Source: Patescibacteria group bacterium (lineage in GTDB: Bacteria > Patescibacteriota > Minisyncoccia > Minisyncoccales > CG1-02-41-26). Taken from it: a stretch of 11,476 nucleotides of DNA. Positions 1 through 11,476 of this stretch are shown here, one piece after another. The DNA lies in the NCBI GenBank assembly GCA_018830365.1, contig JAHJSK010000078.1:1-11476 (forward strand), read 5' to 3'. The position numbers were made by a program, and so were the translations under genes. Every line of letters starts with the position of its first letter. Position 1 is the stretch's first letter. Below the pieces are notes generated by a model. It did not search any database. It saw only the letters and a list, made by a program, of their open reading frames with translations, and had not been told where the DNA came from.

Positions 1-138
1 GAATTAATGGGATGGGATAAGGATACAGCAAAAGCGTTTGTAAAAGCAGAAAAAGAAGCAAAAGAAAAAAAAGAAAAAGAGGAGGAGAAAAAAGAAAAAG
101 AGGAAGAGGCAAACAAGGAAAAGGAAAATAAAACATAA
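1..138 (+). CDS. 3' end of an upstream gene (partial; start is outside the window). Lys/Glu-rich low-complexity tail ...WDKDTAKAFVKAEKEAKEKKEKEEEKKEKEEEANKEKENKT*
   Basis: Frame 1 is open from the window edge to TAA at 136-138, checked codon by codon. The listed minus-strand ORF 4..252 (poly-F/L) is the mirror image of this purine-rich coding run. P1 starts 15 nt downstream, so the layout is operon-like. Confidence 0.4.
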   Translation, partial: ELMGWDKDTAKAFVKAEKEAKEKKEKEEEKKEKEEEANKEKENKT

Positions 139-152
139 GTGTAAATAAAAAT

Positions 153-575
153 ATGTTTCAAGAACCAATTCAAAAAGAAAATTTATCCGACACTTCAGAT
201 TTAATAAGCTCCGAAGACATTGCTTTAATTCTTTCAGCAATTTGCGTGTCAAGCGGCATAGAACAAGAGGAGGAAATTGAAAAAGTGTCTTATCAAGTTG
301 CCCGAGTTTTATTTAACGACTTGCCGTCTGAATTGCTCGCCAAATCTTTAAATGAAAACGAAGGTTTTTCTTTGGAAATAGCTGAAACAATTGCTCAAAA
401 AGCCGACCGCTATATTTTTTCGCAAATAGAAAAATCCGTTTCAAATGAAGAATCGGCCGTGCCAGATGAAGAACCTTTTTCAGAAAAATCCGAAATCATT
501 GAAAGCCCTATGGCTGAAAATCCTTTAACCAAAAACCCTCCAAAAGATGATGTTTATCGCGAACCAATAGAATAG
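153..575 (+). CDS. Small acidic protein P1 (140 aa), paralog of P2 (2575..3066). The C-terminal tail is ...DDVYREPIE
   Basis: ATG..TAG ORF with no signal peptide or TM segment. The core VARVLFNDLPSELLAKSLNENEGFSLEIAETIAQKADRYIF aligns with P2 VGNVLMGLFPPENFLASLQVELNIEKEKSQNIFQEINRFIF. The last 30 nt (545-574) match the 3' end of P2 at 29 of 30 positions. Confidence 0.6.
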   Translation: MFQEPIQKENLSDTSDLISSEDIALILSAICVSSGIEQEEEIEKVSYQVARVLFNDLPSELLAKSLNENEGFSLEIAETIAQKADRYIFSQIEKSVSNEESAVPDEEPFSEKSEIIESPMAENPLTKNPPKDDVYREPIE

Positions 576-588
576 AAGGCATTAACAT

Positions 589-636
589 AATTTTCAATTT
601 TCAAGCACCAATTTACAATCAATTTTCAATTTTCAA
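589..636. repeat. Two copies of the 16-mer AATTTTCAATTTTCAA (589-604 and 621-636) flanking GCACCAATTTACAATC. The stretch 596-614, AATTTTCAAGCACCAATTT, recurs at 6816-6836 with one mismatch.
   Basis: Direct reading of the sequence, with positions indexed by hand. Confidence 0.6.
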
Positions 637-699
637 AATCCTAAACAAAAGTTTAAAAATTTTTGTTTACTTTCCTCTCGCTTTGCTTCGCTTGATAAT

Positions 700-740
700 A
701 AAAAAGGAGGGACACTGATGTATCCCCCCCTTGTATCCTG
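700..740 (-). terminator. Intrinsic terminator for the minus-strand SPFH gene. The same hairpin also reads as a hairpin on the + strand downstream of P1.
   Basis: The minus strand reads AAGGGGGGGAUACAUCAGUGUCCCUCCUUUUUUUAUUAUC. This gives a 9-10 bp stem with two G-U pairs followed by a U7 tract, beginning about 10 nt after the TAA stop (complement of 747-749). Confidence 0.5.
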
Positions 741-746
741 CTGGAT

Positions 747-1991
747 TTATTGGGTTTTAGTAATCGTACTCCCAACTTTCAGAATGTTCTGCACCTCGGC
801 TATCGCTCCTGAAAAATTTCCGCCTTTCCATTCAACCACTGTTCCAATTTCGCGATCCAAATAAAATTCAACTAATTGGTCAGTCTTACTAACAGCTTCT
901 TCTTCGGTGAGTTTTGGTTGCTCTTCCTTCAATCGGTTCAATGTTTGGAGATAAATCCCAACTATTTTTTCCGCGTCTGCTTTGGCTTTTTTCCTCGCTG
1001 CGTTTGCAAGGTTTCCTTGGATGATTTCCTCTTGAGCACTCTCATAGACCGCTTGTCTTTTTTTGAGTACTTCGGGCGACCATACAAAGTTGGGGAAAAT
1101 TATTCGTGTAGTTTCAAGCCCGTATCCATTTATCGCCTTTTCAACATCTGATTTTTCATCTACTTTACCCGCAATGTCCTCTTTCCAATCTTTGCCAACA
1201 TTTTTTTTCTGTCCATCGCCAAAAAAATCCTTTATTTCCAGGTTTCTAAAAAGGGTGTTAATAGCGGTCTCGGCTTTTGCTCGAATCGCAACCTGGTAGT
1301 TTTGTGTTTCGTATACCGCGCGGTAGACATTTTTTCTTATTTCTTTCTCTTTTTTTTCTTCAATGTCGCTCGTGGTGTCATTTGCATTTGGGTCAATATC
1401 ATCCAGGATTTTAATCCCCCAGAGAGCCCCTGGCAAAGTCACTGTTCCGCCCCCTTTCATATCAAGTTCATTTCTACTTTTCTCTCCTTCGTCATTTTTT
1501 TTTGGCAAAAAGAGTTCAATGAAATGTTCTTGTGTGCTTATTATGTTCCCACTCATAACCCATGGAACAAGAAATTTTGGGCCTGGTCCTTCAATCTTCC
1601 AGAAAGCTCCACAAACCGTTGTAACCAGCCGCTGTTTTTCTTGGATTTGCGCAAACCATTCCCGTAAAAAGCACACTATCACAATTCCAACAACAAGCCA
1701 CAAAGCCCATTGCCACCACCAGCCTGTCTGACAAAACCAAAAAGGCGCGCATGCGTACACAAGGGCAATCACGCAAACAAGAAAATAGCTGAAGAATGCC
1801 ACTTTTCCAACCCACGGTTCCGGCTCTGGCAATTTAAACTCTTTCTCCTTTGCCACTTTTCCCCGCGGCTTTGATTCTGGCAATCCAAGCTTCTTTTTCC
1901 TTTCCTCCTTTTTCATTTTTTTCGCCAACACCGCCCGAATCACCCAAGCAACGAAAATCAAAATCCCTGTCAAAATTATAATCCAAAACAT
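747..1991 (-). CDS. SPFH/band-7 (stomatin/prohibitin/HflK-like) domain membrane protein, 414 aa, with three N-terminal TM segments
   Basis: Complete ATG..TAA ORF. The revcomp of 1992-2006 gives UGGAGGUGAuuuagaAUG, a strong SD with a 6-nt spacer. TM helices are MFWIIILTGILIFVAWVI, VAFFSYFLVCVIALVYACAPFWF and WWWQWALWLVVGIVIVCFL. The SPFH-like entry motif is GAFWKIEGPGPKFLVPWVMSGNIISTQEHFIEL. A later alanine-rich coiled segment (EEIIQGNLANAARKKAKADAEKIVG) is typical of the band-7 C-terminal region. The family assignment is by eye. Confidence 0.6.
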   Translation of the reverse strand: MFWIIILTGILIFVAWVIRAVLAKKMKKEERKKKLGLPESKPRGKVAKEKEFKLPEPEPWVGKVAFFSYFLVCVIALVYACAPFWFCQTGWWWQWALWLVVGIVIVCFLREWFAQIQEKQRLVTTVCGAFWKIEGPGPKFLVPWVMSGNIISTQEHFIELFLPKKNDEGEKSRNELDMKGGGTVTLPGALWGIKILDDIDPNANDTTSDIEEKKEKEIRKNVYRAVYETQNYQVAIRAKAETAINTLFRNLEIKDFFGDGQKKNVGKDWKEDIAGKVDEKSDVEKAINGYGLETTRIIFPNFVWSPEVLKKRQAVYESAQEEIIQGNLANAARKKAKADAEKIVGIYLQTLNRLKEEQPKLTEEEAVSKTDQLVEFYLDREIGTVVEWKGGNFSGAIAEVQNILKVGSTITKTQ

Positions 1992-2159
1992 TCTAAATCA
2001 CCTCCAATATAATTGCATTGTGGGGAAGCATTGCTTCCTTCAACGCAATATTTTTAAAAATCTGGCATCTGTTTAATTTTATTCCAGACGCTTGATTACT
2101 GCCTACATTATAACAGAGCATTTTTAATTGTCAAGTTTTTAAGCGTGATTTTAATTTGT

Positions 2160-2211
2160 AAAAATCCTGTCCCTTATTCCAGCGATCGCGGTTTTAAGAG
2201 ACAGGATTTTT
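2160..2211. repeat. Hairpin/inverted-repeat element A. The arms are AAAAATCCTGTC (2160-2171) and GACAGGATTTTT (2200-2211), enclosing 28 nt that contain GCGATCGCGGTTTTA.
   Basis: Perfect 12-bp inverted repeat, verified base by base. It is homologous to element B (2285-2332). It has an A-run on the 5' side and a T-run on the 3' side, so it looks terminator-like in both directions. Confidence 0.7.
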
Positions 2212-2284
2212 GCAATAAATTAGTTTTGATAGAAATTTTATGGAGGTCTGACCTATGTAATTTTGAATCTGTATAAATTTAGAA

Positions 2285-2332
2285 AAATCCTGTCGGTTAA
2301 ACAGGCGATCGTGGTTTTAACCGACAGGATTT
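2285..2332. repeat. Hairpin/inverted-repeat element B. The arms are AAATCCTGTCGGTTAAA (2285-2301) and TTTAACCGACAGGATTT (2316-2332), with a 14-nt loop CAGGCGATCGTGGT.
   Basis: Perfect 17-bp inverted repeat. It shares AAAAATCCTGTC...GCGATCG(C/T)GGTTTTA...GACAGGATTT with element A, 124 bp upstream. Confidence 0.7.
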
Positions 2333-2497
2333 ATTTTCAAACGAAACGAGAGAAATAAAAATTCATTTTTTAAAAAATGAGCTCCGTAATATTTATGCCA
2401 TGGCATTATTATTACCTATGGTGATAAATTAAACATATTTAATAATAAACCCCGGACATTTGGAAGGGGTGTATTTTTGTTGCGCGAGTGGTTGCTG

Positions 2498-2538
2498 TTT
2501 TTGGGGTTGCTTTTCGCGTGTTCGCGTATTATTATTAG
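2498..2538 (+). promoter_or_regulatory. Promoter module R1. It has -35 TTGCTT (2507-2512), a 17-nt spacer, and -10 TATTAT (2530-2535). It also contains a small CGCG-UGUU-CGCG hairpin. It is predicted to drive P2, whose ATG is at 2575.
   Basis: The 41-bp block TTTTTGGGGTTGCTTTTCGCGTGTTCGCGTATTATTATTAG repeats at 3416-3462 with two substitutions. The sigma70-like spacing was verified by counting. Confidence 0.45.
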
Positions 2539-2574
2539 TGTTATTAGCTAATAGATTTTTAGTAAAAAGTATTT

Positions 2575-3066
2575 ATGTTGCAACAATATAATCAAAAAGA
2601 ACTCCAAGGATTGTTTGAAGTTTTACCCGAAGAATTAAAAGACGCTATTTTATCTGAACAAACCGCGGAAACAATCAGAAAAATTTGTGAACGGTATAAA
2701 ATAGAAGAAAGAAATATGTCTGAAATAGCAGGATTAGTTGGCAATGTTTTAATGGGTCTTTTCCCGCCGGAAAATTTTCTTGCATCTCTTCAAGTGGAGT
2801 TAAATATAGAAAAAGAAAAATCGCAAAATATTTTTCAAGAGATAAATCGTTTTATTTTCTTTCCTGTAAAAAATTTTCTTATAGAATTTTATCCAGAAAT
2901 TAAATTCGCTCATGGTGGCAAAGTCGCGGACGAAAGCATTGCCATAGAAGAAAAATTTGCGAAAGAAAAATTAGAAAAAATTGAATCGGAAAAAGCCGCG
3001 CCAATAGAGGAAAGCAAGGAGACAAAAAAAACAGGAGATGATGTTTATCGTGAACCAATAGAATAA
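2575..3066 (+). CDS. Small acidic protein P2 (163 aa), paralog of P1. The C-terminal tail is ...GDDVYREPIE
   Basis: ATG..TAA ORF with no signal peptide or TM segment. It has a K/E-rich C-terminal region and a core homologous to P1. The 3' 30 nt (3037-3066) are nearly identical to P1 545-574. Confidence 0.65.
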   Translation: MLQQYNQKELQGLFEVLPEELKDAILSEQTAETIRKICERYKIEERNMSEIAGLVGNVLMGLFPPENFLASLQVELNIEKEKSQNIFQEINRFIFFPVKNFLIEFYPEIKFAHGGKVADESIAIEEKFAKEKLEKIESEKAAPIEESKETKKTGDDVYREPIE

Positions 3067-3073
3067 AAAAAAG

Positions 3074-3098
3074 ATTTACAGAGGCCCGTCCTCTGTAA
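3074..3098. repeat. GC-rich palindrome family member 1: tTTACAGAGG-cccgt-CCTCTGTAAa
   Basis: 10-bp perfect inverted repeat with a 5-nt loop. It has outer TTAC/GTAA ends like members 2-5. Confidence 0.7.
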
Positions 3099-3142
3099 AA
3101 ACCTCTGCGAAAAGGTGAATTTGATAATTAAAAAAGATTTAG

Positions 3143-3167
3143 CATTACACCGTCCCGGACGGTGTAA
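3143..3167. repeat. GC-rich palindrome family member 2: aTTACACCGTCC-c-GGACGGTGTAAt (25-bp perfect palindrome). An identical copy lies at 3535-3559.
   Basis: Verified base by base. Confidence 0.75.
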
Positions 3168-3186
3168 TTTAATAATTCAGGGAATA

Positions 3187-3239
3187 AAACAATGTATCGC
3201 CGCCAGGCGGCGATACATTGCCTGGCGGCGATACATTGT
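3187..3239. repeat. Composite element made of a 31-bp perfect palindrome CAATGTATCGCCGCC-a-GGCGGCGATACATTG (3189-3219) followed by an 18-bp tandem duplicate CCTGGCGGCGATACATTG (3220-3237). The left arm can therefore pair with either of two right arms.
   Basis: 3202-3219 and 3220-3237 are direct repeats with one mismatch. 3187-3206 is exactly complementary to 3220-3239. The element is preceded by the direct-repeat motif AATTCAGGGAATAAAAC (3173-3189), which recurs at 3324-3340. Confidence 0.7.
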
Positions 3240-3280
3240 TGATTGCCTATAAACAAAGGAGTGGTTTACGGAAAATAAAA

Positions 3281-3307
3281 TTTTTACGGAGGTCAGACCT
3301 CCGTAAA
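3281..3307. repeat. GC-rich palindrome family member 3: ttTTACGGAGGTC-a-GACCTCCGTAAaa (27-bp perfect palindrome)
   Basis: Verified base by base. A degenerate relative, ATGGAGGTCTGACCTATGTAA, sits at 2241-2261. Confidence 0.7.
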
Positions 3308-3340
3308 ACTATTCCGAAATTTTGAATTCAGGGGATAAAA

Positions 3341-3363
3341 CTTACAGAGGTCCGACCTCTGTA
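3341..3363. repeat. GC-rich palindrome family member 4: TTACAGAGGTC-c-GACCTCTGTAA (23-bp perfect palindrome)
   Basis: Verified base by base. It is preceded by AATTCAGGGGATAAAAC (3324-3340). Confidence 0.7.
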
Positions 3364-3415
3364 AAAAGATTTTAATTTAATTTTAATTGAATTGAATTAT
3401 TCACAAGGAAACTCT

Positions 3416-3462
3416 TTTTTTGGGGTTGCTTTTCGCGTCCTCGCGTATTATTATTATTATTA
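3416..3462 (+). promoter_or_regulatory. Promoter module R2, the second copy of R1. It has -35 TTGCTT (3426-3431), a 17-nt spacer, and -10 TATTAT (3449-3454). It is predicted to drive a roughly 200-nt leader and the T4SS-like operon starting at 3660.
   Basis: Direct repeat of 2498-2538. Only the loop of the CGCG hairpin differs (TCCT versus TGTT). Confidence 0.4.
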
Positions 3463-3534
3463 GTTTTATTATTTTAAAATTGATTGATGCAATAGCGCAA
3501 AGGGTTTGTTAAGCATAATGTTTTAAAATTAATT

Positions 3535-3559
3535 TTTACACCGTCCCGGACGGTGTAAA
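3535..3559. repeat. GC-rich palindrome family member 5, an exact duplicate of member 2 (TTACACCGTCC-c-GGACGGTGTAA), located inside the predicted leader
   Basis: Verified base by base. Confidence 0.75.
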
Positions 3560-3609
3560 GCTATTTGAAAAAATATAGCGGAGGGTTGACCAATATAACC
3601 TGCATTCGC

Positions 3610-3646
3610 CTTGTCTCGCTAAGCGAGGCAAGCGGGGCTTTATTTG
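3610..3646 (+). terminator. Terminator-like hairpin, a possible attenuator, 14 nt upstream of the 3660 start codon. It reads CUUGUCUCGC-uaa-GCGAGGCAAG followed by CGGGGCUUUAUUUG.
   Basis: 10-bp stem with one G-U pair and a 3-nt loop, followed by a U-rich tract. Its position inside a leader rather than after a gene argues for conditional termination. Confidence 0.4.
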
Positions 3647-3659
3647 ATAGATAACCATT

Positions 3660-4070
3660 ATGGAATTTAAAGTGCCAAAATTTTTAGAAAGAGAATCAAA
3701 ATTTTTTAGCATCTTAACCTTCAAGCAATTAGCTTGCGTCGGGATTATTGGTCTTGTTTTATTTATTTTGTATTATATTGTTCCCAAGTCAACCTTTTTC
3801 TTTTTAGTCGTTTTTTTCGGAGGAGGAAGCATGGTTTTAATGATTGTCAATATTGAGGGAGTGCCTCTTTACCAATTGGCCGGACATTCTTTGAATTATT
3901 TGCTTTCTTCTAAAAAATTTATTTGGTCAAGAAAAGAAAAGCCATTTATTAAATTATTAAACAAAGAAAGAGAGGAAGCGAAAGAAAAAAAAGCAGACGC
4001 GCCTTTAAAGATTTCCCCGGAAAGCAGCTTGGGCAAATTATCGTCCCGAATTGAGCGAGGGGTGCAGTAG
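3660..4070 (+). CDS. PrgI/VirB3-like small 2-TM T4SS protein (136 aa)
   Basis: The N-terminus MEFKVPKFLERESKFFSILTFKQL resembles the VPK...F.LT.RQL opening of PrgI/VirB3-family proteins. It is followed by two TM helices (ACVGIIGLVLFILYYIV and FFFLVVFFGGGSMVLMIVNI). It lies directly upstream of a VirB4-family gene, which is the canonical virB3-virB4 arrangement. No SD. Confidence 0.55.
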   Translation: MEFKVPKFLERESKFFSILTFKQLACVGIIGLVLFILYYIVPKSTFFFLVVFFGGGSMVLMIVNIEGVPLYQLAGHSLNYLLSSKKFIWSRKEKPFIKLLNKEREEAKEKKADAPLKISPESSLGKLSSRIERGVQ

Positions 4071-4074
4071 ATAA

Positions 4075-4264
4075 CGCAAAACTCAAAGCGCAAAACGCAA
4101 AACTAAAACGAAAATGTTAAAACTAACGCAAAATATTGATTCTGTTATTTTTCGTTGAGAGCAAGTAAATTTGAGGCTGAATTTCCTAAGGGATTGGGGA
4201 AACATCAAAAAAAGATTTAAGTTTTAAAATAAACTTTGAGTTTTGCGTTTTGAGTTTTGCGTTT
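4075..4264. repeat. Imperfect inverted repeats of GCAAAAC-family simple sequence. Left arm 4075-4110, right arm 4235-4264 (tandem TTTTGAGTTTTGCG x2). They bracket a roughly 125-bp AT-rich spacer and abut the VirB4-N start codon.
   Basis: GCAAAACTCAAA (4076-4087) is exactly complementary to TTTGAGTTTTGC, which is present twice in the right arm. Confidence 0.6.
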
Positions 4265-4270
4265 AATCGT

Positions 4271-4930
4271 ATGTCTCAATCATTTTCACAACAATTTTTA
4301 GAAATAGCTGACATCAAAGAAGGCGTGCTGGTTTTAAAAAACAGAGCTATGCGGGGCGTGCTAATGGTGTCCTCAATAAATTTTGATTTAAAATCAGAAG
4401 ATGAGCAAAAAGCTGTTATTTACCAATTTCAGGGATTTTTAAATTCCTTAGATTTTTCCTGTCAAATTATTGTTCAATCAAGAAAATTAAACATCACTGG
4501 TTATTTTGACAAATTAAAAGAATTGGAAAGGGCTCAAGAAAATGAACTTTTAAAAATTCAAACCACTGAATATCGGAAATTTATTGAGGAAATGGTAGGC
4601 GGAGGAACGATTATGAGAAAAGAATTTTTACTCGTTATTCCTTTTACTCTTTTTGAAACCAAGGGAATAATTGGCGGGAGCATGAGCGCTCTTAAAGGAG
4701 TTTTGGGAAAAAAAGAAAATTTTTTCGGATTAGGAGAAGAAAATTTCCAAAGATGCCGAGACCAACTTTATCAAAGAATGGAGTTTGCGGCTATTTGTTT
4801 GCGGCGATGCGGATTAACATCCATCCCTTTGACAACGCCAGAATTAATTGAACTTTTTTGGAGCCTTCATCATCCAAAAGAAGCGGAGTATGGTTATTAT
4901 CCAGAGATATTGCCAGAAATGATCAAATGA
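4271..4930 (+). CDS. virB4: VirB4-family N-terminal domain encoded as a separate ORF (220 aa from ATG 4271; the ORF track extends it to TTG 4250 inside the repeat)
   Basis: The stretch FLEIADIKEGVLVLKNRAMRGVLMVSSINFDLKSEDEQKAVIYQFQGFLNSLDFSCQIIVQS matches the conserved N-terminal block of Gram-positive-type VirB4/TcpF/PrgJ/ConE proteins. The ORF is in the same frame as the next one and ends with TGA. 220 aa plus 595 aa gives about 820 aa, the usual VirB4 length. Confidence 0.55.
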   Translation: MSQSFSQQFLEIADIKEGVLVLKNRAMRGVLMVSSINFDLKSEDEQKAVIYQFQGFLNSLDFSCQIIVQSRKLNITGYFDKLKELERAQENELLKIQTTEYRKFIEEMVGGGTIMRKEFLLVIPFTLFETKGIIGGSMSALKGVLGKKENFFGLGEENFQRCRDQLYQRMEFAAICLRRCGLTSIPLTTPELIELFWSLHHPKEAEYGYYPEILPEMIK

Positions 4931-4966
4931 AAATTTTAAATTTCAAATTTTAAATTTCAAATTTTT
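4931..4966. repeat. 36-bp tandem repeat (AAATTTTAAATTTCAA x2 plus ATTTTT) separating the two VirB4 ORFs. It contains an in-frame TAA at 4937-4939.
   Basis: Direct reading. It belongs to the same AATTTTCAA-type simple-sequence family as 589-636. Confidence 0.7.
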
Positions 4967-6754
4967 ATGTTTTCTTTTTTAAAGAAAAAAAATACTATTG
5001 AAGAATTGAAAATTGAACCAGAAGAATTTTTTGTTCAGGACCTTATTGCGCCACCTTCAATAGAAATATCAGGGAACCGTTTAAAATTGGGAGAAAGATT
5101 TTCCAAGACCTTTTTTGTTTTTTCTTATCCGCGATATCTTTCCACTGGCTGGATGTCTCCAGTAATCAATCTCAATTATCCTCTGGATATTTCTTTTCAT
5201 ATTCATCCCATAGACACCAATGAAATTTTAAAAAAACTGCGAAAAAAATTAACAGAAGTGCAAGCAGAATTAATGGAAAGAGAAGAAAAGGGACTGATCC
5301 GCGACCCGACCTTAGAAACAGCGTACAATGACATTGAAACACTAAGGGACTCTCTTCAGACAGTTCAAGAAAGAGTTTTTCAATTAGGAATTTATGTAAC
5401 TATTTACGCGGACAATGAAAAAGAACTAAGCGAGGTTGAAACTAAATTAAGGTCCATATTTGAGCCCCGGCTAATTTATGTTAAGCCCGCGCTATTAAGA
5501 GAAAAAGAGGGTTTTACTTCCACCGCGCCATATGGATTAGACGAAATTATGGTTCACACTCCAATGAACACGGAACCCTTGTCCAGCATTTTTCCTTTTA
5601 TCTCTCCTGATCTAAGCGCAAATGAAGGAATTTTGTATGGTTTGAATAAGCACAACAATTCTTTGGTTCTTTTTGATCGCTTTACTTTGGAAACAGGAAA
5701 TATGTGCGTTTTTGGCAAGTCCGGCTCTGGCAAAAGCTTTTTCTGCAAGTTGGAGACCTTAAGATATTTAATGCAAGGAGTGGATTGCATTGTTATTGAC
5801 CCGGAAAACGAATATGAATGGCTCGCTAACGCGGTTGGCGGGTCTTTTTTCAAAATTTCCTTAACTTCTCCTCATCATTTAAATCCTTTTGATTTGCCTG
5901 CGCCAAAAGAAGATGAAAAAGCGGAAGATGTTTTAAGGGCTAATGTGATAAACTTGGTGGGACTTTTTAGAATAATGTTAAGCAATTTGACTCCGCAGGA
6001 AGACGCTATCATAGACAGGGCTATTGCTGAAACATATTATGCCCGAGACATTACCGCCGATTCGGACCCAGCCACATGGAAAGACAAAACACCTTTAATG
6101 TCGGACTTTCAGACAATTTTGGAAGGAATGGAAGGAGCCGAGTCCTTGGTGGAGCGCGTAAGAAAATTTACCACTGGAAGCTATGGCCAATTTTTTAACA
6201 ACCCCTCTAATGTTTCTGTGGACAAAAACCTTGTTGCATTTGGGATTAGAGATATGGAAGAAGAATTAAGGCCAATGGCAATGTTTCTCATTTTAAGATA
6301 TATTTGGAATAATGTAAAAGCAGAATTAAAAAAAAGAATTTTGTTAGTGGACGAGGCATGGTGGTTGATGCGGACAGAAGATGGCGCTTCTTTTCTTTTC
6401 GGCATTTGCAAGAGGTCTAGAAAATATTGGTTAGGCGTTTCCACTATTACGCAGGACATTAGCGATTTTATGAAATCAACTTATGGCCAGCCAATTATTA
6501 CCAACTCGTCATTGTTGCTTTTGATGAAGCAATCGCCAGCTGCCATTGATTACGCGCAAAAAACATTTAATTTAACTGAGCAGGAAAAATTTCTTTTATT
6601 GGAATCCGATGTGGGGGAGGGGATTTTCCTTGCGGGCAAAAAAAGAGTGGCTTTGAAAGTAATCGGTTCTTACGCGGAAGAGCAAATTATTACCAGCGCT
6701 CCGGAACAAGTGGAAAAAATAAAACAAGCTAAGAAGAGATTGAATAACATTTGA
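4967..6754 (+). CDS. virB4: VirB4/TraC/TrbE-family T4SS ATPase, middle and C-terminal domains (595 aa)
   Basis: Walker A is VFGKSGSGKSFF. Walker B is the VirB4-typical ILLVDEAWWL (DEAW). The family-typical downstream block is RSRKYWLGVSTITQDISDF. The middle-domain pattern is FFVFSYPRYLSTGWMSPVINLNYPLDISFHIHPID. Confidence 0.85.
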   Translation: MFSFLKKKNTIEELKIEPEEFFVQDLIAPPSIEISGNRLKLGERFSKTFFVFSYPRYLSTGWMSPVINLNYPLDISFHIHPIDTNEILKKLRKKLTEVQAELMEREEKGLIRDPTLETAYNDIETLRDSLQTVQERVFQLGIYVTIYADNEKELSEVETKLRSIFEPRLIYVKPALLREKEGFTSTAPYGLDEIMVHTPMNTEPLSSIFPFISPDLSANEGILYGLNKHNNSLVLFDRFTLETGNMCVFGKSGSGKSFFCKLETLRYLMQGVDCIVIDPENEYEWLANAVGGSFFKISLTSPHHLNPFDLPAPKEDEKAEDVLRANVINLVGLFRIMLSNLTPQEDAIIDRAIAETYYARDITADSDPATWKDKTPLMSDFQTILEGMEGAESLVERVRKFTTGSYGQFFNNPSNVSVDKNLVAFGIRDMEEELRPMAMFLILRYIWNNVKAELKKRILLVDEAWWLMRTEDGASFLFGICKRSRKYWLGVSTITQDISDFMKSTYGQPIITNSSLLLLMKQSPAAIDYAQKTFNLTEQEKFLLLESDVGEGIFLAGKKRVALKVIGSYAEEQIITSAPEQVEKIKQAKKRLNNI

Positions 6755-6806
6755 CAATTGACAATTGACATTTGACAATTGACAATTGACATTTGACATT
6801 TGACAA
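6751..6806. repeat. Heptanucleotide microsatellite (TTGACAW)x8, with units TTGACAA or TTGACAT. It overlaps the VirB4 stop codon (TGA inside the first unit) and lies about 100 bp upstream of the pilin-like gene.
   Basis: Eight perfect 7-bp units counted by index from 6751 to 6806, then TTAG. Each unit carries the sigma70 -35 consensus hexamer. Confidence 0.85.
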
Positions 6807-6836
6807 TTAGCAAATAATTTTCAAGCTCCAATTTTT

Positions 6837-6895
6837 GTCCCTTCGGGACATCACCCGTAGGGTGATCGTCCTGCGGATGACCACCCGTAGGGCGG
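6837..6895 (+). promoter_or_regulatory. GC-rich multi-hairpin leader element. It contains GTCCC-uuc-GGGAC, AUCACCC-gua-GGGUGAU, GUCC-ugc-GGAU and CCACCC-gua-GGGCGG. CACCCGTAGGG occurs as a direct repeat at 6853-6863 and 6883-6893.
   Basis: Four consecutive triloop hairpins in a roughly 60-nt island of about 60% GC within AT-rich DNA, ending 13 nt before ATG 6909. Confidence 0.4.
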
Positions 6896-6908
6896 CAATG
6901 AAATTCCA

Positions 6909-8066
6909 ATGAATCAATTTTCAAACAACACTAAAAAAATATTAATCGGTTTTTTATTGGTCGGATTTGTTTTTTCGTCATCGTTGGTTTTGGCTGCGCA
7001 AGCCCAGCAAACGCGGACTTCTGTTTTTGAAATAAATTATCCGACAATACCCGGCGCGTACACGCCTCAACAAATTTCATCGCGGCCAGAATCAGAGCGC
7101 TTGCCTCTTTACATTAATTATTTTCTCCGTTTGTTTTTTATTCTTGCTATTGGAATTGCCGCGGCAATGGTTCTTTTTGGCGGGGTTCTTTATTTGGCTT
7201 CTCGAGGAATGGACAAGCCAGCGCTTTTGATTTTGGCAAATGCCCGCATACAACAAGGGCTCTTGGGCCTTTTAATCATTGTGTCCGCGTATTTGGTTTT
7301 GGCTGTTATTAATCCTCAATTATTGGTCTTTAAGACAATGATACCGACCGCGCCCGGAGACATTACTGTTGGCGAACCTGCTTTTAACAACAAAGTTCCT
7401 TTTGTAAAAGCGCCCATTGGCTGTTTAATGGATAATTTTTTAAAATCCCTTATGTCAACAACAACTGCGTCAACAACTTGCAATGGAAACAATTATACTC
7501 AACCAAATGTCTACAAAATTGAACTTCCTCTTTGGGAGGCATTAAAACTTTTAGATTGCGCGCAAACATTGTCAGAAGAGATTGTGGTTTTATTGGAAGA
7601 TTGCAAGTGCGGGAAGTCAATATATCATGTAGCAAGACCATTTGGCTCTGACAAAACAACTTGCGTGGGGGGAGTAGACGCGTTAGCTCGAATAGGGAAA
7701 TGCGATGAAAATTGTAAAAATTGCGGAGAAGGGGAAAAGGTTTGGGGAGGTACCATATATATATGTCCCACTTCAACCTTAGCAATAAAGAGAGATGAAC
7801 TCGCGGGTATTATGAGCAAATTAAAAGGAAGCGAGTTTAAAACAAATTTTGAGCAAATAGAGTTGATTAGAAAAACATTGGGAACGAACTCTGCTGAGTA
7901 TTTAACCCGGGAATTGCAAGGATATAGTTTTCAAGAGGATTTTAATGAGCAGGCAAAAAAATTAAAAGAACAGGGATACGATGTTGCGGAGACAATAACT
8001 TCGCAATATCCTGAAAAATGCAAAATTGACCCTTTTACTTTTTATGCGCCGATCAAGGGAGAATAG
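6909..8066 (+). CDS. Secreted membrane protein (385 aa) with a signal peptide, a VirB2/TrbC pilin-like pair of hydrophobic helices, and a Cys-rich C-terminal domain
   Basis: The signal peptide is MNQFSNNTKKILIGFLLVGFVFSSSLVLAAQA|QQ. The two hydrophobic helices FLRLFFILAIGIAAAMVLFGGVLYLAS and GLLGLLIIVSAYLVLAVINP are separated by a short loop. The C-terminal domain has more than 10 Cys (CKCGKS..CVGG..CDENCKNCGEGE..ICPTS). No SD. Confidence 0.6.
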   Translation: MNQFSNNTKKILIGFLLVGFVFSSSLVLAAQAQQTRTSVFEINYPTIPGAYTPQQISSRPESERLPLYINYFLRLFFILAIGIAAAMVLFGGVLYLASRGMDKPALLILANARIQQGLLGLLIIVSAYLVLAVINPQLLVFKTMIPTAPGDITVGEPAFNNKVPFVKAPIGCLMDNFLKSLMSTTTASTTCNGNNYTQPNVYKIELPLWEALKLLDCAQTLSEEIVVLLEDCKCGKSIYHVARPFGSDKTTCVGGVDALARIGKCDENCKNCGEGEKVWGGTIYICPTSTLAIKRDELAGIMSKLKGSEFKTNFEQIELIRKTLGTNSAEYLTRELQGYSFQEDFNEQAKKLKEQGYDVAETITSQYPEKCKIDPFTFYAPIKGE

Positions 8067-8144
8067 TTTGTAGCTTATTAGCTTGTAGCTTATTAGGGAA
8101 TTTCCTAAGAAGCTAAAAAGCTAAAAAGCTAAGAAGCTAAAAAC
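8067..8144. repeat. Spacer built from TAGCTTATTAG x2 (8071-8081 and 8086-8096), a GGAATTTCC centre, then the octamer (AAGCTAAA)x4 (8110-8141) ending 3 nt before the ATG of the giant gene. The two halves are imperfect inverted repeats of each other.
   Basis: Direct reading. CTAAGAAGCTA (8105-8115 and 8128-8138) is the revcomp of TAGCTTATTAG with one mismatch. Confidence 0.7.
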
Positions 8145-11100
8145 ATGTTTCACAATTCCCACATAAAAAAAATAATAATCAGTGGCTTATTGCTTGGATT
8201 GATTTTTCAATCCAGCATCTCTTTTGCCGTGGCAACAAATCCTTTGCCAAATCCTTATCCAGAAGAACTGCTTAAACACAACACAAATGTGCTTTACGAA
8301 AACGAAAGATTTAGTTTGTTTTTGGTTTTGAGCCGTTTGTCATTGGAAGAGCTTCAAGAAATGCTGAAAGAATGTTTGGCTATGGCTTTTCGTACCGAAG
8401 GAGAATTTAAAATGAGCACAACAACACTTAGCGCAACTATTGACCAATCCTTTAAAGATGGATTGTCTAATTTTTTAGCTGAGTATTTGAGTCCGGGCAG
8501 TGATGATTATGCCGAAGCGTTTTATAAAAAATTAAAAGATGAAATAAATGAAAAATATGAAACATGCACAAGCACAGAAGCGGAAAGACCGGATTGCATT
8601 CAAAAATGCGTGAACCAAGAAGGAATTTCCGAAACAGAGTGCGCGAGAAAATGCAGGAAAACAAGCAAAGCAATTTCCGACCTTTTGGCTGATTTTTTAA
8701 CTGGGGATTTAAGATCTAAACTTCCAAGTGAAATTCAAAAAATTCTTAATGAGCGATTAAGAGATGTTATTTTTTCAGATAAAGTGAACGCTATTTTAAG
8801 CACAAGCACTTTGGCTGTTTTAAACAAGGCGCTCGGCGAAGCTTTGAATAAAACTATTGTTGATGAAGTTCCTGCTTTAAAAGAAACCTTGGGCAGAAAA
8901 GTAACAAGTTATATGGCGCCTTCGCTTGTAAAGCCGCTGGAAAAAATAGATCGACTTTTATCATTTAAAATAGAGGATTTAAAAACATATATAGACAATA
9001 AAATAGCGAGCACTACCGCGACAATGGCCGCTAAATTAAAAGAAGCGGTGACAAAGACCAAAAATACCGCAAACGCGGGGACAAATCTTGATAGAACAGG
9101 GTGTTGTAACATTGCTTATTTTAGGGGCGAACATTGGTATTGGAGCTTCACAGAAAGAAAATGCAAGTACGCAGACAGAGCTTATATAAACGATCACTGG
9201 AGTACAATTTTATTAGGGATTAGAGATTGCGGCACCAAGGATACCAATATAATACCCGGGGAAACTATGTCCCCGCCTCAAAATCAGATAGATTTTTGCG
9301 AGATGTCATCGGATTCCTGCTGGCAGAATAGCGTGTGCGCGCAATGCGACAAAGCGGAAACATGGAAAGAAGTATTTAATATTGGGCAATGGTGGAGCTC
9401 GTTCACTAAAAATTTATTCACTGCTTTGCTCGCTATGCCTCAGCAAATAATGCTCGCTATGATTGATGTTGCGGCTCACACTTTAACAGAGTACGCCCAG
9501 GTCTGGGTGGAAGACGAACTCATTGCTCCGCTCCAGCCCTATTTTAATAAATTCGCGGAGTTTCAGAAAAAACTCCATAAAGCGCTGAATTACACGGTTG
9601 CGGATCTTTTGCCTAAACAAGCAAAAGTTTTATTGACAAGCAACGCTGACCAGATATTGGACATGATATGCAAGGGCGCACAAAAAGGCGGGATAGATAT
9701 AGGATCAGAAGAAGAAGAAATCAAAAAAAATAGAGAGGCGGCTTGTAATACTTACAAAGAACTTCACCAAGACCTCTTAAGCCAATTAGCAGACACCGGG
9801 CATTTGGGCAAGGAAATCAAGGACGCTTTAAACAGCACGGTTTTTAAATTACTTCCGTCAAATTTGCAACAACTTCTCGCAAGCTCTACCGCTGAGCTTC
9901 TCTGGCCTGAAATAACTAATATTAAAAAATTAATTTTAGGAACGCCAAAGCAAATTATTTGCGGCGAGCTTTTTAATAAAAATTTTGAAGTAAAAATTGA
10001 CGACACTAATTCATCGGTTTTTGAAAAATGCACTACAGCGGGACCAATAGGATTAAGAACAACGCAAGGCACGATTGGACTCCTTCCTTACATAGACAAA
10101 ACCAGTACTTTTTGGACAGGACTAAACAGCGGACTCAAAGAAAAATACGCTATTTCCTGCCCCATTATTTGGTATGTGTGTCAAAACCCTCTTTCCCCAT
10201 GGGGCGCAAAGGTTGGAGATGTGCTCGTTAATATTATAAGTAGTCAATGCGCGAGCATAGATAAAAAAACAAGCAACAAATGCGGCTGGAACAATTATAG
10301 CGCGCCTGCAAACGCAAATTTGCCTGACGAGTTTAAGCCCGGGTGCGCGGCTTGTAAAACTTTAAATTCTTCTCTGGCATTTAGTTTGTTTAAATATGGA
10401 ATGGAGCAAAAATATGGCACCAGCACTGCGGCTGTATCTCCAACTAACCCAAGACTAAATGAGCGCGCGGCTTATCAATGGCTTTATGTGGCTTTTCCGC
10501 TTTTAAGAGACAGCGCCAACATTTCAAATTTTAATGGCGGGACAAAGCAAGTGGCAGTAGTGGCAAGAGGATTTAAAGAAGCAGAGTGGGATGATAATGT
10601 CCCAAATAGCACAAGCAGTATTGTCCAAGAAATAAAATATTATTCTGGCACTAGTGAACTTCCTCCATCAGCCACTGCGTTGGCGCAAACTTTTATAACT
10701 TGGATGACCAATGAAGCGTCTGGCAAAGAAATTCTTACTTCCATTCCATTGGGCGTGATCAAGCCATTTAATCCCGGGGAGGCAACATTGCTAAGAGACG
10801 CTGGCAAAGGTTCTAAAAATGAAGAGTTCCTTGCTTACACGCCTTATGAGTTTTTGGAACAAGAATTGTGCCGCAAAGTAATCGCGGATTTTAAAAAAGA
10901 TTATTCCACTTCTACCATAGAAGCGATTATGGCAACTGAAGCAAATAAATTAGCCCAAATAAGCGGGATTCCTTATTCAGTTGAAAGCTTGCGACATACA
11001 ACTATGGCGCAAGCGGAACAAATTCTTTTGAGCAATGACGAAATTGACGCTGAACGCAAAGCCAGTTATCTTACTTGTTTTGCGTTGGACAAAAAACCAG

Positions 11101-11476
11101 CCGCGCTATTTGGTTTGGACCAAAAACTGATTGAATATGTAAGGCCTGAACCGTACAAAGTTCTTTTTACTTTAATCAAAGAAAAATTAAAAGAGGACGA
11201 AAGACCAACCCTTTTAAATAAACTTTTAATTTATCTTTATAGATGGAACCCTGTTGACCTTGCTTGCGCGATATTGACGAAAAAATCATATGACGCAGAC
11301 GAGCGAGCTGTTATTGATAATGCTTCAAGCACTCCAGCTGAGATAGCCGCTGCGCAAAAAAGAATAGAAAGCAAAAAAACAATGACTGATTTTGCCTGCA
11401 ATTTCTTGGGCACTACTATGGGAGATCGGATAAAAAAATATTTGCCAAAAAAGGAGATGATTTGTCTTATCGCGGA
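8145..11476 (+). CDS. Giant secreted Cys-rich protein, more than 1110 aa. The 5' end is complete and the 3' end runs past the window edge.
   Basis: Frame 3 is open from ATG 8145 to the window end. It was checked codon by codon at 9051-9120 and 10200-10260, where other frames have TAG/TAA. The signal peptide is MFHNSHIKKIIISGLLLGLIFQSSISFA|VA. There are many Cys clusters (CIQKCVNQ..ECARKCRK, GCCNIAYF, CEMSSDSCWQNSVCAQCD, CAACKTL). It is mostly hydrophilic. All listed minus-strand ORFs in this span are antisense artefacts. Confidence 0.65.
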   Translation, partial: MFHNSHIKKIIISGLLLGLIFQSSISFAVATNPLPNPYPEELLKHNTNVLYENERFSLFLVLSRLSLEELQEMLKECLAMAFRTEGEFKMSTTTLSATIDQSFKDGLSNFLAEYLSPGSDDYAEAFYKKLKDEINEKYETCTSTEAERPDCIQKCVNQEGISETECARKCRKTSKAISDLLADFLTGDLRSKLPSEIQKILNERLRDVIFSDKVNAILSTSTLAVLNKALGEALNKTIVDEVPALKETLGRKVTSYMAPSLVKPLEKIDRLLSFKIEDLKTYIDNKIASTTATMAAKLKEAVTKTKNTANAGTNLDRTGCCNIAYFRGEHWYWSFTERKCKYADRAYINDHWSTILLGIRDCGTKDTNIIPGETMSPPQNQIDFCEMSSDSCWQNSVCAQCDKAETWKEVFNIGQWWSSFTKNLFTALLAMPQQIMLAMIDVAAHTLTEYAQVWVEDELIAPLQPYFNKFAEFQKKLHKALNYTVADLLPKQAKVLLTSNADQILDMICKGAQKGGIDIGSEEEEIKKNREAACNTYKELHQDLLSQLADTGHLGKEIKDALNSTVFKLLPSNLQQLLASSTAELLWPEITNIKKLILGTPKQIICGELFNKNFEVKIDDTNSSVFEKCTTAGPIGLRTTQGTIGLLPYIDKTSTFWTGLNSGLKEKYAISCPIIWYVCQNPLSPWGAKVGDVLVNIISSQCASIDKKTSNKCGWNNYSAPANANLPDEFKPGCAACKTLNSSLAFSLFKYGMEQKYGTSTAAVSPTNPRLNERAAYQWLYVAFPLLRDSANISNFNGGTKQVAVVARGFKEAEWDDNVPNSTSSIVQEIKYYSGTSELPPSATALAQTFITWMTNEASGKEILTSIPLGVIKPFNPGEATLLRDAGKGSKNEEFLAYTPYEFLEQELCRKVIADFKKDYSTSTIEAIMATEANKLAQISGIPYSVESLRHTTMAQAEQILLSNDEIDAERKASYLTCFALDKKPAALFGLDQKLIEYVRPEPYKVLFTLIKEKLKEDERPTLLNKLLIYLYRWNPVDLACAILTKKSYDADERAVIDNASSTPAEIAAAQKRIESKKTMTDFACNFLGTTMGDRIKKYLPKKEMICLIA

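Follow-up and report, generated by a model that had tools for sequence, protein, structure and literature searches.

The Patescibacteria type IV secretion system (T4SS) is essential for epibiotic growth (PMC10633639, PMC12102498); no other T4SS is known that its bearer cannot do without. Its gene cluster holds no recognisable coupling protein, and a distant T4CP homologue found elsewhere in the genome was not essential (PMC10633639, PMC12102498). The cargo of the system, and the way in which cargo is selected without a recognisable coupling protein in the cluster, are open questions (PMC10633639, PMC12857230). The stretch of DNA analysed here, 11,476 nucleotides from a Patescibacteria group bacterium and hereafter called the window, carries the same VirB6/TrbL-like, PrgI/VirB3, TrsD-like, VirB4 and pilin-like genes as the MPF-FATA-like T4SS cluster of Patescibacteria (CPR) (PMC10633639; PMC12102498). 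It also carries two genes, P1 and P2, of a family that is absent from the T4SS components listed in the text of PMC10633639 (Wang et al. 2023) and of PMC12102498 (Quinonero-Coronel et al. 2025). Both proteins end in DDVYREPIE, a C-terminal peptide that is the hallmark of a large family without annotation in the Patescibacteria T4SS gene cluster.

The window opens with the 3′ end (1..138, forward strand) of a gene for a VirB6/TrbL_3-like membrane protein of 701 amino acids, which starts upstream of the window (gene 2152-4257 of L001) and has tblastn matches to the PF19590 TrbL_3 genes of L005, L052 and L056. P1 (153..575, forward strand) and P2 (2575..3066, forward strand) are separated by a reverse-strand gene (747..1991) for an SPFH/Band_7 membrane protein (PF01145, E=4.9e-8); an opposite-strand Band_7 gene also lies between TrbL and the family gene in L005 and L012. 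Downstream of P2, all on the forward strand, are a PrgI/VirB3-like gene (3660..4070; PF12666, E=4.6e-7), a TrsD/TraC-like gene homologous to the VirB4 N-terminal domain (4250..4930; PF26593, with weak NCBIfam matches to TrsD, 7e-5, and to VirB4_plasma, 1.8e-7), a VirB4-type ATPase gene (4967..6754; PF19044 P-loop_TraG, 4.6e-24, and also AAA_10 and DUF87) and a gene for a secreted protein of 385 amino acids (6909..8066). The latter has no direct Pfam match and is related to T4SS_pilin-domain proteins by tblastn to gene 1882-2799 of L004 (PF18895). No relaxase or coupling protein gene was found near these T4SS genes.

The typical order of such loci is VirB6/TrbL-like gene, family gene, PrgI/VirB3, TrsD-like gene and VirB4; in the window it is P1 that follows the TrbL-like gene, and P2 that has PrgI, the TrsD-like gene and VirB4 downstream of it. 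Almost all informative loci place the family gene between the VirB6-like and the VirB3-like one. The first-pass annotation had placed both tail genes beside a T4SS-like block, and this linkage was confirmed when checked across genomes and metagenomes. The PrgI, TrsD-like and VirB4 genes lie just downstream in 39 of 43 species-level loci, three of the other four ending at a contig edge, and of 50 metagenome loci that reach 5 kb or more, 47 have T4SS matches. Furthermore, a TrbL-like gene is found upstream of the family gene in most genome loci. The gap from the family stop codon to PrgI has a median of 42 nt, is at most 20 nt in 43 of 104 loci and often measures 1-5 nt. A few members lie away from PrgI/VirB4, for example those of L009 and L056 and P1 itself.

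P1 encodes 140 amino acids (pI 4.1) and P2 163 (pI 4.8), both without a transmembrane segment; P2 is a canonical family member and P1 a diverged paralogue. The two open reading frames exist as first described, with cores about 32% identical (BLASTP, E=7e-10) and the C-terminus as the sole long identical run. On the forward strand, the tail is encoded at 546..572 in P1 (stop codon TAG, 573-575) and at 3037..3063 in P2 (TAA, 3064-3066). The near-identity of the 30-nt ends also stood, with 29 of 30 positions identical and one mismatch between 545-574 and 3036-3065, the P2 interval being corrected by one nucleotide from 3037-3066. In codon register 26 of 27 nt are the same, and the single difference is the synonymous change CGC/CGT.

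Whether this identity is more than chance would give turns on the null model that is chosen. The excess is clear if the comparison is with random DNA, a second match to the 30-mer arising in none of 200 dinucleotide shuffles. It is weaker against codon-aware nulls: given the identical peptide and the codon usage of the contig (genes of the window and three further L001 genes), the probability of at least 26 of 27 matches is about 0.008; the two tails share 8 of 9 codons, against 30 of 43 at identical core residues (Fisher p=0.23); and 6.7% of pairs of DVYREPIE tails from other loci, a few near-duplicate strains included, differ at no more than 1 of 24 nt. The amino-acid conservation of the tail is therefore highly significant, and the extra nucleotide identity of the two tails inside the window is only marginal. 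The proposal that the tail is conserved above the diverged cores thus holds for the peptide, but at the nucleotide level the excess is slight.

Members of the family are small, acidic and soluble proteins, in which a helical domain of about 100 residues is followed by a disordered, fast-evolving linker rich in Pro, Lys and Glu and then by D-x-Y-R-E-[P/S]-[I/V]-E-COOH. The AF2 model of P2 has a helical bundle at residues 7-110 (pLDDT around 90) and disorder from 111 to 163; that of P1 has a helical domain at 12-100 (pLDDT above 90 over about 21-90) and disorder from 102 to 127. The linker falls below a pLDDT of 50 in both models, and the tail is also of low confidence. A library clustered at 50% identity contains 6,742 representatives of the family if the cut-off is E≤1e-3, and 2,876 if it is E≤1e-10; the family is so far restricted to genomes labelled Patescibacteria and unlabelled metagenome contigs. 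All database members are labelled ‘hypothetical’. No Pfam or NCBIfam model covers them, a sequence search of the PDB gave nothing below E=0.1, fold comparison returned no informative match, an Rfam search of the window gave no match, and a literature search with the motif strings found nothing relevant. The longer members consist of tandem N-domains or duplicated tails, and no fusion to another T4SS subunit was found among them. PrgF and PrgG of pCF10 (MPF-FATA), which are small and encoded upstream of PrgH-PrgI, were rejected as homologues (hhalign probability 0.1% and 0.2%); PrgF is a two-TM protein, unlike the tail-bearing family.

The functional constraint on the tail that had been suspected was upheld at the level of the peptide. 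D, Y, R and E are invariant across a 17-sequence family alignment, and 158 of 169 members have D-x-Y-R-E no more than 12 residues from the C-terminus. Among these 158 carriers the distance from D to the C-terminus is exactly 8 residues in 128, and 23 have 1-4 extra residues beyond the motif. Orthologues without the tail are essentially absent: all 16 homologues of P2 carry it. Orthologues of P1 were found as well (P0018, 88%; P0019, 60%; P0020, 35%), and the order TrbL, P1, reverse-strand Band_7 recurs at P0018 and P0019. The likeness of ‘EPI’ in the tail to the EPIYA motif of CagA-type effectors was dismissed as a coincidence, since the residues come in another order, the motif stands at the terminus and bacteria serve as the hosts.

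The codons of the tail, on the other hand, are free. Orthologous tails use GAT/GAC, TAT/TAC, CGN/AGR, CCN, ATH and GAA/GAG without restriction, so that at the nucleotide level 23 DVYREPIE tails are spelled in 18 different ways and 34 DPYREPIE tails in 32. In an orphan tail copy of L004, 8 of 27 nt are changed and only one residue. RNA folding leaves the tail unpaired. With codons free and the tail retained in the divergent P1 lineage, selection acts, to judge from the sequences, on the tail peptide. The DNA-level site offered by the first-pass annotation, including its shufflon-type form, is refuted because the synonymous sites of the tail vary freely across orthologues; an RNA-level site is not supported.

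We consider it rather probable that the tail is a docking peptide, which tethers an accessory and, on this view, cytoplasmic family protein to a conserved part of the T4SS as its putative partner. It would act as a protein-level short linear motif at a fixed distance from the free carboxylate. Held out by the flexible linker, the peptide would bind in a conserved pocket of a T4SS component, the prime candidate being the VirB4 or TrsD-like ATPase module, and the helical domain so tethered at the cytoplasmic base of the machine may be a subunit of accessory, adaptor or regulatory type. That the two tails are nearly identical in nucleotides would follow from identical peptides written in the preferred codons of the genome, probably reinforced by an older exchange of 3′ ends between the paralogues. 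It is a bolder and doubtful proposal that the family is the missing cytoplasmic adaptor, whose tail plugs into VirB4/TrsD and replaces the coupling protein, and which either recruits cargo by means of its helical domain or is itself the single universal substrate to be exported.

Possible traces of such an exchange lie behind the two genes. The 3′ flank of P1 (576..701, forward strand) is homologous to the DNA behind the P2 tail in the sibling strains L002 and L003, where the P2 protein is 100% identical and its tail is followed by TAG and about 130 nt that can be aligned to this flank. Positions 545-701 of the window match 719-861 of L002 at 79.6% over 157 nt including the tail (blastn, E=2e-34); in both siblings the P1-like homology begins at the tail, whose upstream linkers show no relation to each other. 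The RNA of the P1 flank is not significantly structured (z=-0.7). In the strain of the window the P1-flank-like spacer of the siblings, 117 nt long, is replaced by a strain-specific, hairpin-rich one (3067..3643, not assigned to a strand), with a hairpin at 3075-3098 (z=-3.9). The same spacer holds, at 3414-3463, a copy of the module (2495..2547, forward strand; TTGCTT-N17-TATTAT-like) that lies 28 nt before the P2 start and is 100% conserved in L002 and L003. The two copies are 90% identical as repeat family D9 and 88.7% over 53 nt by blastn. What had been called a duplicated promoter module is thus a real repeat of about 50 nt and about 89% identity, but a sigma-70 consensus scan does not call it a promoter, and to name it one is a guess.

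The P1-flank-like DNA behind the P2 tail of the sibling strains makes it plausible that the two 3′ ends exchanged DNA and that these genes are prone to recombination at their 3′ ends. The gene-conversion tract suggested earlier is plausible to this extent, but the evidence comes from outside the window only. That a process at the DNA level accounts for the shared tail itself, either because gene conversion or recombination homogenises the paralogue 3′ ends or because the tail is a recombination site, seems to us quite unlikely. The noncoding flank is indeed too similar to date from a duplication that has left the coding cores no more than 32% identical, other lineages (L004/L050, L066 and L036) have orphan or duplicated 3′ gene ends, and the low probability of the tail match under window-wide codon usage points the same way. 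However, P1/P2 homology inside the window ends at the stop codon, the tails do not share significantly more codons than identical residues of the cores do, and the tail is the most diverged part of the L004 repeat. Synonymous variation across the family rules out a conserved DNA site; the copies are direct and not inverted, and the records for the 17-kb contig list no recombinase domain. Such a process could account for the additional matches in nucleotides, but it leaves the invariance of the peptide across thousands of lineages unexplained.

Two further readings accept the peptide as the selected unit. T4SS signals are commonly C-terminal, and the tail may be a translocation signal, with the family as a dedicated, universal T4SS substrate (effector or pilot) whose peptide is recognised without a coupling protein. 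We hold this to be unlikely. The strong linkage of the family to the T4SS is in its favour; so is a system whose cluster lacks a recognisable coupling protein or relaxase and which may export proteins (PMC10633639). We scanned metagenomes with a degenerate DNA pattern for D-x-YREPIE-stop and assigned the hits with an HMM that excludes the tail. The scan returned 120 matches, and 103 of the 115 ORFs long enough are family members; the remaining ORFs are mostly truncated by the contig, several of those lying directly upstream of PrgI-TrsD-VirB4. No other ORF with the tail was found in 56 family loci, and viral contigs gave 0 matches. Because the tail is found essentially on one family and not on a range of cargo or on several unrelated substrate families, the general secretion tag of the first-pass annotation is disfavoured. 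Known T4SS signals, moreover, are charge-based and degenerate in sequence, and do not take the form of an invariant octapeptide. The conservation of the N-domain is that of a machine part and not of a diversifying effector. In Bartonella Beps and relaxases a BID domain and a charged tail form a bipartite T4SS signal, but the similarity of the N-domain to BID is no better than to dozens of unrelated helical bundles. As to how the tail is recognised, the evidence fits export and docking equally. Action in cis, as a C-terminal degron or as a peptide that arrests the nascent chain or pauses termination and so tunes expression of the downstream PrgI-TrsD-VirB4 genes, would suit the fixed distance from motif to stop, the PrgI gene often only a few nucleotides away and a conserved peptide with free codons; it is nevertheless very improbable. 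P1, P0002 and P0004 retain the tail though PrgI does not follow, the extra residues of some members are tolerated, and a spacer of 1-5 nt is too short for a regulated hairpin. A SecM/MifM/VemP-type arrest leader was rejected because of these copies that PrgI does not follow and because of the folded, conserved, soluble 100-residue domain, which has no hydrophobic segment and no signal or TM ‘sensor’ of that kind.

The tail-bearing family is a near-universal, unannotated gene inside the Patescibacteria T4SS cluster. Its invariant eight-residue C-terminal peptide gives a concrete experimental handle and can be used as a bioinformatic marker for such clusters, and the result corrects the reading of the shared tail as a DNA site. 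If the family were indeed the missing adaptor, it would add to the T4SS superfamily a substrate-recognition module of a new kind.

The comparison with known systems sets these points in relief. The shufflon of IncI plasmids (Rci/sfx sites, 3′ ends of pilV) is built of inverted DNA repeats conserved as DNA, with an adjacent recombinase. The family resembles it in that T4SS-associated genes carry a repeated sequence where their coding parts end (3′), but its repeats are direct, synonymously variable and without a recombinase. The tip of SSB (…DDDIPF-COOH) and the C-terminal peptide of FtsZ offer another parallel, a folded core followed by a linker that is disordered and a docking peptide, conserved, at the terminus. 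The family is built of the same three parts, the terminal peptide being much better conserved than the linker, and to this extent the SSB-like docking tail proposed at first was appropriate. The analogy with SSB fails on the fold because AF2 gives a helical N-domain instead of an OB fold, and no SSB Pfam match was found in the window; the core is a helical bundle, neither OB nor tubulin-like, and D-x-Y-R-E-P-I-E is unrelated in sequence to either peptide. Within the T4SS itself, the C-terminal tail of the F-plasmid TraD reportedly docks into TraM, as Lu et al. are said to have described in 2008. TraD is a large membrane ATPase whose tail ends in Phe, whereas the family is small, soluble and without homology to it, and has no coupling protein nearby. 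The TraD-TraM pair nonetheless provides a precedent for a short acidic C-terminal peptide that makes a specific contact at the cytoplasmic face of a T4SS machine.

P1 (153-575, + strand, 140 aa) and P2 (2575-3066, + strand, 163 aa) are distant paralogues (32% identity, E=7e-10 by BLASTP), and both terminate with DDVYREPIE. The near identity of their 3′ ends over 30 nt, pointed out in the first-pass annotation, was confirmed: the 30-mer at 545-574 was found again at 3036-3065 with one mismatch, and a second match occurred in no shuffled window. The first copy lies exactly where it had been placed, and the second had been misplaced by one nucleotide. In codon register, the tails occupy 546-572 (+ strand, stop TAG) in P1 and 3037-3063 (+ strand, stop TAA) in P2, and share 26 of 27 nt, the sole difference being a synonymous CGC/CGT change. 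The linkers just upstream of the two tails are unrelated in sequence. The AF2 models of the two proteins are concordant: a helical bundle of ~100 residues (pLDDT ~90) gives way to a disordered region (pLDDT <50) in which the tail sits. Because both paralogues are acidic (pI 4.1 for P1 and 4.8 for P2) and carry no hydrophobic segment, they are soluble and presumably cytoplasmic. P1 represents a stable separate lineage: its orthologues at 88%, 60% and 35% identity all keep the tail (3/3), and the order TrbL, P1, Band_7 (− strand) is retained in the two closer ones (88% and 60%). The P1 position directly after TrbL is occupied by some P2-like orthologues.

P2 and P1 as queries retrieved exclusively hypothetical proteins of 130-165 aa from the databases, each ending in a variant of the tail peptide. 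In a 50%-identity clustered library, profile searching gave 6,742 family representatives at E≤1e-3, of which 2,876 reached E≤1e-10. No model for the family was found in Pfam or NCBIfam, and no relative by sequence search of the PDB. In an alignment of 17 sequences, no residue outside the N-domain is invariant except the tail's D, Y, R and E. The consensus of the 169 members in hand is D-[T/I/V/S/P]-Y-R-E-[P/S]-[I/V/L]-E-COOH; D-x-Y-R-E falls inside the last 12 residues in 158 of them, with the D exactly 8 residues from the C-terminus in 128 of these 158, and the 11 exceptions are mostly near-variants (DIYKE, NIYREE, DVYHE) or entries with a truncation or frameshift. Longer members result from tandem N-domains or duplicated tails, and none of them is fused to another T4SS part. 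Locus L036 (98-559) encodes a tandemly duplicated tail (…DKYREPIEKVTDKYREPIE); the other forms seen among this product and the family proteins P0052, P0021 and P0046 have two tails with a second linker between them, or two tandem N-domains and a single tail.

The gene order on the parent contig is TrbL_3/VirB6-like (701 aa), P1, Band_7 (opposite strand), P2, PrgI/VirB3-like, TrsD/TraC-like, VirB4, a pilin-like protein of 385 aa and a 1,497-aa protein. The latter (8173-11476, + strand) continues past the window end, hence its absence from the ORF list, and had no match in Pfam or NCBIfam. The T4SS linkage expected for tail-bearing genes holds across genomes, since PrgI, TrsD-like and VirB4 genes lie directly downstream of the family gene in 39 of 43 species-level genome loci; three of the four remaining loci end at a contig edge. 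A TrbL-like gene is found upstream in most of the 43 loci. From the family stop codon to PrgI, the median distance is 42 nt over 104 loci, 43 of which have ≤20 nt between the two. The named hosts are Paceibacteria-type Patescibacteria (among them Nealsonbacteria, Wildermuthbacteria and Paceibacterota) and MAGs labelled Saccharibacteria. The window cluster is the T4SS described for Patescibacteria. According to the available excerpts of PMC10633639, PMC12102498 and PMC12857230, this system is essential in Southlakia epibionticum and closest to monoderm MPF-FATA systems, and most Patescibacteria genomes encode neither relaxase nor coupling protein near virB4; the tail family is not named among the T4SS components in these excerpts. 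What is new here is a very large unannotated family that is syntenic with T4SS core genes and bears an invariant C-terminal peptide. Comparison with PrgF and PrgG of pCF10 ruled out both as the identity of the family. The VirB4 gene of one locus (L004, 10341-14132) is split by an intein that carries a LAGLIDADG homing endonuclease (product of 1,263 aa, Intein_splicing and LAGLIDADG_3); the same probably holds for L011, L024, L032 and L036, where the VirB4 tblastn match is shifted by ~2.5-3 kb.

We then considered whether selection acts on the nucleotides of the tail or on the peptide. Codon choice in the tail is free from one orthologue to the next (GAT/GAC, GTT/GTC/GTG, TAT/TAC, any of the six Arg codons, GAA/GAG, CCN, ATH): the 23 DVYREPIE tails come in 18 nucleotide versions, and the 34 DPYREPIE tails in 32. 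This comparison, selected beforehand in the first-pass annotation as the refuting test, rules out the DNA-level site that had been proposed. The shufflon-type site fails as well, the two copies being direct repeats and no recombinase being recorded on the 17-kb contig. At the RNA level, the tail was unpaired in folds, the flank was not significantly structured, and the window gave no Rfam match. With random codon choice from the contig's own usage, the chance of 26/27 identity is ~0.008; where P1 and P2 have the same residue, they also have the same codon in 30 of 43 cases in the core and 8 of 9 cases in the tail (p=0.23), and 6.7% of pairs of DVYREPIE tails from other loci are equally similar (over 24 nt). 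Hence, inside the window the nucleotide identity adds little beyond the same peptide and the same codon bias.

The suggested gene-conversion tract finds partial support in the sibling strains L002 and L003, contigs from other samples in which the P2 protein is 100% identical. There, the P2 tail ends at a TAG stop, and the 117-nt spacer that separates P2 from PrgI aligns with the P1 3′ flank (window 545-701 versus L002 719-861, 79.6% over 157 nt, E=2e-34). The homology starts at the conserved tail, the upstream boundary of the tract. Since a noncoding flank of this similarity cannot be left over from the ancient duplication, the two paralogues likely exchanged 3′-end DNA through gene conversion or recombination, or both took in the same 3′ module. 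Such a local exchange is likely, but secondary to the peptide-level reading. In the window strain, the flank is replaced from the stop codon on by ~575 nt of hairpin repeats (3067-3643), absent from L002/L003 and containing no credible ORF, so that P2 and PrgI are 593 nt apart here; a ~50-nt module just upstream of P2 (2495-2547) has its second copy inside this spacer (3414-3463). Two other loci (L004 and L050; L004 6757-8191) carry a HEPN/MNT (nucleotidyltransferase) toxin-antitoxin-like cassette directly behind the family gene, then an orphan direct repeat of the last ~150 nt of the gene. The repeat is ~95% identical up to the tail, which differs at 8 of 27 nt and in one residue only (DVYREPIE versus DVYREPVE); this suggests that the cassette came with a replacement 3′ end. 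Furthermore, L066 (1277-1361) contains an orphan P1-like linker-plus-tail, a 39-aa ORF without N-domain, with the same tail nucleotides as P1. Taken with the duplicated tail of L036, these rearranged ends show the 3′ end of the family gene to be recombination-prone, the peptide being restored again and again by selection.

Several other repeats were recorded. The window spacer contains the hairpin TTTACAGAGGnnnnnCCTCTGTAAA three times (3075-3098, 3284-3308, 3342-3365), ACACCGTCCCGGACGGTGT twice (3144-3167, 3536-3558; 28-nt arms 93% identical), a pair that could bound a 424-nt MITE-like unit, and a perfect hairpin with 21-nt arms (3188-3240). Intergenic repeats of the TTTACAAT/TTTTCAA type lie ahead of the orphan fragment of L066. 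A palindromic element of 57 nt (AAAATCCTGTC...GCGATCGC...GACAGGATTTT), which folds into a hairpin of very high stability (-27.9 kcal/mol, z=-7.4), is dispersed in at least five copies in the intergenic DNA of the contig in the manner of REP-like repeats (window 2153-2209 and 2276-2332; parent contig L001 41-95, 196-250 and 1652-1705). An inverted repeat of 29 nt (4073-4101/4235-4263, 93% complementary) brackets the unusually long spacer between the PrgI and TrsD-like genes. Behind the VirB4 stop codon come tandem 7/14-nt repeats (ACATTTGACAATTGACA..., 6747-6823), beside the motif AATTTTCAAGCTCCAATTT (6816-6834), also present in the P1 3′ flank (596-614). The sigma-70 consensus occurs in perfect form upstream of the Band_7 gene (TTGACA, 16 nt, TG-extended TATAAT; 2134..2107, − strand), as the only 12/12 match in positions 1-4300.

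The data support a T4SS-linked reading of the tail at the protein level. D-x-Y-R-E-P-I-E-stop had at least 120 matches in the metagenome collection. Among the matches listed, 115 ORFs were long enough to be tested, and 103 of these were family members by an iterated HMM with the tail removed; the other 12 were mostly cut by contig ends, several of those lying directly upstream of PrgI-TrsD-VirB4, and one match was a false positive. The tail had no match on viral contigs, and in 56 family loci no ORF besides the family genes carried it. If the tail were a general signal for T4SS secretion, diverse cargo would be expected to bear it, in degenerate form. Recognition of the tail for export is thus rather unlikely, given its confinement to one family among the matches listed; a cis-acting degron or arrest role seems very improbable. 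A lock-and-key docking motif would suit the tail better than a secretion signal, because it is invariant, family-exclusive, and a terminal octapeptide on a flexible linker. We therefore favor a tethering peptide, inferring both docking and partner: the tail would tether the family protein by binding a highly conserved T4SS part, for which the VirB4/TrsD module is the obvious candidate. If docking is true, the family would consist of T4SS accessory proteins that bear a docking motif at the C-terminus, akin to the C-terminal peptides of SSB and FtsZ in the logic of a docking peptide, not in homology.

Follow-up and report, generated by a model that had tools for sequence, protein, structure and literature searches.

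A cluster of probable REP-like palindromes upstream of a T4SS-like operon in a Patescibacteria genome

Introduction

A stretch of 11,476 nucleotides from a Patescibacteria (CPR) bacterium (contig JAHJSK010000078.1; hereafter the window) carries a cluster of palindromes between a 163-aa open reading frame and a T4SS-like operon. This locus raises the question of whether the palindromes belong to the operon or are mobile repeats. A preliminary description of the sequence named REP-like substrates of HUH/RAYT transposases as the first candidate, followed by an oriT, terminators and small structured RNAs. The first candidate is the one best supported by RAYT adjacency and homology evidence. The TTAC-stem-GTAA palindromes are most probably REP-like elements of a CPR REP/RAYT system, whose RAYT gene would lie at another place in the genome. 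On this reading, the repeats are of the REP type, selfish or domesticated, rather than an origin of transfer or a control site specific to the operon. As a side effect, they may act as terminators or mRNA stabilisers. The searchable literature yielded no paper that connects REP or RAYT with Patescibacteria.

The palindrome cluster

Six perfect or near-perfect palindromes (H1 to H6) with arms of 10-15 bp are located at 3075-3559, and five of the six share the foot TTAC...GTAA (Table 1). No other hairpin with a stem of 10 bp or more and a loop of 5 nt or less exists in the whole 11.5-kb window, whereas 200 dinucleotide-preserving shuffles of the window contained a mean of 0.26 and a maximum of 2 such hairpins. 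The pattern TTAC-N15-19-GTAA occurs five times in the window, as compared with a shuffle mean of 0.57. Folding of the hairpins as ssDNA gave dG values of -8.5 to -11.7 kcal/mol and z-scores of -5.6 to -7.5 (H1, -9.1 kcal/mol and -7.5); a dG of -28 kcal/mol was obtained for H3. Like REPs, the palindromes are short (about 20-40 nt) and form a stable ssDNA stem-loop, here with loops of 1-5 nt.

Table 1. Palindromes and associated repeats in the window
Feature	Positions	Strand	Sequence and description
F2a	2156-2215	none	AAAAATCCTGTC..CCAGCGATCGCGG..GACAGGATTTTT; dG -15.2 kcal/mol
Decayed family copy	2236-2264	none	TTTTATGGAGGTCTGACCTATGTAATTTT; resembles H4 with three substitutions
F2b	2281-2336	none	foot ATCCTGTC/GACAGGAT and centre CGATCG as in F2a
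H1	3075-3099	none	TTTACAGAGG-CCCGT-CCTCTGTAAA; 10-bp stem, 5-nt loop
H2	3144-3168	none	ATTACACCGTCC-C-GGACGGTGTAAT; 12-bp arms
17-nt module, copy 1	3174-3190	+	AATTCAGGGAATAAAAC; precedes H3
H3	3190-3220	none	CAATGTATCGCCGCC-A-GGCGGCGATACATTG; foot differs from the TTAC type
Partial copy of H4 left arm	3267-3274		TTTACGGA
H4	3282-3308	none	TTTTACGGAGGTC-A-GACCTCCGTAAAA; 13-bp arms
17-nt module, copy 2	3325-3341	+	AATTCAGGGGATAAAAC; directly before H5; second copy of the direct repeat
H5	3342-3364	none	TTACAGAGGTC-C-GACCTCTGTAA; 11-bp arms
H6	3535-3559	none	TTTACACCGTCC-C-GGACGGTGTAAA; 23-nt core shared with H2

The counts against shuffled sequence bear out the family of GC-rich palindromes reported in the preliminary description, and its inference from the compensated stems, namely that a hairpin and not a linear site was selected for or generated, also stands. 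Several details are revised. Of the five palindromes described as perfect, H1 is not, and it can alternatively be described as 12 arm positions of which 11 are paired, with one C.T mismatch. The longer H3, a sixth palindrome, was left out. The exact duplicate given as 3143-3167 and 3535-3559 exists, but its extent is a 23-nt core (3145-3167 in H2 and 3536-3558 in H6). A GC content of 60-70% applies to the inner 15-17 nt only, whereas whole hairpins have 44-58%. The 17-bp direct repeat said to precede two palindromes of the family does precede H5, but its other copy precedes H3, which is not of the TTAC type. The degenerate relative GGAGGTCTGACCT, which had been placed at 2250-2262, lies at 2242-2254 within the decayed copy of Table 1; this copy has lost stable folding (dG -1.8 kcal/mol, z -0.9).

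The source organism carries at least four stem variants and not one homogeneous family. The right arm of H3 is duplicated at 3221-3240, and the whole feature (3188-3240) can form two alternative hairpins. H4 and H5, which are 33 nt apart, folded separately in a doublet folding test. H6 is located between a promoter-like repeat (3414-3462) and the start codon of PrgI (3660). The 17-nt module is homologous to CTGTGGATAACT, a half-palindrome by which many copies of the family in other CPR genomes are bracketed on the outside; the bracketed arrangement CTGTGGATAACT-TTAC..GTAA-AGTTATCCACAG was found in loci L100, L115, L134 and others.

The window also contains two members of a second palindromic family, F2. 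F2b has a compensated middle stem (GGTTAAA/TTTAACC). Elsewhere, F2 is sandwiched between two TTAC palindromes, and one such REP-F2-REP composite (positions 1633-1727 of the source contig, L001) folds as one long hairpin of -31.9 kcal/mol. A search of all fetched loci found the F2 palindromes, H3 and the promoter-like repeat confined to contigs of the source strain or sample.

Copies elsewhere in the same strain

In this Paceibacterota-type CPR genome, the units recur at several intergenic sites. The 24-kb source contig carries family copies in four of its spacers, including the cluster in the window. A different spacer 5.5 kb upstream has a reverse complement of H5 (L001 1633-1657) and an exact H1 (L001 1703-1727), and two more degenerate F2+H1 units are present at L001 46-118 and 201-273. 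Sample Ga0180009 contains the same strain, since its contig L149 matches L001 at 100% identity over 3057 bp. Copies of the H2 type are present on three further contigs of this sample (L102, L126 and L128), the H2/H6 core recurring on L126 and L128. L128 additionally carries F2 copies (87-92% identical) and an H4-type copy, near-identical to H4, at 3844-3868, and L102 additionally carries an H5-like copy. The count of four spacers and three further contigs comes from contigs and not from a closed genome.

Assemblies break at the repeats. The independent assembly contig L002 begins within H3, L126 has a hairpin at its start, L113 terminates in a hairpin, and most RAYT-bearing contigs are only 0.9-2.5 kb long. 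MAGs are fragmented around these loci because the palindromes break short-read assemblies.

Distribution of the family in Patescibacteria

A genome collection was scanned with the pattern TTACRGAGGN5CCTCYGTAA, which gave 85 stretches; 57 of 80 among the matches listed belong to named Patescibacteria lineages. A metagenome scan gave 56 stretches. In both whole-collection scans, the motif was found overwhelmingly in Patescibacteria MAGs. The exact 23-mer of H1 is also present in other CPR contigs, and that of H5 occurs seven times in the metagenome scan.

In relatives, the variant of the palindrome found throughout a genome is the variant that flanks the single RAYT-like gene detected in that genome. 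In JAQTVQ01, all seven copies on five contigs read TTACAGAGGCC[C/G]GGCCTCTGTAA and match the RAYT flanks; in JBAYJV01, all six copies are TTACGGAGGACGGACCTCCGTAA or its complement, again matching the RAYT flanks. The pattern of one variant per genome recurs in DAIPKT01, CAZCYM01, CAZVXQ01 and CAYQPN01. Dispersed copies had been expected to make the palindromes ordinary REP elements, which holds in kind, but the copy number looks like tens rather than hundreds: relatives have at most about seven exact matches per MAG in the genome scan, and three RAYT loci of 12-20 kb (L154-L156) contain no palindromes away from the gene.

About 17% of the family copies elsewhere are located in frame inside housekeeping genes. 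In murE, no clean empty site is available because the loop is variable in all homologues, many of which carry decayed palindrome copies. Enolase shows an approximate insertion of 18 nt (6 codons) relative to L156, with an ambiguous exact junction because the protein identity is just 62%. The paralogous 140-aa and 163-aa genes are only 32% identical, so their duplication is too old for defining insertion boundaries.

The RAYT-like gene

A phmmer search with an open reading frame of locus L052 identified homologues in 24 loci (13 from the genome scan and 11 from the metagenome scan), all of which had been chosen by the hairpin pattern only. In all 13 genome-scan loci, the palindromes abut or flank a Y1/HUH gene, and at least eight of these genes contain an in-frame copy of their own palindrome. 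In the metagenome-scan loci, the reading frames are separated from a match by no more than about 100 bp (L101, L102, L113 and L139) or contain one (L116 and L132). Conversely, three of three loci chosen by protein homology only (L154, L155 and L156) are flanked by such palindromes. The sequence of H4 is found immediately upstream of the RAYT gene in L050.

A protein search returned 2021 RAYT-like proteins at an E-value of 1e-5 or better. The protein scores 39.1 bits with Pfam Y1_Tnp, above the gathering threshold of 23, and residues H112/H114 (HUH) and Y174/N178 are invariant in 51 homologues. The L052 homologue reaches 45.1 bits with the NCBIfam RAYT equivalog NF047646 (REP_Tyr_transpos), below the cutoff of 80. 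The RAYT-like proteins of CPR bacteria are a divergent clade. An AlphaFold model (pLDDT 80) has its best PDB fold match in 4ER8_A, "REP associated tyrosine transposase bound to a REP hairpin" (E 3.9e-5, TM 0.62), and TnpA proteins of IS608, ISDra2 and IS200 follow with E-values around 1e-2. The matches came from the fold search only; a sequence search of P0121, the RAYT described below, against PDB chains gave nothing meaningful.

The check for a relaxase or a RAYT/IS200-like tnpA near the cluster, proposed in the preliminary description, found neither on the 24-kb source contig: the contig annotation and a tblastn search of P0121 against L001 revealed no RAYT gene or relic. The 262-aa RAYT P0121 (NCBI accession MBU2578989.1, on a 17.5-kb contig) is however encoded, with identical sequence, on another contig of the same assembly (ERZ27247117:k141_129432) and on Ga0180009_10053261. 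The downstream flank of its gene contains TTTACAGAGGTCAGGCCTCTGTAAA and a 33-nt stretch that is identical to window positions 3141-3173, spans H2 and lies just downstream of the RAYT gene on L102/L152. From the co-occurrence in two assemblies and the shared exact repeats, we infer that the P0121 gene belongs to the chromosome of the source organism.

Alternative explanations

The strongest alternative regards the palindromes as ends or solo relics (MITE/PATE-like) of an autonomous IS200/IS605-type element, the Y1 gene being an ordinary selfish transposase. The assignment of the protein to Pfam Y1_Tnp, its score below the RAYT equivalog cutoff and the IS608, ISDra2 and IS200 TnpA proteins among its structural matches are consistent with such an element. 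TTAC is the target and cleavage tetranucleotide of IS608. The palindromes of L154-L156 occur only beside the gene, like IS ends, and the neighbourhoods of the RAYT gene differ between L155 and L156. On the other hand, the top structural match is a RAYT and not an IS TnpA, no tnpB partner was seen, and the flanks of the RAYT locus are identical in assemblies from different sites (L023, L101, L109 and L139). Within one locus, the hairpins before, inside and after the gene have the same sequence, and neither distinct left and right subterminal hairpins nor whole elements at multiple sites were found. Solo hairpins dominate and occur tens of kb from any Y1 gene or on other contigs, with one Y1 gene per MAG among the incompletely sampled multi-locus MAGs. 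An IS200/IS605 origin is thus improbable.

A transposase-independent function between the 163-aa open reading frame and the T4SS-like operon, in which the hairpins act primarily as terminators, insulators or mRNA-stabilising stem-loops, is less probable still. H1 begins 8 nt past the stop codon of the 163-aa open reading frame, and H1, H4, H5 and H6 were flagged as terminator-like on the minus strand by a consensus scan. T-runs follow many family copies in other CPR genomes (e.g., GTAAttttt in L008, L016, L035, L049 and L051), and E. coli REPs stabilise upstream mRNA. However, an intrinsic terminator consists of a GC-rich stem and a U-tract on the strand of the upstream gene, and no copy has a U-tract on the plus strand, which encodes both flanking genes; there is no minus-strand gene to the right in need of termination. 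The window contains 12 terminator-like sites against 12.3 in shuffles. Canonical CPR terminators (A-tract, GC stem, 4-nt loop, T-tract) differ from the palindromes and coexist with them in the same loci. The adjacency to RAYT genes, the genome-specific sequence identity and the in-frame copies inside genes would also be left unexplained.

It is very unlikely that the cluster is a small-RNA or guide-RNA array (e.g., a TIGR stem-loop array) or a series of operator palindromes bound by a dimeric regulator. TIGR stem-loop arrays do occur in CPR bacteria and have variable but consistently palindromic stems, but their loops hold two 8-12-nt spacers and box C/D motifs, whereas the loops described here are of 1-5 nt (PMC12045711). 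A TIGR-Tas array was rejected on this architecture, on the lack of stems enclosing two spacers with box C/D motifs, and on the absence of an adjacent Nop-domain Tas gene; no Nop domain was detected by Pfam in the open reading frames of the window or is recorded on the contig. The small structured RNA suggested earlier was likewise rejected, as Rfam gave no significant family on the whole window and the sub-threshold miRNA-like matches are noise that reflects the hairpins themselves. No tRNA or tmRNA was found in the window. Sites bound by dimers typically show perfect dyad symmetry around a 1-nt centre, but an operator would conserve its sequence rather than fully compensate its inner stems. 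Relatives would also retain it along with the operon under its control, which is not the case here.

The link of the cluster to the T4SS-like operon was not sustained. The operon is a conserved chromosomal CPR T4SS with VirB4 homologues in thousands. In relatives whose VirB4 is 93% and 78% identical, the loci lack such hairpins as well as a long spacer upstream of PrgI, which follows the preceding gene after 14-40 bp or a short spacer; the cluster is therefore not a conserved part of the operon. An oriT or other DNA-processing site for the adjacent machinery, suggested by multiple inverted repeats directly upstream of the PrgI, TraC-like and VirB4 genes, was rejected as exceedingly improbable. 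An oriT has a cognate relaxase and inverted repeats whose conservation follows that of the transfer genes, but the 24-kb contig has no recorded domain of a relaxase or coupling protein, and the loci of relatives lack the hairpins. Identical hairpins are also present at unrelated sites and within housekeeping genes, and the CPR T4SS is a chromosomal system of which most clusters are relaxase-less (bioRxiv 10.1101/2025.01.22.634366).

Proposed mechanism and significance

A mechanism for the REP-like reading can be proposed from the paradigms of E. coli TnpA-REP and IS608. Each unit would fold into a hairpin on transiently single-stranded DNA. The RAYT would recognise the hairpin and its foot, and then cut and rejoin the adjacent ssDNA. 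This would seed new copies and partial arm duplications, often beside existing copies, which would explain the clusters, doublets and arm duplications observed here. The cluster at 3075-3559 would represent an accumulation of copies in a lineage-specific, rearranged spacer. Any effects on transcription would be secondary, for example insulation of the 163-aa open reading frame from the PrgI-VirB4 operon or stabilisation of the upstream mRNA at its 3' end.

A broader proposal is more tentative and has somewhat less in its favour than against it. The palindromes may belong to a Patescibacteria-wide, previously undescribed REP/RAYT system with a perfect palindrome of ~18-27 nt that is partly RPE-like. 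The palindrome would insert in frame (..Y-R-G-x-x-S-V..) into loops or linkers of the essential genes murE, secA, argS, eno, radical-SAM and POR and into the RAYT gene, the internal copy of which would co-vary with the flanks. The cluster in the window would then be an unusually expanded, multi-variant instance in one Paceibacterota lineage. The co-variation of internal and flanking copies could reflect autoregulation, with the transposase binding its own coding sequence.

A system of repeat and transposase is not expected to be neutral baggage in CPR bacteria because it is kept across many phyla with streamlined genomes of ~1 Mb. The palindromes mark rearranged regions, and one may take them for oriT sites or for regulatory sites specific to an operon. 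Confirmation of the in-frame copies in essential genes would add a second, independent case, after Rickettsia, in which a reduced, host-dependent bacterium tolerates palindromic selfish DNA in its proteins and, unlike in Rickettsia, one with an identifiable enzyme.

Comparison with known systems

TIGR-Tas arrays resemble the CPR palindromes in their occurrence in CPR bacteria, their tandem units and their variable but always palindromic stems; they differ in that each loop contains a pair of spacers as well as box C/D motifs, and in an adjacent Nop-domain Tas gene (PMC12045711). The gene associated with the short-looped CPR palindromes is a Y1 transposase.

Elements of the IS200/IS605 family (IS608, ISDra2, IS200 and palindrome-associated derivatives) appear comparable in having a Y1 HUH transposase of Pfam Y1_Tnp and ssDNA hairpins, and their hairpins likewise adjoin the gene. 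In CPR bacteria, the hairpins flanking one locus have the same sequence instead of forming left and right ends that differ, and solo hairpins are scattered at sites that lack the gene. Neither tnpB nor whole elements in multiple copies were seen.

Rickettsia palindromic elements (RPEs) are also palindromic repeats of a reduced, host-dependent genome that occur both between genes and in frame in housekeeping genes. They are about 100-150 bp long, whereas the units in CPR bacteria measure about 18-27 nt and are linked to a RAYT-like gene. The two are not similar in sequence, and to our knowledge RPEs have no cognate transposase.

The closest known systems are the REP/REPIN sequences and RAYTs of E. 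coli, Pseudomonas and Stenotrophomonas (PDB 4ER8). The CPR palindromes have the foot TTAC/GTAA in place of the GT[AG]G of enterobacterial and pseudomonad REPs; GT[AG]G defines classical REP subfamilies and not the REP kind as a whole. They are mostly perfect with a single unpaired centre base, and appear to number from units to tens per roughly 1-Mb genome, whereas classical REPs number in the hundreds. The CPR protein (about 240-260 aa, with a C-terminal extension of ~100 aa) scores below the NCBIfam RAYT cutoff, its gene often carries its own palindrome in frame, and other genes do so for about one copy in six (17%). The two systems share palindromes of 23-31 nt that form stable ssDNA hairpins and a Y1/HUH tyrosine-transposase gene flanked by the same palindromes, and they appear to resemble each other in many near-identical extragenic copies that are often arranged in clusters and doublets. 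They also share a genome-specific palindrome variant that matches the flanks of the RAYT of that genome, and the best fold match of the CPR protein is the REP-bound RAYT structure, 4ER8, itself.

Palindromes of the 594-bp spacer

Six strong palindromes (H1 to H6) lie in the 594-bp spacer that separates the 163-aa ORF from the PrgI gene, and these are the only hairpins with a stem of at least 10 bp and a loop of at most 5 nt in the 11.5-kb window (mean expectation in dinucleotide-preserving shuffles, 0.26). Each was far more stable than shuffled controls when folded as single-stranded DNA. As the preliminary description stated, five of them have a common TTAC...GTAA foot and different, compensated inner stems; the sequence confirmed this. 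H1, listed there as perfect, instead has a 5-nt loop or one C.T mismatch, and the sixth palindrome (H3), with a different foot, had been missed. A 17-nt direct repeat does precede two palindromes (at 3174-3190 and 3325-3341), but these are H3 and H5, the former not of the TTAC type. The degenerate relative placed at 2250-2262 exists and spans 2236-2264. Partial arm duplications, read by eye as short matches, were found at 3221-3240, 3267-3274 (TTTACGGA) and 3102-3108 (CCTCTG). The symmetry is strictly Watson-Crick without G.T pairs, and this, together with the C.T mismatch in H1, may point to a constraint on DNA rather than RNA.

A 49-nt direct repeat (90% identical; TTTTTGGGGTTGCTTTTCGCG(TGTT/TCCT)CGCGTATTATTATTA) contains a promoter-like core, TTGCTT-17-TATTAT; one copy is placed 32 nt before the 163-aa ORF, the other 198 nt before PrgI. 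If it is a promoter, the putative 5' UTR would include H6 as well as an imperfect GC hairpin at 3610-3632.

Organism and operon context

The window lies within ENA metagenome contig ERZ27247117:k141_638233 (23.9 kb), 18.2 kb of which is spanned by the fetched locus L001 (window position x is L001 position x+4119). Close homologues of the VirB4-like protein number in the thousands, and since the named ones are all Patescibacteria (Nealsonbacteria, Gribaldobacteria and Pacebacteria), the source organism is assigned to the Paceibacterota-type CPR bacteria. The operon is the chromosomal T4SS of CPR bacteria reported in bioRxiv 10.1101/2025.01.22.634366.

The tie of the palindromes to this operon implied by the preliminary description did not hold in relatives. 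ComEC is followed after 40 bp by PrgI in the closest ones (L088-L091, VirB4 93% identical) and a 150-aa gene (8405-8857) is followed after 14 bp by PrgI in L094 (VirB4 78% identical), and no such palindromes were found in the T4SS loci of any of these. The 140-aa and 163-aa ORFs of the window are old paralogues that share 32% identity, their start and a DDVYREPIE C-terminus. Because a lone 150-aa gene immediately precedes PrgI in relatives, the gene order suggests that about 3 kb, comprising Band_7, the 163-aa paralogue and repeat-rich spacers (REP and the F2 family described below), was gained between the 140-aa gene and PrgI relative to L094. Given this apparent gain and the absence of palindromes in the relatives, the cluster is in a lineage-specific, rearranged region.

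Other repeats were also observed. Tandem ACATTTGACAATTGACA repeats (7-/14-nt periodicity, TTGACA-rich) occur between VirB4 and the next gene, and a similar ACATTTGACATTTGACAATG adjoins H2-type copies on loci L126 and L128. Ahead of the large ORF is a separate 8-nt tandem, CTAA(G/A)AAG x5. Beyond the window, a 133-aa gene for a 23S_rRNA_IVP (PF05635) four-helix bundle is flanked by direct and inverted iteron-like TCTAATTCACCTAA repeats, which recur upstream of a 701-aa gene.

Positions of features in the window and in fetched loci
Feature	Locus	Position	Strand or remark
140-aa ORF	window	153-575	plus
Band_7 gene	window	747-1991	minus
163-aa paralogue of the 140-aa ORF	window	2575-3066	plus
PrgI/VirB3-like gene	window	3660-4070	plus
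TraC-like gene	window	4250-4930	plus
VirB4-like ATPase	window	4967-6754	plus
Membrane protein gene	window	6909-8066	plus
>1100-aa protein	window		plus; continues past window end
H1	window	3075-3099	palindrome
H2	window	3144-3168	palindrome
H3	window	3190-3220	palindrome, other foot; duplicated arm to 3240
H4	window	3282-3308	palindrome
H5	window	3342-3364	palindrome
H6	window	3535-3559	palindrome
49-nt direct repeat	window	2495-2543, 3414-3462	
Tandem ACATTTGACAATTGACA repeats	window	6747-6823, 8105-8143 (together with the CTAA(G/A)AAG x5 tandem)	
Iteron-like TCTAATTCACCTAA repeats	L001	1990-2126, 16786-16872, 17290-17500	
F2 copies	window	2156-2215, 2281-2336	
F2 copies	L001	46-118, 201-273	slightly decayed F2+H1 units
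F2 copy	L001	1655-1705	
F2 copies	L128	173-228, 3743-3797	
In-frame copy	L021	473-495	
In-frame copy	L120	1866-1888	
In-frame copy	L124	1279-1301	
In-frame copy	L046	4136-4158	
In-frame copy	L148	8856-8878	
In-frame copy	L121	10398-10420	
In-frame copy	L127	5043-5065	
In-frame copy	L123	2400-2422	
In-frame copy	L130	5290-5312	
RAYT-internal palindrome	L152	1588-1622	= L102 minus strand
RAYT-internal palindrome	L052	6058-6080	
RAYT-internal palindromes	L023, L057, L015, L012, L048, L026		

Copies elsewhere in the strain

Another spacer of the same contig, 5.5 kb upstream, has H5 in reverse complement (L001 1633-1657) and an exact copy of H1 (L001 1703-1727), which bracket one member of a second palindromic family, F2 (AAAAATCC(T)TGTC..GCGATCGC..GACA(A)GAT). 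This REP-F2-REP composite folds as a single long hairpin (-31.9 kcal/mol). F2 units are about 50 nt long, with a conserved foot (ATCCTGTC/GACAGGAT), a CGATCG centre and compensated middle stems; they sometimes lie between two TTAC palindromes as a composite hairpin of about 95 nt and, among the fetched loci, were seen only in the window's strain or sample.

JGI sample 3300015370 (Ga0180009) holds the window's strain, as shown by its contig L149, which matches L001 at 100% identity over 3057 bp. H2-type copies are present on three other contigs of this sample. On L128 there are also F2 copies, one copy of the H4 type and a related one, GTTGGCAGAGGTC.GACCTCTGCCAAC; L102 has further copies that are H5-like or of the GTTGGC type. 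Palindromes are the exact break points of several assemblies.

Taxonomic spread

The pattern TTACRGAGGNNNNNCCTCYGTAA, run against one genome for each GTDB species, returned 85 stretches. Among the 80 listed, 57 were explicitly from Patescibacteria lineages (Paceibacterota, Saccharibacteria, Nomura-, Nealson-, Adler- and Wildermuth-bacteria, Magasanikiibacteriota and Minisyncoccia) and 15 from scattered other taxa; CPR genomes make up, by our estimate, a few percent of the bases scanned. Another 56 stretches came from metagenomes, scanned with a pattern that covers H1, H2 and H5. In nearly all matches the arms extend to 11-13 bp around one centre base (GGTCNGACC, GGACNGTCC or GGCCNGGCC), and many sit inside a longer palindrome, CTGTGGATAACT-TTAC..GTAA-AGTTATCCACAG, one half of which is homologous to the 17-nt module of the window (CAGGGGATAAAAC). 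Judged from these sequence matches, the TTAC..GTAA family is a Patescibacteria feature.

RAYT-like gene beside the palindromes

A 235-aa ORF lies between inverted TTACGGAGG...CCTCCGTAA copies in the Paceibacterota MAG locus L052. It contains the motifs YHV..RG, MPNHIHLL (the HUH motif) and YIHTNP, and scores 39.1 bits against Pfam Y1_Tnp (threshold 23) and 45 bits, under the cutoff of 80, against the NCBIfam model of REP-associated tyrosine transposases (RAYTs). When this ORF served as phmmer query against the six-frame ORFs of every locus, homologues were detected in 13 genome-scan and 11 metagenome-scan loci, all of them selected by DNA pattern only. In the 13 genome-scan loci, palindromes sit right against the RAYT-like gene or flank it directly; in the metagenome-scan loci the ORFs contain a palindrome match or are within about 100 bp of one. 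All three control loci picked by protein homology only (L154, L155 and L156) also have RAYT-like genes with flanking palindromes. Dispersed copies have the same sequence as the RAYT flanks of their MAG in JAQTVQ01 (7 copies, 5 contigs), JBAYJV01 (6 copies), DAIPKT01, CAZCYM01, CAZVXQ01 and CAYQPN01.

At E <=1e-5, 2021 RAYT-like homologues were found, the named ones all from Patescibacteria and labelled just 'transposase' at the source. The HUH histidines H112 and H114 and residues Y174 and N178 of the Tyr motif are invariant in an alignment of 51 homologues. The AlphaFold model of P0121, a 262-aa RAYT-like protein (pLDDT 80), best matches 4ER8_A, the E. coli REP-associated tyrosine transposase with a REP hairpin (E 3.9e-5, target TM 0.62), followed by the IS608, ISDra2 and IS200 transposases (E ~1e-2). 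Of these 13 genome-scan loci, at least 8 carry an in-frame copy of their own palindrome inside the RAYT gene; an example is EEVGRGLTSANF in P0121, in whose model the segment concerned (residues 68-95) has pLDDT <50. The internal site differs by clade, being between the YHV..RG strand and HUH or just after HUH, and the internal palindrome co-varies with the flanking copies.

P0121 is encoded beside the H2-type palindrome of L102 and is identical on ERZ27247117:k141_129432, from the same assembly as the window contig, and on the JGI contig. Its gene is followed downstream by TTTACAGAGGTCAGGCCTCTGTAAA and by AGCATTACACCGTCCCGGACGGTGTAATTTAAT, which shares 33 identical nt with window 3141-3173. 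Neither a RAYT gene nor a relic of one was found on the window's source contig, as is normal for REPs. We infer that the P0121 gene is on the same chromosome as the window. This assembly's RAYT gene lies directly downstream of two T4SS_pilin (PF18895) genes (L152 3-930), so that T4SS-related genes adjoin the repeat system at a second locus too, which could reflect coincidence or repeat-mediated shuffling of pilin paralogues.

Palindromes in housekeeping genes

Across all fetched loci, 26 of the 156 distinct TTAC..GTAA palindromes lie in frame inside long ORFs (>=150 aa). The ORFs checked are real housekeeping genes, encoding SecA, arginyl-tRNA synthetase (argS), enolase, a radical-SAM enzyme, a POR/TPP enzyme and Mur ligases (murE). 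The encoded peptide is ..Y-R-G-x-x-S-V... The enolase copy is located at the linker of the N- and C-terminal domains and corresponds to an insertion of about six codons (RGRASV) relative to a CPR enolase without it. Several lineages have the motif, or decayed remnants of it, in MurE.

Mechanism and comparison with known systems

The repetition, dispersal, taxon specificity, RAYT adjacency, genome-specific co-variation and protein fold are established here, and the palindromes and RAYT most probably work like, and are, a REP/RAYT system. By analogy with E. coli TnpA-REP and IS608, the units would fold on single-stranded DNA, a RAYT dimer would bind hairpin and foot, and the RAYT would cut and rejoin units, which may yield new copies and partial arm duplications such as those in the window. 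As a secondary role, the palindromes may stabilise transcript 3' ends or act as insulators.

A literature search found no paper joining REP or RAYT to Patescibacteria. The mechanism of this probable CPR REP/RAYT system would be ordinary; the taxon and the details are new. The foot is TTAC/GTAA, whereas that of classical REPs is GTAG, and the CPR palindromes are perfect, unlike classical REPs. Copy number is low compared with classical REP/RAYT systems, the CPR RAYT is longer and divergent, and its gene, unlike the classical one, carries an in-frame copy of its own palindrome in at least 8 of 13 loci. The in-frame palindromes in housekeeping genes resemble Rickettsia palindromic elements (RPEs).

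What the first reader, a model, noticed from the sequence alone, without database searches (positions are those of the whole stretch)
3660..11476. Compact T4SS-like block: PrgI/VirB3-like, split VirB4, pilin-like Cys-rich protein and a giant Cys-rich surface protein
The gene order small 2-TM protein followed by a VirB4-family ATPase (GKSGSGKS Walker A, DEAW Walker B) is the canonical virB3-virB4 core. Next comes a protein with VirB2/TrbC-like topology (signal peptide plus two hydrophobic helices) that carries an unusual Cys-rich extracellular domain, and then a secreted Cys-rich protein of more than 1110 aa. No VirB6, VirB8, VirD4 or relaxase homolog is visible in the 7.8 kb shown. This looks like a reduced, possibly host-contact or adhesion-oriented T4SS variant. 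Extracellular disulfide-rich proteins fit a surface-exposed or episymbiotic lifestyle.
Basis: partly seen in the sequence, partly recalled or inferred. Interest (0 to 1): 0.55.

Follow-up and report, generated by a model that had tools for sequence, protein, structure and literature searches.

The report
Known Patescibacteria type IV secretion locus
This is an ordinary copy of the chromosomal type IV secretion system of the ultra-small Patescibacteria (CPR), described in 2020-2025; its one undescribed detail is that the pilin-like gene and the giant cysteine-rich gene are two halves of a single gene in relatives.

Summary
Window 3660-11476 encodes, on the + strand:
- PrgI/VirB3 (Pfam score above its curated cut-off);
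- a TrsD-like protein, which is the N-terminal VirB4 domain as a separate gene;
- a VirB4 ATPase with both Walker motifs;
- a 385-aa protein with a signal peptide, a two-helix pilin hairpin and a Cys-rich ectodomain;
- the first 1110 codons of a 1497-aa secreted protein.

A VirB6-like gene lies directly upstream, and its last 45 codons are window 1-138. The neighbours at 153-3066 are conserved parts of the same neighbourhood.

The locus is the chromosomal Patescibacteria T4SS already published (McLean 2020, Wang 2023, Quinonero-Coronel 2025). It derives from Gram-positive conjugation machinery, has no relaxase or coupling protein nearby, carries VirB2-like pilins, and usually sits beside dnaA. 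In Saccharibacteria it is essential for epibiotic growth.

In the 80 best of 343 related loci the TrsD/VirB4 split is universal. VirB4 divergence tracks DnaA, so inheritance is vertical.

I did not find the following described. 81% of pilin-domain proteins in these loci carry long Cys-rich extensions. The window's 385-aa and giant proteins align end to end with one 1651-aa protein in a relative. Structure predictions were too poor to use.

The parts
1..138 (+). Last 45 codons of a 701-aa polytopic membrane protein, VirB6-like.
   Evidence: An ORF is open from the window start to a stop at 136-138. In the 99.6%-identical contig L081 the full gene is 1049-3154, with about 7-8 hydrophobic helices in its first 350 residues. 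It clusters with the gene found upstream of PrgI in 46 of 80 loci. The family profile hits TrwI, the R388 VirB6 (PDB 7o3v_F), at E 9.6e-7. 11 of 42 members hit Pfam TrbL, best E 4.5e-8.
153..575 (+). 140-aa soluble protein ending DDVYREPIE; a conserved neighbour (my 'c15' position, between VirB6 and SPFH).
   Evidence: It is a paralogue of 2575-3066. The tail motif is restricted to these two families within the 80 loci.
747..1991 (-). SPFH/Band 7 membrane protein, 414 aa; a conserved neighbour on the opposite strand.
   Evidence: Pfam Band_7 E 4.9e-8, 33.7 bits against a cut-off of 23.6. Three N-terminal hydrophobic helices. SPFH genes occupy the same position in 27 related loci. A 12-of-12 sigma-70 consensus match lies at 2134-2107 on the - strand.
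2575..3066 (+). 163-aa soluble protein ending DDVYREPIE; lies directly upstream of PrgI in 36 of 80 loci.
   Evidence: The family has 2474 representatives at E<=1e-3. 142 of the top 150 carry the D.YRE..E-type tail. No Pfam, NCBIfam or PDB match.
3660..4070 (+). PrgI/VirB3-like membrane protein with two transmembrane helices, 136 aa.
   Evidence: Pfam PF12666 30.7 bits against a cut-off of 27. Two hydrophobic helices. Matches positions 17-115 of the Mycoplasma VirB3-VirB4 fusion model. Present upstream of TrsD in 67 of 80 loci.
4070..4266 (+). Spacer that folds into a roughly 28-bp stem built from heptamer arrays, enclosing about 130 nt.
   Evidence: Tandem arrays at 4073-4114 and 4235-4264. 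RNA MFE -58.6 kcal/mol, z -5.3.
4271..4930 (+). TrsD-like protein: the N-terminal domain of VirB4 encoded as a separate gene (219 aa from the ATG; 226 aa from the TTG at 4250).
   Evidence: NCBIfam VirB4_plasma positions 107-212 at E 1.8e-7, TrsD/TraD at E 7e-5, CD1110 positions 11-104 at E 1.5e-3. The orthologues in L081, L082 and L084 carry a precomputed PF26593 TraC-like hit. Present in 74 of 80 loci.
4967..6754 (+). VirB4 ATPase, middle and C-terminal P-loop domains, 595 aa. Walker A at nt 5714-5737, Walker B at 6350-6361.
   Evidence: 343 relatives were found, and every title among the 80 kept that names a lineage names a Patescibacteria one.
6747..6808 (+). (ACAATTG)n heptamer array in the VirB4-to-pilin spacer; its copy number varies between strains.
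   Evidence: The only indel against the 99.6%-identical L081 is 28 nt, four units, at this array.
6909..8066 (+). T4SS_pilin-domain protein, 385 aa: signal peptide (about residues 1-31), helical hairpin (about 61-134), Cys-rich ectodomain (about 150-385, 11 Cys).
   Evidence: Hydropathy. A profile built from relatives scores the L081 orthologue at E 7.7e-33. 33 of 35 aligned homologues hit PF18895, best E 9.3e-14, but this protein itself does not. The AF2 hairpin H61-101/H104-134 has pLDDT of about 70-77 while the rest is below 50. Seven invariant Cys among 6 homologues.
8064..8143 (+). Roughly 30-bp hairpin spacer between the pilin-domain gene and the giant gene.
   Evidence: MFE -33 kcal/mol, z -5.9. 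Absent in L084, where the two genes are 8 nt apart.
8145..11476 (+). First 1110 codons of a 1497-aa Sec-secreted, mostly helical, Cys-rich protein. It is the detached C-terminal part of a pilin-headed giant protein.
   Evidence: It aligns to residues 398-1649 of the 1651-aa P0010, while the 385-aa protein aligns to residues 29-387 of the same protein. P0010 has the pilin domain at residues 10-141.

Best explanation
The window is the chromosomal 'Patescibacteria-type' type IV secretion system of a Paceibacteria/Nealsonbacteria-like CPR bacterium.

Shown: three consecutive genes (PrgI/VirB3, TrsD, VirB4) are collinear with a single VirB3-VirB4 fusion protein of Mycoplasma ICEs. With the VirB6-like protein encoded just upstream, they provide the parts of a cytoplasmic-membrane translocon and its motor. 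The locus is inherited vertically and is under strong constraint. No relaxase or coupling ATPase lies nearby.

Inferred: after Sec export and signal-peptide cleavage, the 385-aa protein sits in the membrane through its VirB2-like helical hairpin. VirB4 then extracts it into a surface stub or pilus, as VirB4 does for VirB2 in Gram-negative systems. Its disulfide-rich ectodomain and the separately secreted 1497-aa partner would form the fast-evolving outer surface that recognises a host cell. In relatives these two are the two halves of one polypeptide.

Whether the machine imports host material or exports effectors remains open, both here and in the literature. The function is host interaction rather than conjugation.
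For: **Identity of the parts**
- HMM and PDB matches.
- Collinearity with VirB4_plasma NF045975: PrgI covers positions 17-115, TrsD 107-212, VirB4 272-893.

**Lineage and conservation**
- 343 related loci were found. Every record title among the 80 kept that names a lineage names a Patescibacteria one.
- The gene order VirB6 - c15 - SPFH(-) - o163 - PrgI - TrsD - VirB4 - (c14) - pilin-domain genes - jag/yidC/yidD/rnpA(-) - dnaA - dnaN recurs across them.

**Vertical inheritance and constraint**
- Pairwise VirB4 identity tracks DnaA identity (Spearman 0.80, 1275 pairs).
- Mean VirB4 identity is 66.5%, higher than DnaA (59%), YidC (49%) and DnaN (45%).

**No conjugation genes**
- None appear in the gene and Pfam listings of L081, L082 and L084, nor among the recurrent or large neighbours in the 80 loci.

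**Pilin module**
-.

**The pilin-like and giant proteins are one unit**
- P0010 (1651 aa) equals p385 residues 33-384 (38% identity) plus the giant's residues 44-1496 (31%).
- The 2095-aa protein of L001 matches both as well.
- The split state, with the giant carrying its own signal peptide, is conserved in L081, in L084, and on the 9683-bp contig shared by P0003 and P0007.

**Fast-evolving surface**
- Against L084, identity is VirB4 93%, TrsD 87%, PrgI 72%, giant 54%, p385 47%.
- 68 of 84 complete pilin-domain proteins carry extensions. Their median Cys content is 4.45%, against 0.46% for other proteins.

**Literature**
- The T4SS genes, including the pilin array, are essential for epibiotic growth of Southlakia, and no recognisable coupling protein or relaxase was found (PMC10633639).
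- TrsD, PrgI, VirB6 and VirB2-like genes cluster near virB4 and dnaA across Patescibacteria (PMC12102498).
Against: - No experiment exists for any Paceibacteria system. Essentiality is shown only in one Saccharibacterium.
- The window's 385-aa protein has no direct Pfam pilin hit.
- The pilin-family profile finds no solved VirB2 or TraA pilin, so the link to true VirB2 rests on topology and the Pfam family name.
- A subunit carrying a 240-aa ectodomain, or about 1500 aa in the fused relatives, is hard to pack into a VirB2-type helical filament.
- No small 'major pilin' gene lies within the 21 kb of L081.
- No VirB8-like or VirB1-like gene, and no c14-type small membrane protein, was found in this contig.
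- dnaA proximity is not seen on this contig.
- Both structure models are of low confidence.
Confidence: 0.85

Rival explanations
1. Same machine, different job. It is a DNA or nucleotide import device, like H. pylori ComB or the archaeal Ced system, pulling host nucleic acid into a cell that cannot make nucleotides.
For: - The VirB4 gives a weak match to the archaeal DNA-import ATPase CedB (E 1.3e-12, 47 bits, far below the cut-off of 700).
- In L084 a ComEC 'Competence'-domain gene sits directly upstream of PrgI.
- comM lies a few genes away in 12 loci.
- The 2025 survey proposes import of DNA or other macromolecules and notes comF, recG and radA next to the T4SS in class ABY1 (PMC12102498).
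Against: - comEC is dispensable for growth of Southlakia while the T4SS is essential, so the essential role does not run through the known competence channel (PMC10633639, PMC12857230).
- No DNA-binding or DNA-processing gene is conserved inside the operon.
- The CedB match is only the shared P-loop fold.
Confidence: 0.2
2. The 385-aa and giant proteins are ordinary Sec-secreted surface or adhesin proteins that merely neighbour the T4SS. The helical hairpin is then just a membrane anchor, not a T4SS-handled pilin.
For: - Both have classical signal peptides.
- There is no direct Pfam pilin hit for the window protein.
- The ectodomains are very large for pilins.
- Structure models are uninformative.
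Against: - Pilin-domain genes follow VirB4 on the same strand in most of the 80 loci, often as 2-3 tandem paralogues.
- The domain is the Pfam T4SS_pilin family in 33 of 35 homologues.
- 16 of the 84 complete pilin-domain proteins are pilin-sized, under 200 aa.
- The corresponding pilin array is essential in Southlakia (PMC10633639).
Confidence: 0.12
3. It is a conjugative element (ICE or plasmid) whose relaxase, coupling protein and other genes lie outside the window.
For: The best VirB4 model is a conjugative-transposon family, CD1110. All core parts derive from Gram-positive conjugation systems.
Against: - No relaxase, T4CP or integrase appears in 21-25 kb around the locus in three close relatives, nor among the recurrent neighbours in 80 loci.
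- The neighbours are housekeeping genes (ksgA, yidC, rnpA, dnaA, dnaN).
- VirB4 divergence tracks DnaA.
- Relaxases are rare in the phylum and rarely near virB4 (PMC12102498).
Confidence: 0.02
4. It is a decaying remnant: VirB4 broken by stop codons and the pilin-giant gene broken by an inserted hairpin.
For: - TrsD and VirB4 share a reading frame, as do p385 and the giant. In both pairs the ORFs are separated by repeat-filled spacers containing stop codons.
Against: - The TrsD/VirB4 split is found in 74 of 80 loci and no fused VirB4 was seen.
- Identity to L084 is 87-93% with intact motifs.
- The giant has acquired its own signal peptide, and the split is conserved between lineages only about 50% identical.
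Confidence: 0.01

Closest known systems
Patescibacteria (CPR) chromosomal T4SS: Southlakia epibionticum SEML1_0006-0019 (Wang et al. 2023, PMC10633639); the TM7x locus (McLean et al. 2020, PMC7427843); the phylum-wide survey (Quinonero-Coronel et al. 2025, PMC12102498)
   Same: - VirB4 with a separate TrsD, PrgI/VirB3, VirB6 and VirB2-like pilin-domain genes downstream.
- No relaxase or T4CP nearby.
- Chromosomal and vertically inherited.
- Next to dnaA in relatives of this window.
   Different: - This Paceibacteria lineage has one pilin-domain gene with a 240-aa Cys-rich ectodomain plus two giant secreted proteins (1497 aa and at least 2015 aa). The Saccharibacteria loci have an array of 4-6 small pilins.
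- dnaA is not on this contig.
- The operon spacers are filled with hairpin repeats.
- The SPFH protein and the two D.YREPIE-tail proteins are conserved neighbours that the main text of those papers does not mention.
Gram-positive conjugative T4SS (MPF-FATA): pGO1/pSK41 Trs (TrsC, TrsD, TrsE), pCF10 Prg (PrgI, PrgJ, PrgH), C. difficile CTn (CD1110)
   Same: - Gene order VirB3-like, TrsD, VirB4.
- VirB4 scores above the cut-off of the CD1110 model.
- VirB6-like polytopic protein.
- LysM-CHAP hydrolase in relatives.
- Monoderm envelope.
   Different: - No relaxase, coupling protein or PrgB-type adhesin was found, and no VirB8-like gene was recognised.
- It has VirB2-like pilin-domain proteins, which Gram-positive systems lack.
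- It is a core chromosomal locus, not a mobile element.
VirB2/TrbC/TraA conjugative pilins of Gram-negative T4SS
   Same: - Signal peptide followed by a two-helix hydrophobic hairpin with a short polar loop.
- Encoded next to VirB3/VirB4.
   Different: - 385 aa rather than about 70-120 aa mature length.
- No sequence match to PF04956 or to solved pilins.
- A large disulfide-rich C-terminal ectodomain.
- Polymerisation has not been shown.
Mycoplasma ICE VirB3-VirB4 fusion ATPase (Mbov_0397 family, NF045975)
   Same: PrgI, TrsD and VirB4 of the window tile this single 894-aa model in order, at positions 17-115, 107-212 and 272-893.
   Different: Here there are three separate genes. Scores are far below the family cut-off (256.6 bits against 590), so this is a relative, not a member.
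DNA-import T4SS relatives: H. pylori ComB, archaeal Ced
   Same: VirB4-family ATPase without a relaxase. An import role has been proposed.
   Different: Only weak P-loop similarity to CedB. No ComB or Ced accessory proteins. No evidence of DNA handling.

Membership tests
Patescibacteria-type T4SS (as defined in PMC12102498) | VirB4 of the Patescibacteria clade, related to MPF-FATA VirB4 | tested here: met
   The best curated model is conju_CD1110, 369 bits against a cut-off of 325. 343 relatives at 57-75% identity were found, and every title among the 80 kept that names a lineage names a Patescibacteria one. I did not build a phylogeny.
Patescibacteria-type T4SS | Separate TrsD gene (N-terminal VirB4-like) adjacent to virB4 | tested here: met
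   Window 4271-4930. NCBIfam TrsD E 7e-5 and VirB4 N-terminal positions. Precomputed PF26593 on the orthologues. Present in 74 of 80 loci.
Patescibacteria-type T4SS | PrgI/VirB3 homologue adjacent | tested here: met
   PF12666 30.7 bits against a cut-off of 27.
Patescibacteria-type T4SS | VirB6 homologue near virB4 | tested here: met
   The gene ending at window 138. The family profile hits TrwI at E 9.6e-7, and 11 of 42 members hit TrbL. The protein itself gives no direct Pfam hit.
Patescibacteria-type T4SS | VirB2-like pilin gene(s) near virB4 (PF18895/PF04956) | tested here: inconclusive
   There is no direct hit for the window protein even at E<=10. The fused relative P0010 hits PF18895 at E 0.0043. 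33 of 35 homologues hit PF18895. A profile built from relatives scores the orthologue at E 7.7e-33. Membership therefore rests on transitive homology only.
Patescibacteria-type T4SS | No relaxase and no coupling protein next to virB4 | tested here: met
   None in the Pfam listings of L081 (21 kb), L082 (25 kb) and L084 (15 kb), nor among the recurrent or large neighbours. The whole genome was not available.
Patescibacteria-type T4SS | Location near dnaA / the replication origin (true of some classes) | tested here: inconclusive
   dnaA lies within 10 kb in 51 of 80 related loci and in L082. It is not on the 23.9-kb contig that matches this window.
Conjugative MPF-FATA T4SS (mobile element) | Relaxase plus type IV coupling protein (VirD4/TcpA), carried on an ICE or plasmid | tested here: not met
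   The neighbours are housekeeping genes, and VirB4 co-diverges with DnaA.
Conjugative MPF-FATA T4SS | VirB8-like (PrgL/TraM) and VirB1-like hydrolase subunits | tested here: inconclusive
   No such gene is in the window or L081 by Pfam. A LysM-CHAP or LysM-M23 hydrolase lies beside ksgA in relatives. VirB8-likes are usually recognisable only by structure, which I could not test.
VirB2/TrbC pilin (PF04956) | Sequence match to the family | tested here: not met
   No hit for the window protein. 1 of 35 homologues hits at E 0.002. The profile search of PDB finds no pilin.
VirB2/TrbC pilin | Signal peptide plus two-helix hydrophobic hairpin | tested here: met
   Hydropathy. AF2 helices 61-101 and 104-134 at pLDDT of about 70-77.
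VirB2/TrbC pilin | Polymerises into an extracellular filament | not testable with these tools
   Needs cryo-ET, cryo-EM or biochemistry.

The most novel reading that the evidence does not exclude
In Paceibacteria the T4SS 'pilin' hairpin may be a modular, T4SS-handled anchor that displays hypervariable, disulfide-rich host-recognition ectodomains of up to about 2000 aa. In this lineage one such protein has undergone fission into a 385-aa anchor subunit and a separately secreted 1497-aa subunit that presumably re-associate on the surface. The machine would then be primarily a presenter of giant adhesins rather than a classical thin pilus. Separately, the operon's spacers may be colonised by elements like rRNA intervening sequences (long stems, with or without a four-helix-bundle ORF) that could drive RNase III processing of the polycistronic mRNA.
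Probability: 0.3. Interest if true: 0.6.

Novelty: new member of a known kind. Interest (0 to 1): 0.3.

Why it matters
The Patescibacteria T4SS is one of the few machines known to be essential for the epibiotic lifestyle of this very large and mostly uncultured bacterial radiation. Its substrate and direction of transport are still unknown.

This window adds no new system. The comparative data around it sharpen the picture for the largest class, Paceibacteria, in three ways:
- The motor (VirB4) is more conserved than DnaA.
- The 'pilins' are mostly large, cysteine-rich and fast-evolving.
- A pilin-headed giant protein can exist as one gene or as two.

This gives concrete candidates for the host-recognition surface and a natural fusion/fission pair to use in interaction tests. 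It also flags two conserved but unannotated neighbour families, the D.YREPIE-tail proteins and SPFH, as possible cytoplasmic and membrane accessory parts.

Tried and rejected
- **Exact look-up of the window's VirB4:** not on record. The near-identical source-like contig was reached instead through the 385-aa protein.
- **Read-through or TGA recoding to join the two VirB4 ORFs:** rejected, because two different in-frame stops (TGA, TAA) separate them.
- **AlphaFold2 of the 385-aa protein (6-sequence alignment):** mean pLDDT 50.9. Only the hairpin is moderately confident. Foldseek against PDB gave nothing at E<=0.001.
- **AlphaFold2 of the giant protein (5 sequences):** mean pLDDT 38.5, so unusable, and I did not run a fold search on it.
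- **Diversity-generating retroelement idea:** raised because a 23S_rRNA_IVP (Avd-like) gene sits between the two giant genes. No template/variable repeat pair and no reverse transcriptase were found in L081, so I dropped it.
- **Rfam scan of the window:** no family at gathering score.
- **Promoter and terminator scan:** counts are no higher than in shuffled sequence.
- **Pfam and NCBIfam on the giant proteins, the p385 ectodomain, c14, c19 and c20:** no hits.
- **Clustering artefact:** my first 'PIL' cluster wrongly absorbed 23 minus-strand genes next to ksgA. The two I scanned are LysM-CHAP hydrolases.
- **Shared 12-mer:** GAATTTCCTAAG in two spacers is not above chance when mismatches are allowed.

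Full report
**What is in the window.**
The window is 11,476 bases at about 31-44% G+C. It appears to be a whole NCBI contig from a 'Patescibacteria group bacterium' MAG: its truncated last protein is on record as KKA09_03170, partial, on a contig of exactly 11,476 bp.

ORF listing and translation give the following, on the + strand unless noted:
- the 3' end of a gene (1-138);
- a 140-aa ORF (153-575);
- an SPFH/Band 7 gene on the - strand (747-1991);
- a 163-aa ORF (2575-3066);

**Checking the observation.**
- The 136-aa protein has two hydrophobic helices. It passes the curated threshold of Pfam PrgI (30.7 bits against 27).
- The 595-aa protein passes the curated threshold of the CD1110-family VirB4 model (369 bits against 325), covering model positions 173-734. 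It matches the solved VirB4 C-terminal domain of a thermophilic Firmicute (4ag5, E 4.9e-41) and, weakly, TrwK of R388. GKSGSGKS lies at residues 250-257 and DEAW at 462-465.
- The 226-aa protein matches only N-terminal VirB4 positions (VirB4_plasma 107-212, CD1110 11-104) and the TrsD/TraD family.
- PrgI, this protein and the 595-aa protein tile the Mycoplasma ICE VirB3-VirB4 fusion model in order, at positions 17-115, 107-212 and 272-893.
- The two VirB4 ORFs are in the same frame but separated by TGA and TAA, so they are truly separate.
- The 385-aa protein has a signal peptide and two long hydrophobic helices, and all 11 of its cysteines lie after residue 171.

**Where it comes from and how conserved it is.**
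A scan of one genome per GTDB species with the VirB4 found 343 relatives. The best 80, at 57-75% identity, are metagenome-assembled genomes. Every record title among them that names a lineage names a Patescibacteria one: Nealsonbacteria, Staskawiczbacteria, Minisyncoccales, Paceibacterota and others.

I called ORFs in all 80 loci, clustered them and annotated cluster representatives. The recurrent order is: comM - LysM-CHAP hydrolase(-) - ksgA - VirB6-like - 'c15' - SPFH(-) - 'o163' - PrgI - TrsD - VirB4 - small membrane protein 'c14' - one to three pilin-domain genes - jag, yidC, yidD, rnpA (all -) - dnaA - dnaN.

Counts of loci, many of which are truncated contigs:

| Gene | Loci of 80 |
|---|---|
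| TrsD | 74 |
| PrgI | 67 |
| yidC | 61 |
| dnaA | 51 |
| VirB6-like | 46 |
| o163 | 36 |
| SPFH | 27 |

No VirB4 in the set is longer than 642 aa. The TrsD/VirB4 split is therefore the normal state, not damage.

Pairwise VirB4 identity correlates with DnaA identity (Spearman 0.80, 1275 genome pairs). VirB4 is on average more conserved (66.5%) than DnaA (59%), YidC (49%) or DnaN (45%). This is a vertically inherited core locus, not a mobile element.

**Flanks of this very locus.**
The 385-aa protein led to an ENA contig of 23.9 kb (L081) that is 99.6% identical to the window. It differs by 16 substitutions and one 28-nt indel. Window base 1 corresponds to L081 base 3017.
- Upstream lies a 701-aa protein with about 7-8 hydrophobic helices and a long hydrophilic tail. 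Its last 45 codons are window 1-138.
- It belongs to the cluster found upstream of PrgI in relatives. That family's profile hits TrwI, the VirB6 of R388 (7o3v_F, E 9.6e-7), and 11 of 42 members hit Pfam TrbL.
- A VirB6 is therefore present.
- Downstream, the giant ORF is 1497 aa with 48 Cys. It is followed by a 133-aa 23S_rRNA_IVP four-helix-bundle gene and a second secreted giant of at least 2015 aa with internal Cys-rich repeats.
- No relaxase, coupling ATPase, integrase or VirB8-like gene appears in L081, L082 or L084.

**The pilin-like protein.**
- The window's protein gives no Pfam hit, even for the hairpin alone at E<=10.
- An iterative search over the loci starting from its first 165 residues collected about 100 proteins. 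Of 35 aligned homologues, 33 match Pfam PF18895 (T4SS_pilin, best E 9.3e-14) and one matches TrbC/VirB2 weakly.
- The profile built from relatives scores the L081 orthologue at E 7.7e-33.
- The AlphaFold2 model is poor overall (pLDDT 50.9). It does give a two-helix hairpin, residues 61-101 and 104-134, at pLDDT of about 70-77.
- The profile finds no solved pilin in PDB. I therefore file the protein as a divergent T4SS_pilin-domain protein with VirB2-like topology, not as a proven VirB2 homologue.

**The Cys-rich extensions and the giant protein.**
- Among 84 complete pilin-domain proteins in the 80 loci, only 16 are shorter than 200 aa. 50 are at least 400 aa and 12 are at least 800 aa. The domain is N-terminal in 79.
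- The extensions have a median of 4.45% Cys, against 0.46% in the other proteins of these loci.
- A helix followed by a C.CG.[ST] motif recurs after the hairpin in several of them and in no non-pilin protein.
- The giant protein has only four other homologues in the 5.8-billion-sequence search, besides the window's own truncated entry.
- One of them, P0010 (1651 aa), lies directly after VirB4 and c14 in a contig that continues into jag, yidC, rnpA and dnaA. It carries the pilin domain at its N-terminus.
- P0010 aligns to the 385-aa protein over its residues 29-387 (38% identity) and to the giant over its residues 398-1649 (31%). The 2095-aa protein of L001, the closest VirB4 relative, also matches both.
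- The window's two genes are therefore the two halves of what is one pilin-headed giant protein elsewhere.
- The split form is kept in at least three lineages that are only about 50% identical in these proteins. In it the giant has its own signal peptide, which has no counterpart in P0010.
- Surface parts evolve much faster than the motor. Against L084, identity is VirB4 93%, TrsD 87%, PrgI 72%, giant 54% and pilin-domain protein 47%.
- The AlphaFold2 model of the giant is unusable (pLDDT 38.5). It is mostly helical, with a small Cys-rich module near residues 320-400.

**How it most likely works.**
Shown by sequence: a VirB6-like channel protein, a VirB3-like anchor, a two-gene VirB4 motor with intact ATPase motifs, and Sec-exported pilin-domain and giant proteins.

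Inferred from what is established for other T4SSs:
- VirB3 tethers VirB4 to the membrane.
- VirB4 extracts membrane-embedded VirB2 for pilus assembly.
- The hairpin protein would therefore be inserted by Sec, cleaved near residue 31, and handed by the VirB4/TrsD/PrgI/VirB6 complex to a surface structure.
- Its disulfide-rich ectodomain, with the giant partner, would form the variable host-contact face.

What passes through the machine is unknown. The literature offers export of proteins (PMC10633639) or import of DNA and other macromolecules (PMC12102498, PMC12857230). The ComEC-domain gene next to PrgI in L084 is a small hint towards import. Against that, comEC is dispensable in Southlakia while the T4SS is not.

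**Comparison with what is known.**
This is the system reported in:
- TM7x: VirB4, B6 and B2 plus an array of small secreted proteins (PMC7427843);
- Southlakia epibionticum: shown by Tn-seq to be essential, pilin array included, with no recognisable coupling protein or relaxase (PMC10633639);
- a survey across thousands of Patescibacteria genomes: TrsD as the most abundant component, PrgI, VirB6, VirB2-like arrays, few relaxases, and proximity to dnaA, dnaN, rnpA and ksgA (PMC12102498);
- a 2025 T4SS review (PMC12857230).

The window is a new member of that known kind. Word searches of those papers, and one library search, found no description of the following:
- the predominance of long Cys-rich extensions on the Paceibacteria pilin-domain proteins;
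- the fusion/fission relationship seen here;
- the conserved SPFH neighbour;
- the D.YREPIE-tail neighbours.

**Verdict.**
The system is already known. Interest is modest (0.3), and it lies mainly in the pilin-giant fusion/fission and the side observations.

Noticed in passing
window 153-575 and 2575-3066 (also L003 3575-4063, L034 7612-8070, and others): Two paralogous soluble proteins (140 and 163 aa) end in the same DDVYREPIE tail and flank the SPFH gene. Both families are conserved between VirB6 and PrgI in relatives. Within the 80 loci the tail motif occurs only in these families (50 of 54 members, plus 2 unclustered ORFs). The 163-aa family has 2474 representatives at 50% clustering, and 142 of the top 150 carry the tail. 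No Pfam, NCBIfam or PDB match. They may be a cytoplasmic accessory or adaptor of the T4SS that docks through its C-terminal peptide.
   Followed up: partly
window 747-1991 (-), promoter-like site 2134-2107 (-): An SPFH/Band 7 membrane protein is conserved on the opposite strand between the two D.YREPIE genes in 27 related loci. A perfect 12-of-12 sigma-70 consensus match lies upstream of it. It may be a membrane-microdomain scaffold for the machine.
   Followed up: partly
window 4070-4266 and 8064-8143; L081 15700-16440: The operon spacers are built from tandem heptamer or octamer arrays arranged as inverted repeats, and they fold into long near-perfect hairpins (z -5.3 and -5.9). In L081 the same kind of stem brackets a 133-aa 23S_rRNA_IVP gene just beyond the window end (z -11.7). 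This resembles rRNA intervening sequences, so the stems may be RNase III processing sites.
   Followed up: partly
Related loci, e.g. L018 1459-1830, L049 2818-3183 and 3944-4309, L047 3089-3451 and 6165-6527, L046 9525-9887: 18 genes of the 23S_rRNA_IVP (four-helix-bundle) family, all on the operon strand, sit in 15 of the 80 loci, most of them in intergenic positions inside the T4SS operon (before PrgI, between PrgI and TrsD, between TrsD and VirB4, after VirB4). Two loci have two copies. A second small inserted ORF type (cluster c34, e.g. L010 939-1373) was not identified. Together they look like small selfish inserts riding a highly expressed operon.
   Followed up: partly
window 6747-6808: The (ACAATTG)n array between VirB4 and the pilin-domain gene is the only indel between the window and the 99.6%-identical L081, a difference of 4 units (28 nt). 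Its copy number therefore varies between near-identical strains. The array also contains repeated TTGACA hexamers. It may be a contingency or phase-variation tract.
   Followed up: partly
window 3075-3099, 3283-3307, 3341-3365 (also 3535-3559; 2160-2215 and 2285-2335; 2494-2535 and 3421-3460): The unusually long non-coding stretches 1992-2574 and 3067-3659 hold REP-like palindromes (TTTACAGAGGTCNGACCTCTGTAAA, 3 copies against 0 expected), two AAAATCCTGTC...GACAGGATTT hairpins, and a duplicated 45-nt segment upstream of both the 163-aa gene and PrgI. In relatives these genes are usually only a few bases apart.
   Followed up: partly
L081 16428-21110 (beyond the window end): A second secreted giant protein of at least 2015 aa (82 Cys in the first 1561 residues) contains at least three copies of a Cys-rich repeat of about 130 aa (...CP..W.PY..W.TT...G.GT.C.C...H.W.N...E.C...C.Y...). 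No Pfam match.
   Followed up: no
L084 1207-2364: In a close relative (VirB4 93% identical) a 385-aa ComEC 'Competence'-domain gene lies directly upstream of PrgI, and FtsZ lies before that. This may hint at a link between the T4SS and DNA uptake.
   Followed up: no
Related loci, e.g. L003 6968-7402, L026 2974-3405; absent from window 6755-6908: A small membrane protein of about 103-246 aa ('c14', with a conserved ...P.(W/F)T... C-terminal motif) sits between VirB4 and the first pilin-domain gene in 24 loci and probably in L082 (155 aa). It is missing in this window's lineage. No Pfam match.
   Followed up: no
window 142-343: 8 of the 16 substitutions between the window and L081 fall within about 200 nt, at the end of the VirB6-like gene and the start of the 140-aa gene. 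This is a local hot spot of divergence.
   Followed up: no

What the first reader, a model, noticed from the sequence alone, without database searches (positions are those of the whole stretch)
4250..6754. VirB4 is encoded as two same-frame ORFs interrupted by a 36-bp simple-sequence repeat carrying two stop codons
The N-terminal VirB4 domain ORF ends with TGA at 4928-4930. It is followed by AAA TTT TAA in the same frame, and the ATPase body restarts at ATG 4967 in that same frame. The 36-bp spacer is a tandem duplication, AAATTTTAAATTTCAA x2, of the same simple-sequence family that fills other spacers here. There are two possible readings. One is a recent repeat insertion that disrupted a roughly 820-aa VirB4, leaving a possible pseudogene or a protein restored by a length variant. 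The other is a stable two-subunit VirB4. A TGA=Gly recoding as in genetic code 25 cannot rescue it, because TAA follows three codons later. Other genes here stop with TAG or TAA, consistent with the standard code.
Basis: seen in the sequence. Interest (0 to 1): 0.6.

Follow-up and report, generated by a model that had tools for sequence, protein, structure and literature searches.

The report
Naturally two-gene VirB4 (trsD-virB4)
The apparently interrupted VirB4 secretion ATPase is not broken: it is the normal, already described two-gene form (a TrsD-like N-terminal module plus the ATPase) found across Patescibacteria, and the 36-base repeat only sits in the old gap between the two genes.

Summary
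The sequence is as described, with small corrections. ORF-N runs from ATG 4271 to TGA 4928-4930. A 36-nt spacer with an in-frame TAA follows. ORF-C runs from ATG 4967 to 6754 in the same frame. The repeat unit is 14 nt (AAATTTTAAATTTC x2.5), not 16, and ORF-C also stops with TGA.

The pseudogene reading is wrong. In all 80 related Patescibacteria loci that held both genes, the two genes are separate and adjacent. ORF-N ends at the same conserved residue (...YPEILPELIK*). Gaps run from a 4-nt ATGA overlap to 1.7 kb, in all three frames. Both ORFs are under strong purifying selection (dN/dS 0.10 and 0.06).

A 2025 paper already reports TrsD next to VirB4 as widespread in Patescibacteria. An 89%-identical relative has a 5-nt spacer, so the repeat is a recent expansion inside an old intergenic gap. 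Similar short arrays fill the neighbouring spacers, and one of them varies in copy number between assemblies.

The parts
3660..4070 (+). PrgI family (VirB3-like) membrane protein gene, 136 aa, first gene of the conserved VirB3 / TrsD-like / VirB4 trio.
   Evidence: Pfam PrgI E 4.6e-7, 30.7 bits, above the 27-bit cut-off. It matches positions 17-115 of the Mycoplasma VirB3-VirB4 fusion profile NF045975. A PrgI gene sits upstream of the trsD-like or fused virB4 gene in relatives.
4271..4930 (+). ORF-N: trsD-like gene, 219 aa plus TGA stop. It encodes the detached N-terminal module of VirB4 (Pfam PF26593 'TraC-like').
4931..4966 (+). Intergenic spacer of 36 nt: AAATTTTAAATTTC x2.5 plus T (7/14-nt period), with an in-frame TAA at 4937-4939. 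It is a recent simple-sequence expansion of a short AT-rich spacer.
   Evidence: TRF gives period 14, 2.5 copies, 100% match. The spacer is identical in L001 and L002. The 89%-identical relative L086 has only AAATT here. The RNA has no special structure (dG -9.7, z -0.3). No terminator and no +-strand promoter match lies in it; the only promoter-like matches there are two weak ones on the - strand.
4967..6754 (+). ORF-C: virB4 ATPase gene, 595 aa plus TGA stop. It holds the second half of the VirB4 N-terminal region and the P-loop ATPase domain.
   Evidence: Pfam P-loop_TraG E 4.6e-24, plus AAA_10 and DUF87. NCBIfam CD1110 VirB4-like family scores 369 bits, above the 325-bit cut-off, covering positions 173-734 of 752. 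PDB 4ag5 VirB4 C-terminal domain E 5e-41, and TrwK residues 444-734. It aligns to PrgJ 227-772, to TrsE from residue 36, and to fused P0322 residues 230-788 at 54% identity. dN/dS is 0.06.
5714..5737 (+). Walker A motif GKSGSGKS of the VirB4 ATPase.
   Evidence: Motif scan of the translation.
6338..6355 (+). Walker B motif ILLVDE of the VirB4 ATPase.
   Evidence: Motif scan of the translation.
4073..4264 (.). Context, same repeat family: two inverted heptamer arrays (AACGCAA-type at 4073-4114, TTTGAGT/TTTGCGT at 4235-4264) around a core of about 120-130 nt without an ORF, lying between PrgI and ORF-N.
   Evidence: TRF. Arms of 29 nt are 93% complementary. The RNA fold of 4065-4272 gives dG -58.6 kcal/mol, z -6.2, and 0 of 200 shuffles fold as well. 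The relative L086 has only 23 nt at this site.
6747..6808 (.). Context, same repeat family: ACAATTG/ACATTTG heptamer array (about 9 copies) overlapping the ORF-C stop. It is copy-number polymorphic.
   Evidence: TRF score 96-117. The only indels between the window and the 99.6%-identical assembly L001 are +7 and +21 nt inside this array.

Best explanation
This is the normal gene arrangement of the Patescibacteria type IV secretion system: prgI (VirB3-like), a trsD-like gene, then virB4. The VirB4 ATPase is made as two polypeptides. ORF-N is the TrsD-like N-terminal module and ORF-C is the rest of the N-terminal region plus the ATPase domain. The split lies at a variable, probably flexible linker.

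Shown here:
- The two genes are separate, adjacent and split at the same point in all 80 related loci that held both.
- Both are under purifying selection.
- Together they are colinear with single-chain VirB4 proteins.
- The 36-nt repeat is a recent simple-sequence expansion of a spacer that is 5 nt in a close relative.

Inferred:
- The genes are co-transcribed. They are on the same strand with no terminator between them.
- ORF-N terminates at TGA 4928-4930, and ribosomes start again at ATG 4967 on an unstructured AU-rich leader. Like most other genes in the window, it has no Shine-Dalgarno sequence.
- The two proteins assemble non-covalently. By analogy with the N-terminal domain of TrwK/VirB4 in the R388 structure, the TrsD-like module would link the ATPase hexamer to the PrgI/VirB3-like membrane protein.

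The repeat has no demonstrated function.
For: Conserved split:
- More than 7,800 ORF-N homologues were found, the top 120 all 184-247 aa.
- The top 120 ORF-C homologues are all 531-638 aa.
- The stop falls at or within two residues of the same position in 27 aligned homologues.
- In 80 loci the genes are adjacent and separate. Gaps run from -4 to 1675 nt, all three frames occur, and all three stop codons are used.

Both genes functional:
- dN/dS is 0.10 and 0.06 against L086.
- Walker A and Walker B are intact.

ORF-N is the VirB4 N-terminal module:
- PrgI, ORF-N and ORF-C hit NF045975 at positions 17-115, 111-212 and 272-893.
- ORF-N and ORF-C hit CD1110 at 11-104 and 173-734.
- Fused homologues: P0322 (797 aa) aligns to ORF-N 6-206 and ORF-C 23-582. 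P0386 (898 aa) is seen in 5 contigs from at least 3 samples.

Same arrangement in known plasmids: pSK41 has trsC (135 aa), trsD (227 aa) and trsE (672 aa) with a 14-nt gap, and ORF-C residue 25 aligns with TrsE residue 36.

Literature: PMC12102498 reports 2,272 TrsD homologues in Patescibacteria, 1,664 of them next to virB4. It describes TrsD as remotely homologous to the VirB4 N-terminus and lists it as essential in Ca. Southlakia epibionticum.

Recent repeat: L086 has a 5-nt spacer.
Against: - Nothing here shows the two polypeptides or their physical interaction. Assembly and the adaptor role of ORF-N are inferred.
- ORF-N's match to the TrsD family profile is weak: 22 bits against a 200-bit cut-off, and hhalign against a single TrsD sequence gives E 0.004 at low probability.
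- The ORF-N model is of only moderate confidence (pLDDT 68).
- ATG 4967 has no Shine-Dalgarno sequence, and the 36-nt spacer is longer than in most relatives, so translation efficiency of ORF-C in this strain is unknown.
Confidence: 0.9

Rival explanations
1. Recent disruption: a repeat insertion broke a single VirB4 gene of about 820 aa, leaving a pseudogene or a gene restored only in length variants.
For: The two ORFs share a frame and are separated only by a 36-nt perfect tandem repeat. The repeat is recent, since L086 lacks it. Rare fused homologues exist.
Against: All 80 related loci holding both genes are split at the same point, including the 89%-identical relative, which has its own TGA stop, a 5-nt gap and its own ATG. 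The stop position and the downstream start peptide are conserved. dN/dS is 0.06-0.10. The spacer is identical in three assemblies, with no restoring allele seen. Deleting the repeat would still leave TGA 4928.
Confidence: 0.02
2. Programmed recoding: stop-codon readthrough or frameshifting across the spacer yields a fused VirB4 alongside the two separate products.
For: The ORFs share a frame in this window. TGA is the leakiest stop codon (general knowledge).
Against: Two stops (TGA, then TAA) would both have to be read through. Relatives place the genes in all three frames, with overlaps and with inserts of up to 1.7 kb, so no recoding signal is conserved. The spacer RNA has no stimulatory structure.
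Confidence: 0.02
3. The spacer repeat is a functional tuning element. Changes in heptamer copy number alter the distance between the ORF-N stop and the ORF-C start, and so alter translational coupling and the TrsD-to-VirB4 ratio, as in a contingency locus. This would add to the two-gene arrangement rather than replace it.
For: Heptamer arrays occupy nearly every spacer of this operon. One array (6747-6808) differs by 28 nt between 99.6%-identical assemblies. Spacer length varies widely among relatives. Period-7/14/21 arrays are enriched in 610 kb of related DNA: 60 arrays, against 0 of period 7, 6 of period 14 and 1 of period 21 in shuffles.
Against: The 36-nt spacer itself shows no length variation in three assemblies. 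No expression data exist. Such arrays may simply be neutral slippage products in AT-rich intergenic DNA.
Confidence: 0.07
4. Assembly or sequencing artefact: the simple repeat and its stops were created by misassembly of low-complexity reads.
For: Low-complexity AT-rich repeats are prone to error (general knowledge).
Against: The 36 nt are identical in three assemblies from different data sets. The split is independent of the repeat in any case.
Confidence: 0.01

Closest known systems
Patescibacteria T4SS gene set (VirB4, TrsD, PrgI/VirB3, VirB6, VirB2-like) described in Microb Genom 2025, PMC12102498
   Same: The window has the same components in the same neighbourhood: PrgI, a TrsD-like gene and virB4 side by side. 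The paper reports TrsD as the most abundant T4SS component, usually next to virB4, remotely homologous to the VirB4 N-terminus, and essential in Ca. Southlakia epibionticum. The window is one more instance.
   Different: The paper does not discuss spacer repeats. Its text, searched by keyword here, has no occurrence of 'split' or 'two genes', so it does not appear to describe the pair as a split VirB4. Rare fused TrsD-VirB4 forms were found here.
trsC-trsD-trsE of staphylococcal conjugative plasmids pSK41/pGO1. The traC-traD-traE genes of pIP501 are thought to be equivalent, from my own knowledge and not checked here.
   Same: The three-gene order and sizes match: 135, 227 and 672 aa against 136, 219 and 595 aa, with a short 14-nt gap. 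ORF-C and TrsE start at the same point of the VirB4 fold, ORF-C residue 25 aligning with TrsE residue 36. ORF-N hits the TrsD/TraD family profile and aligns colinearly with TrsD.
   Different: Sequence similarity of ORF-N to TrsD is very low: 22 bits, about 20% identity. The plasmid system is a conjugation machine with a relaxase and a coupling protein. According to the literature, the Patescibacteria system is chromosomal and needed for epibiotic growth.
Single-chain monoderm VirB4 proteins: PrgJ of pCF10-type plasmids and the CD1110 family
   Same: ORF-C scores above the CD1110 family cut-off and aligns with PrgJ 227-772. A PrgI gene lies upstream in both.
   Different: PrgJ is one 796-aa chain. 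Here its first 200 or so residues are supplied by a separate gene.
TrwK/VirB4 of plasmid R388 (cryo-EM structures 7o41-7o43 and 8rtb/8rtd)
   Different: TrwK is a diderm, single-chain protein of 823 aa, about 10% identical to ORF-N over the aligned residues.
Mycoplasma ICE VirB3-VirB4 fusion ATPase (NCBIfam NF045975, Mbov_0397 family)
   Same: PrgI, ORF-N and ORF-C map in order onto positions 17-115, 111-212 and 272-893 of this one 894-position profile.
   Different: It is the opposite extreme, with all three modules fused in one chain. The hits lie far below the family cut-off, so this is homology and not membership.
Intergenic heptamer tandem repeats in other bacteria: TAACTGA repeats of Beggiatoaceae (PMC4679880) and, from my own knowledge, STRR repeats of heterocystous cyanobacteria
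   Same: Both are short arrays with a 7-nt period confined to intergenic DNA.
   Different: The unit sequence here differs from spacer to spacer. Arrays often come as inverted pairs around a core or around a 23S_rRNA_IVP gene. No common motif like TAACTGA is present.

Membership tests
VirB4-family T4SS ATPase (ORF-C) | Match to curated VirB4 family models at or above their cut-off | tested here: met
   NCBIfam NF045971 (CD1110 VirB4-like) scores 369 bits against a 325-bit cut-off. Pfam P-loop_TraG scores 85 bits against 25.8.
VirB4-family T4SS ATPase (ORF-C) | Intact Walker A and Walker B nucleotide-binding motifs | tested here: met
   GKSGSGKS at residues 250-257 and ILLVDE at residues 458-463.
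VirB4-family T4SS ATPase (ORF-C) | Similarity to a solved VirB4 ATPase domain | tested here: met
   4ag5 (Thermoanaerobacter VirB4 C-terminal domain) E 4.9e-41. TrwK E 1e-4.
VirB4-family T4SS ATPase (ORF-C) | ATP hydrolysis and a requirement for it in secretion | not testable with these tools
   This needs biochemistry or genetics. Essentiality of the Patescibacteria T4SS genes is reported only for Ca. S. epibionticum, as cited in PMC12102498.
TrsD/TraD family, Pfam PF26593 'TraC-like' (ORF-N) | Protein of about 200-230 aa encoded immediately upstream of virB4 and downstream of a VirB3-like gene | tested here: met
   The window has 136-, 219- and 595-aa genes in that order. The order is the same in pSK41 and in the CPR relatives examined.
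TrsD/TraD family, Pfam PF26593 'TraC-like' (ORF-N) | Sequence match to the family model | tested here: inconclusive
   NCBIfam NF041427 gives E 9.4e-5 but only 22 bits against a 200-bit cut-off. The local Pfam copy gives no hit. PF26593 is precomputed on the identical protein and on all 120 listed homologues. hhalign against pSK41 TrsD gives E 0.004, colinear.
TrsD/TraD family, Pfam PF26593 'TraC-like' (ORF-N) | Homology to the N-terminal part of VirB4 | tested here: met
Disrupted gene / pseudogene | Close relatives carry an uninterrupted ORF at the same place | tested here: not met
   None of 80 related loci is uninterrupted, including the relative at 89% identity. The only fused forms found are distant, at 39% and 54% identity.
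Disrupted gene / pseudogene | Relaxed selection (dN/dS near 1, frameshifts, internal stops) | tested here: not met
   dN/dS is 0.10 for ORF-N and 0.06 for ORF-C. Neither ORF has an internal stop or a frameshift.
Alternative genetic code (code 25, TGA = Gly) | TGA occurs inside conserved coding sequence and is not used as a stop | tested here: not met
   TGA ends both ORF-N and ORF-C at the conserved protein ends. The equivalent stop in homologues is TAA 56, TGA 19 and TAG 5 times.

The most novel reading that the evidence does not exclude
The 36-nt spacer could be one member of an uncharacterised family of self-expanding short tandem arrays, mostly of 7-nt period, that colonise intergenic spacers of Paceibacteria-type genomes.

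- The arrays vary in copy number between near-identical strains.
- They often occur as inverted pairs forming long stems around a 23S_rRNA_IVP (four-helix-bundle) gene or around a core without an ORF.
- They recur at the PrgI|trsD and trsD|virB4 junctions of the T4SS operon.

If functional, they could act as IVS-like RNA-processing cassettes (RNase III substrates), or as simple-sequence rheostats that set the relative translation of T4SS subunits.
Probability: 0.1. Interest if true: 0.5.

Novelty: already known. Interest (0 to 1): 0.15.

Why it matters
For annotation, this pair should not be flagged as a disrupted virB4 or a pseudogene. ORF-N should be named a TrsD-like VirB4 N-terminal module. 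The result also gives a cleaner statement than the literature I found: TrsD plus VirB4 of Patescibacteria, and of pSK41-type plasmids, equals one VirB4 cut at a flexible linker, with rare natural fusions as proof. That could guide structural modelling of this secretion system, which is reported to be essential. Beyond that the finding is ordinary. The only open thread is the family of polymorphic heptamer arrays and IVP cassettes in the spacers.

Tried and rejected
- The local Pfam copy gave no hit for ORF-N, even at E of 10 or less. The family PF26593 is only in the precomputed annotations.
- A profile of ORF-N homologues against PDB sequences gave only chance hits, to Speedy protein at E 0.015. 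Fold comparison was needed instead.
- hhalign of the ORF-N profile against the single PrgJ sequence failed, giving E 0.1 on an off-register segment. Against pSK41 TrsD it was weak but colinear.
- Rfam found nothing in the window.
- The promoter and terminator scan found no +-strand promoter match and no terminator in the spacer. Folding found no structure there.
- Guglielmini et al. 2014 (PMC4027160), cited for the homology between TrsD and the VirB4 N-terminus, does not mention TrsD in its main text. That citation therefore rests on PMC12102498.
- Literature searches for heptamer arrays in the Candidate Phyla Radiation, or for IVP genes flanked by tandem arrays, found nothing specific.
- Rejected explanations: pseudogene, recoding, code 25 and assembly artefact. 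Reasons are given under the rival explanations.
Full report
**Observation.**
- An ORF opens at TTG 4250 and ends at TGA 4928-4930. Its probable start is ATG 4271, where all homologues begin.
- The next 36 nt contain a second in-frame stop, TAA at 4937-4939.
- ATG 4967 opens a 595-aa ORF in the same frame, ending at 6754.
- Tandem Repeats Finder gives the spacer as AAATTTTAAATTTC x2.5, with a 14-nt or 7-nt period and 100% match. It is not a 16-mer duplicated.
- The spacer is identical in the window, in an ENA assembly (L001, 99.6% identical overall) and in an independent Logan assembly (L002). It is therefore not an assembly artefact.

**What the two ORFs are.**
- ORF-C is a VirB4-type ATPase. 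It hits Pfam P-loop_TraG, AAA_10 and DUF87. It scores 369 bits against NCBIfam CD1110 VirB4-like, above the 325-bit cut-off. It matches the solved VirB4 C-terminal domain 4ag5 at E 5e-41 and TrwK residues 444-734. Walker A (GKSGSGKS) and Walker B (ILLVDE) are intact.
- ORF-N has no hit in the local Pfam copy. The identical protein and all listed homologues carry the precomputed family PF26593 'TraC-like'.
- In NCBIfam, ORF-N hits VirB4_plasma positions 111-212, the TrsD/TraD family (E 9e-5) and CD1110 positions 11-104.
- ORF-C hits the same two VirB4 models at positions 272-893 and 173-734. The upstream PrgI gene (3660-4070) hits VirB4_plasma at 17-115.
- Three consecutive genes therefore map in order, with almost no overlap, onto one VirB3-VirB4 fusion profile.

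**Is the split a recent accident?** No.
- ORF-N has more than 7,800 homologues, and the best 120 are all 184-247 aa. The best 120 ORF-C homologues are all 531-638 aa.
- In an alignment of 27 ORF-N homologues at 66-89% identity, all end at or within two residues of the same position...GYYPEILPELIK*.
- A scan of one genome per GTDB species returned 80 Patescibacteria loci. Adding the closest metagenomic relative, 80 loci held both genes.
- In all 80 loci the genes are separate and adjacent.
  - Nine overlap (ATGA or TAATG type).
  - Thirty have gaps of 0-10 nt, 26 of 11-50 nt, and 10 of 51-130 nt. Five have larger gaps with inserted DNA.
  - The gap is in frame 0, 1 or 2 in 19, 26 and 35 loci.
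  - The ORF-N stop is TAA, TGA or TAG in 56, 19 and 5 loci.
  - The downstream protein starts with a conserved M-x-x-P-F-[FL]-K-K.
- The shared frame in the window is thus a coincidence, and the standard genetic code applies.
- Against the closest relative (L086, 89% aa identity), dN/dS is 0.10 for ORF-N and 0.06 for ORF-C. Both genes are under strong purifying selection.

**Is it really one VirB4 in two pieces?** Yes.
- A profile search of 1.84 billion representative proteins found 2,650 relatives of ORF-N. Most of the best 150 are standalone proteins of 200-260 aa, and some carry long disordered tails. Two are long: P0322 (797 aa) and P0386 (898 aa).
- P0322 aligns with ORF-N residues 6-206 at its positions 8-213 (39% identity). 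It aligns with ORF-C residues 23-582 at its positions 230-788 (54% identity). The two parts are joined by about 16 residues. It lies downstream of a PrgI gene, near dnaA.
- P0386 joins the two parts through a proline/alanine-rich linker of roughly 110 aa. It is seen in five contigs from at least three samples, again after PrgI.
- The break therefore sits at a variable linker.
- Single-chain PrgJ (796 aa) aligns with ORF-C from its residue 227.

**Comparison with what is known.**
- pSK41 carries trsC (VirB3-like, 135 aa), trsD (227 aa) and trsE (DUF87 ATPase, 672 aa) with a 14-nt gap. ORF-C residue 25 aligns with TrsE residue 36, so the cut is at the same place. The ORF-N profile aligns colinearly, though weakly, with TrsD.
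[quoted passage not shown] It calls TrsD the most abundant T4SS component in Patescibacteria, with 2,272 homologues, 1,664 of them associated with virB4. The paper states that the TrsD homologue of Ca. Southlakia epibionticum is listed as essential.
- The arrangement in the window is therefore already described. The window adds one more member.

**The spacer.**
- The 89%-identical relative has TGA-AAATT-ATG at this junction and only 23 nt between PrgI and ORF-N, against 36 nt and 200 nt in the window.
- The repeat is thus a recent expansion, but inside a gap that already separated two genes.
- It has no notable RNA structure (z -0.3). It holds no terminator and no +-strand promoter match; the only promoter-like matches there are two weak ones on the - strand.
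- Most genes in the window, including ORF-N, lack a Shine-Dalgarno sequence. Its absence before ATG 4967 therefore means little.

**Mechanism, shown and inferred.**
- Shown: two conserved, selected, adjacent genes that together equal one VirB4.
- Inferred: co-transcription, termination at TGA 4928 with re-initiation at ATG 4967, non-covalent assembly of the two products, and an adaptor role for the TrsD-like module between the PrgI/VirB3-like membrane protein and the ATPase. The adaptor role is by analogy with the N-terminal domain of TrwK in the R388 structures.

**Side observations.**
- Short tandem arrays, mostly of 7-nt period, occupy nearly every intergenic spacer of the window.
- Two of the arrays are inverted copies. 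With the core between them they form a long stem of 25 or more base pairs (fold of 4065-4272: dG -58.6, z -6.2).
- The only indels between the window and L001 are +7 and +21 nt within the 6747-6808 array.
- In 610 kb of related loci, arrays of period 7, 14 or 21 number 60. Shuffles gave 0 of period 7, 6 of period 14 and 1 of period 21.
- In three species a 23S_rRNA_IVP gene flanked by inverted arrays lies between trsD-like and virB4.
- All 13 IVP-like genes in the fetched loci have flanking inverted repeats above the 95th percentile of random controls. Six or seven of them lie just upstream of the trsD-like gene, in about the position of the window's hairpin element.
- I found no literature on this.

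**Verdict.** The 'disruption or pseudogene' reading is refuted and the 'stable two-subunit VirB4' reading is supported. The arrangement is already known, so interest is low.

Noticed in passing
window 589-636, 4073-4114, 4235-4264, 4931-4965, 6747-6808, 8064-8096, 8105-8143: Nearly every intergenic spacer carries a short tandem array, mostly of 7-nt period (one has a 15-nt and one an 8-nt unit), and each has a different unit: AATTTTC, AACGCAA, TTTGAGT, AAATTTT, ACAATTG, TAGCTTG, CTAAAAAG. In 610 kb of related Patescibacteria loci, arrays of period 7, 14 or 21 number 60; shuffles gave 0 of period 7, 6 of period 14 and 1 of period 21.
   Followed up: partly
window 6747-6808 (L001 10866-10955): The ACAATTG/ACATTTG array reads as TTGACAA repeated and so contains the -35-like TTGACA nine times. 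It is the only site of indels between the window and a 99.6%-identical assembly (+7 and +21 nt in L001). The arrays are therefore copy-number polymorphic within a population.
   Followed up: partly
window 4073-4264: Two heptamer arrays in inverted orientation (29-nt arms, 93% complementary) flank a core of about 120-130 nt without an ORF, between PrgI and the trsD-like gene. As RNA it folds into a long stem of 25 or more base pairs (dG -58.6 kcal/mol, z -6.2). The 89%-identical relative has only 23 nt at this site.
   Followed up: partly
L069 4674-5036, L070 4702-5085, L073 2961-3353, L001 16864-17265 (just past the window end): Genes for 121-133-aa 23S_rRNA_IVP (PF05635, four-helix-bundle) proteins are flanked by inverted short tandem arrays. 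They are inserted between trsD-like and virB4 (three species) or, in six or seven loci, just upstream of the trsD-like gene. All 13 such genes in the fetched loci have flanking inverted repeats above the 95th percentile of random controls. They look like IVS-like cassettes outside rRNA. No literature was found.
   Followed up: partly
window 2150-3600: This long non-coding stretch is packed with GC-rich hairpins of one style (TTAC[A/G]...GTAA) at 3075-3098, 3140-3167, 3188-3240, 3277-3313, 3342-3365 and 3536-3563. It also has two related 50-nt palindromic elements at 2162-2211 and 2283-2332. In L003 most of 3066-3636 is replaced by a short stretch that resembles window 570-700.
   Followed up: no
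window 153-575 and 2575-3066: Two small ORFs (140 and 163 aa, no family hit) end with the same peptide, DDVYREPIE*. They look like paralogues flanking the oppositely oriented Band_7/SPFH gene (747-1991), the only gene in the window with a clear GGAGG ribosome-binding site.
   Followed up: no
L034 4664-6338: In one species, 1.7 kb carrying two ORFs (356 aa, with an NPPF motif that suggests a DNA methyltransferase, and 193 aa) is inserted between trsD-like and virB4. This may be a restriction-modification-like insertion. The junction evidently tolerates large inserts.
   Followed up: no
P0274 (L092 622-1920), P0320: Some TrsD-like proteins carry C-terminal tails of 200 or more aa that are low-complexity and rich in Pro, Ala, Gln and Thr, while remaining separate from virB4. 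The fused form P0386 has a similar linker of roughly 110 aa. The region at the split point is highly variable in length.
   Followed up: partly
window 6909-8066 and 8173-11476 (runs off the end): Downstream of virB4 lie a 385-aa ORF and a very large ORF (1,497 aa in L001). Neither has a Pfam or NCBIfam hit. The same order, a 370-470-aa gene then a 1,400-1,500-aa gene, follows virB4 in L086 and follows the fused form in L089. They are probably further T4SS components, such as VirB6-like or surface proteins, but were not characterised.
   Followed up: no
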